Part shown: piece by piece, positions 1-64,000 of the stretch
How positions within the stretch are numbered: the stretch's first letter is position 1
Layout of the letters: every line of letters starts with the position of its first letter
Source of the DNA: Longimicrobiales bacterium
Lineage (GTDB): Bacteria > Gemmatimonadota > Gemmatimonadetes > Longimicrobiales > Gaopeijiaceae
Assembly (NCBI GenBank): GCA_965202985.1
Contig: CBDBCF010000001.1
Coordinates: forward strand, 480,001 to 544,000
DNA: 64,000 nucleotides
Reading direction: 5' to 3'
Made by a program: the position numbers and the translations under genes
The notes under the pieces: model-generated
What the model saw: the letters and a program-made list of their open reading frames with translations, nothing else
What the model was told of the DNA's origin: nothing
Database searches by the model: none

Positions 1-568
1 TGGTCGCGGCGGTCCAGGGCTCCGGGCCGGTGTGGAGTACGCGGGCGAGTACGAGGGGAACGGAACCGTCCGAGTCCAGCATCTTCGGGTTGGCGCGCAG
101 CATCTCGATCGTCCCGGTGGCGTAGCCCGGGGTGCGCAGCGCCATGTCGGGGTCGTGGGAGGACTGGAACTCGACGAGGAAGACGACCGAGGCGCTGCTG
201 TCCTTGAACCAGACCCTCACCGCGAGGTCGGCCAGCCTGCGCTCGAGGCCCCGGGAGATCGTCTCGGTGGGTACGAGTTCGGCGGTGTCGAGGTCGAGGA
301 TGTCGTGGCCGCCGACGGCGAGGAAGTCTCGGATCAGGGACTTGATGGCCACATCGTGCGCGAAGAGGGCCTTGTAGGTCTGGTCGTGGGGACGGTGCTC
401 GCGCCGGTGGGGATCGCCGTCGGGCGGGTCCGGGGCATTGTTGGGCAGGTGCGGGGCCTCGTCGGGCAGGTCCGGAGCATCGTCGGGGGCGGCCGTGTCG
501 TCGGGAGAGCGGGCAGAGTCGTGGGCGACGGGGGCGGGGAGTCGGGGATCATGGCGGGGTCGGTCCAT
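1..568 (-). CDS. Rpn family PD-(D/E)XK nuclease / putative transposase, 5' part (runs off window start; not in ORF track)
   Basis: Hand translation from ATG at 568 gives ...PHDQTYKALFAHD...LIRDFL...LDLDTAELV...RLADLAVRV...VVFLVEFQSSHDPDMALR...VLHTGPEPW, the Rpn/YhgA signature motifs. Confidence 0.85.
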   Translation of the reverse strand, partial: MDRPRHDPRLPAPVAHDSARSPDDTAAPDDAPDLPDEAPHLPNNAPDPPDGDPHRREHRPHDQTYKALFAHDVAIKSLIRDFLAVGGHDILDLDTAELVPTETISRGLERRLADLAVRVWFKDSSASVVFLVEFQSSHDPDMALRTPGYATGTIEMLRANPKMLDSDGSVPLVLARVLHTGPEPWTAAT

Positions 569-768
569 GGGGACGCGCGGCCTTTCTCGAGCGGGTCTCG
601 TGCCGCCTCTCGGGGCGGATACCCAAACGATGGGGCCGAAATCGGGGCGTTTGGATAGCTGTTTGAGCCCGACTTGCAGCGCCTGACCCGCGGATTCGGC
701 GCCAAGCCCTTGCGGAGCAAAGAATTCGCCCGTCCTGGGCGGCCGAACTTCGGGCTACAACGGCAGCG

Positions 769-3453
<2,685 letters not shown>

Positions 3454-3457
<4 letters not shown>

Positions 3458-4434
3458 GGGCGGGCGAAGTGGTCGTGGCCGCCGGGGCCTTCCACGCGGC
3501 GACGCCCTTCCGGGCTTTCCCGGACCACGCCTTGGCCGCGCTCGACGGTTCCGATTCTGGTCAGGGACACGGACAACTCCTTGCCGAGGGCCTTCAAGCG
3601 GCCCTCCGCGCCAGATTCTGCCGTAAACATCAGTTCATAATCTTCGCCCCCTTCAAGGGCAAAGTTCAAGGGCCGGGCCGCATCGGGACCGGTGGCCGGG
3701 CCGGTGGAGCCGGGTTCGAGGTGGACGCAGGGATCAACGGGCACCCGGTCGTCCCGGACGACCATGGCCACGCCCGAGGCTTCGGCCAGTCGGCGGGCGT
3801 CAGCCAAGAGGCCGTCGGAGACGTCGATCATGGAGCGGGCAATGTCGCGGGCCGCCAACGCCCTGCCCAGGGGCACCCGGTCGGGAGGCGCGGCGAACCG
3901 GCTTCTGGCCGCGGCTGGAGGCTCGCGACCGGCGGACCAGCCTGCCACCGCCGCCGCCGCGGCGCCCAATTCGCCCGACACCCAGAGATCGTACCCCGGT
4001 TCGGCGCCGCTTCTGCGCACCAAGCCGTGGGGCGCCCTGCCCAGCGCGACCACGTCGATCGCCACCGGCCCCGGCGACCGGCTTACGTCGCCCCCGGCGA
4101 TGGGAACCGACACTCGGTCGGCCGCCCGACGCGCTCCTTGCTGCAGCTCTTCGGCCAAGTCCGGGTCGGGCGGCACGGCCAGCGAGACCAAGAGCGCCAT
4201 CGGCCGGGCGCCCATGGCGGCCATGTCGCTCAAAGCCGCGGCGGCGGCGCGGAACCCCACCTCGCGAGCGGCCATCCAGTCGAACCTGAAGTGCACCCCT
4301 TCAACCGACAGGTCGGTCGAGGCCACCAAGCCGCCCCGCAGCACGGCCGCGTCGTCTCCGGGACCCAGCAGCACGTCCCGGCTGCCCTTCCAGCCGGCGG
4401 CAACCAAACGAGCCACCAGGGCCGTCTCGTCCAC
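3454..4434 (-). CDS. thiL: Thiamine-monophosphate kinase
   Basis: GPGDDAAV, D-x3-EGVHF, LSDMAAMGA, IDVSDGLLAD, GGEDYELMFT. Confidence 0.97.
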
Positions 4435-4465
4435 AAGTCGTCTCCCGAGCGCCGCCCCGGCCGGC

Positions 4466-6184
4466 CTAGCGGGGCGCGTCCTGGTCGAAGACGACGAAGG
4501 GAAACGGCAGCGTCGCGCGCCCGTTGCCCCGCTGGGCCAGGGCGGCGGGAACCGCCTCGATCACGTCCGACGGCACCAGCGAAGGTCCCAGCCCGCAAGC
4601 CGCCGCCGCCCGCCCGGTCACGTCCAGAGCCAAGCCCGCCGCGCAGAACGGCTCCACGCTCTGGGCCAGGAAGGCACCCACGGCGCCCGCAAGCACATCG
4701 CCCATGCCCGCCACGGCCAGGTCGGACGTGTCCTGCGCGGTCGCCACCAGCAGTCTGCCGCCCGGCTCGACCACCAGCGACGGCGCGCCCTTCAGCAGCA
4801 CCACGACCCCACGTGCTTCGGCCAAGCCGCGGGCGGCGGCCACCCGGTCCCGCTGGACCTGGGCCGTGGAGCAGCCGAGCAGGCGGGCCATTTCTCCGGG
4901 ATGAGGGGTCGCCACGACTGGACCGGCCCCGATCACGTCCCCCACCCTGATCGCGCCACCGGCCGCGTCGCGCGACAGCAGGGTCAGGGCGTCGGCGTCC
5001 AGCACGGCGGGCCTGCCCGCCCGGACCGCCAGCGCCCGCTCCAGCCTCCGGGCCGCGTCCGCGTTCGTTCCCAAGCCGGGCCCCACGACCAAGGCGCGAC
5101 TGGCCTCGATCGCGGCCTCCAGGGAATGGCCGGGGGCACTGGGGATGCCGTCGGCCTCCAGGGAACGCCCGGAAGTGCTTGGGACGCCATCGGCCTCGAT
5201 GAAACGCCCGGGCAAGTTCGCGTCGCGGGCCTCCGGCGTGTCCGCGACGAAGACGACCTCCGGCACGGTGGCCACCACGCCCGCCACGTCGGCGGGGCCG
5301 CACACGCGCACCAACCCGGCGCCGCACCGAAACGCCGACCGGGCCGCCAGCGCCGCCGCGCCCGCCATCGCCGGACCCGCCACGACCGCCAGCGTCCCGA
5401 CTTCGTTCTTGTGGGTGGCGGCCGAACGGCGGGGCAGCGTCTGCGACGCCCACCCCGGCGTGGCCAGCTCGGCCCAGCCGTCGCTCCACGGCGCGCGCGG
5501 CGGGAAGCCGATCTCCACCGCAACGAGCCGCCCGCACCGAGTGCGCCCCGGATGCAACAGGGTCCCCAGCTTCGGCCAACCGAACGCCACCGTCGCATCG
5601 GCCTGGACGGCGGCGCCTGGGATCGTGCCGTGCGTGCCGTCCACCCCCGAGGGCGCGTCCAGGGCCACGACGGCCCCCGGCGTGCGGTTGGCCGCCTCGA
5701 TCGCCGCCTGGTGCGCCGGCCGGGGCGCGCCCTTGATCCCGGTGCCGAGCAGGCCGTCCACCACGACTGCGGCTCCGGTCAGCCGTCGCTCCAATCTCCG
5801 CGCCGCGCCGGCCCGACCCGTGTCGAACACCGTCGTCGGCAACTCCCATCCGTGCGACACCGGGTCGGGGCTGGGCCGCTTCCCAACCACGACCGCTGAA
5901 ACGGGCCTGCCCCACGCCGCCAGTGCGCGAAGGCACACCAGGGCGTCGCCGCCGTTGTTGCCGGCTCCGACCAGCGCCACGACCTCGCCCTGGGGAAACA
6001 GATGTTCCACGATCAACGCGGCCTGCCGTCCCGCGTTCTCCATCAGCGCCGGCTCGGGCACGCCCCGGTCCTCGATCGACCGTTGGTCGTACCGGGCCGC
6101 TTGGCACGCGGTCGGCGCTCCGACCACCGGCTTGCCGAACGGCCGCTGCTCGACGCTGGAGGCCGCGGCCACGGGCGGCCTCAA
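4466..6184 (-). CDS. nnr: Bifunctional NAD(P)H-hydrate epimerase/dehydratase
   Basis: LMENAG, GAGNNGGDAL, DGLLGTG, DAPSG, GPGLG, VLDADAL, TPHPGEMARL, LLKG, AGMGDVLAG; exact start uncertain. Confidence 0.96.
   Translation of the reverse strand: MRPPVAAASSVEQRPFGKPVVGAPTACQAARYDQRSIEDRGVPEPALMENAGRQAALIVEHLFPQGEVVALVGAGNNGGDALVCLRALAAWGRPVSAVVVGKRPSPDPVSHGWELPTTVFDTGRAGAARRLERRLTGAAVVVDGLLGTGIKGAPRPAHQAAIEAANRTPGAVVALDAPSGVDGTHGTIPGAAVQADATVAFGWPKLGTLLHPGRTRCGRLVAVEIGFPPRAPWSDGWAELATPGWASQTLPRRSAATHKNEVGTLAVVAGPAMAGAAALAARSAFRCGAGLVRVCGPADVAGVVATVPEVVFVADTPEARDANLPGRFIEADGVPSTSGRSLEADGIPSAPGHSLEAAIEASRALVVGPGLGTNADAARRLERALAVRAGRPAVLDADALTLLSRDAAGGAIRVGDVIGAGPVVATPHPGEMARLLGCSTAQVQRDRVAAARGLAEARGVVVLLKGAPSLVVEPGGRLLVATAQDTSDLAVAGMGDVLAGAVGAFLAQSVEPFCAAGLALDVTGRAAAACGLGPSLVPSDVIEAVPAALAQRGNGRATLPFPFVVFDQDAPR
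5110..5215. repeat. 39-bp in-frame tandem repeat (~2.5 copies) inside nnr
   Basis: Encodes GRFIEADGVPSTS-GRSLEADGIPSAP-GHSLEA. Confidence 0.8.
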
Positions 6185-6191
6185 CTCCAGG

Positions 6192-6395
6192 CTACTTGTA
6201 GCTCTGCCCGATCGAGCGGCCGAACGTGATCTCGCCGTTGTCTATGCGGATGTTGAAGCCGCACTCGGGGTTCGAGCAGACCCACGCCTTGTAGCGGATC
6301 GGGGCGCCCTCCCGTCCATAGTCGGACAGGGGCAGCAAGAGTCCTTCGTCGCACTTCATGCACTTGGCAAAGCCGGTGTCGGACACAGTGTTCAT
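6192..6395 (-). CDS. Small zinc-ribbon-like conserved hypothetical protein (67 aa)
   Basis: CMKC...CSNPEC; lies within the minus-strand gene run. Confidence 0.75.
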   Translation of the reverse strand: MNTVSDTGFAKCMKCDEGLLLPLSDYGREGAPIRYKAWVCSNPECGFNIRIDNGEITFGRSIGQSYK

Positions 6396-6489
6396 CAGCT
6401 CATCGTGGCACGGAACGCTTCTCGGGGGCGCAAAGTAAACGGAAACGGCGAACCGCGCCACTGCCGGCGCAAGCTGGTCGAATCGCGCG

Positions 6490-6870
6490 CTAGGAGGGAG
6501 CCGACCACGGGTAGTTCTGGTCGAAGGCGTCCTCGAAGTCGAAGAGACCGCGAAAGTCCTCCGGTCGGTCGTCGTCCTGCTTGACCAGCACGCCGATCTC
6601 CACCAGCGCGAAGACGATCTCGCCGAAGTCGTCGGTGGAGTGCACGCCCCAGTGCTCCAAGACCGCGCGCGCCATCGGGCCGAAGCGCTGAATCGCCAGC
6701 CCGCGCGCGCCCTCCGCCAGCTCGCGACCCGAGATGTGGCGCTTCTTGCCCAGCCCGTCGATGACGGAGTGCAGCGCGTCCAGCACGAACCCGTAGGCGT
6801 GGCGATGGAAGCGCGGGTGCCGCTCCTGCAGGGCGGCCAGCGTTCTTTCGGCAGATGCTGCGTCGTTCAT
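6490..6870 (-). CDS. Minf_1886-like conserved protein (family typical of Planctomycetes/Verrucomicrobia)
   Basis: AYGFVLDAL...HISGREL...FGPMARAVLEHWGVHSTDDFGEIVFALVE...DF. Confidence 0.8.
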   Translation of the reverse strand: MNDAASAERTLAALQERHPRFHRHAYGFVLDALHSVIDGLGKKRHISGRELAEGARGLAIQRFGPMARAVLEHWGVHSTDDFGEIVFALVEIGVLVKQDDDRPEDFRGLFDFEDAFDQNYPWSAPS

Positions 6871-6876
6871 GGCGTC

Positions 6877-8148
6877 TCAATCTTGCGCGCCGGTTCCCAT
6901 GCCGCCAGTTCCCGGCGCAAACAAGGGGAACGACTTGCACAACTCTGCCGCTTCCGAGCGGACGCGGCCCACCGCGCCTTCGTCTCGTGGGTCCTCGATC
7001 ACGTCAGCGATCCAGCCGCCGGCCAGCCTCATCTGGTCCGGCCCCATGCCCCGCGTCGTCAACGCCGGCGTACCGATCCGAAGGCCCGACGTGACGAACG
7101 GCGACCGCGACTCGCCCGGCACCGTGTTCTTGTTGACCGTGATCCCGGCCCGCTCCAGCGCCTCTTCGGCGTCCTTTCCGGTCAGGTCCCGACCCGTCAG
7201 GTCGACCAGCAGCAGATGCGTGTCCGTGCCCCCCGACACCAGCCGCAGCCCTCGCTCCACCAGCGTCTCGGCCAGCACGCGGGCGTTCTCCACCACGCGC
7301 CGCCCGTACTCGCGGAACTCCGGCGACAGCGCCTCGCCCAGCGCCACGGCCTTGGACGCGATCACGTGCATCAACGGCCCGCCCTGCACGCAAGGGAACA
7401 CCATCTTGTCCACGACCTTGGCGTGCGCACGGCTGCACAGCACCAGCCCGCCCCGGGGACCGCGAAGCGTCTTGTGCGTCGTGGTGGTCACCACGTCGGC
7501 GTGGGGAACGGGACTGGGGTGCTGCCCGGCGGCCACCAGCCCGGCCACGTGCGCCATGTCCACCATCAGGACCGCGCCCGCCTCCCGCGCGATCTCTCCG
7601 AACGCGCCGAAGTCGATGATCCGGGGATACGCCGACGCCCCGGCCACAATCAGCTTGGGGCGACTTCGGCGCGCCGCGTCCCGCACCCGGTCGTAGTCGA
7701 TGCGGCCGTCGGCCTCGTTCACTCCGTACGCGGTCACGTCGAAGAAGCGCCCGCTGAAGTTGACGGGCGAGCCGTGCGTCAGATGTCCGCCGTGGCTGAG
7801 GTCCATGCCCAGTACGCGGTGGCCCGGCTCCAGGAAGGCGAAGAACGCCGCCATGTTGGCTTGCGCGCCGGAGTGGGGCTGGACGTTGGCGTGGTCGGCG
7901 TCGAAGAGCTCGACCGCCCGCGAGCGCGCCAGGTCCTCCACTTCGTCTGCCCACTCGCAGCCGCCGTAGTAGCGCCGACCGGGCAGGCCCTCGGCGTACT
8001 TGTGCGTGAAGACAGTGCCCATGGCTTCGCGCACCGCCCGCGACACGAAGTTCTCGCTGGCGATCATCTCCAGGTTGCCCCGCTGGCGCTCCCCTTCGGC
8101 AACGGTGGCGGCGTGAACGCGCGGGTCCGCGCGGCGCAGGTTCTCCAT
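6877..8148 (-). CDS. glyA: Serine hydroxymethyltransferase
   Basis: [54 protein letters not shown]; start reassigned to MENLRRADP. Confidence 0.98.
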
Positions 8149-8165
8149 AGCTTGTCGGTCCCCGT

Positions 8166-9305
8166 TCAGGCGGCCCCGTTGGCGCGCCGGCCGCGCGCGG
8201 CCCTGGCTTCCTGCAGGCGCTCCAACGCCACCCGATCGGCGGCCTGGTTGGTTGGCACGTTCTCTTCGCGGGACAGGCGAAAGATGCGCAACAGGGATTC
8301 GTAGATGGCGGCCGCCTGCCGCTTGCCCCGCTCCGCGTTCCACCCCTTGAGCTCGCCGTAGACGTTGATCAGGCCGCCCGCGTTGATCACGTAGTCGGGG
8401 GCGTAGAGGATGCCCCTCTCGCGCACCATGGCGCCGTGGCGCCGACCGTGGGCCAGTTGGTTGTTCGCGGCGCCCGCCACGATCTTCGCTTTGAGCACGG
8501 GGAGCGTGTCGTCGTTGACGACGGCCCCCAGCGCGCACGGGGCGAAGACGTCCGCGTCCGCCGCGTAGATGGCGTCCGGCACCGCAGCGACGGTGCCCGG
8601 AAAGCGCGTTTCGGCCTCGCGAACTCGGGCGGGCCGAATGTCGGTGACCGTGAGCCGCGCCCCTTCCTCGGACAGGTAGCCGCACAGGTTCATGCCCACG
8701 TTCCCGAGTCCCTGCACGGCCACGCGGCGGCCGTCCAGGGCGTCGTCGCCCCACCGCTCCCTGGCGCACGCCTTGATCCCCACGTAGACGCCGTAGGCGG
8801 TCACGGGCGACGGGTCGCCGGATCGGTCCAGCAGCCCCGCCACGTGGTCGGTCTCCTTTCGGACGAACTCCATGTCGTGGACCGAGGTTCCCACGTCCTC
8901 CGCGGTGATGTAGCGGCCGCCCAGCGCCTCCACGGCGCGGCCGTGGGCTCGGAAGACGGCTTCGCGCTCGCGGGTCCGGTTGTCGCCGATGATCACGGCC
9001 TTGCCGCCGCCCAGGTCGACGCCGGTGATCGCCGCCTTGTAGGTCATGCCCCGGGACAGCCGCAGGGCGTCGATCAGCGCCTCTTCCTCGCTCCGGTAGT
9101 TCCAGAACCGGGTTCCTCCCAACGCCGGCCCCAACGTCGTGTCGTGCACGGCGACGATGCCGCGGTAGCCCGATTCGGGATCGCTCCAGAAGGACACCTG
9201 CTCGTGCCTGCGGCGATCGATCATGTCGAAGATGCCCGACCGCTCGAAGAGGCCCGCGCGCTGGTCCGGCGCTCCCGCTCCCGCGTGGCTGGTCATGACT
9301 GCCAT
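8166..9305 (-). CDS. Leucine (Glu/Leu/Phe/Val) dehydrogenase
   Basis: [61 protein letters not shown]. Confidence 0.95.
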
Positions 9306-10492
9306 TGTCCTTGTTCTCCTTTGCGTGCGACGGAACGCCCGATCACCAGTCGCAGGATCTCGTTGGTTCCCTCGTAGATTTCGGTTCCCTTCGCGTCGCG
9401 CATCAGCTTCTCGACGGGAAACTCTCGCATGTATCCGTAGCCGCCGAACAGATGGACCGCTTGGTCGGTCACCCATGCGGCGGTCTCGCTGGCCGTCAGC
9501 TTGGCCATGGCGGGCCAATCGGAGCAACGTCCGCCCCGGGCGACGGCCGCCTCCCACCGCTGGGCCGCCTCCTGCACCAGCGCCCGCGAGGCCGCGATCC
9601 GCGTGGCCATGACGGCCAGCTTGCTCCGCACGGCCCCGAAGGCGGCCACGGGCTTGCCGAACTGCTGCCGCTCGCCCGTGTAGACCGCCGCGTGCTCGAA
9701 CGCCGCCTGGGCGATGCCGACGGCCTGCGCGGCGATCCCCAATCTGCCCACGTCCAGCGCGTCCAGGGCGTGGCTCAGGCCGCGCGCCCGGTGCCCCACC
9801 AGCCGGTCGGCGCCGACCCGCACGTCGTCCAGCTCCACGGCCACCGTCTCGGAGGCGCGCAGCCCCATCGTGCGTTCTCGCTTGCCGGGCCGATAGCCGG
9901 TGGCGCCGGTGTCCACCAGGAAGGCGCCTGCGGCCGGGCCGCGGCCGTTGGTCGGGGGGCTGTCGCCGTCGCTGCCGTCGTCGGTCCGGGCGAAGACGAA
10001 CACGGCGTCGGCCTTGGCGCCGTTGGTGACCCAGCGCTTGGCGCCCGACACCACCCAGGCGCCGCCGTCCTCTTGCCGGGCCAGGGCGGCCAGCGACGCC
10101 GGATCGCTCCCGGCGCCGGCCTCGGAGAGCGCGAACCCAGCGATCACGTCGCCCGACGCCAAGCGCGGCAGCCAGCGCGCCTTCTGCTCTTCGTCGCCGT
10201 GGGCCAGCAACAGGCGGGGCACGGGGCCGTTCTGGATCGCCACGGTCAGCGCCAGCGAGGCGTCGCCCCGAGCCAGCTCCTCCAAGACCACCAAGTAGGT
10301 GCCCGCGGTCAGCCCCAAGCCGCCGTAGCGCTCCGGCACGAGCATCCCCAAGAAGCCCAGTTCGGCCAGCTGGTCCAGCACCGAGCGGTCGAAGGCGCCG
10401 TCGCGGTCCCATTCGGCGGCGCGGGAACGGATCTCGCCGTCCGCGAACTCGCGGGCCAAGTCCCTGACCTCTCGCTGCTCGGCGGTCAGCAC
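9293..10492 (-). CDS. Acyl-CoA dehydrogenase
   Basis: [57 protein letters not shown]. Confidence 0.96.
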
Positions 10493-11346
10493 GGATCGTA
10501 GCGGTGGAAGCCCCGGCCGGCCTTGCGCCCCAGCCAGCCCGCCGCCACGTACTGGCGCAACAGGGGGCACGGGCGGCAGCGGTCGTCGCCCAGCTCACGG
10601 TGCAGCACCTCCAAGATGTGGAGCACCGTGTCCAGGCCGATCAGGTCGGCCAGCGCCAGGGGACCCATGGGGTGGTTCATGCCCAGCGTCATCACTTGGT
10701 CGATGGCGCGTGCGTCGGCCACGCCTTCCATGAGGGCGAAGGCGGCCTCGTTCAGCATCGGCGCCAGGACGCGGTTCGACACGAAGCCGGGGAAGTCGCG
10801 CACCTCGACCGGCGTCTTGCCCAGGGCGCGCGACAGCTCCACGACCGCTTGGGCCGTGGCGTTGCTGGTGGCCAGGCCTCGGACGACCTCGACCAGCTGC
10901 ATGACCGGGACCGGGTTCATGAAGTGCATGCCGGCCACCTGCTCGGGCCGGTCGGTGCAGGCACCGATCGCCGTGATCGAGATCGACGACGTGTTGGACG
11001 CCAGGATCGCGTGGTCGGGGGCCAGCCGGTCCAGCGCCTCGAAGAGGGCGTGCTTGACCTCGGGCCGCTCGGGCACGGCCTCGATCACCAGGTCCGCTTT
11101 CGCCGCCGCGTCGTCCAGCGAAGGGGAGGGCGCGATCCGGGCCAGCGCCTCTTCGCGCTGCTCGGGGGAGATTCGGCCCTTGGAGGCTTGGCGCTGCAAG
11201 TTGCGGGCGATCGTGGCGACGGCCCGGTCCGGGGCGGCGGGGTCGGCGTCGAAGAGGGCGACTCGAAGGCCGGCCAGGGCGCAGACGTGTGCAATGCCGT
11301 TGCCCATGGTGCCCGCACCGACGACGGCCACCCGCTCGACGTTCAC
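10486..11346 (-). CDS. hbd: 3-hydroxybutyryl-CoA dehydrogenase
   Basis: VVGAGTMGNGIA, IEAVPE, LASNTSSISIT, GMHFMNPVPVM, PMGPLALADLIGLD. Confidence 0.95.
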   Translation of the reverse strand: MNVERVAVVGAGTMGNGIAHVCALAGLRVALFDADPAAPDRAVATIARNLQRQASKGRISPEQREEALARIAPSPSLDDAAAKADLVIEAVPERPEVKHALFEALDRLAPDHAILASNTSSISITAIGACTDRPEQVAGMHFMNPVPVMQLVEVVRGLATSNATAQAVVELSRALGKTPVEVRDFPGFVSNRVLAPMLNEAAFALMEGVADARAIDQVMTLGMNHPMGPLALADLIGLDTVLHILEVLHRELGDDRCRPCPLLRQYVAAGWLGRKAGRGFHRYDPC

Positions 11347-11987
11347 GCGTGGGGCCGCTCCTCGCGGTTGGGACCCGGCTCGCGGTTGCGACGCCCCCGG
11401 CGGTCCGGGCGCCCGCCCGCCAAGCGCGACAGGGGCCGCGCCGCCGCCAGCGCGATCCCCGCCTTGAGAACGGCCCCGACCAGGAACGGCGCCACCGCGA
11501 CCGCGAACAGCTGGCCCGACCCGACGACGCCGGTCACGGAGAGCCACGCGGCCCCCAGCGCGAAGATCGCCGCGGTGCCGACAAGGAGGCCAACCGCCGT
11601 GCGCAGGACCGCCCCTTCCCGTCCCGCGATCGATCCCGTCAGCGCCGCCGCCACGGGGAACGCCATCAGGTAGCCGCCGGTGGGGCCAAGGACCCACGGC
11701 AGGCCTGCGCCGCCCGCCGCAAAGACCGGCACGCCGACCACGCCTGCGCACAAGTACAGCAGCTGGGACGCGGCCCCGGCGGCGGGACCCAGCGTCACCC
11801 CGGCCAAGAGCACGAACAGGGTCTGAAGGGTCATGGGAACGGGCGTGAAGCCCAGCGGCACGGCCACGTAGGCCCCCGCCGCAGTCAGCGCGGCGAAGAG
11901 GACGACGGCCAGCGACACCGCCGCGGCTCGGCTCGGGGTCCCGGTCAACGCCAGCGGGCTGGCGGCTGCGGTCTGCGGTTCTCTCAT
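11343..11987 (-). CDS. bioY: Biotin transporter BioY
   Basis: PVPMTLQT, YLCAGVVGVPVFA, GPTGGYLMAF; hydrophobic protein. Confidence 0.93.
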   Translation of the reverse strand: MREPQTAAASPLALTGTPSRAAAVSLAVVLFAALTAAGAYVAVPLGFTPVPMTLQTLFVLLAGVTLGPAAGAASQLLYLCAGVVGVPVFAAGGAGLPWVLGPTGGYLMAFPVAAALTGSIAGREGAVLRTAVGLLVGTAAIFALGAAWLSVTGVVGSGQLFAVAVAPFLVGAVLKAGIALAAARPLSRLAGGRPDRRGRRNREPGPNREERPHA

Positions 11988-12056
11988 TCGCGGTCCTCGT
12001 TCGTGGCACCGTTCTCGTTCACCATAATCTCCGTCGCGCCCCCCCAAAGGCCGAAG

Positions 12057-13292
12057 TCACGCGCGCTCCACGCCCAGGGCCACGGCGTTGCCGCCGCCCA
12101 GGCAAAGCGTGGCCAGCCCTTTCGCTTCGTCGCGCTCCGCCATGGCCGCAAGCAGCGTGACCAGGATTCGCGCTCCCGACGCGCCGATCGGATGGCCCAG
12201 GGCCACGGCGCCGCCGTGAACGTTCACGCGGTCGAAGTCCATCTCCAACTCGCGCACGTCGGCCACCGCCTGGACGGCGAACGCCTCGTTGACCTCCGCC
12301 AGCCCGTAGTCGCCGATGGCGGTCCCTTCCCGGTCCATCAAGGTGCGCACGGCGCGGACGGGCGCGAAGAACAGGTCCCGGGGCTCGCCGCCCGCCGCCG
12401 CGTAGCCCGTGACGACCGCCAAGTACGGCAGACCGTGGGCCCGCGCGTACTCTTGGCTGGCCACCACCAGAGCCGCCGCCCCGTCGTTCAGGCCGGGCGC
12501 GTTGCCAGCGGTCACCACCAGCTCGTCCAGGCCCTCGGGGGCGTCCTTGGGGAACGCGGGATGCAACCGCCCCAGCGCCTCCAAGGAGGTGTCGCGCCGG
12601 GGACCTTCGTCCGCCTCCACGAGGACCGTGCCCCGACGGCCCTCGACGGCCACGGGCACGATCTCGGATCGGAACTTGTCCCCGTCCATGGCCGCCACGG
12701 CGCGCTGGTGGGAGCGAAGGGCGAAGGCGTCGGCGTCGGCCCGCGTCACGCCCGCCTTGGCCGCCGTGTACTCGGCGTGTCCGCCCATGTGGCACCCGTC
12801 GAACGAGCACCACAGCCCGTCGTGGACCAAGCCGTCCTGCAAGGCGCGGTCGCCGAACTTGACGCCGTCCCTCAGCCCCCGCAGGTAGTGCGGCACGTTG
12901 GACATCGACTCGAAGCCGCCGGCCACCACGAGACGCGCGTCCCCGGCGCGAACGGCCTGGGCGGCCAGCATGACGGCCTTGAGCCCGGAGCCGCAGACCT
13001 TGTTGACGGTCACGGCGGGCACGCCGGCCGGCACGCCTCCATGGACGGCAGCTTGGCGCGCCGGCGCCTGCCCCGCCCCGGCGCTCACCACGTTGCCCAA
13101 GATCACTTCGTCGATCTCGGAGCCAGGGACGCCGGCCCGATTCACCGCCTCGCGGACCGCGACGGCGCCCAGTCCAGGGCCGGAAACGGGGGCCAGCCCC
13201 CCCAGGAAGCGTCCAATCGGGGTGCGGACCCCGCTCAGGACCACGGGAGTCGTGGCCGGGTTCGCCAACGGCGGCTCCTTTGGCAACGTCAA
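12057..13292 (-). CDS. Acetyl-CoA C-acetyltransferase (thiolase)
   Basis: [41 protein letters not shown]. Confidence 0.97.
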
Positions 13293-13358
13293 TGGGTTGG
13301 AGAAGCGAATCGGCGCCGGCGCAAACCGGCAGGGAACGCCAAATATAGCGCCCGAGGG

Positions 13359-13916
13359 CTACCCATGGGGCCGCCAGGCCTTCACGTGCGACGGGTCGGT
13401 TCGCAGGTACGGGCCGCCGATCAGGTCAACGCAGTCGGGCACGGCGGCGAAGATCGCGTCCAGGCACTCGCCGACGGCACCGGGAGAGCCGGGCAGGTTG
13501 ACGACGAGGGCCGAGCCGCGGACGCCGGCGGTTTGCCGGGACAGCACAGCCGTGGGGACGTGGGGGCGCGACACGGCCCGCATGGCTTCGCCCATGCCGG
13601 GGAGCTCCTTCTCAAGCACGGAGGCGGTGGCTTCGGGCGTGACGTCTCGGGGCGCGGGGCCGGTGCCGCCCGTGGTGATCACCAAGCAGCAGCCGATCTG
13701 GTCCACCAACTCCAGCAAGGCGGCGCGGACGGTCTCCACGTCGTCGGGCACCAAGCGCGCCTCCGCTTGCCAGGGGCTGGTCAGCACGCGGGACAAGTAG
13801 GCCTGGACCGCGGGGCCGCCCCGGTCTTCGTACTCGCCCCGGGACGCGCGGTCGGACACCGACACGATGCCGATCCGGGCCGGTGCGCCCTCGTCGTCGG
13901 GCCGGCGCGCGGTCAC
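13359..13916 (-). CDS. mog: Molybdopterin adenylyltransferase
   Basis: IGIVSVSDRASRGEYED-GGP, TTGGTGPAPRDVTPEAT, LSRQTAG, NLPG. Confidence 0.95.
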   Translation of the reverse strand: MTARRPDDEGAPARIGIVSVSDRASRGEYEDRGGPAVQAYLSRVLTSPWQAEARLVPDDVETVRAALLELVDQIGCCLVITTGGTGPAPRDVTPEATASVLEKELPGMGEAMRAVSRPHVPTAVLSRQTAGVRGSALVVNLPGSPGAVGECLDAIFAAVPDCVDLIGGPYLRTDPSHVKAWRPHG

Positions 13917-14971
13917 GGCGCTTCCGCTTGGGCTTGGGACGCCAGTCGGCCCGCATACCAGCGCACCCATCGGTTGGAGGGGCCGAACAGGGCCGCCCGG
14001 TAGGCGATCGCCCGCACGTCGCGGCGCGTGATCTTGACCTCGGCGTCCAGCACGCGGGGGTTCTGCCGGCTGACGGCCAGCGTCTTGACGCCGAAGAAGA
14101 AGGGGAGCAGGCAGAACAGGCGGATCCGTGCTTGGCTGCGGGGCAAAAGCGCAAGGTACCGACGGGCGGACTCGAAGTGGCGCGAAGCCTTGGCGGACAG
14201 CGCGGCCAGCGCCGCCAGCGCCGCCTCCCGGTGGGCGGGCTCGAACAGGCGGGCCGGCTCGACACCGTCGGGCAAGAACGAACGGGGCACGAAGACCCAG
14301 CCGCGATGCCGGTCCGAGCCGAGCCCCCGGATCACGTTGACCGTCTGGAGCGCCAGTCCGAACTCTCGGCCCAGCGGCATCAGGCGGCCGCGACGGCGGC
14401 GAACGCCCCGGGAACGGAGGGCGAACAGCTCGGTGAGCAGGTGCCCCACGCGGCCGGCCACCTCGTGCATGTAGTCGTCCAGATCGGCCTCGGCGTCGAA
14501 GCGAGGACCGCGGCGAACCCAACGCGCCATGCCCAGCGTGGAGCGCCCGGCGTGGGTCGCGATCACCCGACGGGCGTCGTCGTCCAGCGCACCCAGAGCA
14601 CGCAGTATGGCCCCGGCGTGGCGGGCGGCCTCCAGGTCCGGGATCGGGTCCTGCGTCGCTTCCCCCTTCAAGCCCGCTTCCACTTGGTCCGCGCCGGCGC
14701 GCCCGTGAAGCGCCTCGTGCCAGGCGCCCAGCAGGCGGGTCTTTTCGGCCTCGGCCATGGCGCGGTTGTCCTCCAGGTAGTCGGACACGCGCAGCACCAA
14801 GTACGCCGTCCTCACCTGTTCGCGCAGCGGCGGGCGCAGCAGCTCGATGCCCAGCGAGAACGTGCGGCTGGTGGCGCGCAGGAGCCGGCCCAGATCGACG
14901 CCTTGGTCGTGGGCGGGCTCGTGGTGCGGACGGGCGGTCTCGCCGTTCCGATGGGCGGTCTCGTCGTTCAT
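13913..14971 (-). CDS. Squalene/phytoene synthase family protein
   Basis: TSRTFSL-I, AYLVLRVSDYLED, DYMHEVAGRVG, FGLALQTVNVIRG. Confidence 0.88.
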   Translation of the reverse strand: MNDETAHRNGETARPHHEPAHDQGVDLGRLLRATSRTFSLGIELLRPPLREQVRTAYLVLRVSDYLEDNRAMAEAEKTRLLGAWHEALHGRAGADQVEAGLKGEATQDPIPDLEAARHAGAILRALGALDDDARRVIATHAGRSTLGMARWVRRGPRFDAEADLDDYMHEVAGRVGHLLTELFALRSRGVRRRRGRLMPLGREFGLALQTVNVIRGLGSDRHRGWVFVPRSFLPDGVEPARLFEPAHREAALAALAALSAKASRHFESARRYLALLPRSQARIRLFCLLPFFFGVKTLAVSRQNPRVLDAEVKITRRDVRAIAYRAALFGPSNRWVRWYAGRLASQAQAEAP

Positions 14972-15085
14972 GTGCGACAATATGAGGATGCGGTTACCGT
15001 TTTTCACGGTGCGCGCCCGCTTGGCCGCGCCAACCCGTCGCCTGGCCGCGCCAGTCCCCGGTCTCGCCCCAGCCCCGGTCTCCCC

Positions 15086-15586
15086 TTGTCTCCGACTTCG
15101 CCCTTGTCCCCGACATCGCCCTTGCCCAGCCCGACGACCCCCGACTCGACCTCGCCGCCACGCGCCGCTTCGCCCCCCGCACCCGCGTCGCCGGCTGCGG
15201 CCGCTTCGCCTGTCGCACCCCCTTCGCCCGCTTCGCCTGCCCCCGACGCCCCGTTGCCGGAGAGCTACCGCGGCCTGCGCGCCCTGCAGGACGAGTTTCG
15301 CCGCTACCAGGAGGCGGCATTCCCCCGGCGTCCGCCCCGGTTCTTCGCGCTGGAGCTGGCCGGCGAAGCGGGCGAGCTGGCCAACCTGGAGAAGAAGGCG
15401 TGGAAGGGGCGCTCCGTGGCCCCCGAGGCGTTCGCCGACGAGGTCGCGGACGTGTGCATCGCCCTCCTGAACTTCGCCAACAGCCGCAAAATCGACGTGG
15501 CGGCGGCGGCGCAGGCCAAGATGTCGCGCATCGACCGGCGACGCCTTGCCGAACCCGAATCCCCCTGCCCGGACGACGCCGAGTGA
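15086..15586 (+). CDS. MazG-like (all-alpha) nucleotide pyrophosphohydrolase with Pro/Ser/Ala-rich N-terminal extension
   Basis: LELAGEAGELANLEKK...ADEVADVCIAL (EXXE/EXXD); start uncertain; stop overlaps folE2 start (GTGA). Confidence 0.75.
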   Translation: MSPTSPLSPTSPLPSPTTPDSTSPPRAASPPAPASPAAAASPVAPPSPASPAPDAPLPESYRGLRALQDEFRRYQEAAFPRRPPRFFALELAGEAGELANLEKKAWKGRSVAPEAFADEVADVCIALLNFANSRKIDVAAAAQAKMSRIDRRRLAEPESPCPDDAE

Positions 15587-16503
15587 GCCCGGGGCCGGAC
15601 GCTCCCGAGACGGCCCCGCCGGCCGCGACGCCTTCCCGACCTGCAACGCCTTCCCGACCTGCACCGCCCTCCGAGCCCGCGACGCCGTCCAAACCCGCGC
15701 CGCCGCCACTGGCCGACGTGCAGGCCCATCCCGACGCCCGGCAGGTGCCGATCGCCAAGGTGGGCGTGAAGAACATCCGTTTCCCCATCGCGGTGCGCGA
15801 CCGGCGGAAGGCGGCCCAGCACACGGTGGGCACCATCGACATGTCGGTGGACCTGCCGCACCACTTCAAGGGCACGCACATGAGCCGGTTCATGGAGATC
15901 CTCAACTCGCACGACGGCGAGATCTCCGTGGAGGCGCTGCCCGCCATCCTGCGGACCATGCGCGCGCGGCTGAACGCCGAGACCGCCCACCTCCGCGTGT
16001 CGTTCCCCTACTTCATGGAGAAGCGGGCGCCGGTGACCGGGGCGGCGGGGCTGCTCTCTTACGACTGCGCGTTCGAGGCCTCCGCGGGCGCGGTGGACGA
16101 CTTCGTGCTGGCGGTGTCGGTGCCCGTGACGACGCTGTGTCCGTGTTCGCGGGAGATCAGCGCGAGGGGCGCGCACAACCAGCGGGGCATGGTCGCGATC
16201 CGGGCGCGCTTCTCGGGCGAGCTCTGGATCGAGGAGATCGTGGAGCTCGTGGACGAATCGGCCTCGTGCGGACTGTTCCCCGTGCTGAAGCGGGCCGACG
16301 AGAAGTGGGTCACCGAGCGCGCCTACGACAACCCCCGATTCGTGGAGGACTTGGTGCGGGAGATCACGGTGCGGCTGCGGGCCGTGGAGCGGATCGCGTG
16401 GTTCAACGTCCACGTGGTCAACTTCGAGTCGATCCACGAGCACGACGCCTACGCCGAGGTCGAAGAGGGAGACGCGCCGGCGGCAGGGCGGGCGGGCCGG
16501 TAG
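15583..16503 (+). CDS. folE2: GTP cyclohydrolase IB (zinc-independent)
   Basis: DVQ, KVGVK, KGTHMSRF, VTTLCPCSREIS, GAHNQR, NPRFVED, NFESIHEHDAYA. Confidence 0.96.
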   Translation: MSPGPDAPETAPPAATPSRPATPSRPAPPSEPATPSKPAPPPLADVQAHPDARQVPIAKVGVKNIRFPIAVRDRRKAAQHTVGTIDMSVDLPHHFKGTHMSRFMEILNSHDGEISVEALPAILRTMRARLNAETAHLRVSFPYFMEKRAPVTGAAGLLSYDCAFEASAGAVDDFVLAVSVPVTTLCPCSREISARGAHNQRGMVAIRARFSGELWIEEIVELVDESASCGLFPVLKRADEKWVTERAYDNPRFVEDLVREITVRLRAVERIAWFNVHVVNFESIHEHDAYAEVEEGDAPAAGRAGR

Positions 16504-16504
16504 G

Positions 16505-17161
16505 CTACGACAGGACGACGCGCTCGCCGTCCTCGAGCTCGAGCGTCGCTTCGAGCCCCGGCGGCTCTCCGGGAACCACTTGCAGTGCGACGCCCAGGTC
16601 CGCCAAGTCGCGTCCGACGGCCTCCGGTTCGGGGTGGCGCGCGCGCAACCCGGCCAGCCGGACTCCGGCGCGGGGCAGCGTGGCGCTCGGATGCGGCGTA
16701 GCGCCCCAGTCCAGGAAGAACGGAACGACGCCGCCCCGGAGCATCGGTCTGACCGGCATCGTCAAGGTCCAGCGGACATGTTCGCCGTCCGCGTTCTGCC
16801 GGGACATCGAGCGGATCGGACCCAGCAGGTGGCCGCCCGGCCCGGCCGACAGCGCCTTCAGGTCGCCGGACCGCGAGGCCCAGGTTACCAGTCCCGGCAG
16901 CGCCGGACCCCCGTCGGCCAGCCAGAGTCCGCCGGCGGGCGGGGGCTGATCCGGGTCCGGTCCCACGACCTCCAAGTAGACGCCTTCGCCCAGACGAAGC
17001 AGGACGTTGCGCGTGCCCAGGCCCGGGTGGTTGCCGCCGGGCGCGAAGTCGACCCGCAGGCGGCGCTCCAAATCCCGCGCACCGGCCTCCACGTCCGGCA
17101 CGGCGTAGACCAAGTGATCCACCAGCGGACGCTCGTTCACGGGAGCGCGACGCCGGGTCAC
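16505..17161 (-). CDS. VOC/glyoxalase-like domain protein
   Basis: VDHLVYAVPD, GGNHPGLGTRN, YLEVV-PDP, VPFFLDW. Confidence 0.88.
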   Translation of the reverse strand: MTRRRAPVNERPLVDHLVYAVPDVEAGARDLERRLRVDFAPGGNHPGLGTRNVLLRLGEGVYLEVVGPDPDQPPPAGGLWLADGGPALPGLVTWASRSGDLKALSAGPGGHLLGPIRSMSRQNADGEHVRWTLTMPVRPMLRGGVVPFFLDWGATPHPSATLPRAGVRLAGLRARHPEPEAVGRDLADLGVALQVVPGEPPGLEATLELEDGERVVLS

Positions 17162-17178
17162 CGGGGTTGCCGGGGTGC

Positions 17179-17466
17179 TCAGGCGTCGGCCTTCTTGGCC
17201 TCGGCCTTCTCCTTCTCGGCCTCCTCCTTGGCGTAGCGGCGCTCGAAGCGCTCCACGCGCCCCGCGCTGTCCAGGAGTCGCTGCGTGCCCGTGTAGAACG
17301 GGTGCGACGACGAGGAGACTTCAAGGGTGATCAGCGGATATTCGTTGCCGTCCTCCCACTTGACCGTCCGCTTGGTCGGGGCGGTGGAGCGGGTCAGGAA
17401 GGCGTAGCCCGTGGAGACGTCCTGGAAGACGACGGGCCTGTACTCGGGATGGATGTCTTTCTTCAC
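17179..17466 (-). CDS. rpmE2: 50S ribosomal protein L31 type B (no Zn-ribbon Cys)
   Basis: [15 protein letters not shown]...[30 protein letters not shown]. Confidence 0.96.
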
Positions 17467-17671
17467 TTTGCGGCGCGCCAACGGTTCTGGGAAAGCTTCT
17501 AGGCGGACTGCAAGCTAATCCGGCGGGGCGCGGCAGGGCAAGGGCGCCGGGGGTGCCGGCGGGGCCGGCGCGGCGGGCTTGCGGGACTGGCAGTACGGGC
17601 CAGGCCGGCGGGCTGGGCGAGCGGGCTTGCCGGGGCTATCTTTGGGCGAGTCCACGACGACGGGAGAAACC

Positions 17672-17842
17672 ATGGCGAAGAAATCGGGCAAGGGGCCTCG
17701 GGTCACGATCAAGATGACTAGCACCGAGAGTCCCTATCGCTTCACGACGACCAAGAACAAGCGGAACCACCCGCAGCGGCTGGAGCTTCGGCGCTACGAC
17801 CCGGTACTCCGCCGGCACGTGGTCTTCCGGGAGGAGAAGTAA
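17672..17842 (+). CDS. rpmG: 50S ribosomal protein L33 (Cys-free form)
   Basis: [39 protein letters not shown] upstream. Confidence 0.96.
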
Positions 17843-17846
17843 GCCG

Positions 17847-18086
17847 ATGTCCAGAAAGTGCGACATCACGGGGAAGCGTCCCCTGACGGGCTACAACGTG
17901 TCCCACGCCCACAACAAGACCAAGAAGCGCCAGCTGCCCAACTTGCAGAAGAAGCGGATCTTCGTGGCCGAGACGGGCAAGTCGGTTCGCATCAAGGTGT
18001 CCACGTCGGCGTTGCGGTCGATCGACAAGATCGGACTGCGGGCGTTCCTTCGGAAGAACGGTCTGTCGCTCAAAGACATCACCTGA
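17847..18086 (+). CDS. rpmB: 50S ribosomal protein L28
   Basis: [31 protein letters not shown]...[14 protein letters not shown]. Confidence 0.97.
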   Translation: [79 protein letters not shown]

Positions 18087-18145
18087 CCGAAGGGGGGCGC
18101 AGCGGCCCGGCGCCGAGCGCCGCTTTGGGACTGGCCCCGGGCGGC

Positions 18146-20320
18146 ATGGCCCCGCCGGGCAAGGCCCCCGTCAGCTTGTCCCCCGTTGGCTTGTCGGTGC
18201 TGTGCGCGTTGGGCGCACTTCTCGGGACAACACCCCCGGCGCACGCCGTCGCCGGGCATCCCCAGGCGATTTCGGCAAGGGGCGCGCCGGCCGTCTCGCA
18301 GGCGGACGACTCCGCGGCCCTGGCGCTGGTGCGAAAGGCCCGGGCCCTCCGCGCCACGGCGCTGGTCGGCGGTGCGACGCCGGCTTACAAGGCCCGAGCG
18401 GAAGGCCACGTCTACTTCTACTTGGACCGGGAGGACGGCGGCGCGCCGGTTCCCATGCGCGTGGACCAAGTCGCGCTGGACCTGTTCCAGGACGAGTCCG
18501 GGCGAACGGGTCAAGTCATGCGGGGGCGGCGGCGCAAGCAGTTTCTACCGGTGCGGAACTTCGAGTACTACATCGACCGGCTGACCGCCGTGCAGAACGG
18601 CTTCGGCGACCGGATCGCAGTGGGCGAGGGAATGGACGTAAGGGACGTCCCGCACCCGCTGTCCGCCCTGGGAGAGGCGCACTACCGCTACCGCCTGGCC
18701 GGACTCGTGCAGCTTCGCGTTCCGTCGCTGCCTTCGCCGGTGCGCGTCCGCGAGGTCGAGGTGCGTCCCCGCGACCCGGCGCGGCCCGCCTTCGTGGGCA
18801 GCGTCTTCCTGGAGAGCGCCACGGGCGGTCTGGTCGGAATGGCGTTCAGCTTCACGCCGGCGTCGTACGTGGACCCGCGGGTGGACCGGGTCGCGATTCG
18901 GCTGGACCACGCCCTGTGGCGCGAGCGGTACTGGCTCCCCTACCGGCAAAGCGTGGAGGTGCGGCGCGAGATGCCCCGGCTGGACCTTCCCGTGGGCGCC
19001 GTCATACGGGCCAAGCTGGAGGTGACGGAGTACGACTTCGAGTGGGACGCCGGCGGCGCGCGCCCCGACGGCTTCTTGCCCGGGTCGCCAGTGGCTCGAA
19101 CGCCCTATGGCGCCGCCCCGGCCGGCCAGTTCAAGGTGGGCCTGACGGAGCGGATGGCCGACGAGGGGCTGGTGCCCGTAAGCCCCGCTGCGGTGCAGGC
19201 CGAGGCTCGACGCTTGGCCCGCGACGCGGCCCGAGAGCGCCTGGTGGGCGGACTGCCCCGGCTGCGCCTGCACGCGGACCGCTTCTCTTCGGTCTTACGT
19301 GCCAATCGGGTCGAAGGCGCGCACATGGGACTCGGGGCGTCGTTCGCGGCCTCGTCGTCGGTGGACGCTCGGGCGCTGGCGGGGTACGGCACCGGCAACC
19401 GCAAGGTCTCGGCCTCGGTCCGCGCCCGGTGGCGGCTTCCCGAGCGGCCCGCGACGCTGTCGGCGGAGGCGTACGCTGGACGGCTGCGCGATGTCGGTCC
19501 TCGGCCCGGGGCGTCGGGCGCCGTCAACACGCTGGCCACGCTGGCGCTGAACGAGGACTACACGGACCCCTACTTCGCGTCGGGGGGACGGCTGACCGTG
19601 GAGCGCCGGGCGCCGGAAGGACATCGGGCTTGGGCCGCTGGGTTCGCCGAACGCCATCGCGGGGCCGAACAGGTGTGGTTCGGCGGCGACGGCGTTGAGG
19701 GCGTTGCGGCCGCAGGCGACGGCGGCGGCCGGTTCAGGCCTGTGCGCCCGGTCGCGGAGGGCGTTCACGCGGGGCTGGAGGCCGGGTACGGCCGCGTGTG
19801 GGGCGGGCTGGGGCGATGGGGCGGCGGCGCAACCTTCACGGCAAGCGCGTCTTGGTGGGAAGGCGTCGCCGTCGGAAGCGTGCTGCTTCGGCTGGAGGGC
19901 CGGACGGCGGCGCAGGACCTCTCGCGCAAGGCTTCGATCTCGTTGGATGCCGGCCGCTCTTGGGGCGCCCTGCCCCCCCAGCTGCTGTTCTACGTCGGGG
20001 GCCGGGGCACGCTGCCGGGCCATCCCTTTCGAGAGTACGGCGGCCGGGCGTTCGTCTTGGCCACGGGCGAAGCGTCGCTGGTGGTGGCGCCGGGCTGGCT
20101 GGCGTTGCGGGCGCTGGTCGGCGCGGGGGCCGCGGGCGCGACGCCGGACGCGCTTCGGGAAAGCTGGGGACTTCGCCGGACCGAGGGCCTGCTGGGCTAC
20201 GTGGGAGCGGGCGTCGCCACGCTGCACGACACCGTCAGACTGGACGGCGCGTGGGGCTTCCCCGGCGGCGCCTTCGAGCTGAGCCTGTCCGCCAGCCCGT
20301 GGTTGCGACCCTACCTCTAA
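18146..20320 (+). CDS. Secreted/outer-membrane hypothetical protein with probable C-terminal beta-barrel
   Basis: Signal-peptide-like N-terminus; C-terminal PPQ-LFYVGGRGTLPGH-FREYGG motif and alternating aromatic strands. Confidence 0.7.
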   Translation: MAPPGKAPVSLSPVGLSVLCALGALLGTTPPAHAVAGHPQAISARGAPAVSQADDSAALALVRKARALRATALVGGATPAYKARAEGHVYFYLDREDGGAPVPMRVDQVALDLFQDESGRTGQVMRGRRRKQFLPVRNFEYYIDRLTAVQNGFGDRIAVGEGMDVRDVPHPLSALGEAHYRYRLAGLVQLRVPSLPSPVRVREVEVRPRDPARPAFVGSVFLESATGGLVGMAFSFTPASYVDPRVDRVAIRLDHALWRERYWLPYRQSVEVRREMPRLDLPVGAVIRAKLEVTEYDFEWDAGGARPDGFLPGSPVARTPYGAAPAGQFKVGLTERMADEGLVPVSPAAVQAEARRLARDAARERLVGGLPRLRLHADRFSSVLRANRVEGAHMGLGASFAASSSVDARALAGYGTGNRKVSASVRARWRLPERPATLSAEAYAGRLRDVGPRPGASGAVNTLATLALNEDYTDPYFASGGRLTVERRAPEGHRAWAAGFAERHRGAEQVWFGGDGVEGVAAAGDGGGRFRPVRPVAEGVHAGLEAGYGRVWGGLGRWGGGATFTASASWWEGVAVGSVLLRLEGRTAAQDLSRKASISLDAGRSWGALPPQLLFYVGGRGTLPGHPFREYGGRAFVLATGEASLVVAPGWLALRALVGAGAAGATPDALRESWGLRRTEGLLGYVGAGVATLHDTVRLDGAWGFPGGAFELSLSASPWLRPYL

Positions 20321-21531
20321 GGACGAGGCGGCGCGAAGCTGCGCACCACCACCGAGGCAACGTCCATTTCGTCCAAGTGCACGGTCAACAGGTAGTCGTC
20401 GCCTGCCTCCCAGAGCGAGTGTCCCGGCATCGGCGGCAGGTGGCACATGAACTCGCCGGTCGGGGCAAAGACCATTGCGCCCGACTCTGGCCGGCCTGGA
20501 CGCGGGTACGGGAACACGAACAGGTGGCCGGCGTTGCCCACCAGCAGGTCCTCGAACGCGGGAAACAGGTCCGCCACGGGCCGCCTGGGGCTGAGCATCG
20601 GGCCGTCGACCCGGCTCGGCTCGCTTCTCCATGCATTCCGCGCGCGGTAGTCTTCTCGGAAAGCGTCGACGTCGGCGTCGGTCACCGAGCGTTCACCGGC
20701 GTCCCAGCGCACGATCGTGGTCAACCTGTACTCGGAATCCAGGACGCGAACCTCCGCCTCGTCGCCCGTGCCCATGGCGATGTGGTCGCCTCTGGCGCTG
20801 ACGCTGGCAGGACCGTCGAACACGGGGGAGACGTAGAGATCGTCCCAAGACGAATCGCGGATCTGCCCCCACCGCTGATTGGAAAGCCGGGCCAAGATGC
20901 CGACGAGCTTGCCGTCCGGGTCGTGCGCCTCCACGATCAAGGTGTCGGGCGCCTCGAACGCTCTGTCGCCAGCCCTCGTGGTCCTCGAGACGATCAACTC
21001 CCCGCTCGAAAGCACTCCGCCTCCTTGGGACGGATTGAGATAGATGGGCTCCAACTCGACGGCGCGGTTCCAGGTTCCGTCGGCGGCGAACACGTTGTAG
21101 CGCCACGGCCGGTAGTCGCCGACCCAGAGCGTGTCGCCGGGTCGAACCCATACGAACCACGCGTTCCTGAACTCGCCGGGGCCGTCGCCCAGGCGGCCGA
21201 CGGACCGAAGATGCGCGCCCGTTTCGTCGAAGATGCGCACCTCGTCCGCCGCCGTCTCGACCACGGCGACCGAACCGTCCGACAGCCGAGCCGCACCGAC
21301 CACGCGCCCGAACAGGTGGGCCGGGTCGTCCGCCTGATCGCCGACGACCAGGAGCGGCTCTTCGCCGACCGTGCACATGGCGTCCGACGCGAGCGGGTCG
21401 CTGACGACGATCCGCACTCCGGCGCTGTCCACGGCGATCTCGGGACGTGGCGGCTGTGCGCCCTCGCACGAAGCGCAAGCGACAGCAAGCAGCAGCAGGC
21501 CGAGCCTGCCAGACGCGCGAGCGGTCATCAT
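20317..21531 (-). CDS. 6-bladed beta-propeller lipoprotein (copy 1)
   Basis: Lipobox LLLLAVAC; VDSAGVRIV; VRIFD-TG-HLRS-GR-GDGPGEF motif. Confidence 0.85.
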   Translation of the reverse strand: MMTARASGRLGLLLLAVACASCEGAQPPRPEIAVDSAGVRIVVSDPLASDAMCTVGEEPLLVVGDQADDPAHLFGRVVGAARLSDGSVAVVETAADEVRIFDETGAHLRSVGRLGDGPGEFRNAWFVWVRPGDTLWVGDYRPWRYNVFAADGTWNRAVELEPIYLNPSQGGGVLSSGELIVSRTTRAGDRAFEAPDTLIVEAHDPDGKLVGILARLSNQRWGQIRDSSWDDLYVSPVFDGPASVSARGDHIAMGTGDEAEVRVLDSEYRLTTIVRWDAGERSVTDADVDAFREDYRARNAWRSEPSRVDGPMLSPRRPVADLFPAFEDLLVGNAGHLFVFPYPRPGRPESGAMVFAPTGEFMCHLPPMPGHSLWEAGDDYLLTVHLDEMDVASVVVRSFAPPRP

Positions 21532-21569
21532 GACGGCGAAGGTAGCCACGCCCCGCTCCGACTTGCAAC

Positions 21570-22043
21570 TTACGCCAAGTGCACGATCTCCAGCCCGTTC
21601 CATCGGCATTGCAGGTACTCGACCACCAGGCGCCGATGGCACTGGTCGGGCTCGTGTTCGCTGCACAGCAGGCAGTCGCCGTCCTGCAGGAACGGCTGCC
21701 CCGGCGCCGCGCCGTCCTTGGTCAGCGCGTGCTCGATCCGGCGCTCGCGCATGAGGGCGTCGAAGCGGGGCTCGTATTCGGCCCAGTCGATCTTGTTCTT
21801 CCGGTAGTCCGACAGCAGCTCGGGCGTCGGAGCCAAGACCGGCATGTGGACGTAGCCGACGCCGCAGATCGCGTCCAGGAAGTAGGCCAAGTCGGCCTTC
21901 TTGGCGAAGCCCGCCAGCTGCGAACCGGGCTTGATCCGCACGTCCACGACGCGGCGCAGCCCGGACTTCTTGGCCGTGGCGACGAGTTCGCCGAAGAACC
22001 GCTGCGCCGGCTTCTTGGTGAATCCGATGGTGAAGAGCTTCAT
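21570..22043 (-). CDS. DUF488 family protein (short type)
   Basis: MKLFTIGFTKK-A-RFF...DVR-P-SQLAGFAK...LAPT-ELL...LLCSE-PDQCHRRLV. Confidence 0.88.
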   Translation of the reverse strand: MKLFTIGFTKKPAQRFFGELVATAKKSGLRRVVDVRIKPGSQLAGFAKKADLAYFLDAICGVGYVHMPVLAPTPELLSDYRKNKIDWAEYEPRFDALMRERRIEHALTKDGAAPGQPFLQDGDCLLCSEHEPDQCHRRLVVEYLQCRWNGLEIVHLA

Positions 22044-22092
22044 TGGGGATGGGGCCTCTGCAGAAGGGGAATTGATGGAGCGGACATGGGGG

Positions 22093-22776
22093 CTACCTGC
22101 TTGGAAGGGCGAGCAGGTTCTGATTGCCGCCGGGCTGGCTCTCGTCACCGTCCGGCAACCATTCGTCGCTGTCGCTCGCGACGAATCCGACTTCGCGTGC
22201 TTGGCTGGCCACGGCCTCTCGGACGCGCTCCGCCCGGGTACGGGGGAAGAGGTCGGCCTGCGCGTCGCTCAAGTTGTACTTGACAAGCAGGTCGTCGATG
22301 ACGGCCGCGTGGGAAGCAAGGGAGCCGTCCGCGCGGATGTGCTCCACGGCGACACCACTTTCGTCCAGCGCCTGCGCGACCAGGAGCGTCCGGTGGCAAT
22401 GGAGCGGCTCGCTCTCCGAGCACATCACGGCGACGCGATGAGAGGCGGCTTCGGCCAGGAGTTCGTCGATGCCTCGGCGAAACGACTCCGTCCCGGCGAC
22501 GCGGTCGTAGCGAACACGTCCGTTCTCGTAGCAGGCGCGGTCGGACGGACGGCCGCCCAGCCTGTCGCCGAGGTAGACGTACCGGACATCCCTGACCATC
22601 AAGAAGGCACGCAGATCCTCGCGGTTGAAGTCCGGGGCGAACCGGCTGTACGGGGCCGATCGGACGTCCGCAAGCACGGCGATTCCGTGCGGGTGCAACA
22701 GAACCTTCGCAAAGTGCTCGCGGGGATGGTTCGAGTGGCCGACCGTGAAGACGGGGCCGCCGTGTTTCGACCGCAT
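22093..22776 (-). CDS. DUF488 family protein (long type)
   Basis: VFTVGHSNH...DVRSAPYSR...YLG-RLGGRP...AVMCSESEPLHCHRTLLV. Confidence 0.9.
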   Translation of the reverse strand: MRSKHGGPVFTVGHSNHPREHFAKVLLHPHGIAVLADVRSAPYSRFAPDFNREDLRAFLMVRDVRYVYLGDRLGGRPSDRACYENGRVRYDRVAGTESFRRGIDELLAEAASHRVAVMCSESEPLHCHRTLLVAQALDESGVAVEHIRADGSLASHAAVIDDLLVKYNLSDAQADLFPRTRAERVREAVASQAREVGFVASDSDEWLPDGDESQPGGNQNLLALPSR

Positions 22777-23462
22777 CAGCGCCGCTCCTCGATGACGGCC
22801 GCGGCCAGCTTGTAGCAGCTTCTCCCGTAGGGTTCGCCCAGGCTGACGGTCAGATAGCACTCGCCGATCTCGTAGTCTCCGTCGAGCTTCGACAGATACC
22901 GCTTCTCGTACGCCGGATCCGTGACCCAGATGCCGTACTTGGATCCAGCGTGTGAGAAGCGAGCCTGCACGCGGCGCTTGGAGTTGCCGAACGCTTCGCC
23001 CGGAGCGAACACGCGCAAACGCAACCGTTCCAGATGCACAAGTCGCAAGGAGCTTGAAATGCGATTCAGGAGCTCCTTCGGAACCTTGTCGTTGACGCCG
23101 TTGTACGTGCGGTGCCCGTCGATCCAAAGGGGCTCGGGCGGATCCAACAATCTAGGCAGGTCGAACCAAGAGAACCTTCCGAGCTTCCTCCAGTAGCGCC
23201 CGGCGTCGAGTGCCCAGTTCTCGGTTTGCCACTTGTCCGGCTTCGGCGCGAGCACCGGAACGCTCACGATGTCTAGGACCTGTGGGTCGCCGCCGTCCTC
23301 GTACTGCCGTTCGTGCTCCGACACTTCCTGATTGGGGCGCTTGCTCACGGGGCGGATCCAAGGGCCCGCGGCCTCCCCACCAGCCAACTCCCGCCCGGCG
23401 ATGCACCGACCCGACAGCTTGCGCGAGTTGGCCAAGCAGACAATCCGCTTGACGGCGTTCAC
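22776..23462 (-). CDS. Dual OB-fold domain protein
   Basis: KRIVCLANSRKLSGRCIAG...WIRPVS...QTENW...VTDP...LTVSLGEPY...CYKLAAAVI; family recognised from memory. Confidence 0.75.
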   Translation of the reverse strand: MNAVKRIVCLANSRKLSGRCIAGRELAGGEAAGPWIRPVSKRPNQEVSEHERQYEDGGDPQVLDIVSVPVLAPKPDKWQTENWALDAGRYWRKLGRFSWFDLPRLLDPPEPLWIDGHRTYNGVNDKVPKELLNRISSSLRLVHLERLRLRVFAPGEAFGNSKRRVQARFSHAGSKYGIWVTDPAYEKRYLSKLDGDYEIGECYLTVSLGEPYGRSCYKLAAAVIEERR

Positions 23463-24709
23463 GGCTGGGCCGCCCAGATCACCAGTTGAAGCTCGACATC
23501 GCCGACCAGCGTGTACTCCGGCAACCGGCCCGACAACTCCCGGCTCTCGCGGCGAATGACCGGCACGCCGTCGCCCCTTCGGTCCATCAAGCGCTTGCGG
23601 CCCACATCCGCGCCGGGGGGCACCGGGCATCGCGCCAGCAACGACACGAGAAGCTCGTTCCGGCAGGACTGGACGAGGTGCAGGCTGTCGGCGTCCAAGC
23701 CGTTGGCCAAGCCGCCGGGGACATGCAGCTCCAGGCGGTCCCCGAAGATGTGCATCCGAATTCGCTCCCCGTGCCTCGAATAGTCGCGATGAGCCACCGC
23801 GTTGACCAACGCCTCGAAGACGGCCCGTTCGCTGAACTGCGGGCGCTCGGACCGCGCCGTCCGCTTGGTGGCGCGCACGAGCATGTTGCGGCGAACGAAG
23901 TGCAGCGCCTCCTCGACTTGCTGATCGATCGGTCCGCTGATGTCGCGGGCGTCGCTCTGATAGACGGCGTCCGTTCGTTTGCCGGCGTAGCTGACCGCCT
24001 GAATGTAGGCGTGCGGAAGCCACTTCTGCGGTTCGCACGTGCAGAGTAGAACGCCTGCAAGCGTCAGTCGCGCACGTCCGTCCGAGTCGTCAGTCACAAT
24101 TCTCATCTTGCGCAGGACGGCCAGCTCCTCTTCGGGCGTCTCGGGGACGGCTTCCGGATCGCCTTCCACGAAACGACGCGTCAGCGAGTAGTGCAGGTCG
24201 CCCGGCGTCGTGTCGGGCACTACCGATCCATCGAAGCGCAACACCCGACTCTGGCTTCGTTCCTGGAAGAGCCGCGCCAGGGCCTCCGGCGAAAGTTCCC
24301 GCTTTGAACTCCCTAGGCGGCGGAAGTACCCGCCCGGGCTCTTGTGGACGAAGAGGCTGTTCGGCACGTCTACGCGGACTACAGGCACCAAGCGTCCCTC
24401 TGCATTGGGCGCCTCCTGCTTCAAGATATCGGCGTCCAGCGGCGGCTTCACCAAGTCGTTGCAGATTTCGCGAATCCATGTCTCCACGACGTCAAGGTGC
24501 TCGAGTGGGATGCCCTCGGCCAAGCGCGTCTTGTCGTCCACGCCCAGCACCAACGTTCCGCCTTGGGCGTTGGCCAGCGCCGCCAGCTCGTCGGCGACGC
24601 TGTTCCGGCTGGGTTCCTTGACACGTTTTCCGGACACCCGAACGCGCTTCAGCTCCAAGACGGAGTCTTCGCCGAAGCGAAGGCGGCGAATCAGCTCTGC
24701 ATCGTTCAT
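23459..24709 (-). CDS. AlbA_2 (Schlafen-like) domain + HATPase_c_4 protein
   Basis: GEDSVLELK...ALANAQGGTLVLGVDD; EALVNAVAHRDY; PGGL; MDRRGDG. Confidence 0.9.
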   Translation of the reverse strand: MNDAELIRRLRFGEDSVLELKRVRVSGKRVKEPSRNSVADELAALANAQGGTLVLGVDDKTRLAEGIPLEHLDVVETWIREICNDLVKPPLDADILKQEAPNAEGRLVPVVRVDVPNSLFVHKSPGGYFRRLGSSKRELSPEALARLFQERSQSRVLRFDGSVVPDTTPGDLHYSLTRRFVEGDPEAVPETPEEELAVLRKMRIVTDDSDGRARLTLAGVLLCTCEPQKWLPHAYIQAVSYAGKRTDAVYQSDARDISGPIDQQVEEALHFVRRNMLVRATKRTARSERPQFSERAVFEALVNAVAHRDYSRHGERIRMHIFGDRLELHVPGGLANGLDADSLHLVQSCRNELLVSLLARCPVPPGADVGRKRLMDRRGDGVPVIRRESRELSGRLPEYTLVGDVELQLVIWAAQP

Positions 24710-25359
24710 GAGCGGAGCAAGTCCAGCTGGTTCGTCGCGGCGGTAGTCGAGCCGGAGTGGTTCGCGTAGGTGTTCCAGTCCGGCGTGTAGTCCCGAGCTT
24801 GGTTGCCCCAGGCGAACCAGCCTTCCCGCGTGCCCCGGGCGAAGAGTTCCAGGTAGGGCCCCGGACTGCACGCCTCGATGATGTCGTACTGCTCGTCGGG
24901 CTTGCGGCTGTGTTCGCGCTTCCGAGAGCGGATCATGTTCTCTTGGCGCCGGCCAGGCTGCAGCGTGCGTGCATTTCGTCCCCTGACCCCGAAAAGGATC
25001 ACTTCGGTCACGTTCCTGAAGTAGAATCCGACCCCCCTGCGATCGGGGCCGCCGTCCTTCCTGATCTTGTACCAAACCAGGTTCGTCTTGTACTCGAACC
25101 CCCAGCACTTCATGACCTTGAGGCCGTACGGCAGGAGCGCGTTGGGAATCCACAGATACAAGTGGGCCGTGTCCGCGACGACGGAGCGAACGGGCAACTC
25201 CTCGATCTCCTCGAAGGACATCGTCGAATAGCGCGACAATCGCTTGTGCTCGGGCGCCACCTTGCCCGTCTTGTTGTGGAAGCGCCAGGGTGGATCCGCT
25301 AGAACGGTGGCGAACCTCTTCCCGCCTACGGACTGGACGAAGTGGTCATGCGGCGACAT
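24706..25359 (-). CDS. MT-A70 family N6-adenine methyltransferase
   Basis: LADPPW, HLYLW, WGFEYKTN, G-GFYFRNVTE, HSRKP, YLELFAR. Confidence 0.93.
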   Translation of the reverse strand: MSPHDHFVQSVGGKRFATVLADPPWRFHNKTGKVAPEHKRLSRYSTMSFEEIEELPVRSVVADTAHLYLWIPNALLPYGLKVMKCWGFEYKTNLVWYKIRKDGGPDRRGVGFYFRNVTEVILFGVRGRNARTLQPGRRQENMIRSRKREHSRKPDEQYDIIEACSPGPYLELFARGTREGWFAWGNQARDYTPDWNTYANHSGSTTAATNQLDLLRS

Positions 25360-25496
25360 TGGTCAACGATAGGCTACCGGGGTCCGCGTGTCCATGGATC
25401 CAGCCTGGGCGCGATTTCGAGGTCCTGAAATGTCCCCGTCGATGTCCCGATTTCGGGGCTCGGGTGTCCATGCCCGAATCCCGCGCCCCACATGAC

Positions 25497-26627
25497 TCAA
25501 GGATACCCATCCAGAAGGTTGTTTTCCCAGAGCTGGCCGGTCGAGCATTCCCCCAGCCACTCGCGGTAGTCTTCCGACTTCGGCCGTTGCACCGTCGTCG
25601 CGTCCCCGTCGAGACGGAGTACGAGCAGCTTTTCAAGTTCGAAGACGTCGACGAGCAGGGACGACTGCGTGGCGACGATGATCTGTCGTAGGGCGGACAA
25701 GGACCTGATCATGCCGCCGACCAGCGAGACTGCCGCTGGGTGAAGGCCCAGCTCGGGCTCGTCGAGCAGAATGACGCTGGGCAGCAGGTCCAGGGGAAGA
25801 TTGAGAAGCGTCATCAGGGCGAATGTCCGCAACGAAGCGTCCGACGCAAGGTGCGCGCCGCGGGTCTTGTCGGAGCCCTTGGCCTTCCAGCGCAGCGTCA
25901 GGCGGTCGCGGTGCTCCTCGATGGCGAAGCGGTCGAACGGGGGCAGGACCCGACCGACGTAATTGCAGATGCTCTCGTACCGCCGCATGTCGTTCCTTTC
26001 CAGGAAGTGCAACACGGCAGCCAAGTTGCCGGCGTCGCAGCGGAGGCGTCGCCGGTCGCTGGCGTCCGTGGGCGTCCTGATGCGGGAACGGTTGGAGGTG
26101 TCGTGGAAGTGGTAGCATGAGCAGCCGCCAAGAGTGGCGACGATTGCCCGTGCCGCGGAACCTGCGTCGTCGGCGTCGTCCGAGCCCGCGTCGCCCACGT
26201 CAAGGAGCTCGGCCTCGGCGTGCCCGGAACCCAGTTCGTGCCAGGGCGAGCCGCTCGGCTGGTCCCCATTGCGGAGGCGAAAGCGCTCGTCGGCGAACTC
26301 CAGGCGGTCGGGGTTCGCGTGTGTCAGGGTCAAATGGTAGTCGACCCGGCCCGCCGTCGTGCGCAGCGCAAGATTGGCCTCCATGCGACGTGTGCGCCGG
26401 CGTCCGCCGAACAACTGGTCGTCCGCGCCGCCTTGCGCGTGCACGAACCTTGCCAGCCCACCCGACGGCGGCGTCAGCATCCGGCCGACCATCTCAAGGA
26501 AGCGGACGAGGTTCGACTTGCCCGCGCCGTTCGGGCCGATCATCACGGTCGGGTTGGGCAGGTCCTCGACCTTGAAGTCGGCCAGCGAGCGGAAGCCCTT
26601 GACGTGGATCGACTCGATGGCGTTCAT
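25497..26627 (-). CDS. ABC-type AAA ATPase (AAA_21/AAA_15-like)
   Basis: Walker A GPNGAGKS, Walker B ILLDEPELGLHP, ATQS; signature reads ASDASLR. Confidence 0.9.
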   Translation of the reverse strand: MNAIESIHVKGFRSLADFKVEDLPNPTVMIGPNGAGKSNLVRFLEMVGRMLTPPSGGLARFVHAQGGADDQLFGGRRRTRRMEANLALRTTAGRVDYHLTLTHANPDRLEFADERFRLRNGDQPSGSPWHELGSGHAEAELLDVGDAGSDDADDAGSAARAIVATLGGCSCYHFHDTSNRSRIRTPTDASDRRRLRCDAGNLAAVLHFLERNDMRRYESICNYVGRVLPPFDRFAIEEHRDRLTLRWKAKGSDKTRGAHLASDASLRTFALMTLLNLPLDLLPSVILLDEPELGLHPAAVSLVGGMIRSLSALRQIIVATQSSLLVDVFELEKLLVLRLDGDATTVQRPKSEDYREWLGECSTGQLWENNLLDGYP

Positions 26628-26671
26628 GGGGCGTTTCTCTACCTACCGCTCGATCGAGAAGCGGGCTGCGG

Positions 26672-27907
26672 TTACGGCTGCGTCGTCACGGCGGCGGTCG
26701 AGGGCGCGAAGCTGTGCACTACTATGGTGGCAACGTCCAGTTCGTCGGTATGCACGGTCAGCAGGTAGTCGGGGCCGGCCTCGGCCAGCGAGTGGTCTGG
26801 CATCGGCGGCAGGCGGCACATGAATTCGCCGGTCGGGGAGAAGACCATGGCGCCCGACTCTGGTTCTGGTCGGCCCGGACGCCGGTAGGGAAACACGAAC
26901 AGATGGCCGGCGTTGCCCATCAGAAGGCCGCTGAACGCCGGAAACTGGTCCGCTGCGGGCCGCCTCGGGCTCAGCGTCGGACCGGCGGTCCGGCTCGGCT
27001 CGCTTCTCCAGGCGTTCTGCGCGCGATAGTCCTCTCGGTAGGCGTCGAGGTCGGCGCCGCTCACCGACCTGTCGCCGGCATTCCATCGCACGATCGTGGT
27101 CAGCCGGTACTCGGAGTCCAGGACGCGGACCTCGGCCTCGCGGCCCGTGCCCATGGCGATGTGGTCGCCTCGGGCGCTGACGCTGGCCCTGCTGTCGAAC
27201 ACCGGGCCGATGAAGAGATCGGGCCACGTCGAATCGCGGATCTGTCCCAACCGCCGATTGGGGAGCCCAGCCAAGACGCCGACGAGCTTGCCGTCCGGGT
27301 AGTGCGCCTCCACGACCAAGGTGTCGGGGGTGTCGAACGATCTGCTGCTTCCTCGCGTCACCCAGGCGGTCACAAGCGTACCGTTCGAGAGCACTCCGCC
27401 GCCTCTGGACGGATTGGGATAGATGGGGTCCAGCTCGACGGCACGGCTCCAGGCGCCGTCCGCGGCAAACACGTTGTAGCGCCAGGGCCGGTAGTCGCCG
27501 ACCCAAAGCGTGTCGCCGGGGCGAACCCATACGTACCAGGCGTTCCTGAACTCGCCGGGGCCGTCGCCCGAGCGCCCCAAGGACCGGAGATGTTCGCCCG
27601 TCTCGTCAAAGATGCGGACTTGGTCCACCGTCGGATCGACTACGGCGACCGAACCGTCCGACAGCCGTGCAGCGCCGGCGACGTCGCCGAACAGGTGGGC
27701 CGGATCGTCCTCCCTGTTGCCGACGACGAGGAGCGGTTCCTCGCCAACCGCGCACATGGCGTCTGACGCGGACGGGTCGCTGACGACGACCCGCACTCCG
27801 GCGCTGTCCACGGCGACGACGGGACTGGATGGGGCGCTTTCGCACGAGGCGAAGGCGGCGGCCAGCAGCGACAGGGCGAGCTTGCGGGGCAAGGGAGTTT
27901 CGTTCAT
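26672..27907 (-). CDS. 6-bladed beta-propeller lipoprotein (copy 2)
   Basis: Lipobox AFASC; visibly collinear with and highly similar to copies 1 and 3. Confidence 0.85.
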   Translation of the reverse strand: MNETPLPRKLALSLLAAAFASCESAPSSPVVAVDSAGVRVVVSDPSASDAMCAVGEEPLLVVGNREDDPAHLFGDVAGAARLSDGSVAVVDPTVDQVRIFDETGEHLRSLGRSGDGPGEFRNAWYVWVRPGDTLWVGDYRPWRYNVFAADGAWSRAVELDPIYPNPSRGGGVLSNGTLVTAWVTRGSSRSFDTPDTLVVEAHYPDGKLVGVLAGLPNRRLGQIRDSTWPDLFIGPVFDSRASVSARGDHIAMGTGREAEVRVLDSEYRLTTIVRWNAGDRSVSGADLDAYREDYRAQNAWRSEPSRTAGPTLSPRRPAADQFPAFSGLLMGNAGHLFVFPYRRPGRPEPESGAMVFSPTGEFMCRLPPMPDHSLAEAGPDYLLTVHTDELDVATIVVHSFAPSTAAVTTQP

Positions 27908-28092
27908 GGTGGGACCTGCTTGATTTGGCGGATGGTCCAACGACTGCCTTGGGAACCGCCAGGAGCGTGGCATCGAAGTTGGCGTAGCGCAAGCGCAAGC
28001 GGGCGAAGCGCCGGAGCCGACGTCCGCGTCGCGTCGCGCGGGTTCAATGCAGACGGCGGCTTGCTCGGGGCGGTCACCCGGCTACTGCGTCG

Positions 28093-29307
28093 TCACGGCC
28101 GCGGTCGGGGGGCGAAGCTGTGCACTACTACGGTGGGAACGTCCAGTTCGTCCAAGTGCACGAGCAGCAGGTAGTCGGGGCCGGCCTCGGCCAGCGAGTG
28201 GCCTGGCATCGGCGGCAGGCGGCACAGGAACTCGCCGGTTGGGGCGAAGACCATGGTGGTGGGCCTTGATTGGCCCTGACGCGGGTAGGGAAACACGAAC
28301 AGATGGCCGGCGTTGCCCATCAGAAGGCCGCTGAACGCCGGAAACTGGTCGGCCACGGGTCGCCTCGGGCTAAGCATCGGGCCGTCAAGCCGACTCGGTT
28401 CGCTTCTCCATGCTTCCGACGCCCGATATTCCTCTCGGTAGGCGTCGACGTCGGCGCCGCTCACCGACCTGTCGCCCGCGTTCCATCGGACGATCGTGGT
28501 CAGTCTGTATGCGGAGTCCAGGACGCGGACCTCGGCCTCGCGGCTCGTGCCCATGGCGATGCGGTCGACTCGGGCGGTGACGCTCGCTCGGCTGTCGAAC
28601 ACCGGGTGGATGAAGAGGTCGGGCCACGACGAATCCTCGATCTGGCCCGCCCGTTGATTGGGGAGCCGAGCCAAGACGCCGACGAGCTTTCCATCCGCGT
28701 CGTGTGCTTCCACGATCAAGGTGTCGGGCGTGTCGAACGAGCTTTCCCTTGCTGGCGTCCTCCTGGCGGCGACAAGCAGGCCGGTCGAGAGCACTCCGCC
28801 TCCGCGAGACGGGTTTTGATAGATGGGGTCCAGCTCGACGGCGCGGCTCCAGGCGCCGTCCGCCGCAAACACGTTGTAGCGCCATGGCCGGTGGTCGCCG
28901 ACCCAGAGCGTGTCTCCTGGGCGAACCCATACGAGCCAAGCGTTCTTGAACTCGCCGGGGCCGTCGCCCAGTCGCCCCAAGGACCGGAGATGTTCGCCCG
29001 TGTCGTCGAAGACGCGGACTTGGTTCACCGTCGGATCGACCACGGCCACGGAACCGTCCGACAGCCGGGCCGCGCCTACCACGCGGCCGAAGAGGTGGGC
29101 CGGGTCGTCCTCCCGGTCGCCGACGACAAGTAGCGGCTCTTCGCCGACCGCGCACGTGGCGTCCGACGCGGACGGGTCGCTGACGACGACCCGCACTCCG
29201 GCGCTGTCCACGGCGATGACGGGACTGGACGGGGCGCTCTCGCACGAGGCGAAGGCGACGGCCAGCAGCGACAGGGCGAGCTTGCGGGGCACGGGAGTTT
29301 CGTTCAT
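28093..29307 (-). CDS. 6-bladed beta-propeller lipoprotein (copy 3)
   Basis: Tandem paralog of copy 2, including a shared ~45-bp upstream sequence (gacctgcttga(t/c)ttggcggatggtccaacgactgccttgg). Confidence 0.85.
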   Translation of the reverse strand: MNETPVPRKLALSLLAVAFASCESAPSSPVIAVDSAGVRVVVSDPSASDATCAVGEEPLLVVGDREDDPAHLFGRVVGAARLSDGSVAVVDPTVNQVRVFDDTGEHLRSLGRLGDGPGEFKNAWLVWVRPGDTLWVGDHRPWRYNVFAADGAWSRAVELDPIYQNPSRGGGVLSTGLLVAARRTPARESSFDTPDTLIVEAHDADGKLVGVLARLPNQRAGQIEDSSWPDLFIHPVFDSRASVTARVDRIAMGTSREAEVRVLDSAYRLTTIVRWNAGDRSVSGADVDAYREEYRASEAWRSEPSRLDGPMLSPRRPVADQFPAFSGLLMGNAGHLFVFPYPRQGQSRPTTMVFAPTGEFLCRLPPMPGHSLAEAGPDYLLLVHLDELDVPTVVVHSFAPRPRP

Positions 29308-29479
29308 GGTGGACCTGCTTGACTTGGCGGATGGTCCAACGACTGCCTTGGAACATAGCACCGGCGTCGGATTGAGGTAGCGTGCCCGCTGCCGCCCGCT
29401 GGGGGGTTGCCCATCGCACGCTGGCAATCCTATCTTTCCGTCGTCCTCCTACTACCCCCAATCACCCGAGCTAGTAGCC

Positions 29480-30019
29480 ATGCGACCCGTCCTGCCGATC
29501 CACGACATGTTCGATCGTCACTGGGGCCTCACCCCCGAACTCGCCGAGTCGTGCACGCAAGCTGCATGCGTGTGTCTTGACCGCCACTATGTTTCCCCGA
29601 TTGATTTCATTATTGAGGATTCCGTCCAGTGCCAACCTACAATAGTGGAGTGGACCAAGACGGATCGAAGAATCCGAGCTGCCTGGGCCAACGACATCGA
29701 CACCACCGAATTCGGTGCATATGCTTGCGCCCTCGCGGCTGTCGAACTGCGGCACGGCTTTGTGGCAGTTGCCCGTGCAGAGACGAGGACCGGCGCCGAC
29801 TTCTACGTTGGCCAACCCGTATCGTCCGGTGCGGACCTTGAAGATCGCATTCGCCTGGAAGTATCGGGAACCGATATCGGTTCGCCATCTGCAATCGCCT
29901 GGCGTTTACAGAACAAGCTGCGACAAGCCGAGGCTGGCGAGAGCCCGCTTCCCGCGATCGCTGCGGTTGTGGGGTTCCGTGCACGACAGGTACTTCTTGG
30001 ATATCTGGCGGTCACATGA
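29480..30019 (+). CDS. Hypothetical protein, PD-(D/E)XK-like nuclease fold suspected
   Basis: TEFGAYACA...TGADFYV...RLEVSGTD; lower GC than core; stop overlaps next gene start (ATGA). Confidence 0.7.
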   Translation: MRPVLPIHDMFDRHWGLTPELAESCTQAACVCLDRHYVSPIDFIIEDSVQCQPTIVEWTKTDRRIRAAWANDIDTTEFGAYACALAAVELRHGFVAVARAETRTGADFYVGQPVSSGADLEDRIRLEVSGTDIGSPSAIAWRLQNKLRQAEAGESPLPAIAAVVGFRARQVLLGYLAVT

Positions 30020-31158
30020 CGTGGCTTGAACACCACCGCGAAGCCGAATCTCTTGCTTCCCGGGCCGACATGGCCAGGCATTCAGGCAACGTCGACCAAG
30101 CGAAGCTCCTATGCGGCAGGGCAGCCGAGGCCGAGGTGCGAGCTATTGAGGCACTGGACCCATCGAAGCAACGTACGCTTGGGATAACAGCTGTAAGTGC
30201 AGTCGCCTTGTACTACAAGGCCGAACAGATGAAGACGGCTGAGAACACGGCATATCGCCTGCTTGCTCTTGACCACCTGCCGAGATTTGCAAGAACCCAG
30301 CTTCGCGACTTGCTTCAGACAATATGGAGCGACCAATTCCGTATGTCGGCAACAACAAGCTTTGCATCAAGTCAAGTGAACGTCGAGATCATGGGCGATG
30401 ACATACTGAGGGGGGGAGCCCCCGTAAGCACGGTATTTGGCCGCGTCAAGACTGTTCAGTCGCTGTTGTACAGAGTTGCTGAATTTACCAGAGGCGTCGA
30501 CCATCGCCGGCAGGGTCGCCCTAGTCAAGAGATTCGTGCGATTTGTCGTCCTTGGGTGTTTCATGCACCAGCGGCAAACTATCGATTCGCAGTGACGATT
30601 GAAGACACTACCGGACAACAGGATCTCTTTGAGGATGAGCAAGCAGGCCCCAGCAGAATAGTCGATAGCTTCATGTCTATCCTGCGGGCGAGCGTTGAGT
30701 CACCGAGGGAGGGCTTGGTAGCTATGGTCCCGGCCTGGGACTACCGGCATACGTTTCTTCGGCTGACACACGACCTGTCGCCGGACAGACATCACCAGCT
30801 CAATGTCTGGTCGCCTCGTCACACCGATCACGTCCTTCTAGACATTCACGCAAGGAAGCGTGTGTCGGGCGCAATGCGCGATGTTATTGGCGAAGCAAGT
30901 GCTCCTCACACAGTCAAAGGAGTATTGCGGGCAGTTCATCTCGATCGTGGCTGGTTAATGGTGAGAGATAGGCGCGGCAGGTACACCGTCAATGGCGTTG
31001 ACGACACTGTGGATGATGTTATTGGGGCAATGGTCAACCGCGAGGTGATCGTGAACACTTCGGCGGATGGCAAAGGACACTTGCAGTATCGAGGCATCGA
31101 AACGGCCGAGACGGAACCGTTGAGTCTATTCAGCGCCCGCGCTGAGGCCTCCACTTGA
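30016..31158 (+). CDS. Hypothetical protein (helical/TPR-like N-terminus, beta-rich C-terminus)
   Basis: 380-aa ORF in lower-GC DNA, translationally coupled to the upstream gene. Confidence 0.75.
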   Translation: MTWLEHHREAESLASRADMARHSGNVDQAKLLCGRAAEAEVRAIEALDPSKQRTLGITAVSAVALYYKAEQMKTAENTAYRLLALDHLPRFARTQLRDLLQTIWSDQFRMSATTSFASSQVNVEIMGDDILRGGAPVSTVFGRVKTVQSLLYRVAEFTRGVDHRRQGRPSQEIRAICRPWVFHAPAANYRFAVTIEDTTGQQDLFEDEQAGPSRIVDSFMSILRASVESPREGLVAMVPAWDYRHTFLRLTHDLSPDRHHQLNVWSPRHTDHVLLDIHARKRVSGAMRDVIGEASAPHTVKGVLRAVHLDRGWLMVRDRRGRYTVNGVDDTVDDVIGAMVNREVIVNTSADGKGHLQYRGIETAETEPLSLFSARAEAST

Positions 31159-31322
31159 TGGATTCTCCGCCCAGTTCGTCCGCTCCAAGGCCGTATGCTT
31201 GCCAGGCACGACCGTGCCCCTGCCGGAGGTGCGACTTGCACCGAATTCGGACTCCGGAATATACTTCCATCCGTCAGTTGGCTTTTCCGACGGCAAGGAT
31301 GAAGTGACCAGGGTAGCGCATC

Positions 31323-31526
31323 ATGGATCACGCACTGACCGACGCCCAGCATGCCGAGAAGCTGACGGCAGCCCGCGAGCGCTACGATCGCATTCGGAAA
31401 CGAATAGAGCCGTTTGTTGTCCCACCAAGAGCGGAACCGCCTGCCAAAATCGGCACATGGCGACGTGGGATCGACCTCCCAGATGATTCCAACGAGCGTT
31501 ACCGATTCGAGTTCTACGGACCGTAG
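31323..31526 (+). CDS. Small hypothetical protein (67 aa)
   Basis: ATG ORF of protein-like composition filling the gap before the hsdR stop; no motif recognised. Confidence 0.35.
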   Translation: MDHALTDAQHAEKLTAARERYDRIRKRIEPFVVPPRAEPPAKIGTWRRGIDLPDDSNERYRFEFYGP

Positions 31527-31552
31527 CGTAGCAACACGTCTCGCCGGGCCGC

Positions 31553-34500
31553 TCAACCACCCTCCCGCAACCACTCCGCCGACAGCGCCTCCGCCTGCTC
31601 CAGCACGGTGTCGGTGGCGGCCGCCTGCTTGTCGGGCGGGTAGCCGTGCTTGCGTAAGATGCGCTTGACGTACACGCGGAGCCGGGCGCGCACGTCTTCT
31701 CGCACGGTCCAGTCGATCGTGGTGTTGCTTCGCACGGTCTTGACGAGCTCCTGGGCTATCGCGCGCAACGTTTCGTCGCCGAGCACCTTCACGGCGCTGT
31801 CGTTGGTCTCCAGGGCGTCGTAGAACGCAAGTTCGTCGTCGGACAGGCCCAGGTCCTCGCCGCGACGGTCGGCCTCGCGCATCTCGCGGGCCAGGCCGAT
31901 CAGCTCCTCGATCACCTGGGCGGTCTCGACGGCGCGGTTTCGGTAGCGCCGCAGCGTCTGCGCCAGCATCTCGGCGAACGAGCGGCTCTGCACGACGTTC
32001 TTTCGGCCGCGCGCGCGCAGGTCGTCCTCCAGGAGCTTGCGCAGCAGGTCCACGGCCAAGTTGCGCTGGGGCATGTCCCGCACCTCGGCCAGGAAGTCTT
32101 CGGAGAGGATCGACACGTCGGGCTTGGGCAGGCCGGCGGCGGCGAAGATGTCGATCACGCCCTCGGGCGCCACGGCCCCGGCGATGATCTGGCGGACGGC
32201 GTGGTCCAGCTCCTCGGCGGGTCGGGCCGAGCCGGGCGCGCGCTTGGCCAGGGAGTTGCGCACGGCCTGGAAGAAGGCGATGTCGGCGCGGATGCCCAGC
32301 GCGTAGTCGTGGGGCACGGCCAGGGCGAACGCCTTCGACAGGGCGTCCACGGCGTCGGCCAGCCGGTCCTTGCCGTTCTCCTGGGCCAGGACGTGCTCCT
32401 GGGCGGCGGGCAGGAGCGCCAGGCGCTGGGCGGGCGCGCCCTCGGCCCACGGGGACCGGTCGAAGCCGTGGAAGATGCCGCAGCACACCTCGTAGTGCTT
32501 GCGCAGCGCGTCCACGGCGGCGTCCTGATCGATGGTCGGGCGCCCCTTGCCGCCGCTGCTCGCGTAGGTGGCCAGCGCCTCCCTCAGCTCGGTCGCAAGG
32601 CCCAGGTAGTCCACCACCACGCCGCCGGGCTTGTCGCGGAAGACGCGGTTCACGCGGGCGATCGCCTGCATCAGGCCGTGGCCCCGCATGGGCTTGTCCA
32701 CGTACATGGTGTGTAGCGACGGGGCGTCGAAGCCGGTGAGCCACATGTCGCGCACCAGCACGATGCGGAACGGGTCGGCCGGGTCGCGGAACCGCTTGGC
32801 CAGCGCCTCCCGCCGCCCCTTGCTGCGGATGTGCCGCTGCCACTCCGGCGGATCGGAGGCCGAGCCCGTCATGACGACCTTGATCGCGCCCAGGCCGTCC
32901 TCTTCCCCGTGCCACTTGGGGCGCTTCGCCGCGATCTTGTCGTACAGGTCCACGCAGATGCGGCGGCTCATGCACACGACCATCGCCTTGCCCTCCAGCG
33001 CTTCGCACCGCTGCTCGAAGTGCCGCACCAAGTCGTCCGCGACCAGCTCCAGTCGCTTGTCGGTCCCGACGACGGCCTCCTGCTGCGCCCAGCGCGCCCT
33101 CAGCTTCTCCTTGCGAGCGACTTCCTCGCCTTCGGTGACCTCTTCGAACCGCGGGTCGATCCGGGGCCGCTCGTCCTCGTCCAGGGCCAGCTTGACCAGC
33201 CGGCTCTCGTAGTAGATCGGCACGGTGGCGCCGTCGTCCACCGCGCGCTGGATGTCGTAGACGCTGATGTGGTCGCCGAAGACGTTCCGCGTGTTGCGGT
33301 CGGTCTGCTCGATGGGCGTCCCGGTGAAGCCGATGAACGACGCGGCCGGCAGGGCGTCCCGCATGTGCGCCGCGAAGCCGTCGATGAAGTCGTACTGGCT
33401 GCGATGGGCCTCGTCGGCGATCACCACGATGTTGCGCCGCGCCGACAGCAGCGGATGGCGGTCGCCGTGCCGCTCGGGGAAGAACTTCTGGATCGTGGTG
33501 AAGACGACCCCGCCCGCCTCCCGGTCCAGCTTCCTGCGCAGGTCCGCCCGGTCGCTGGCCTGCTCCGGCGGCTGGCGCAGCAGGTCCTGGCACCGCGAGA
33601 AGGTGGCGAAGAGCTGCTCGTCCAGGTCGTTCCGGTCGGTGAGGACGACCAGCGTCGGGTTCCTCATGGCCGGCTCGCGGACGATCCGCCCCGCGTAGAA
33701 CGCCATCGTCAGACTCTTGCCGGAACCCTGCGTGTGCCACACCACGCCGACGCGACGGTCGCCGGGGGCCGGCGGCTTCGGACCGGCGTCCAGTGCGCGA
33801 CGGTCCAGCACCTCCACCAGCTCGGCGACGATGCGGACCTGCCCTTCGTGCTCGGGCGCGAGGACGATCGGCCGGAACCGGGGGTTGCGGGGCCTCAGCA
33901 CGACGCGGGCGTGACGCCAGCCGTCGGCAGCGCCGCCTTCCGAAGCCTTCTCGCTCTCGTACCGCTTGACGGTGTAGCGCTCGCCGGTCTCCGGGTCGAT
34001 CTCGTCCCGCAGCTCGACCAGCACCGTCTTGCCCTGGCGCGTGCCCTCGACCGGCGCGGCGAAGAGGCACCACGCGCCGTCGGGGACCTGCGGCTCCATG
34101 GACTGCCCGACGACCTGGGCCACGAACATGCCCCGCCGGAGCGGGCGTCGCGGGCAAACCTTCGTCCACTCGAAGTCGTCCGCCGGAAAGCTCTGCGGGT
34201 CGCCGAACGCGCCCGCCGCGGCCTTGAGCGGAACCAGCGGGGCGGTCGTGACCCAGCGGGTTCGGGGGTCGGGCGGGACGACGACGGGGCGGAACGGCCG
34301 CACGGGCGGGGCCTCGTCCTGGGCGGCCTGCATTCGCGTTGCGCGCAAGGTCTCGCCGACGGCCACTTGAACGGCGTGATACTGGTGGTACCCCGCGATC
34401 TTCTTGGCCAGTTCCCCGCTCCCGTCGTCCTCGAAGACGACGAAGTCCCGGATCATGGCGAGCAGGTGCTCGGGCGCGCACAGCCCTTCGATCGCGACTT

Positions 34501-35191
34501 GAAGCTGAAGCGCCGACGGCTTGGCTTCCTTGTCCCCGGCGACGGTGCGCCACGGCTTGAACCACTCCCAGCCGCCGGTGAGCGTGCCGAACCGGGCCTC
34601 CACGCCGTCCGACACGCCCATGAACTCGTTCATGGCGAAGAGCGTCGGCAGCTCGGCCTTGTAGGTCTGGAGCTGGCGCCAGGCAGTGTGGACCGTGGCG
34701 TCGGGGTCGCTGGGGTGCTTGAGCTCGATCACGCCCAGCGGGAGCCCGTTGACGAACAGCACGATGTCCAGGCGACGCGTGTGCTTGCCCTCGACGACGG
34801 TGAACTGGTTGACGGCCAGCCAGTCGTTGCTGGCCGGGTGGTCGAAGTCGAGGACTCGGGCGTGGTGGCCGCGGATTCGGCCGGATGCGTCGCGGTACTC
34901 GACGGGGATGCCGTCGATCAGCATCCGGTGAAAGGCGCGGTTCCGGGCGTCGAGGGTGGGGCCGGCGGGGTGGATGAGCTTGCGGAGGGCGTCTTCGTGG
35001 GCTTTGCTGGGGAGGTCCGGGTTGAGGTGGGAGATAGCGGCCTGAAGGCGGGACCCCAAGACGACATCGCTGTGATCCGAGCGCTCCGACATGGAACCAC
35101 CGGGGGCGATGTCGGGCCCCTCGGCGATCGCCCAGCCGGAGTGGCCGAGCCACTCGAGTGCGACATGCTCAATATCGGATTCGTCGATCAA
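31553..35191 (-). CDS. hsdR: Type I restriction enzyme R subunit with inserted S24 (LexA-like) peptidase domain
   Basis: [17 protein letters not shown] nuclease motif, [40 protein letters not shown]-terminal ELAFYDAL; ~170-aa insertion at ~33805-34320. Confidence 0.96.
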
Positions 35192-35440
35192 GAACACCCT
35201 TCCCGCCACGGAAAGCAAGGCGTTGGCTTACGATCTGGCAATCTAGCCGGATGTCCAATTGGGAACCACTGGCGTCCCCTCAGGATCACCCGGTACCCTT
35301 CGCTCCCCTGCCACCGCAGGAAACATCCGCTTCAACTGCGAACCACGGTTGACCGAATCGCCATGTCCTGCCACCGTTAACGACCATCACGGGCTTGCCG
35401 CCCGAGAATCTCTCAATACCGTACCCCAGGACCTACGAGC

Positions 35441-36943
35441 ATGCCTACCACCACTTCCCCTACCACACCCGAGCCCCGATCCCACCGACGATGGCAGGAC
35501 TACGAGCAAGAAGTATACGAGGCCCTTCGTAGGTGCTACCCGGATGCCGACATCGTCCGCGACGCAAAGATACTAGGACGTAATTCCAAGAGAAAGCGCC
35601 AAGTGGATGTACTCATCCGAAGCAATGTCGCTGGCTTCTCAATCACCATCGCCGTCGAAGCTAAGTGTCTGTCTCGAAAGATTCATGTCAAAGACGTGGA
35701 GTCGTTCGAAGGAATGATGAGAGATATTGGTGCCGAACACGGGCTACTGATAACTGAGGCAGGATTTTCTCAGGCAGCCATCGACCGTGCCCGAAATGGC
35801 GACTTGAAACTTGAGCTCGATATTCTGAGCATCGCAGAACTGACAAGCTACCAAGCAGAACACGGGCTTCCGTATTCCGGCAAATACGGTGTCAGCCTGT
35901 TTCCGCCCTTCGGATGGGTCGTTGATATTCGTCAGGTACTGCCATGTTGTGCTACTCTGTACCCGCGAGGCATGACCTTGGAAAAAGCTCAGGAAAAGAA
36001 ATCGTGGATGTACGTAAATTTTTGGCATACGACCGATGATCCTATCTCTTCGCTCACTGCGTTAGTGGAACAACAAAACCGCGAAATGACATTGTCGTAT
36101 AATGGCCTGCAGGTGTCAACTCACGAGTCGCCGCCCATGAGAAGCGATGGCATGAAGACTCACATACGAGTTGCTACCTGGCATGATTTGGATGGCAGCG
36201 AGGTTACGGGGTTTGTAGAGTTCGACGGCTTCATCTTCTACGCGGTATTGTTTACCAATGACGACTTTGTAGACAGAAACACCGCCAAACTTGCATACAT
36301 GCTGGCACATGTCCAGCCACTTACAATCGATTTCGACAACACAGAATTGATTGCCGCTCTCGCAGAACAAGCCGAGACGGAAGACGACATGGTCGCCAAG
36401 GCAACCTGCCATTACCGACTATCGTGGTTGTATCATCAAATGGATGATAGGGAAAACGCACTGAAGCACAGGAGGCTTTGTTGGCATTACAATCCAGAAC
36501 ATTATGGAAACATCGTCCCGCTGATCAAAGATGAACTGGAGACTGGTCATCTCATGAACGCCGAAAAGTGTGCGCTCGATTTCGTTTCTCGAGCACCAAC
36601 GAATCCAACAGTAATGCAAGACCTGCTACACGCTTACTGCTCACGTGACAGTTTTATAGACAGTTTTCACAAACTTGTCAGTAAGCTGATGGCCCGGCAT
36701 CGCGGTGAAGCGCTTGCGAATGTACTCTACCATTATGGAATCTATTTTGCAAACGAAGGCGATATGAAGAATTTCCGACAATACTTGACACAGGCGCGAG
36801 ATCTGTTTATCGATTGCAACGTCCATCCCGAAGTCGTGCAGCACATTGACGAGCTATTGCGGACCGTTCCGGGAATTTTTCGAGGAGAAAAAGGACCCTA
36901 CTTGAATTTTGTGAAAAACGTGGGCCCTCCTTATCCCGAGTAA
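35441..36943 (+). CDS. Mrr-like restriction endonuclease domain fused to C-terminal TPR-like repeats
   Basis: WQDYEQEV...RQVDVLI...AVEAK...GLLITEAGFSQAA; helical C-terminus; markedly lower GC. Confidence 0.8.
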   Translation: MPTTTSPTTPEPRSHRRWQDYEQEVYEALRRCYPDADIVRDAKILGRNSKRKRQVDVLIRSNVAGFSITIAVEAKCLSRKIHVKDVESFEGMMRDIGAEHGLLITEAGFSQAAIDRARNGDLKLELDILSIAELTSYQAEHGLPYSGKYGVSLFPPFGWVVDIRQVLPCCATLYPRGMTLEKAQEKKSWMYVNFWHTTDDPISSLTALVEQQNREMTLSYNGLQVSTHESPPMRSDGMKTHIRVATWHDLDGSEVTGFVEFDGFIFYAVLFTNDDFVDRNTAKLAYMLAHVQPLTIDFDNTELIAALAEQAETEDDMVAKATCHYRLSWLYHQMDDRENALKHRRLCWHYNPEHYGNIVPLIKDELETGHLMNAEKCALDFVSRAPTNPTVMQDLLHAYCSRDSFIDSFHKLVSKLMARHRGEALANVLYHYGIYFANEGDMKNFRQYLTQARDLFIDCNVHPEVVQHIDELLRTVPGIFRGEKGPYLNFVKNVGPPYPE

Positions 36944-37152
36944 TCTGCCATGGGAAAGAGGGACTCCAATTGTCGAGCGACAACCAAGGTGAGACGGTAG
37001 CGACAACCAAGATGAGACTGTCGGAGGCGGCCGTGATCTGATGTCGAGGGGTTCGGACGCGGGCTTGGTCCTGTCGTTCGACGGCGGGCCGTCGGTGATC
37101 GTGGAACGAGGTCCAGCTAGTTCAGTGTCTTCCCGAACGAGGAGGAGCGCTG

Positions 37153-38799
37153 ATGGCGGGCCGGCACGTGAACGATGGCCAGGCGAGGCAGTACATGAGG
37201 CGCCGGAAGAACGGTCGTGCGGTGGAGACGGCGGCGGCGAAGGCGGGGTTCGGCAGGGCGACGGGGTACAGGCTGGAGGCGGACGCTCGACTGCCGTCGG
37301 CGAAGCGGAAGCGGCGGGGCAGCAGGCGGCCGGACCCGTTGGGCGGGCTGTTCGAGCGCGTGGCGCTGCCGCTGCTCGAGCGGAACCCGGGTTTGCGGGC
37401 AGTGGCGGTCTTCGAGGAGTTGCGGAGGCTGCATCCCGAGCTGCCGGCGGGCACGCGGCGGACGGTCGAGCGGCGTGTGCGGGAGTGGAAGGCGCTGCAC
37501 GGTCCGGAGCGGGAGGTGGTGTTCGCGCAGAAGCACCGTCCGGGTCGTCGGGGCTACTCGGACTTCACCGCCATGGCGAAGCTGGGGGTGACGGTGGCGG
37601 GCGAGCCGCTGCGGCATCTGCTGTATCGGTTCCGGCTGCCGTACTCGGGCTTCGAGCACGCTCGCGTGGTGCTGGGCGGCGAGAGCTGGACGGCGCTGGC
37701 GGAGGGGTTGCAGGAGGCGCTGTGGGCGCTGGGCGGCGCGCCGGCCGAGCATCGGACGGACAGCTTGTCGGCAGCGTTCGAGAACCTGTCGAAGGAAGCG
37801 GCGGAAGACCAGACGCGCAGCTACGAGACGCTGTGCGCCCACTACGGGATGACGCCGACGCGCAACAACCGGGGCCGGGCGCACGAGAACGGGGTGGTCG
37901 AGAGCAGCCACGGCCACTTCAAGCGGGCACTGGCCGACGCGCTGATGCTGCGGGGCTCGAGGGAGTTCGAGTCGGTGGAGGCGTACCGCGCTTTCGTGGG
38001 CGGCGTGGTCGCTCGCCGCAACGCGCGCCGGAGCGCGGAGCGGGTCGAGAAGGAAGCCAAGGCGCTGCGGCCGCTGCCGGGCGAGCGGGTGCAGGACTGT
38101 CGCGAGACGCGGGTGCGGGTCACGCGGTCGGGCGGCTTCACGCTGGGCAAGGTGTTCTACACGCTGCCGTCGCGCATGATCGGCCACGTGCTGACGGCGC
38201 GCGTCTACGACGACCGCATCGAGCTGTATTTGGGCGCGAAGCGCTGCGACGTGCTGCCCCGCGTGCGGCCGGGCAAGGGCAAGCGGGCGCGCAACGTCAA
38301 CTACCGCCACGTGATCCGGTCGCTCCAGCGCAAGCCGATGGCGTTGAAGGACTGGGTGCACCGCGACCAGCTCTTCCCCCGCGACGCCTACCGCAGAGCC
38401 TACGACGCGGTCGTGGCCAAGCACGGCGACCGCAGAGCGTGCGCCGTCGCCGTCGCCCTGCTCGCGCTGGCCCACGAACAGGGCTGCGAGCGCGCGCTGG
38501 CCGAGCGCATCGACGACATCCTCGACGCCGGCGGCATCCCCGACCCCAAGGCGCTCGCACGCGAGTTCGCACCGCCCGAGCCCGGCGTCCTCGACATCGC
38601 GCCTCGTGTGCGCGAAGGTTCGCTGGACCGCTACGACGGCCTCTTCGGCGTCCGCAACGGCGACGGCCCCGCCGAAGGACCGGCCCCCGACGGCGCCCGC
38701 CGCATGGAAGGAGACGCTCGACGAGCCCCAAGCAGCCCTTCGTCGTGGACGACGCCGAGGTGGACCGCATGCTCAAGGAACTGCGCATGCCCACCATGA
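37153..38799 (+). CDS. istA: IS21 transposase IstA
   Basis: RRPDPL, W-ALHG-EREV-F-Q, SDFT, GGAPAEHRTDSLSAAF, AHENG-VES-HGHFK. Confidence 0.93.
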   Translation: MAGRHVNDGQARQYMRRRKNGRAVETAAAKAGFGRATGYRLEADARLPSAKRKRRGSRRPDPLGGLFERVALPLLERNPGLRAVAVFEELRRLHPELPAGTRRTVERRVREWKALHGPEREVVFAQKHRPGRRGYSDFTAMAKLGVTVAGEPLRHLLYRFRLPYSGFEHARVVLGGESWTALAEGLQEALWALGGAPAEHRTDSLSAAFENLSKEAAEDQTRSYETLCAHYGMTPTRNNRGRAHENGVVESSHGHFKRALADALMLRGSREFESVEAYRAFVGGVVARRNARRSAERVEKEAKALRPLPGERVQDCRETRVRVTRSGGFTLGKVFYTLPSRMIGHVLTARVYDDRIELYLGAKRCDVLPRVRPGKGKRARNVNYRHVIRSLQRKPMALKDWVHRDQLFPRDAYRRAYDAVVAKHGDRRACAVAVALLALAHEQGCERALAERIDDILDAGGIPDPKALAREFAPPEPGVLDIAPRVREGSLDRYDGLFGVRNGDGPAEGPAPDGARRMEGDARRAPSSPSSWTTPRWTACSRNCACPP

Positions 38800-39089
38800 A
38801 GGACATGTGGCGGCCGTTCGCCGACCGGGCACAGCGCGAAGGCTGGTCCCACGACCGCTACCTCGCCCAGCTGGCCGAACAGGAACTCGCCGACCGGGCG
38901 CGCCGACGCTTCGAGCGCCACCGCGCCGAGGCCAAGCTGCCCCCCGGCAAGTCGCTCGACAACTTCGACTTCGGCCGCCTGCCCGGACTGTCCGAACGCC
39001 TGGTCCGCGTCCTCGCCAACGGAGGCGACTGGATCGACGACGGCCACAACGTCGTCGTCCTCGGCCCGCCCGGCACCGGCAAGAGCCAT
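38721..39089 (+). pseudogene. istB: IS21 helper ATPase IstB, truncated just after Walker A
   Basis: LKELRMP...EGWS...AKLPPGKSLDNFDF...NVVVLGPPGTGKSH then unrelated sequence; expected start codon reads ACG. Confidence 0.85.
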
Positions 39090-39910
39090 GCGGGCGGTCG
39101 TCGTGGGCGACCACCGCGGCGCGGGCGATCGGCTGCTGGAGAATCGGGAGTTCCAGCGGTCAGCGCGCATTGGGGCTTCCGCATCCGGGCGTGCAGAGCA
39201 GGTCGGGCGAAGACGAAGGGAAGGTCGAGCGGCCGATCAGCTACGTCCGCAGCAGCTTCTTCTACGGTCGGGAGTTCGTCTCCGACGACGATCTGAACGC
39301 TCGTGCTCGCCGCTGGCTCGACACGGTGGCCAACGTTCGCGTTCACGGCACGTTGAAGCAGCGTCCGTGGTCCGCTTCGAGGACGAGCGGGGCCGGCTCC
39401 TGCCGTTGGCGGGGCGGCCCTACCGCTTGGTCGTCCCGGTCGCGGCTCGGCAGGCGGCGCCGGAGTCGGGCGGTCGCGTCGTGGCGGTGGAGCGGCGGTC
39501 TCTGGCCGAGTACGCCAAGATCGCGGAGGCGTCGTCGTGAAGGCGGTGTCGCGCAGAGACCGGATCGCGGAGATGCTGGCGGACTTGAAGATGCCGGGCG
39601 CGCTCGAAGCGCTTGCCGACATGTTGGCCCGCGTCGACGGTGGCGCTGCGACAGCGGCCGAAGCGATCGAGGAGCTGCTGGCGGTGCAGACCGTGTTGCG
39701 CAACAGCCGTCGGCTGGCCACGGTGATACGGTCGAGCCGTACGGCACGCTGTCCGATCTCGTCGAGTCGCTCGACGAAGCTCAGGCCGCCGGCCGCCTCA
39801 AATAGCGGCTCAAGACGCTGACGCACCCGTCGTTGCTGGTGGTCGACGAGATCGGCTTACTTGCCGGTGAGCCGGAGCGCAGCGACGCTGCTCTTCCCAG
39901 CTGATCATGC
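39088..39910 (+). pseudogene. Second IS21-family remnant (istA 3' fragment and internally deleted istB)
   Basis: Frameshifted HWGFRIRAC / KGKVERPISYVR-SF / WLDTVANVRVHGT, then LADLKMPGALEAL...LLVVDEIG with a deletion and an in-frame stop. Confidence 0.85.
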
Positions 39911-40081
39911 TAGCGCTCCACGTCGTGGAACCTCCGGCCGCTGGCGTCGTTCGCGAACATCACGCCCTCGAATCGCCCGCCCATGAAGTCCGGCCGCCTG
40001 CCTGGCGTTGACAATGGTGCTCGATGACGCCACCTTCCGTGACCCACCATCGATGTCGTCTCAGAAACGAGGGCTAGGTTC

Positions 40082-40499
40082 ATGGTCGCGAAGCGGCGAG
40101 AAGACGCTCCTGACATCCACGATCAGTACAGAGCACCCATGATCGCCCTGTGCGATGTAGCCGAGTATGAATTTCCCATCAGCTCCTATGAGACCCATCA
40201 GCTCCTATGAGATTCGAGAACTGGTCTCTCTTTATGAATACGAAGTCGCGTACCGCTGTGCAGAACTCGAGGATAAAGGATACTTAGTAACTAGCGAGAT
40301 CCAGTCGTCATTGTCGCAGGACGTTTCGCCGACGATTGTCGTCAAGCGCATTACAAGCTATGGACGGGACTACGTTCTCGTCGTGTCAAACCCGAAACGA
40401 TGGCCGAAAGTTAAGAAATGGATGGCCAGCTACGGTCTTCCTGCTGGTCAGGTATTTTCCAACCTAATCTTCAAACTGTTTGAATCAGCTAACAGATAG
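40082..40499 (+). pseudogene. DUF2513-like winged-helix protein frameshifted by a 19-bp tandem duplication
   Basis: CCCATCAGCTCCTATGAGA x2 at 40175-40212; removing one copy joins ATG 40082 to ...YRCAELEDKGYL...RITSYGRDYV...W-KVK; family call tentative. Confidence 0.55.
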
Positions 40500-42034
40500 T
40501 CAATAAGACTGTCCCGAACATTTGCAAGTAGAGTCGACTCGGCGACATTTGCCACTAATGCACTGTAAAGGGGAAACGTCAGTCTCTCGAACATCCTAAT
40601 CGCTTCAATCGGTGGCTGCACGACACGGATGTTAGCAAGTTGTTTCTTGTTGATCGCACCAAACACAGTGCCCATTGCATTATATTCTGTCAATCTATGT
40701 TGGATTTCCCTGATAGCATGAAAAGTAAATGACACGCACCCGGACTGATGGAGTACAGCCGCTAGGCCACGTCCAATACAGCATTTTTCGTATGCAATAT
40801 TCGCATGCCCGACTGGGGCACGAACACTGATTAAGGTACTGCCTGGCTGGGCAATCCGTTTGGGAAGTGAACAATAGACTCTATTCTTCGGAAAATGTAA
40901 GCCAAAATCGGCACTGCCTTGAAAAAATGGTAATCCGACGTCAGATTCGGTCGAGTAAGTGCGGCTAGGTGGAGACTGTCCCATTACGATAGAGTAGCAG
41001 TCACCCAGGCGCTCCACAGTCCATCCTTTCGGAATACTGCCAATATCCACGTTAACAAATTCCTCGGGGAACAAATTTATAATATCTTGCGTGATATAGT
41101 TGATCGATTTTGCTTCTGCGTCATTTCGCATCGGGACAAACCATGCTTTGTATATTGCTTGTATCAGTTCGGTCAGAGTTCCGTCCTGTTGTTGGTTCAA
41201 ATGAATCTTATCATCTAGCTTGGTCAGGACGTGAACATACTGACGCTGTGCAGAAATGGGGGGAATGGAGACACAACAGTCACTTAATGCACTAACGGGT
41301 ACTCTTTGCCTGCCTGATGTTCCTGTCATTTGACCGATAGCATACTGACGTAGCCGACTTGAACGGGCCAAATAGTACGCAAATGTGTCATCTGTCACGT
41401 CCGGTCGTCCGCGTGTGACAATGAACTCGGTAGATCCATGGGCATACTCGGAACCGCCAGACTTCGCACAGTACCGAGCAATCTTGCCGTTTTCGAGAGA
41501 CGGGGTAATGCGCGCCATCAGCGTATCACCACATCGAAAACGTGACCCGGTACCGGCGTATGAACGCTCGCTGGATGATTCTACACAGCGATTGCCAGGC
41601 GTGACGTCAGCCATACCGACAAAAGAATAGAGCTGTCCACGAACAAGAGGTACACTTGGGTTGATCATGACAGCATCACAGTAGCGCATGTCCCTATACT
41701 TGCTTTGCAAACTAGCGCTTCCAGTACTTCGAGAAAGTATCACATGATGTCGGTTGATCACTTTCTGAAAAGCCTCGGGCAAATCTTGCCACACAAGCAC
41801 ATCTACTCGGAACGGAAGATCGCTTTCCGCAAAAGCCTCCTGCAGATCCGATACTTGGTGACGTTGCTTGTGATCGGAAAAGACCACCAAATCGAGATCG
41901 GACTGCGGACGTGCAGTCCAGTTTACACGGGAACCGTAGGCCCATACATCTGTGTCAGGCAAGTACTGCTTGATCAGGTCGAATACTAGACATCTTTCGA
42001 CCGCCGTAAGGTCGATCTCGTGACTCAGTGCCAT
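40448..42034 (-). CDS. hsdS: MNT nucleotidyltransferase fused to type I R-M specificity subunit
   Basis: N-terminal ~100 aa AYGSRVNWTARPQSDLD...FRVDV (GSX10DXD); then two TRDs (GDTLMARITPSLENGK, GTSGRQRV, PPISAQ...LDDKI; IPKGW, MGQSPPS, SVRAPVG, IGRGLAA, RDSL). Confidence 0.93.
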   Translation of the reverse strand: MALSHEIDLTAVERCLVFDLIKQYLPDTDVWAYGSRVNWTARPQSDLDLVVFSDHKQRHQVSDLQEAFAESDLPFRVDVLVWQDLPEAFQKVINRHHVILSRSTGSASLQSKYRDMRYCDAVMINPSVPLVRGQLYSFVGMADVTPGNRCVESSSERSYAGTGSRFRCGDTLMARITPSLENGKIARYCAKSGGSEYAHGSTEFIVTRGRPDVTDDTFAYYLARSSRLRQYAIGQMTGTSGRQRVPVSALSDCCVSIPPISAQRQYVHVLTKLDDKIHLNQQQDGTLTELIQAIYKAWFVPMRNDAEAKSINYITQDIINLFPEEFVNVDIGSIPKGWTVERLGDCYSIVMGQSPPSRTYSTESDVGLPFFQGSADFGLHFPKNRVYCSLPKRIAQPGSTLISVRAPVGHANIAYEKCCIGRGLAAVLHQSGCVSFTFHAIREIQHRLTEYNAMGTVFGAINKKQLANIRVVQPPIEAIRMFERLTFPLYSALVANVAESTLLANVRDSLIDYLLADSNSLKIRLENT

Positions 42035-42441
42035 GATTCCTCGGTCATGGTCTCATAGAGGGCAGTGGCATCTGCTATGAAATCACCGACGACTCCAAGG
42101 CAGTCCTGCGCCTTAGTGATACTGTAATCGTGAGACGTGCCGATACGGTGCTTAGCATAGCCTAGCCATCGCTCCAATGGACCGTCAAGCAAGTCGTTTT
42201 CGAATGCGCACCGGAGGATGGGTTTGGGACTGTTGGGCACATCTGGAATGCCCAGGACGTCTACCAAGTACCGCTTGAGAACCTTCCACATGGAATCGTA
42301 GCAGGTTTCAAAACGATGGACGACTGATTCCGCAATGCCGTCCTGTGTGATCTCAGGCAACGATAGATCGAGCTGGCGATAGTTCGCGTGCTGCTCTCGC
42401 AACCGTGCAAGGGAAAGGCGGAACTTGTCGTAGTTGATCAT
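42025..42441 (-). CDS. HEPN domain protein (HI0074/HepT-like RNase toxin)
   Basis: [20 protein letters not shown]...SPK-ILR-AF...W...RIGTSHDY (RX4HXY). Confidence 0.9.
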
Positions 42442-44036
42442 CGCGGTGCATCGTCGTTCGGAGGAGGGAACCCCAGTTTCGCCAGGTTGGCCTCGATAGC
42501 AACGTCTAGTCGCCGGGCCTCTGCCACCTGTTTATGCCATTCGGCGGTTAGGCGTCGCATCTTCACCTCGAAAGGCTCGTCTTCCTCTTCTTCTTGGGGC
42601 TCCACACCCACGTACCGACCTGGTGTGAGTACATAGTCGTAGCCGCGCACATCCTCCAGCGAGGCTCTCTTACAGAATCCGGGCACGTCTTCGTACTGAT
42701 CCGTTTCAGAGTCGGTGCGCCATGCGTGGTAGGTGCCCGTGATGCGGGATATCTCCTCTCCCGTGAGTGTCCGGTGGGTGCGGTCCACCATTCGCCCGAG
42801 TTTCCGGGCGTCGATGAAGAGAATTTCGCTGTGCCGGTCCCGTGAAAGAAACCACAGGCAGGCGGGAATCGGCGTGGAATAGAAGAGCTGTCCCGGAAGG
42901 GCGACAATGCAGTCCACTAGCTCCGCGGCCACCAATCCCCGGCGAATCGTCAATTCGGCCTTTTGGTGTGAACTCATTGAGCCGTTGGCAAGCACGAAGC
43001 CAGCCACCCCCCTGGGCGACAGGTGGTGGACGATGTGCTGGACCCAAGCGAAGTTGGCGTTGCCCTTGGGCGGGACGCCGAACTGCCACCGTTGATCTTC
43101 CTTCAGCCGATCGCCTCCCCAGTCGCTCACGTTGAAGGGCGGATTGGCGAGAATGTAGTCGGCCTTGAGGTCGGGATGGAGATCGTTGTGGAAGGTGTCG
43201 CCCTGAGCGATCTGACCCTCGATTCCGCGAACTGCGAGATTCATCTTGGCAAGTCCCCACGTCGTGTAGTTGGACTCCTGGCCGTATATGGAGATGTCGG
43301 GCTTGGCCGACGGCTCACCGTTCGCGGCGTGACCTGGCTCGCCGTTTTCGTTCGGCTTCTGGTGCGCCCGTATGAATTCGACGGACTGCACGAACATGCC
43401 CGACGAGCCGCAACAGGGATCGTACACGCGGCCCTGGAAGGGTTCGATCATCTTGACCAGCAAGCGGACAATGCAGTGCGGCGTATAGAACTGGCCGCCG
43501 CGCTTGCCCTCGTCGGCGGCGAAGCGGGAGAGGAAATACTCGTAGATCCGGCCTAGCACGTCCTTCGAGCGGGCGGCCTCGTCACCAACCATGATGTTGC
43601 TCACCATGTCTATAACCTGCCCGAGACGCGCCTGGTCCATAGACTGGCGGGCGTAGTCCTTCGGCAGCACATCCTTCAGTCCCGGATTGTCGCGCTCGAC
43701 GGCGACCATCGAGTCGTCCACCATTCGGCCGATGCCCGGTTGCTTCGCATTGGCTTTCAAGCGCTCCCATCGGGCCTCGGGCGGCACCCAGAAGATGCTC
43801 TTCGCCCGGTACTCGTCCCGGTCCTCTGGATCGGCGTACTCGTCTTCTTCGAGCTTGGCGTGCAACTCCTCGAAGGCGTCGGAGACGTACTTTAGGAAGA
43901 ACAGCCCGAGGACGACATGCTTGTACTCGGCGGCATCCATTGAGCCGCGCAGGGCGTCGGCCATCTTCCACAGCTTGGCCTCGTAGCCGGTCGTGGCGGC
44001 GGAGGTTGGGGGCTTGGCGTGTTGTCGTGCTGGCAT
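42438..44036 (-). CDS. hsdM: Type I R-M methyltransferase subunit
   Basis: [49 protein letters not shown]. Confidence 0.97.
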
Positions 44037-44289
44037 CGATGTGGCCCGATCTTCTGACTTCTGACGTGTCCGAATCGTCAACATTGGCGTTGCCAACCGC
44101 CTCGGTCAAGCCCTGGCTTGGGGGCCGCCGCCACCGCAGGGGCCAAGCGGGAGCCACGGGCATGCCACGCGGGCCGTCCGTCAGGCGGAGGCTTCGCCTC
44201 GCCGACCTCGCCGCGACCGACGCACTCGGCGACACCCGGCGGGCACAGCGACGTCTCCGGCTACGCCCGATTCGGGGACGCGGGACGGG

Positions 44290-44375
44290 CTCGGCCAGCG
44301 ACGCCACGTCGCCCCCGTCCATCGTCTGCACCGTCACGCCCACCACCGCGCCCGCCTCCAGTCCACGACCTGCCC
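44290..44375 (-). pseudogene. Short transposase remnant (IS1182/IS5-like)
   Basis: ..VD / LEAGAVVGVTVQTMDGGDVASL resembles the AVDLETGAVVAVTVQ-AD-GD segment I recall from DDE transposases; no intact ORF. Confidence 0.4.
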
Positions 44376-44443
44376 TAGCTTGTGACCCTATGCTCCAATG
44401 CCGGTGCAAGATCGAGGGACAGGCCGTGGCTCTCTTGCCTGTA

Positions 44444-44992
44444 CTACTCCTCTTCCGGTCCTAGAAGCTTTTCCAGTTGGGTGTGACCCCCGCCAATCTT
44501 TCCCAGGACGTGCTGTGATGTCGTAAACGACACGCGGATGCCTCCACGGCCCTGAAGAAACTCGTCATCGACCCTGGTCACCCTGACATCCTGTATGTCG
44601 GATGGGATCATATTTTTGACGTCCGCAAGCCACCGCAGGAATACGATGAGATTGGCACTGGGGTCAATGACTCGCTCCATCGGAATACCGAGGGAGTTGT
44701 CCGGACTGACCTCCATGTCGGGCGCGAGTTCTCCTTCCCAGATGTGCCTGTAGGTTGCTTGCATCTGGCGAATATCGTCCTCCGTCGGGCCTCCTACGCG
44801 GACACGCTCAAAGAGCTCGCGAATCTCGTCCTCTGGTAGCGCAGTCAGGCACTCAGGTTCCGAGCAAAACTCTGTTGCCTTGTTTATCAGTATGTCATGG
44901 AGCGACGCACCAGTGTTGAATAGAGAGGGGGCCGTCTTGGCCAATACAACTACCACGGCCATTGCGCGAGCTTGCTGGTCGATGATTCCCAT
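44444..44992 (-). CDS. Hypothetical protein (182 aa)
   Basis: Strong AAGGAG RBS before ATG; lower GC; no motif recognised. Confidence 0.7.
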   Translation of the reverse strand: MGIIDQQARAMAVVVVLAKTAPSLFNTGASLHDILINKATEFCSEPECLTALPEDEIRELFERVRVGGPTEDDIRQMQATYRHIWEGELAPDMEVSPDNSLGIPMERVIDPSANLIVFLRWLADVKNMIPSDIQDVRVTRVDDEFLQGRGGIRVSFTTSQHVLGKIGGGHTQLEKLLGPEEE

Positions 44993-45209
44993 TTCGTCTC
45001 CTTTAGTTGACCCGTCTAGTTCACCATCGGTGAATTGGGGAAGGGGAGCGAGCGTGCGTCGGCGAGGCCAGTAAGTTCAAGATGCCACGTCGAGAACTGG
45101 CAGCCTTACGCTCGCAATGCCGAGGTGAAGATAGCGAAAGTCCCGTTTCGGTACAAGTCGGCTCGGGGCGAGCTTCGGCCCGACAAGGTGCACGAACATG
45201 CCCGCCCTG

Positions 45210-45553
45210 CCTGGACACCGCGACCTCGAACACCTCGTTGGTCAGGGCTCCCAGTCGCATGCGCCAGAAGTTTCTCCAGGCGGGACGGATCGGCGAGGAA
45301 TTCGCCGGCTTCGCTTTCCTGTTGAAGGTACAGCGTCGCAGCCGCCTTGACGAATCCCCCGCACGTCGCCGAAGCGGCGGATCAGCTCCTTCGCCGGTTG
45401 CTTCACGTCGGAGCGCGGGATCGCCAGAGTCAGCAGCAGCTCCACGATCTCGTAGTCGGCGAAGCCTTCCAGGCCCGACTTCCAGAAGCGGTCGCGGAGC
45501 CTCTGCCGGTGTCCAGCGTGCGTGCTCACCGCCTCGGGCTGCTCGCGCACCAT
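45210..45553 (-). pseudogene. radC: RadC-family pseudogene (JAB domain lost)
   Basis: HAGHRQRLRDRF...DYEIVELLL-LAIPRSDVK--AK-LI-RFG, then frameshifted FVKAAATLYL...MRLGALTNEVFEVA, then truncated. Confidence 0.8.
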
Positions 45554-45740
45554 GTCGGGCCGGTCGCCCATCAAGCCGCGCAGGGCGTCGGCCGTCTTCC
45601 CAGGTCGGCCTTGTGGTCCGTGGCGGCGGCCCAGGAGGGAGTGACGCAGGCGTGCGGTGTCATGGGTCTGGGAGGGGGCTTCGCGTGGCTCTTGCCGATT
45701 CCCGCAAGATACCGGGCCACTTGAAGGAGGGCCATCCGCG

Positions 45741-46007
45741 ACGACGGCGACCACCTACACCACACGGGAAGCCGCGGCTCGATTCCCGGCAATCGTCGAG
45801 CGGGTTCGCAACGACGAGACGGCGACCGTGGCCGACGAGGGCCAACCGGCCGTCGAGATTCGCTTGGCGCCCGGGACGATGAGAGAGAAGCTGCGGGAGC
45901 TCGAGCGCGACGGCATCCTGGTGCGGACCACGATCCGAAACCGAACTCGGAAGATCGGGAGGCGGATACCCGGAGCGCTGGACAGCTTCCTGGCCAACCG
46001 CGAGTAG
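45741..46007 (+). CDS. Phd/YefM-like antitoxin, orphan, start codon doubtful
   Basis: TTYTTREAAARFPAIVERVR-DET-TV--EGQPAVEI; AAGGAGG RBS followed by ACG rather than ATG; no toxin gene downstream. Confidence 0.6.
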   Translation, partial: TTATTYTTREAAARFPAIVERVRNDETATVADEGQPAVEIRLAPGTMREKLRELERDGILVRTTIRNRTRKIGRRIPGALDSFLANRE

Positions 46008-46166
46008 AGCCGCCCGGCGACGCAAGACGAGCGGGGTCGAACTGGGGGTCGGCGCGACGGCTGCGAGTGCCCGAGACGGGGATCGGCGCGGAGGCCGCCA
46101 GCCCCCGGTCGCGGCGAGGCGACGGGACCCCGGCAGCCCCGTGCTGACGCGAGGTGGCGGGGATCG

Positions 46167-46700
46167 CTAGTTGGCGAGTCGGGCCAGCAACTCGGCTGCC
46201 GTGTCGCACTCGATGATGGCGTCCGCCGCCGCGTCCAATTCCTTGCGTCCGTCCATGCCGCCGATCAGGCCCGACAGCTGGATCCCCGGCGGCCTTCCCG
46301 ATAGCCCTCGCGATAGCCCTCGCGGCGGCCCTCGTCCCGCAGCCTTGCCATCTCTTCTTCGATCTGCTTGTACATGTCTCTCGCTCCCGGCAAACTGGTG
46401 ATCTTCGACAGTTCTTCTTCCGAACGGCCCCACTTCCGCGCCGCGCCCACCGCCCACGGCGCGAACGCCTGCGCGACCCCGGCGTGTTCGGGACCCGGGT
46501 ACGCCTCCAACACCTCGTCCAGCACGGCCCGGACTTACCCGTGCCGCCGTCTCGCTCGAGCTCCCTCAACCAAGTCAGGATGCGCCGCTTCCGCAAGCTT
46601 CGCCGGGGCGGGGTGCGGGGTTGTGGCGGAAGTCGACGCGCCCCGCCATGTCGGCCTGTCCGCGCGCGAGCTTGGAGGCCGACGCACTCGGGCGCGGCAC
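46167..46700 (-). pseudogene. Degenerate partial duplicate of the adjacent Rpn gene
   Basis: Near-identical to parts of 46796-47600 (RKRRILTWLRELERDGG; VLDEVLEAYPGPEHAG; LSGLIGGMDGR) with deletions and frameshifts. Confidence 0.85.
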
Positions 46701-46795
46701 CCCAGCGGTCCGGCCGCCAAGTATCGATTCCGGTGGAAGCGCAGTGCGCCCGACAGACGGATGTCGCTCGACGGCGACCCGGAATCTTGGCTGGG

Positions 46796-47788
46796 CTAGC
46801 TCGCGAGTCGGGCGATCAGCTCCGCGACCGTGTCACACTCGATGACGGCGTCCGCCGCCGCATCCAACTCGTCGCGTCCGTCCATGCCGCCGATCAGGCC
46901 CGACAGCTCCACGGCCACGTCCGCGCCGAACTTCTTGGCCACTTGGCGCTCCAGCCGGATCTTCGCTTCCCGATGGCCCTTCCGATGGCCTTCCGCCCGC
47001 AGCCTTGCCATCTCTTCTTCGATCTGCGTGTACATGTCTCTCGCCTCCATCAAGTTGGTGATCTTCGACAGTTCCTCTTCCGAACGTCCCCACGTCCGCG
47101 CCGCGCCTATCGCCCACAGCGCGAACGCCTCCGCTACCCCCGCGTGCTCCGGACCCGGGTACGCCTCCAGCACCTCGTCCAGCACGGCCCGGACCTTCGC
47201 CGTGCCGCCGTCGCGCTCCAGCTCCCTCAACCACGTCAGGATGCGCCGCTTCCGCAAGCTTCGCCGGGGCACCGCTCGCATGTCAAGCACCTGGTACGGC
47301 AGCCGGACCGAAAGGCCGCGCAGCTGGGGCAGCGTGTGCGAGATCAGGTGGGCGATGTCGAGGAGGGCGTCCCAAGGAGGGGTGCCGTTGTGGACGACGC
47401 AGACGACGACGGGGGGCAGCCGGTGGTCGGCACCGGGCGGCGTCTCGCGGATCAGGTTCTCGTAGGCGTCGGCGACGTAGCGGAGGACGCGGGCGGCCAT
47501 GGAGGGGTCGACACGGGACTGGAACTCGAGGAGCAGGACCACGGAGCCGGGCCGGTGTCGGAAGTCGACGCGCCAGAGCATATCGGCCTGCCGGCGTTCG
47601 AGACGGGAGCCGACGTGCTCCGGGGTGATCTTGCGCAGCGAGTCGAGGTCGAGTTGGTCGGCCCATTGAGGTGCGAGGTAGTCTTGGAGGAGTTCTGCGA
47701 CGGTGGGGGTCTGGGAGAAGAAGAACTTGTAGACCTCGTCGTGCTTGCGGCGCGGTGGGCGGGGGTTGTCGAGGTAGGCGTCGGGCAA
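46796..47788 (-). CDS. Rpn family PD-(D/E)XK nuclease / putative transposase
   Basis: KHDEVYKFFF...LDLDSL...RQADMLWRV...LLLEFQSRVDPSMAARV-RY...VHNG-PPW; TTG start with GGAGG RBS. Confidence 0.9.
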   Translation of the reverse strand: MPDAYLDNPRPPRRKHDEVYKFFFSQTPTVAELLQDYLAPQWADQLDLDSLRKITPEHVGSRLERRQADMLWRVDFRHRPGSVVLLLEFQSRVDPSMAARVLRYVADAYENLIRETPPGADHRLPPVVVCVVHNGTPPWDALLDIAHLISHTLPQLRGLSVRLPYQVLDMRAVPRRSLRKRRILTWLRELERDGGTAKVRAVLDEVLEAYPGPEHAGVAEAFALWAIGAARTWGRSEEELSKITNLMEARDMYTQIEEEMARLRAEGHRKGHREAKIRLERQVAKKFGADVAVELSGLIGGMDGRDELDAAADAVIECDTVAELIARLAS

Positions 47789-47949
47789 CGGGGCCTCCTG
47801 TGGGCGCGGGGGTTCGCGGGTTCGCGGAGGCCCTTGGGGGCGCTCCGGGCCCGGGGGAATGGCCGGGCCGGAAGCAAGATGCACCCCGAAATTGGGCGTT
47901 TGGATAGCTGGATCGGCCTCACTTCGCGGGCCGTGGCCGTGCACGGCAA

Positions 47950-48060
47950 ATTCGATGAATGAAATGAAATCAGCTGATTTAGTATACATAATCACACATG
48001 ATTGCAATAACAAGTATACATAAATTCGTTATTTTCATTGTGAATCTAGAATCATCCTGG
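47950..48060. promoter_or_regulatory. AT-rich divergent promoter/operator region
   Basis: Perfect palindrome AAATCAGCTGATTT (47967-47980) and direct repeat AGTATACATAA (47981, 48013) between divergent genes. Confidence 0.55.
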
Positions 48061-48133
48061 ACAAAACTTCCAACCTTCCCCATCTTTCGAGGCACCCAGC
48101 GCGACGAACCCCAACCCGACGGGAGACGGCCCA

Positions 48134-49540
48134 ATGATCGAGTTCGGCGAAATGCAGCGGGAGCTGGCTCGGGCTCCGTGGTGGACCAAGCCAACCACTT
48201 GGCGGCTGGACGACCCGGACCTCCGCCGCGCCCGCGCCGCGCCGTTCGACTACACGGCCGGCGTACTGGACGACCTGGAGACCGGCGGGCTCTACATCCT
48301 CCGCGGCCCCAGGCGGGTCGGGAAAACCGTCGAGGTGAAGAAGGCGATCGAACGCCTCGTCGCCCCCCAGGATGCCGACCCCCGGCTGGTCCTCCACTTG
48401 GCCGCGGACCGCTTGGTGGCGAGGGACCTGCGCACGGCGGTGGAGGCCGCCGCCGACCTGACCCCGCCCGCCCGTCGCACTTGGTTCATCGACGAGATCA
48501 CGGCCATCAGGGACGGCTGGCCGACCGAGATCAAGTGGTTGCGCGACAACGACGCCCGCTTCGCCGAGGACACGGTGGTGCTGACCGGCTCGTCCGCCGC
48601 CGACCTGGGCGAGTCGGTCAAGGCGCTGGCGGGTCGCCGAGGAGACGTCGCCGAGCCCGACCGGGTGCTCCTGCCCATGTCCTTTCGGGCGTTCGTGCGC
48701 GCCGTCGTGAACGAACCGCCGCCCGACGACGCCGTTCCGCCCACGGCCCTGCAGGACTTGCAGCCGCCGGTCCTCGCGGAGGCCGCCCGCGCGACGGCGC
48801 CCTGGCTAGACACGCTGACGGCCGCTTGGGGCGCCTACATCTCCGTCGGGGGCTTTCCGACGGCCGTCTCCTGCCATGTGGGCGGGGAAAGCGACGAAGG
48901 GTTCCGTCGCGACCTGCTAGACGTGGTTCACGGCGAGGCGCTTCGGGGCGCCCGATGGTCGAAGGCGGAGACCGACGCCTTCGTGAGACGGCTGGCGCAG
49001 GGGGTAGGGTCGCCGACGAACCGATCCGACATCGCCAACCACATCGGCGGGTCCGCCGGCCTAGTGGGGCGGCGCATCGACGCCCTGCGCGACGGATTCG
49101 TGGCCTGGCCCTGCTTCCGGGAGGCCGACCTGCGGCCCAAGCTCCGCGCCCAGGAGAAGGTGTACTTTGTCGACCCCGTGTTCGCCCGGCTGACCCGGCG
49201 GCCCGAGCAGCTCAACGCCGGCCTCCTGTCGGAGCAGCAGTTGGGAACGGCGTTCCTCCGCTCCTTCGCGCGCGACCGGCCGGGAGGACTGCTGGACTTC
49301 GACGCCGTGCTGCACCACCGCACCCCCACCCGCAAGGAGATCGACTTCGTTGGCCCCTCGTTCGGCGGCACCGCCATCGAGTCCAAGTACGTCTCCGGCA
49401 AGCGCTGGCGTCGCGCGATCCCAACCCTGAAGGCGTCGCGCTGGCACGGCATCGTGGCCACCAAGGACGTGCTGAACCTCGCCAACCCCGACGTGGCGGC
49501 GGTGCCAACCGGGATCCTGACTTGGCTGATCGGAGGATGA
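48134..49540 (+). CDS. AAA_14 ATPase with C-terminal DUF4143-like nuclease domain
   Basis: LRGPRRVGKT, WFIDEIT, VLTGSS, Y-SVGGFP, KVYFVDP, EIDFV...IESK. Confidence 0.88.
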   Translation: MIEFGEMQRELARAPWWTKPTTWRLDDPDLRRARAAPFDYTAGVLDDLETGGLYILRGPRRVGKTVEVKKAIERLVAPQDADPRLVLHLAADRLVARDLRTAVEAAADLTPPARRTWFIDEITAIRDGWPTEIKWLRDNDARFAEDTVVLTGSSAADLGESVKALAGRRGDVAEPDRVLLPMSFRAFVRAVVNEPPPDDAVPPTALQDLQPPVLAEAARATAPWLDTLTAAWGAYISVGGFPTAVSCHVGGESDEGFRRDLLDVVHGEALRGARWSKAETDAFVRRLAQGVGSPTNRSDIANHIGGSAGLVGRRIDALRDGFVAWPCFREADLRPKLRAQEKVYFVDPVFARLTRRPEQLNAGLLSEQQLGTAFLRSFARDRPGGLLDFDAVLHHRTPTRKEIDFVGPSFGGTAIESKYVSGKRWRRAIPTLKASRWHGIVATKDVLNLANPDVAAVPTGILTWLIGG

Positions 49541-49541
49541 C

Positions 49542-52500
49542 ATGACGGCCGTGAAAGACCCGTTGTACCGGGCGATCGAGAGGAGGCTGTCCGAGCGGCT
49601 GGACCCGGTGCTGTTCGAGCGCTGCGCGGTGGAGCTTCTGCGTCCCGTCTATCCGGGGCTGGTTCCAGTCTCCGGCGGCGACGACGCGGGCATGGACGGT
49701 GCGATCTCCATGCCGACCGGCGGACCGCCCGTGCCGCTGGTGTGCACGACCAGCGAAAACGTGATCGGGAACCTGACCAAGAGCTTGGAGTCGTACAAAC
49801 GGTCCGGCCAGAAGGGTCGCGAGGCAGTGCTGGCCACATCCCAAGCATTGACGCCTCGCGAGCGCCGCAACCTTGAGGAACGGGCGCAAAAGATGGGCTT
49901 CGAGCTCCTGAACGTCCATGACCGCCATGATTTCACCGGCCGCCTGTATCGCCATCCGGAGTGGCGTCGGGAACTGCTGGGGCTTTCCGGCGACTTGCCC
50001 GCGCTGTCGGTCTACCCGCGGCTCCACCAGCCCCGCATCCGTTACGGGGGCGACCGAGCGCTTGTGGGCCGGGACGAAGCCGCATCCTGGGTGCTGTCCC
50101 AACGCGACGACTTCGTTCTCGTCGGCCAGCCCGGCGTGGGCAAGAGGTCGTTGTTGCGGCTGCTCGCCGAAAAGGGACGAGGCCTGTTCGTCATCACCAA
50201 CGACCTAGAGCGAATCGCCGACGATTATCGTGCCGCGCAGCCCGAGTTCCTACTGTTGGAGGATGCGCATCTGCTCGGGAGGGACTTGCATCTGCGCTCC
50301 GACCTGCTGTCGGCGATCTGCCGAATGCGGTGGGAGATTGAAGCGTCCTTCAAGATCGCTGTTACCACATGGAATTGGCCTGACCGACGAGTTGCAAACG
50401 CAATCGGTCCAGTTGAGTCGACCAAGACGATCCACCCCCTCTCAAGGCCAGATACGGCCAAAATCGTTTGTTCCATCGCCCCCAAGCTGCCCGAGGCCGC
50501 GGTCGCCGAGATCTTGGACCAGAGCGAGGGTCGGCCGGGCCTGACGGTTACGCTTGCGGAGCACGCCGGGACTCGGAATCCCGCAAGTCGTCTGCACAAC
50601 GGTCAACAGCTACTGGAATACCTCCGGCGATCCTGCGCCAGTCCCGGTCTCACCGCCCGCGATCTTGACGTGCTGGGCGCGTTCGCGCTAGCCGGAAGCA
50701 CCGGTGCGGCTTTCGCCGGCGTCGCCCGTGCACTTGGCGAAGGCGAAGTGAGCGTTCGTGCGACGCTGTCCAAGATCGCTCACACAGGGATCGTCAAGGA
50801 CCGCGGCCACTACCTGGCCATCGTCAACCCAGCACTGCGCGCCGCCCTGGTCGCTCGGACGTTCTTTCAGGGACCGTCGAGTCTCGCCGTATGCGAACAT
50901 CTTGCTGTGATGCCGGACCGGAACAGCGCTACGAAGACGTTGATCGACGCGCTGGCCCGAGGGGTTTCGGCGCCCCAGGAGCTGATTCAATCGCGACTTC
51001 CCGAAGATACGACCGACCCGGCAGATCAGGAACTTTGGCAATGCTATGCTGGAACCGGAAAGGCGGCCGTCAGGTGGATTGTTCACGAACATTCTCGCAA
51101 GATTCCGACCATTGCCTACCAGGCACTGCGTATTCTGCCGGCAACTACGCTGCCGAAGCTGATCTCGGTGATATCGGCTTCGCAGGAGGACGGTGAGCCG
51201 GACCGACAAGAAGACACACCGTCATCGCAACGATCTGTTGAGGTGCTGGACAGCTGGGGTATTGATCCAGCAATAACGGCAATCGAAGACTGGATACGAG
51301 AACCCACGCGTCACACAGTACGTCGCCGCCGCCTGCTCCTTGACGCGCTGTCAAGCTCCTTCGCAGGTCTGCATCAGGCATCAAGGGGTTTGCGCCAAGC
51401 GACGGCCGCGCTCGTGCCCATCGTCTTCTCCCTTGATCTTCGAAGACTTAGGCCGGATCTGATTGAATTGGGGACAATCTGGCTCGACATTCGAGAGCCG
51501 TTGCTCGATCACGTCGAACAAATCCACGCACTATGGGAGCCGTCCATCAACCTGTTGCGGAAGGCGCACGCGGTCGACACGGCTCGCGGGATCGCCCGGT
51601 CATGGGCAACAGCACCCTTGCGCCCCAGTAGCGGCCTTCCTCCCGAAACCGCCAGGGTCGTGCAGGACTTGGCCGCAGGGATGATCACGGACGTAGTGAG
51701 GTGGAGCGACCGTCGCCCGGGCGTTGTGCTGTGGGCCAAGCAGATCGCCGCCGAATGCGACCTGCACGTCGCGGGCCTGCCGGAATCGCCGTCGGATCTG
51801 AAAGAGCTCTTCGGAATCGAACCCGACGACTTAACGCAGGGCCGACAAGACCGGGCCATCCGCTTGGTGGCGGAGAAGCTTGCCAGCCGACCGGCGGCCG
51901 TCGGCATCGATCAACTCCTCCGTTACCAAGAGGAGGCCAGCGTCATGCTGTACAAGGGGACAGCCTTGGGGGCAGTCGAGAAGGTCCTTCACCACATGGC
52001 TGAACTCACGCAAGACCCCTCCGCGTGCGTGGTCGTTCTTGTGTCCCGACAGGCACCTGAACATTGGGTGGCGCCGTTTGTGGACGCAATGCTGGCAAAG
52101 GGCCATGGATGCGAAGAGGGATGGCGGGCACTGCTGGATCGTGACGAATACGGCCCCGTAGTCCTACAATGCGTCATCTGCCGATCCGAAGTTCCGAAGA
52201 CTGTCGAAACATACGTACTCGAGCGACTAGCAGACGGCAGAACGGTGCTGGATATTGTCACCTGGAGAGATGTTCCGAATGCGTGGAAGGAACGCGTACT
52301 GACCCACGAGGACCAACAGGTGGCTGGCACCGCCGCGTGCGAGATGTATCGCCAATACCGGGACCGGGACCGCGACCCCGAGCTTTCAACGTTGTCAAGG
52401 AGGGTGCGAGCGGCATGGCGCCGGGCAGTTGTCGAATCCGACGACGAGGCGACGCTTGCGAGCGTGTTTGAACACCATCCGAACGTCGTGAAGGCGTGGC

Positions 52501-52991
52501 TTCTGTCGCCCAGGCGGCATCTGCCTGCGAACCCCATGCTCTACTCAACAGCCGCTAGCGTCTTGGATTCGGACACCAAACTGCAACTGATCCATGAGAT
52601 GTCGGCTAGCACCGACCCCGAAGCGCTTATCGAGCTTGTAGGCAACGACGCGACGTTGTACGATGCGCTCCTTTCCCGCCGAGATCTCAAACAAATCCAC
52701 TTGACGCCGCTCGAGAACGGCGTGCCCAGCCCCGATCTTACGGAGATGGCGGTCAACCACGGCTATTCGCCCGAAGACATCGCCAAGCGAATCGCGAGCC
52801 GGGCCGAGTCCTATTCGATGTTCGTAGACTTTCCCGAGTTTCGGACTGTCGAGGAAATGCGGAACCCTGGGGAGAAGTGGTTCCCGGAACCCCCCGAAGC
52901 TGCTCGCCACAGGACAATGGCCGAGTGGGAGCGGCACCCCAGTCCTGCGGTGCGACAGATCTATGGGCTGGTCATAGAGATGGAGACGTAG
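49542..52991 (+). CDS. Large protein: N-terminal REase-like domain, P-loop NTPase (STAND-like), helical C-terminus
   Basis: FERCAVELL...GGDDAGMDG...LVCTT; GQPGVGKR; LLLEDAH; SEGRPGL; 1149 aa. Confidence 0.7.
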   Translation: MTAVKDPLYRAIERRLSERLDPVLFERCAVELLRPVYPGLVPVSGGDDAGMDGAISMPTGGPPVPLVCTTSENVIGNLTKSLESYKRSGQKGREAVLATSQALTPRERRNLEERAQKMGFELLNVHDRHDFTGRLYRHPEWRRELLGLSGDLPALSVYPRLHQPRIRYGGDRALVGRDEAASWVLSQRDDFVLVGQPGVGKRSLLRLLAEKGRGLFVITNDLERIADDYRAAQPEFLLLEDAHLLGRDLHLRSDLLSAICRMRWEIEASFKIAVTTWNWPDRRVANAIGPVESTKTIHPLSRPDTAKIVCSIAPKLPEAAVAEILDQSEGRPGLTVTLAEHAGTRNPASRLHNGQQLLEYLRRSCASPGLTARDLDVLGAFALAGSTGAAFAGVARALGEGEVSVRATLSKIAHTGIVKDRGHYLAIVNPALRAALVARTFFQGPSSLAVCEHLAVMPDRNSATKTLIDALARGVSAPQELIQSRLPEDTTDPADQELWQCYAGTGKAAVRWIVHEHSRKIPTIAYQALRILPATTLPKLISVISASQEDGEPDRQEDTPSSQRSVEVLDSWGIDPAITAIEDWIREPTRHTVRRRRLLLDALSSSFAGLHQASRGLRQATAALVPIVFSLDLRRLRPDLIELGTIWLDIREPLLDHVEQIHALWEPSINLLRKAHAVDTARGIARSWATAPLRPSSGLPPETARVVQDLAAGMITDVVRWSDRRPGVVLWAKQIAAECDLHVAGLPESPSDLKELFGIEPDDLTQGRQDRAIRLVAEKLASRPAAVGIDQLLRYQEEASVMLYKGTALGAVEKVLHHMAELTQDPSACVVVLVSRQAPEHWVAPFVDAMLAKGHGCEEGWRALLDRDEYGPVVLQCVICRSEVPKTVETYVLERLADGRTVLDIVTWRDVPNAWKERVLTHEDQQVAGTAACEMYRQYRDRDRDPELSTLSRRVRAAWRRAVVESDDEATLASVFEHHPNVVKAWLLSPRRHLPANPMLYSTAASVLDSDTKLQLIHEMSASTDPEALIELVGNDATLYDALLSRRDLKQIHLTPLENGVPSPDLTEMAVNHGYSPEDIAKRIASRAESYSMFVDFPEFRTVEEMRNPGEKWFPEPPEAARHRTMAEWERHPSPAVRQIYGLVIEMET

Positions 52992-54177
52992 ACGCGAGCT
53001 CTGTCGCCAGCCTGCGCACTTCGATCCGCGGGTACGGATCGTCGAACACGGCGATGTATCCGTCGGACAGTACGGTCGAAATGGCGGGGAGATCGGTCCC
53101 GAGGAAGGCGCCAAGCCCGGTCGCCGCGTCGACGAGGTACGTCCGAATCGAGGGGACAGCGGACTGGCCGCGCGCTGCTCGCGAGTACTGAACCAGCAGG
53201 TGACCGGAGGACATCGGCAATAGGGCGCGCAAGAAGTCGCGAGGGTCGGTCTGATCCTCGATTGCCGGCCTCTCGGCGCCGGTTTGGTCGCTTGCGATGC
53301 CGTAGACGATTCGGGACGGGAGACGACCGCCGACTCGGGATGTCCAGATAGGCGATTCCTGGCCGAAGCGGTACGACGCGACCATCGGCAGATGGCCCCA
53401 CGCCACAATCGTCTGCCGGGCCATCGGAAGGCAGGCAATGCGAATTCCCTCCGCCATCTTGGACCTGACGAGGTAGTCGGGATGCCGGTATCCTGGCACA
53501 ATTCCGGTGTCCGCCGCGCCGGTCGCAAGGGAGGCGGTTTGGACGAGGGTATTGTCGTCGGAGAGCCATCCGGCGAAGAACGCCCGGTCGCCGATCACGC
53601 ATGCATCGCCCACGAAGCCGGGGGCCTCCACCGTCTTGTCCAGCTGCCACTGACCTTCGGCCTCCAGGAACAGCTTCGTGAGGGCTCCGTTCGCCACCAG
53701 CACGCGACTTTCGTCCAGCAGCTCGAAGACGCCGAAGAGGTTGTAGCGCAGCTCCAAGGGGCCGTCTCCCATGCCGCCGACGCCGCCGACGTAGCCGCCT
53801 GCCGAGTCGAAGACCCGCAGTTCCATGGCCAAGCCGTCGAACACGAACACGTTGCTCTCCGCGTCCACGGCCACGTCGCCGATGCGCCCGAACAGCTGAG
53901 GACCCTCTTCCTCGCTCCCCAACGTCATCGCGGTCCGGGCCGCCATCAGGTCGTCCCTGGCGGAGCGCCACGCGTCGAGTGCGTCCACGCTCAAACCGAC
54001 GGGTAGGGAATCCTCGCCGATCAGGCTGGCATCTGCGGGCACGGCGTTCTCCGCGTCCGGGTGGATCTCCGAATCGCGGATGTCGCTCGAGCCCGAAGGA
54101 TCCACGCAGGCGCCGAGCGCGACCGACGACGCCGCCAGTGCCGAAGCCAACCGACCAGTCCTCATCATATCAATCAT
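52972..54177 (-). CDS. 6-bladed beta-propeller lipoprotein
   Basis: Lipobox VALGAC; LFGRIGDVAVD...LRVFDSAG-YVG-VG-MGDGPLE; GGAGG RBS. Confidence 0.8.
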   Translation of the reverse strand: MIDMMRTGRLASALAASSVALGACVDPSGSSDIRDSEIHPDAENAVPADASLIGEDSLPVGLSVDALDAWRSARDDLMAARTAMTLGSEEEGPQLFGRIGDVAVDAESNVFVFDGLAMELRVFDSAGGYVGGVGGMGDGPLELRYNLFGVFELLDESRVLVANGALTKLFLEAEGQWQLDKTVEAPGFVGDACVIGDRAFFAGWLSDDNTLVQTASLATGAADTGIVPGYRHPDYLVRSKMAEGIRIACLPMARQTIVAWGHLPMVASYRFGQESPIWTSRVGGRLPSRIVYGIASDQTGAERPAIEDQTDPRDFLRALLPMSSGHLLVQYSRAARGQSAVPSIRTYLVDAATGLGAFLGTDLPAISTVLSDGYIAVFDDPYPRIEVRRLATELASTSPSL

Positions 54178-54178
54178 A

Positions 54179-55321
54179 TCATGGACCTCCCTGGGTCTGG
54201 TCATACGCGAGTCGCCAGATATTGACAACCTCTCCTGCAACATCGTCATAAGCAACTTCCGACACCATGCCTTCTTCCACGAACGTCATCAAGACGCCGT
54301 CGTGCCACCGGCTCGCCAGAGTGGTGCAGGTCTGCAGATCGACGACATCTATGCGGCTACGATAGTACGAAGACAGCCTGCCGTCCGCGGGCACCAGCAT
54401 CGCTTGTCTTTGGGACCCGGGCACTTCAACCATGGCGTCCTGCCAGTCGGGACGCCTGTAGCGGAACGCAACCCAGAGGCGGTCATTGGAATCGACCATG
54501 ATGTCGTGGATTTCGTTCCAGGGCGGATTCTCCCATGTCCAGGGGCCGGGAGTGCGAGGTCCGTCGTGGAGCAACGGTCCTTCGATCCTTCCTGTTCGCA
54601 CGCCGTCTTCCGACCACGCTTCCACGATGTAGTCGTAGTAGTGGGAGCTGAAGATGCTGCCATGTGGGCCTGTCGCGAGTCGGCGTTGCGCGGTGAAGGA
54701 GTTCATGGCCTCCGCGAAGGACTTGGCGATCTCTCCGCCGTCCACAACGTGGATCGCAAGACCGACGTGCTCCGAGTCCGGTATCCAAGCCTGAATGGCG
54801 TAGCGACTGCCGTCGGCAACCGGCGTCATCGCCGTCACTGCAGTGGCTGGCAGCGCCATCTCTTCCCGCAAGGTCAGATCGGGTCCGATTACGGACACCC
54901 TCGCGTTGCGGTTGTCGAATACGTGGACTCGTCCAAGAGAATCCGTGTGCATAGGCTGGGCGAAGGCGAACTCCATCGGACCCCGACCCGCCCGGCCGAC
55001 GGCGGAAACGAAGGCGCCCGTGGAGTCGAAGAGCTTGATCTGGTCTCGCTGACCTACCCAGTAGTTGCCGCTGTCGTCGCGCACGATGTCGCCCAGGGTG
55101 CCGCCGTCCGTCAAGAAGCCTGCGTAGTCTTCCGCTCCGAGCGTCGCTGCAAGGTCGAGGTGTACGCACGAGGTGCACGGCTCGACAGCCGTCCGATCAA
55201 GCGTGCATTCTCCGGAAAAGAAGGAAGCGGTGGTCGGGGCCTCGGGGCTGCAACTCACCATCGCGACCAACAGCGATCCGGCCCATCCCGCCGCCAGGCG
55301 CGGGGTCACCCCCCGAATCAC
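54179..55321 (-). CDS. 6-bladed beta-propeller lipoprotein
   Basis: Lipobox AMVSC; IKLFDSTGAFVSAVGRAGRGPMEF. Confidence 0.8.
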   Translation of the reverse strand: MIRGVTPRLAAGWAGSLLVAMVSCSPEAPTTASFFSGECTLDRTAVEPCTSCVHLDLAATLGAEDYAGFLTDGGTLGDIVRDDSGNYWVGQRDQIKLFDSTGAFVSAVGRAGRGPMEFAFAQPMHTDSLGRVHVFDNRNARVSVIGPDLTLREEMALPATAVTAMTPVADGSRYAIQAWIPDSEHVGLAIHVVDGGEIAKSFAEAMNSFTAQRRLATGPHGSIFSSHYYDYIVEAWSEDGVRTGRIEGPLLHDGPRTPGPWTWENPPWNEIHDIMVDSNDRLWVAFRYRRPDWQDAMVEVPGSQRQAMLVPADGRLSSYYRSRIDVVDLQTCTTLASRWHDGVLMTFVEEGMVSEVAYDDVAGEVVNIWRLAYDQTQGGP

Positions 55322-58300
55322 CCTCCCCCGCCCCGCCTGGGCACCGCCACCGGCTCCCCCACCTCCGGCCGCACGTCCTCTTCCGCCAGTCGGTCGTACA
55401 GTGCCGGGAGCCGCCCGGTCAGCATCTCGTTCACCTGCTCGACGATCGGGGGGACCTCTTCCCACGAGCGGTCGATCCACCACAGCTGGTCGTCCGTCGG
55501 CGGGCCGCTGGCGCCCTGGATCACGTTCCACATGAACCCGCCCGTGGCGACGTCGCCCAGCGCCTCGTCCGCCTCCTCCAACGCCTCTCGGAACGCCTCA
55601 ATCTCGTCGTCCAGCTCTTCGGCCAGCGCTTCCGACACGCCGTCGCCGGCGGCCTCCACCCGCTCCTCGATCTCGTCCAGCTGCTCGCCGATCGACTCGA
55701 TCCGCTCGTTGGCGTCCTGGATCGCGCCCGACAGGCGGTACGACTCCATCATCGCCTCGTGGCGCGACGCAATGACCGAACGGGACATCTCGACGCGGGG
55801 ATCCAGCCGCACGCCGACGCCCGTCTCCAGCGTGTCGGCGCCTACCGCCAGCGCCACGACGTAGCGGCCCGGCATCACCCGCGGTCCCGGTCGCATCGGC
55901 TCGCCGTCGGTCCCGTCCTCCGTCAGCCGCAGGTCCCAGATGACCTCGTTCAGGCCCGCGTCGCCGTCGGCTTCCAGCTCGCGCAACACGTCGCCCGCCC
56001 GGGTGCGAATCGTCACCGAGACGCTGTCCGCCTCCGCGCCCAACCAAAAGCGCACTCGGGCGCCCGCAGGCGGGTTCGGCGCAGCATATATCCCCGGAGT
56101 CCAGCCCTGGGGGCGGTACTGGTTGTATGAAGTCGCCCGGCGCACGGTGAACACGTGGGCGCTGGACGCCATCACCTCGGCGCTCAGCTCCGCCAGCGGC
56201 GCGATGTCGTCCATGATCCAGATGCCCAGGCCGTGCGTGCCGACCACCAGGTCGTTCTCCCTGGGATGCACAATAAGGTCGTCCACCGGCACCGTGGGCA
56301 GGCCGCCGTCCAGCCGGTGCCAGGCCGCGCCGGCGTCGATCGAGAAGTACACGCCGACCTCGTTGCCCACGAAGAGCAGGTCGTGCGCGGTCGGATGCTG
56401 CGCCAGCGCGTTGACCGAGATCGCGGGCAGTCCGTCGGTGATCCGTTGCCAGCTCTCGCCGAAGTCGGCGCTTGCGTACACGTATGCGGCGAAGTCGTCG
56501 TTCCTGTGGCCGTCGAAGGCGGCGAAGACCGTGCCCGCGTCCCCGCCCGACGCCACGATGCGCGTCACGTAGGTGTGCGGCGGCAGGTCGGGCACGTTGG
56601 GCGTCAGGTCCTGCCAGGTGGCGCCTCCGTCGCGGGTTCCGTGCAGCCGCCCGTCGTCGCTTCCCGTGTAGCCGACCGCGGCGTTCAGCGGCGACTCGGC
56701 GATCGCCGTCAAGTTGCCGTAGCTGGACTGGCCGTCGTTGCGGGACATCTGCGCCTCGCTTCCCGCCACGCCCATCAGCGACAGCGTGTCGCGGTCGATC
56801 GCATAGGTCAGGTCGGGGCTGATCTCGGTCCAGCTTTGCCCCAGGTCGGCCGACCGGAAGAGCACGTTCGCGCCCGCGTACAAGACCTGGTCGTCGTGGA
56901 CCGACAGCAGCAGCGGCGTGTCCCAATTCCAGCGAAGCTCGCGCTCCTCGTCGTCTTCGCCCTCGGCCGAATCCGACTGCGCCTCCGCCTCCGAGTCCGC
57001 CAGCGGCCGCGCCGCCGGACGAATCCGCGTCCGCTCCCCCGTGGCCCGGTTCACGCGGAACAGGTTGCCGCCCTGCGACTCGGCGATCATCACGTCCGGG
57101 TCGGTCGGGTGCATCACCGTGAAGAAGCCGTCGCCCGAGCCCACGTTGTACCAGTCGCGCGTGCGAATCCCCTGGTTCGACCACGTGTCCGACGGCGCGC
57201 ACCACGAACCGTTGTCCTGCAAGCCGCCGCACACGTGATACGGGTCCTGCATGTCCACGCCGATCTCGTAGAACTGGGAGATCGGCAGGTTGCGGAACTG
57301 GTACCAGTTGTCGGAGCGGTCCCAGCTCACCGACACGCCGCCGTCGCCGCCCAGGATCAGGTGGTCCGAGTCCGCCGGATCGATCCACAGCGCGTGGTGG
57401 TCCAAGTGCACGCCGGCCGCCGCGTCGGGAGTGAAGTTGCGCCCGCCGTCGGACGACCGGTACATGCTGGAACCGCCCAGGTAGACGCGCTCGGGGTCGT
57501 TGGGGTCCACCCAAATCTGGCTGTAGTACATGGGGCGGTTGTTGGTCGTGCTCAGGTGCTCCCACGTCTCGCCCCGGTCGGTGGAGCGGTAGACGCCGTT
57601 CTTGCGCTCGCGCTCGGGCGGCCCGCCGCCGAAGCCCTGCCCCGGTGCGCGCGGATCGGCTTCGACCAGCGCGAAGACCACGTTGCCGTCGCCCCGGTAG
57701 ATGGCCAGGCCGATCCGCCCCTTGTCGCCCTCCGGCAGTCCGTCGGTCAGCTCGGTCCACGTGTCGCCGCCGTCGGTGGTGCGGTGGATGCCGCTGCCGG
57801 GTCCGCCGCCGTTGAAGCCCCATGCGCGCCGTCGCCGCTGGTACGTGGCCGCGAAGAGCGTGCGCGGGTCCGCCGGGTCCATGACCAGGTCGATGGCGCC
57901 GGTGTCGTCGTCGATGTACAGGACTTGTTCCCACGTGTCGCCGCCGTCGGTCGTGCGGTAGACGCCCCGCTCCGGGTTGGCGCCCCACAGGTGGCCGACC
58001 GCCGCCACGTACGCCACGTCCGGGTCCCTGGGGTGGACCTGAATGCGCGCGATGTGGTGCGTGTTGGACAGCCCCAGGTGCGTCCACGTGCGCCCGGCGT
58101 CGGTTGAGCGGTAGACGCCGGCGCCCCACGGCGAGCTTTGTCGGTTCTGGGGCTCGCCCGTGCCGACCCAGACGACGTTGGGGTTCGACGGCGCCACGGT
58201 CACGTCGCCGACCGAGGCCGTCGCTTCGTCCTTGAAGACGTGCTCGAAGGTGATGCCGGCGTTCTCCGTCTTCCACACGCCGCCGCTGGCGGTGCCGACG

Positions 58301-58509
58301 TAGAAGATGCGCGGGTCCGACTCGACCACCGCCAGGTCCGACACGCGCCCGCTCATGATCGTGGGGCCGATCGCGCGGAACTCGAGGGCGGCGGTGGCCT
58401 GGGCGAAGGGGTCCGCGGGCGTGTCCATGTCGGATTGGGCCGCGGCGGGCATGGGGGCGGCGGCAAGCGCGAGGAGGCTGGCCAGCGCGAGGACGAGGCT
58501 GGCGGGCAT
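55318..58509 (-). CDS. Secreted VPS10/sortilin-like BNR-repeat protein (glycosyl hydrolase-like)
   Basis: Signal peptide; FRAIGP-IMSGRV; many S/T-x-D-x-G-x-x-W Asp-boxes; GGLQDNGSW; GTHGLGIWI-DD. Confidence 0.92.
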   Translation of the reverse strand: MPASLVLALASLLALAAAPMPAAAQSDMDTPADPFAQATAALEFRAIGPTIMSGRVSDLAVVESDPRIFYVGTASGGVWKTENAGITFEHVFKDEATASVGDVTVAPSNPNVVWVGTGEPQNRQSSPWGAGVYRSTDAGRTWTHLGLSNTHHIARIQVHPRDPDVAYVAAVGHLWGANPERGVYRTTDGGDTWEQVLYIDDDTGAIDLVMDPADPRTLFAATYQRRRRAWGFNGGGPGSGIHRTTDGGDTWTELTDGLPEGDKGRIGLAIYRGDGNVVFALVEADPRAPGQGFGGGPPERERKNGVYRSTDRGETWEHLSTTNNRPMYYSQIWVDPNDPERVYLGGSSMYRSSDGGRNFTPDAAAGVHLDHHALWIDPADSDHLILGGDGGVSVSWDRSDNWYQFRNLPISQFYEIGVDMQDPYHVCGGLQDNGSWCAPSDTWSNQGIRTRDWYNVGSGDGFFTVMHPTDPDVMIAESQGGNLFRVNRATGERTRIRPAARPLADSEAEAQSDSAEGEDDEERELRWNWDTPLLLSVHDDQVLYAGANVLFRSADLGQSWTEISPDLTYAIDRDTLSLMGVAGSEAQMSRNDGQSSYGNLTAIAESPLNAAVGYTGSDDGRLHGTRDGGATWQDLTPNVPDLPPHTYVTRIVASGGDAGTVFAAFDGHRNDDFAAYVYASADFGESWQRITDGLPAISVNALAQHPTAHDLLFVGNEVGVYFSIDAGAAWHRLDGGLPTVPVDDLIVHPRENDLVVGTHGLGIWIMDDIAPLAELSAEVMASSAHVFTVRRATSYNQYRPQGWTPGIYAAPNPPAGARVRFWLGAEADSVSVTIRTRAGDVLRELEADGDAGLNEVIWDLRLTEDGTDGEPMRPGPRVMPGRYVVALAVGADTLETGVGVRLDPRVEMSRSVIASRHEAMMESYRLSGAIQDANERIESIGEQLDEIEERVEAAGDGVSEALAEELDDEIEAFREALEEADEALGDVATGGFMWNVIQGASGPPTDDQLWWIDRSWEEVPPIVEQVNEMLTGRLPALYDRLAEEDVRPEVGEPVAVPRRGGGG

Positions 58510-58820
58510 GGGGAGGCCGACGAGCGCTTGGACGAGCCTGCCGGGCGCCGGGAAACCGGCAGGCGCCCGGACGGCGGGCTGGACGGGCGCGAAGGCTGGC
58601 GCGGGGACTGGCGCGATGGGGCGAACAGGCGCGAGTGGGTGGACGGGCGCGAATGGACGGACACGACATTCTCCGGTGCGGGTTGCGGCTTGCGGGTTGC
58701 AACTTGCGACGCCTTTCCGATGGCGACGCCTCTACAATGGCGCTCCGCGCGGAAACGTGCACCCCCGGAGGGACCGGCGACCGGACGACGGAGCGCCCAG
58801 CCGCCGGCCGCCGCGACCTC

Positions 58821-59912
58821 TTACCTGAGTCCCTCGAACAGATGCAGCTGCGCCTTCGCCTTGCGCCACGCCGCCTCCAACTCGCGGCGCTTGGCCGCAG
58901 GGCCGTTGGGCGGAGCGGTCCAGGCCATGTCCCATCCCGCGTCGGCGTCGGGGTGCGGACCGGTCCAGGCCGGGAACGTCTTGGCAAACACCGTCAGGTG
59001 CACGACCGTGTCGTTCGCGACCAGCGCTCCTGCCACCAAGTCGCACGCCGCGATCTGCACGTCCTGGCCCACGCCGACGGCCGCGCGACAGTCGAAAGTC
59101 GCGTGCTGGATGTAGTCCAGCAGCTTCCAGACTACGCCCTCCGAGGTCGACGGACGCCCGACGCCGCCGCCGTAGCGGGCTTCGTCCAGGGCGTCAATGG
59201 CGTAGCTGCGGACGAGCTTGGGCAGCATGGCGGCGAAGGTCTCGGGCTTGTCGAACAGGTCCAGGCCGAGCCGCCGGTCGCCGATCGCGAAGACGGCGCC
59301 CACTTGGCCGGGCACGGGCGCGATCCGGGCGACGAACTCGGCGATCGGGGCGCCGTGACGCTCGTAGATCGAGCCCATGGCGGCGGTCCGCGATTGGGCG
59401 CGCATCCGGGTGGCCTTCGCCTCGATCCCCCGCCAGACCGCGCGCTGGTTGGAGCGCCTAGCGCCGGTCCTGCGCATGTTGGCCTGGACGTGGAACCGGT
59501 TCATGGCCCGCCCCTCGGCGTAGTGAAGCCGGTCGCTGTCTGCGAAGGTCGGCCGGGCACGGCAATAGGACCATCGGCCCCGCTCGACGCACGACACCGG
59601 GATGACCGTGGTCCGACCAGCGGGAATGAGCATTGACAGGTTGGCGATTCGGTTCTGCTTGGCGCCCACGAACTCCTCGCCGTCCACGACGAGGACGGGC
59701 GCGTCGGCCCGGTTCTCCACGGCCAGCCGGGGCACGCTGCCGCCCATCAACACCTCCCGGACCGTGACCAGGTCGTGCCGGAGCGCCTCCGACATCAGCA
59801 AGTACTGGAGCGCACTCGCGCGGTTGGAGATCAGCGGGAAGGCGGCAAGGGCGCCGTGCGCGACGGGATCGCCGACGGACAGCGAGAAGACGGTGGATTC
59901 GACGGTTTGCAC
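58821..59912 (-). CDS. ARPP-1 (DUF6569) family protein
   Basis: GSVP-L-V-N...DGEE-VGAKQNR--N...IPVSCVERGRW...Q-AVW...G-DLFD...KLVRSYAIDA; AAGGAGG RBS. Confidence 0.82.
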   Translation of the reverse strand: MQTVESTVFSLSVGDPVAHGALAAFPLISNRASALQYLLMSEALRHDLVTVREVLMGGSVPRLAVENRADAPVLVVDGEEFVGAKQNRIANLSMLIPAGRTTVIPVSCVERGRWSYCRARPTFADSDRLHYAEGRAMNRFHVQANMRRTGARRSNQRAVWRGIEAKATRMRAQSRTAAMGSIYERHGAPIAEFVARIAPVPGQVGAVFAIGDRRLGLDLFDKPETFAAMLPKLVRSYAIDALDEARYGGGVGRPSTSEGVVWKLLDYIQHATFDCRAAVGVGQDVQIAACDLVAGALVANDTVVHLTVFAKTFPAWTGPHPDADAGWDMAWTAPPNGPAAKRRELEAAWRKAKAQLHLFEGLR

Positions 59913-60000
59913 TTGAGCGGCCTCCTTGGGCGGCTGGGGGGTTGGCGTCCGAATTCGCCAACAGCATAACGCCGCCCAACGACTGTTCGTGCGGAGGTCA

Positions 60001-60040
60001 TTTTGTTACACATTTGTTACGATACTGTAAACTGTTTATG
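60001..60040. promoter_or_regulatory. Candidate transcription-factor operator in divergent intergenic region
   Basis: TTTGTTAC direct repeat with 11-bp period (60002, 60013) overlapping inverted repeat TTAC-N6-GTAA (60017-60030); AT-rich patch. Confidence 0.5.
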
Positions 60041-60181
60041 TTCGGCAAGCCAATGTCCCGCCCACCGGTCCCCGGTGGACTTGAACAAGCGAGCCCGAGT
60101 CTCGTTGACCCCGCTTGCCGTTGAAGGCTATCTTGACTGAAGCCAATCGCGAGTGTCAGGAGGGCTGGTGGAGTCGCAACG

Positions 60182-63100
60182 TTGTTGGCAGCGGTGAGGA
60201 GGGCGGTCTCGGGCATACGCGGCTCGGCGTCCGGCGGCGGAGCGTGGATAGGTCTCGCCATCCCCTGCTTGCTGGCATCGATCGGAGGAGTGCCCGCCAG
60301 CGGAGCTGAAGCCCAGGCTCCGACGGTGAACCAGATCGTGTTCCGCGGCTTGGGGGCAGGCGACAGCACGTACTACCGGGACGAAGTGGTTCGGGTCCGC
60401 GTGTTCTTCACGCAGCACGTCACTGTGGACACGTCGGGCGGCGAGCCGTACCTGGACCTGACGGTCGGCGCGACGACGCGCCGGGCCGCATACAACTCTT
60501 CGCGGCAGAACTACCTGGGCTTCAGCTACCGTGTGCAGGCGGACGACTTCGACAGCGACGGCGTGAGCGTTCCAGCGAACAGCTTGAAGCTGAACGGCGC
60601 GACGGTCGTGGCGAAGAACGACACCACGGTCGGCGCGGATGTGGCCCACGACTCGGCGGCGGGCGGTCCGTCGCGCAAGGTGGACGGCAGCAAGTACCGG
60701 TCGCCGGAAGTGCGCAACGTGACGTTCAGCAACTCGCCGGCCAGCGGCGACACCTACGGGTACGGCGAGCAGATCGAGGCCTCGGTCGCCTTCGGTCATC
60801 GCGTCTTGCTGACCACGACGGGCGGCACGCCGACCTTGGCGCTGACGATCGGCGCGCACACCCGGCAAGCCACGCTCGGCACGCGGGCAGGGAAGCGGAC
60901 GCGCCTGACGTTCTCGTACACGGTGCAGTCGGCGGACCTTGCTCCGGCAGGCGCGAGCATCGCGGCGAACGCCTTGAGCCTGAACGGCGGCAAGATCACG
61001 CACGACTCCGACACCGCCACGCACGCGGTCCTCGCTCACGGGGCCGTAGCGGCCGATTCGACCCGCAAGGTGAGCGGCCGCCAGGGCCGCCCGCCGAAGG
61101 TCGAGGAGGTCGCGTTCGCCGGTCCCGCACCGAAGGACAGCGTGTACCGGCGGGGCGACACGATCGCGGTTCGTGTGGGGTTCGACGACTCGGTTGCGGT
61201 GAACACGGCGGGCGGCAAGCCGCAGGTGGCGCTGACGATCGGCGCGGCGACCAGACAGGCGACGTTCTCAGCGCACGGCGGCAAGGCGTTGGAGTTCGCG
61301 TATGTGGTGCAGGCGGCGGACCGGGACGCGGACGGCGTCGGCATCGCGGCGAACGCGCTGGCGCTGAACGGCGCGACGATCAGGGGAGTCGGCGCCGCGT
61401 CCGCGCGCGACGCCGACGTGACGCATCCGTTGGTGGAGGCGAGCGCGGCGCGGACGGTGGACGGGAGCAAGGTGCGGGCACCGGCGGTCCGCGGCGTCGC
61501 GTTCGCGGGCTCGGTGCCCGACGGGGGCACGTACCACTACGACGCCGAGGTGCGTGTCGAGGTCGTCTTCGACCGGAGCGTGGTGGTGAACGCTGCGGGT
61601 GGGAGTCCTCGGCTCGCGCTTGCGGTGGGGGCGCAGCAGCGGCACGCGGCGTTCGTGCCTTCGGCGAGCACCGCCACGGCGCTGGTGTTCGCGTACCGCG
61701 TGCAGTCGGCGGACGTGGATTCGGACGGCGCGAGCGTGGGCGCGAACGCGCTGGACCTGAACGGCGGCGCGATCAAGGCGGCAGCGGACAGCACGGTGTC
61801 GGCGAACGTGACGCACGACGCTTTGGCGTCCGACCTGACGAGGAAGGTGGACGGGCGACCGCGGATCACGGGCCTGGAGTTCCACAACACGCCTTTGAGC
61901 CCGCCGGCGCCGGGGGGCGTGTACGGGTACGAGGAACGGATATGGGTACTGGTGCGCTTCGATCAGAAGATGGTGTTGCAGCAGTGGGTGCACTTGCCGA
62001 TCGAAGTGGGGACGGACACGGTGCGAGCGCGGTTGAACGCGCGGCCGCGGGAGGAAGACAGGGCGGTGGTGTTCTACTACGTCATAACTCGCGATGCGGT
62101 GGACACGGACGGCGTGAGTGTGCCGAAGGGGTCGTTGCAGTTGAGCGGCGGGTGGTTGCGGGCGGCGTCGGACGGGGTGACGAATGCGCGGCTGGAACAT
62201 GACGGGCTTGCTGCGGACAGCAGCTGGCGGGTGAACGGGCGGCTGACGCCGGTACCGCGGCCGGTCGTGAACTTGTGGGAAGAGTTCCCGGCGAAAGGGA
62301 GCACGTACACGCGGCACGAGCGAATCAACATCAACGTGTCGTACACGGTTGCGGTGGCAGTGACGGGCACTCCGGAGCTGACGCTGAACCTGGGGACGGG
62401 GACGCGGCAGCTGGCGATGGTCAGCCACAGAGGCCGTGGGCTGTCCTTTGAGTACGTGGTGCAGGCGGGCGATGTGGACGCGGACGGCATCAGCGTGTCG
62501 GCGAACGCGTTGTCGTTGCCGAGCGGAGCGACGATCCGGGCGGCCGCAGACACGAGCGTGGTGGCGTCGCTGACGCACGACTCGCTGCCGGCGAGCGCGG
62601 CGCACAAGGTGGACGGGAGCCGGGCGGGAGCCGCAGATGTGGTGTCGCTGTCCGTCTATCCGCATCCGTCGAGCGACAGCACGTACACGCGCGGCGAGGA
62701 GTTGTACTTGGCTGTGCAGTTCGACCGCGACGTCGCGGTGGACACGACGGGCGGCCGGCCGCGGGTCGCGCTCGAGATCGGCGACTCGACGCGGCACGCG
62801 ACGTACGTGTGGCCGTTCACGAACACGCCGTCGCGGCGGGTGTTCATGTACGTGGTGCAGGCGGGCGACGTGGACGCCGACGGGCTGAGCATCGCCGCGG
62901 ACGCTTTGGAGCTGAACGGGGGCGCGATCACGGCGCCGGACGACACGGTGTCGGCGGACCTGTCGCACGACGCGCTGGCGCTGGGCTCGGCGTTCAAGGT
63001 GGACGGGAGGCGTGCGGGCGTTCCGCGCGTGCGCTGGATGTGGTTCAACGAGCCGGCGGAAGGCGACACGTACCTGCGAGGCGAGCGGGTCGTGGTGATA

Positions 63101-64000
63101 CTCGGCTTCGACCGCGCGACGGCGGTGGACACCGTCGGCGGGCGGCCGCGGATCGCGCTGCAAGTGGGCGACTCGACGCGCTACGCGACGTACCCGAGCA
63201 TTCCGCGCACGTGGACGAACTTCAACTTCGAGTACGTGGTGCAGGCGGGCGACGTGGACGCCGACGGGCTGAGCATCGCCGCGAACGCATTGGAGCTGAA
63301 CGGCGGCTCGTTCACGGCGCCGGGCGACACGACGCCGGCCGTCCTGACGCACGACTCGCTGCCGGCGAGCGCGGCGCACAAGGTGGACGGGCGCCGGGCG
63401 GGAGCCGCAGATGTGGTGTCGCTGTCCGTCTATCCGCATCCGTCGAGCGACAGCACGTACACGCGCGGCGAGGAGTTGTACTTGGCTGTGCAGTTCGACC
63501 GCGACGTCGCGGTGGACACGACGGGCGGCCGGCCGCGGGTCGCGCTCGAGATCGGCGACTCGACGCGGCACGCGACGTACATGTGGCCGTTCACGAACAC
63601 GCCGTCGCGGCGGGTGTTCATGTACGTGGTGCAGGCGGGCGACGTGGACGCCGACGGGCTGAGCATCGCCGCGGACGCTTTGGAGCTGAACGGGGGCGCG
63701 ATCACGGCGCCGGACGACACGGTGTCGGCGGACCTGTCGCACGACGCGCTGGCGCTGGGCTCGGCGTTCAAGGTGGACGGGAGGCGTGCGGGCGTTCCGC
63801 GCGCGCGCTGGATGTGGTTCAACGAGCCGGCGGAGGGCGACACGTACCTGCGAGGCGAGCGGGTCGTGGTGATGCTCGGCTTCGACCGCGCGACGGCGGT
63901 GGACACCGTCGGCGGGCGGCCGCGGATCGCGCTGCAAGTGGGCGACTCGACGCGCTACGCGACGTACCCGAGCGTTCCGCGCACGTGGACGAACTTCAAC
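60182..64000 (+). CDS. Giant secreted surface protein with tandem ~128-aa Ig-like repeats (5' part; runs off window; not in ORF track)
   Basis: Reading frame is consistent from TTG 60182 (GGTGGAG upstream, signal peptide ...ASGAEA|QAP) to 64000; at least 10 repeats of TY--G--I-V-V-F---V-V----G-P---L-IG---R-A...F-Y-VQA-D-D-DG-SI-ANAL-LNG. Confidence 0.9.
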   Translation, partial: MLAAVRRAVSGIRGSASGGGAWIGLAIPCLLASIGGVPASGAEAQAPTVNQIVFRGLGAGDSTYYRDEVVRVRVFFTQHVTVDTSGGEPYLDLTVGATTRRAAYNSSRQNYLGFSYRVQADDFDSDGVSVPANSLKLNGATVVAKNDTTVGADVAHDSAAGGPSRKVDGSKYRSPEVRNVTFSNSPASGDTYGYGEQIEASVAFGHRVLLTTTGGTPTLALTIGAHTRQATLGTRAGKRTRLTFSYTVQSADLAPAGASIAANALSLNGGKITHDSDTATHAVLAHGAVAADSTRKVSGRQGRPPKVEEVAFAGPAPKDSVYRRGDTIAVRVGFDDSVAVNTAGGKPQVALTIGAATRQATFSAHGGKALEFAYVVQAADRDADGVGIAANALALNGATIRGVGAASARDADVTHPLVEASAARTVDGSKVRAPAVRGVAFAGSVPDGGTYHYDAEVRVEVVFDRSVVVNAAGGSPRLALAVGAQQRHAAFVPSASTATALVFAYRVQSADVDSDGASVGANALDLNGGAIKAAADSTVSANVTHDALASDLTRKVDGRPRITGLEFHNTPLSPPAPGGVYGYEERIWVLVRFDQKMVLQQWVHLPIEVGTDTVRARLNARPREEDRAVVFYYVITRDAVDTDGVSVPKGSLQLSGGWLRAASDGVTNARLEHDGLAADSSWRVNGRLTPVPRPVVNLWEEFPAKGSTYTRHERININVSYTVAVAVTGTPELTLNLGTGTRQLAMVSHRGRGLSFEYVVQAGDVDADGISVSANALSLPSGATIRAAADTSVVASLTHDSLPASAAHKVDGSRAGAADVVSLSVYPHPSSDSTYTRGEELYLAVQFDRDVAVDTTGGRPRVALEIGDSTRHATYVWPFTNTPSRRVFMYVVQAGDVDADGLSIAADALELNGGAITAPDDTVSADLSHDALALGSAFKVDGRRAGVPRVRWMWFNEPAEGDTYLRGERVVVILGFDRATAVDTVGGRPRIALQVGDSTRYATYPSIPRTWTNFNFEYVVQAGDVDADGLSIAANALELNGGSFTAPGDTTPAVLTHDSLPASAAHKVDGRRAGAADVVSLSVYPHPSSDSTYTRGEELYLAVQFDRDVAVDTTGGRPRVALEIGDSTRHATYMWPFTNTPSRRVFMYVVQAGDVDADGLSIAADALELNGGAITAPDDTVSADLSHDALALGSAFKVDGRRAGVPRARWMWFNEPAEGDTYLRGERVVVMLGFDRATAVDTVGGRPRIALQVGDSTRYATYPSVPRTWTNFN
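62450..64000 (+). repeat. Near-identical 774-bp tandem duplication (two repeat domains per unit)
   Basis: Identical shadow ORFs at 62637-62888 and 63411-63662; only a few substitutions visible over most of the unit. Confidence 0.9.

Follow-up and report, generated by a model that had tools for sequence, protein, structure and literature searches.

What might a LexA-like, self-cleaving domain do inside the restriction subunit (HsdR) of a Type I enzyme? This question is raised by a 64,000-nucleotide stretch of a Longimicrobiales contig (the window), in which a sequence-only reading had noticed such a domain within hsdR and had offered two possible roles for it, a built-in restriction-alleviation switch or the release of a free nuclease. 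We analyzed the gene, the domain and its relatives to see which roles the evidence favors.

The hsdR gene and its insert

The hsdR frame is open throughout, and its product scored 561.5 bits with the family HMM TIGR00348 (cut-off, 284.55) and 1047 bits with PADLOC REase_I. The protein has the PD-(D/E)xK nuclease, Walker A, DEAH box, and C-terminal domain of an HsdR (Table 1), and alignment to the EcoR124I catalytic motifs showed the nuclease residues Asp151 (34766-34768), Glu165 (34724-34726), and Lys167 (34718-34720) to be intact. Translation probably starts at the TTG at codon 10 (position 35191), which has GGAAGG six bases upstream; this start fits the N-terminal fragment of ~326 aa previously predicted to result from cleavage. 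The Q-motif glutamine Gln279 (34382-34384), conserved in 68 of 68 aligned HsdRs, is equated with EcoR124I Gln276, an ATP contact, by inference only, because the pairwise alignment is gapped there. The cognate hsdM and hsdS frames are open as well (40448-44096), with an IS21-type element and two further genes lying between them and hsdR. Judging from its intact motifs and from purifying selection, the insert-bearing HsdR may be capable of restriction and translocation.

Table 1. Features of the hsdR region and of the cognate R-M genes in the window
Feature	Position	Strand	Basis or remark
hsdR, Type I restriction subunit	31553..35218	-	1221 aa counted from first TTG
HSDR_N nuclease domain, aa 13-218	34565..35182	-	domain search
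Q-motif AGYHQY and following helix	34319..34396	-	opening element of motor domain 1, on the N-terminal side of the predicted cut
Insert and two linkers, aa 296-485	33764..34333	-	stands in for a ~25-aa variable loop
S24 (LexA/cI-type) autopeptidase core, aa 325-471	33806..34246	-	Pfam, model, structure matches
LKAAAG, containing the predicted scissile bond (Ala335-Gly336) and a latent C-degron (Ala-Ala)	34211..34228	-	conservation
Candidate RecA-filament contacts	33974..34126	-	offsets from LexA/UmuD/cI
Ser373, predicted nucleophile	34100..34102	-	conservation
Lys418, predicted general base	33965..33967	-	conservation
Walker A HTQGSGKS	33713..33736	-	motif position
DEAH box	33404-33415	-	motif position
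hsdS with fused N-terminal MNT nucleotidyltransferase	40448..42034	-	domain search
HEPN-type (NTase_sub_bind) gene, between hsdM and hsdS	42025..42441	-	domain search
hsdM methyltransferase	42438..44096	-	HsdM_N, N6_Mtase

The distance from the YHQ[YF] motif to Walker A is 218 aa in this HsdR and 203 to 247 aa in 34 insert-bearing HsdRs, whereas 99 close homologues without the insert have 40 to 56 aa (median, 52), nine rows with an unrecognizable Q-motif or Walker A having been excluded. The in-frame insert of ~170 aa (net insertion, ~165 aa) is therefore real, as had been read from the sequence. Its supposed placement between nuclease and motor did not hold, since the insert sits in a surface loop within motor domain 1, past the Q-motif helix, which spans aa 277-300 in the HsdR model. 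Residues 299-307, 480-488, and 492-499 of that model have low pLDDT. The model, covering aa 10-900 (mean pLDDT, 69; pTM, 0.54), gives a weak picture of the second motor domain, so we left domain packing uninterpreted.

We found the insert at 83 to 90% identity within intact hsdR frames of four other Longimicrobiales genomes, and contigs from public runs of three studies cross an insert junction (X1, 33479-33972; X2, 33965-34573; X5, 33801-34667; X6, 33959-34584), each piece covering a part and none the whole stretch. These genomes and contigs rule out an assembly chimera, a concern voiced with the original observation. An intein was also ruled out, as the junctions in the 34 insert-bearing rows are variable linkers with neither an N-terminal Cys/Ser nor a C-terminal His-Asn, and a recent foreign insertion was rejected on the host-like GC3 of the insert (0.94). 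With dN/dS at 0.21 for the S24 core, 0.28 for the nuclease, and 0.18 for the motor (5 genes), the core is under purifying selection equal to that on the remaining HsdR.

The S24 domain and its relatives

The assignment to S24 was borne out by both profile and fold. Pfam PF00717 scored 31.2 bits on the isolated insert (E 1.9e-7) and 25.1 on the whole protein (aa 328-467), above the cut-off of 23.3, and the domain model (pLDDT, 91; pTM, 0.85) matched LexA (1jhe, E 1.3e-5) and RecA-bound lambda cI (8gmu, 1.7e-5) in Foldseek. Structure alignment gave Z 11.7 and rmsd 3.3 over 120 aligned residues with 2ho0 (model residues 10-162), and Z 11.6 and rmsd 2.9 over 118 with 1jhc. When solved structures were searched with the insert as a single sequence, a chance aquaporin match was all that was returned; with a profile, LexA and cI came up at no better than E 0.04-0.8. 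Neither NCBIfam nor PADLOC includes a model of this insert, and an alignment search aimed at the cI cleavage site matched HTH domains only. The protein is not itself a LexA/cI repressor: an HTH is absent, the HsdR nuclease and Q-motif precede the site, and the host's own LexA is encoded elsewhere.

The Ala-Gly site (codons of Ala335-Gly336, 34211-34216), the Ser, and the Lys were found where they had been placed, and all 35 internal copies share A334, A335, G336, Ser373, and Lys418. Among diverse representatives, the Ser is present in 141/145, the Lys in 145/148, the Ala in 124/133, and the Gly in 123/133, so that these residues are kept in 92 to 98% against a column median of 59%; xAAG, Ser, and Lys occur together in 111 of the 129 that cover the region. 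The site lies 38 aa from the Ser, compared with 35 in LexA (A84, S119), and aa 325-334 form a strand in the domain model.

The subfamily comprises 1,739 representatives at E<=0.001, where the weaker matches may include ordinary S24 proteins, and 981 at E<=1e-10. Mostly it forms a C-terminal tail, found on many restriction and defense nucleases and lying C-terminal of the nuclease in those fusions that could be assigned. In 80 metagenome loci, the domain is C-terminal in 78, followed by a C-terminal extension in one, and internal in one; DruE is the host in 33, in agreement with the sequence-only reading, which had this subtype fused to other helicases. Searches beside these loci with 10 query proteins did not find recA or the window's neighbors other than hsdM, hsdS, and hsdR. 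In a quick tree, the internal copies cluster together (SH-aLRT, 94), a single DruE row falling among them. The HsdR family gained S24 twice, once internally and once in the form of a tail derived from a different S24 clade. No match to the cassette was found in 50,697 phage records; one match lay in plasmids and three in viral contigs, and no RNA holders were listed.

A proposed off-switch and its rivals

Our preferred reading, which we put somewhat short of an even chance, is that the insert serves as a portable self-destruct cassette of the LexA type, providing hard-wired restriction alleviation, through autocleavage triggered by activated RecA and destruction by ClpXP. Going by the family, the S24 domain would stay uncut until damage to host DNA yields RecA-ssDNA filaments, and Ser373 and Lys418 would then cleave Ala335-Gly336. 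Cleavage alone would be a nick rather than the freeing of a nuclease, because the N-terminal fragment (~326 aa, 36 kDa) retains the Q-motif helix of motor domain 1 and would stay docked on the motor by it. The nick would expose an LKAAA-COOH end by which ClpXP could engage and degrade this fragment, and with this fragment the enzyme would lose its nuclease and Gln279, which probably binds adenine, so that cutting, and probably translocation, would stop. Since the S24 domain is internal in HsdR, the nuclease fragment alone would gain the degron; HsdM and HsdS would be spared and could restore methylation at sites that repair has unmasked. Where the same cassette forms the C-terminus of another restriction or defense nuclease, the entire enzyme would be tagged. 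Cleavage, its trigger, and its direction (off or on) are what we infer here. Of the two roles offered by the sequence-only reading, restriction alleviation is thus favored, and free-nuclease release is disfavored by a cut that falls inside motor domain 1.

Several findings argue for the off-switch. The predicted LKAAA end resembles a ClpXP degron, a point absent from the sequence-only reading: after the cut, Ala-Ala would be the new end in 119 of 131 diverse representatives, and [L/F/Y/W]xxAA in 113 of 131 family members. In the accessible text of PMC5742171, LexA-like proteins are described as having ClpXP C-degrons embedded beside the cleavage site, and that of PMC10862746 reports an E. coli screen yielding the C-degron [L/F/Y/W]-[L/A/R]-L-A-A with a critical di-Ala; this consensus reflects E. 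coli rules, which may not be those of the host. The joint retention of site and dyad, the LexA-like spacing from site to Ser, the purifying selection on the core, the predominantly C-terminal position, the twofold gain by HsdR, and the RecA-bound cI and LexA among the top structural matches point the same way. So do the residues of the RecA pocket, with Phe at Ser-8 in 137/144 and a hydrophobic residue at Lys-3 in 143/149 (Phe365 and Tyr415 here), and the report that lambda cI binds the RecA filament as a monomer (PMC9926225, in the part available). RecA (bearing the L2 Met-Phe), ClpX, ClpP, and LexA are all encoded in the genome; tmRNA was not found in it. Type I enzymes are said in the accessible portion of PMC4231737 to require post-translational alleviation, unregulated motor activity itself being toxic, and this toxicity fits a cut placed past the Q-motif.

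Other observations count against the off-switch. The residue at Ser-6 is Ala in 130/144, compared with Leu in LexA, UmuD, and cI, and the acidic patch from Lys-4 to Lys-6 is mostly missing (acidic Lys-4 in 1/149, Lys-5 in 32/149), conserved acids standing instead at Lys-10 and Lys-8 (Asp408 and Glu410 here, candidate contacts in a lengthened hairpin). Both ends of the domain are tethered within a subunit of 135 kDa, and on the filament even the small N-domain of LexA collides with adjacent LexA molecules. A complex prediction for two host RecA chains, ATP, and the S24 domain, which scored 0.01 (mark, 0.32), was counted neither for nor against. According to the model, the strand of aa 325-334 would have to come free before cleavage. 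The di-Ala conservation may be only structural, HTH-fused members sharing it or Ala-Ser, and C-terminal placement is equally expected from plain fusion to a repressor tail. Where the enzyme is a single IIG/ISP chain, the methylase would be lost to the tag as well, and P0259 resembles a methylase with no recognizable nuclease. Phages inducing SOS could trip a global off-switch, and EcoKI alleviation is presented in the available text of PMC4231737 as targeting individual translocating complexes, not as a general SOS response.

The altered patch and Ser-6 would also suit another kind of off-switch, in which a RecA-independent timer or collision sensor, cleaving constitutively or in trans when HsdRs meet or translocation is long, removes the nuclease by the same degron. 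UmuD cleavage does occur between subunits, the S24 protein IrvR is reported to cleave constitutively without RecA (PMC7101444, in part), and EcoKI alleviation is described as relying on long-lived translocation (PMC4231737, in part). We nevertheless regard this trigger as rather unlikely, given the strongly conserved aromatic RecA-pocket residues, the use of RecA by all other characterized LexA-like proteins in the literature as far as it was available, and the presence of the cassette on hosts without an identified motor domain (McrC-like, HNH, and HTH proteins). If both pieces remain docked after the cut through the Q-motif helix, as the model would allow, cleavage might instead be a tolerated nick that leaves restriction unaffected, and the domain a RecA-filament tether, decoy, or dimerization module. 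S24 domains do double as dimerization domains, and DruE helicases engage ssDNA-containing intermediates (PMC13192584, in the text available). A binding-only role, however, needs no Ser, Lys, or Ala-Gly, against the retention of all of them noted above, and we give it a slightly lower probability than the timer.

Less probable again is the opposite direction, an on-switch in which RecA activated by phage replication triggers a cleavage that frees or de-represses the nuclease, leading to abortive infection. UmuD activation is a precedent, many cassette hosts are defense helicase-nucleases, and loss of a C-terminal tail could lift inhibition. However, Type I restriction must work at DNA entry, ahead of ssDNA accumulation; the nuclease fragment would bear a di-Ala end and part of the motor; the nuclease and helicase functions of EcoR124I are described as coupled in the accessible literature; and insert-less alleles (79 to 83% motor identity), the majority form, need no activation. 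The least probable in our estimate is a passenger or trans-acting protease, that is, an HTH-S24-derived domain shuffled in defense islands and simply accommodated by a permissive loop, or else active on a different protein. HTH-S24 members do occur, the domain is patchy (10/401 phylum genomes) and was gained or lost repeatedly across the HsdR tree, broken remnants lie close to intact genes, and in three close relatives the called protein begins inside the S24 domain. Against this stand the dN/dS and host-like GC3 of the insert, the cis cleavage site kept together with the dyad, and internal copies under Gemmatimonadota, Planctomycetota, Armatimonadota, and Vicinamibacterales labels.

Relation to known systems

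What is new is the internal placement in HsdR and the gain and loss of the cassette among hsdR alleles. No description of an S24-HsdR fusion was found in searches of the open-access literature; the terms S24, LexA, peptidase, protease, and SOS are all absent from the main text of PMC12458937, and S24 and peptidase from the accessible text of PMC13192584. Only a little more tentatively than the off-switch itself, we suggest a mobile protein-level SOS sensor-degron cassette, in which a repressor-derived S24 domain would have been repeatedly grafted onto restriction and anti-phage nucleases to make them ClpXP substrates upon RecA activation, the internal form moving among hsdR alleles at one loop and removing exactly the nuclease and Q-motif. 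If true, this would amount to an anti-autoimmunity switch, general and genetically encoded, giving restriction alleviation a defined sensor and degron. To our knowledge, characterized S24 proteins are repressors or UmuD, and S24 control of an enzyme from within its motor domain would extend SOS signaling to direct enzyme control. As a tool, a cassette that an internal loop can accommodate could also be used as a degradation tag inducible by DNA damage.

With LexA, lambda cI, and the UmuD C-terminal domain (MEROPS S24, PF00717), the insert shares the fold, Ser-Lys dyad, Ala-Gly site, aromatic RecA-pocket residues, and the Ala-Ala preceding the site, at 17 to 24% identity to solved LexA and cI structures. 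Unlike LexA and cI, it lacks an HTH, is embedded in an enzyme with both ends tethered, has a longer pre-Lys hairpin with a conserved D-P-[ED]-T-G turn, and carries Ala at Ser-6. The C-terminal tails of HsdR, Type IIG/ISP, Type III Res, McrC-like, HNH, DUF2075, and DruE/ArmC-like proteins belong to the same subfamily with the same site and dyad, the nearest being about 62 to 69% identical to the insert, but here the domain is internal. EcoR124I HsdR (Type IC; PDB 2w00, 4beb) shares the domain order, nuclease motifs, and Walker A/B at just 15 to 17% identity, with a short loop at the site of the 190-aa insert. Streptococcus mutans IrvR likewise has an S24 domain, an Ala-Gly site, and a ClpXP C-degron that is embedded, but it is a repressor whose cleavage is constitutive and RecA independent (PMC7101444, in part). 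The proposed outcome is closest to EcoKI (Type IA) alleviation, in which, according to the available text of PMC4231737, ClpXP destroys HsdR and the methylase survives under DNA-damage conditions. That text leaves open how a Type I enzyme distinguishes host DNA that is damaged from DNA that is foreign, and also the identity of the HsdR degron recognized by ClpXP, a non-terminal one whose recognition requires translocation. Unlike EcoKI, the HsdR described here appears to carry both sensor and degron in its own chain, where a self-protease within the subunit would create the degron, with activated RecA as the likely signal.

A LexA-like domain inside the HsdR motor

The window protein is a Type I HsdR, with a family HMM score far above the HsdR cut-off; Asp151, Glu165, and Lys167 of its nuclease domain match EcoR124I residues in the alignment, and hsdM and the MNT-fused hsdS are located 5 kb upstream. 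It carries an in-frame insert, as the sequence-only reading had claimed, of ~165 residues relative to close homologues: the distance from the Q-motif to Walker A was 218 residues versus 40 to 56 in 99 insert-less homologues and 203 to 247 in 34 insert-bearing HsdRs, leaving out 9 rows without a recognisable motif. The insert-less homologues have motors 79 to 83% identical to that of the window protein.

By every test run, the insert is an S24 domain. Pfam S24 scored above its cut-off, and a structure model built from an 85-row alignment (pLDDT 91) had the LexA and lambda cI C-terminal domains as its top matches, which span the cleavage-site region and include RecA-bound forms. The positions first assigned to the predicted site (Ala335-Gly336), nucleophile (Ser373), and general base (Lys418) were exact by coordinate check, and these residues plus Ala334 were invariant in 35/35 internal copies (65 to 92% identical to the query). 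Among the top 150 of the 1,739 cluster representatives, Ser was conserved in 141/145, Lys in 145/148, Ala335 in 124/133, and Gly336 in 123/133, with a median column conservation of 59%. Across five genes, dN/dS was 0.21 for the S24 core, 0.28 for the nuclease, and 0.18 for the motor (the pairs are not independent), and GC3 of the core was host-like. In three close relatives, judged by protein calls alone, the called proteins begin within the domain, without the site and Ser. On a viral contig, the S24 tail of a Type III Res-like gene (L054:3274-6432) has AVAT in place of AAAG, with Ser and Lys kept.

In the structure model, the helix beginning at the Q-motif (aa 277-300) lies just before the insert and the strand running into Walker A comes after it; the insert loop of an insert-less homologue pairs with a short EcoR124I loop. 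Gln279, invariant in 68/68 aligned HsdRs, is probably equivalent to EcoR124I Gln276, which contacts ATP (PMC4454674, excerpt), in a pairwise alignment gapped there. Because the insert follows the Q-motif helix and Gln279 is equated with this ATP-contacting residue, we place it inside motor domain 1, not between nuclease and motor as initially described. The predicted cut would yield a 36-kDa piece, which keeps the Q helix together with the nuclease, and a 99-kDa piece; the two should remain associated.

Genomic setting, spread, and history

The genes at 22776-26627 belong to this defence-type island. Genes matching the HEPN-type/MNT-hsdS pair were found in unchanged order at two other loci, L006 and L007. 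Elsewhere in the host genome, 17 tRNA genes are arrayed within 1.9 kb (G000:C1:1863700-1865556).

Features of the hsdR region in the window
Position	Strand	Feature	Remarks
22776-26627	minus	Dual-OB protein, Schlafen-AlbA_2/RecG-C protein, MT-A70 methyltransferase, and AAA ATPase genes	
26672-29427	minus	Two tandem paralogous ORFs, 433 and 444 aa	Lipoprotein-like N-terminus, near-identical repeats
31553-35218	minus	hsdR, intact	Open frame
35441-40499		Region between hsdS and hsdR	Mrr-like gene (499 aa, ~48% GC), IS21-type element, DUF2513 gene
37153-38799		IstA of the IS21-type element	Following gene apparently in pieces
40448-42441	minus	HEPN-type gene and MNT nucleotidyltransferase fused to hsdS	Within hsdM-hsdS operon

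An assembly chimera was ruled out: identical architecture recurs in open frames in four other genomes labelled Longimicrobiales, and contigs from runs of three studies cross one or other insert junction (3/4 such runs carry a sponge metagenome label). The insert-bearing gene was present in 2/3 same-genus genomes, hsdR matches from other genera of the family were insert-less, and the S24 domain was found in 10/401 genomes of the phylum. Frameshifted or deleted remnants of hsdR with the insert were seen in three relatives (L005:991-1420 and 12156-12236; L006:4825-5444; L008:11374-14517), at most a few kb from the intact gene; duplication and decay have recurred in these islands.

A search with the insert returned 1,750 hits from 3,339 long candidate proteins. 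Its top 120 hits together with the query comprised 35 internal HsdR copies, 84 C-terminal tails, and 2 with a further C-terminal extension; the 80 top-ranked of 509 metagenome loci comprised 78 C-terminal tails, 1 with an extension, and 1 internal copy. Pfam scans of 80 of the best 150 representatives, many giving S24 only, identified Type IIG/ISP, other HsdR, Type III Res-like, McrC-like, HNH, PLD, Schlafen, DUF2075, and DruE-like hosts, and five HTH repressors. XRE-HTH repressors carrying this subfamily (P0269, P0292, P0340, P0357, and P0361) are scattered on the S24 tree and are possible cassette donors or defence-island regulators. A second copy in the host genome (G000:C2:159237-159707; L002/L025), 56% identical with site, Ser, and Lys intact, forms the C-terminus of a DruE/ArmC-like helicase-nuclease gene of 1990 aa. 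Six Type IIG/ISP proteins (P0113, P0115, P0235, P0248, P0253, and L075) have an extra ~200-aa domain beyond S24, with no Pfam match where scanned. The 287-aa P0280 has two tandem S24 domains, the second with site and dyad, the first apparently without them.

Internal copies grouped together in a quick tree (SH-aLRT 94, one DruE row inside). Their HsdR backbones did not group in a 114-row tree, which needed 10 changes; strong branches forced at least 4 of these. AU tests on a 44-row subset, picked after inspection of that tree, rejected one clade of insert-bearing HsdRs (nuclease side, p 3e-10; motor side, p 1e-60). This fits a single insertion followed by allele recombination, repeated loss, or both. 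The same HsdR family also has C-terminal S24 tails: two belong to a separate S24 clade including an HTH repressor, with four more among the 80 top-ranked metagenome loci out of 509. Since the family thus has internal copies as well as tails from a separate clade, it acquired S24 independently at least two times.

Likely trigger and proposed consequence of the predicted cleavage

In the excerpts of PMC9926225, a lambda cI monomer binds the RecA filament, RecA Phe203 inserts into a pocket of residues at Ser-8, Ser-6, and Lys-3 (counted back from the catalytic residues), and an acidic patch spanning Lys-4 to Lys-6 faces a basic one. Subfamily representatives have Phe at Ser-8 in 137/144 and a hydrophobic residue at Lys-3 in 143/149, whereas the pocket position Ser-6 is Ala in 130/144, and their conserved acidic residues are found at Lys-10 and Lys-8 on a longer hairpin. 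The host encodes recA, lexA, clpX, and clpP. RecA would be the likely trigger. As for the consequence, LexA-like proteins conceal ClpXP C-degrons beside the cleavage site (PMC5742171, excerpt), and in an E. coli screen a terminal Ala-Ala was critical, with a preference for Leu or aromatic residues at the fifth position from the end (PMC10862746, excerpt). The predicted cut would expose LKAAA; 119/131 representatives would have an Ala-Ala end, and 113/131 also L/F/Y/W at the favoured position. Filament-induced autocleavage at Ala335-Gly336 would thus let ClpXP pull on the exposed end and remove nuclease and Q helix, sparing HsdM and HsdS.

To this RecA- and ClpXP-dependent reading we give a little under an even chance. 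Against it, a domain tethered at both ends may have limited access to the groove of the filament, the di-Ala may be kept for structure or simply inherited, and PMC4231737 (excerpt) explicitly describes EcoKI alleviation as no general SOS response. In addition, phages could exploit an SOS-linked off-switch, a degron tag on single-chain enzymes would also remove the methylase, and P0259, an S24 host, has methylase matches and no recognisable nuclease. The three relatives without site and Ser and the Type III tail without Ala-Gly also count against it. An off-switch independent of RecA is unlikely, with IrvR, an S24 protein cleaving without RecA (PMC7101444, excerpt), in its favour. We consider a tether or tolerated nick somewhat less probable, an on-switch less probable again, and a mere passenger domain the least likely.

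No description of an S24-in-HsdR fusion was found in the open-access main texts searched; the S24 domain and HsdR have each been described before, and their combination and the internal site are not known to have been. Type I restriction alleviation is post-translational, and clpX-null cells are still killed by a nuclease-dead EcoKI motor (both PMC4231737, excerpt). ClpXP removal of the nuclease together with the Q helix would meet this known need of Type I alleviation.
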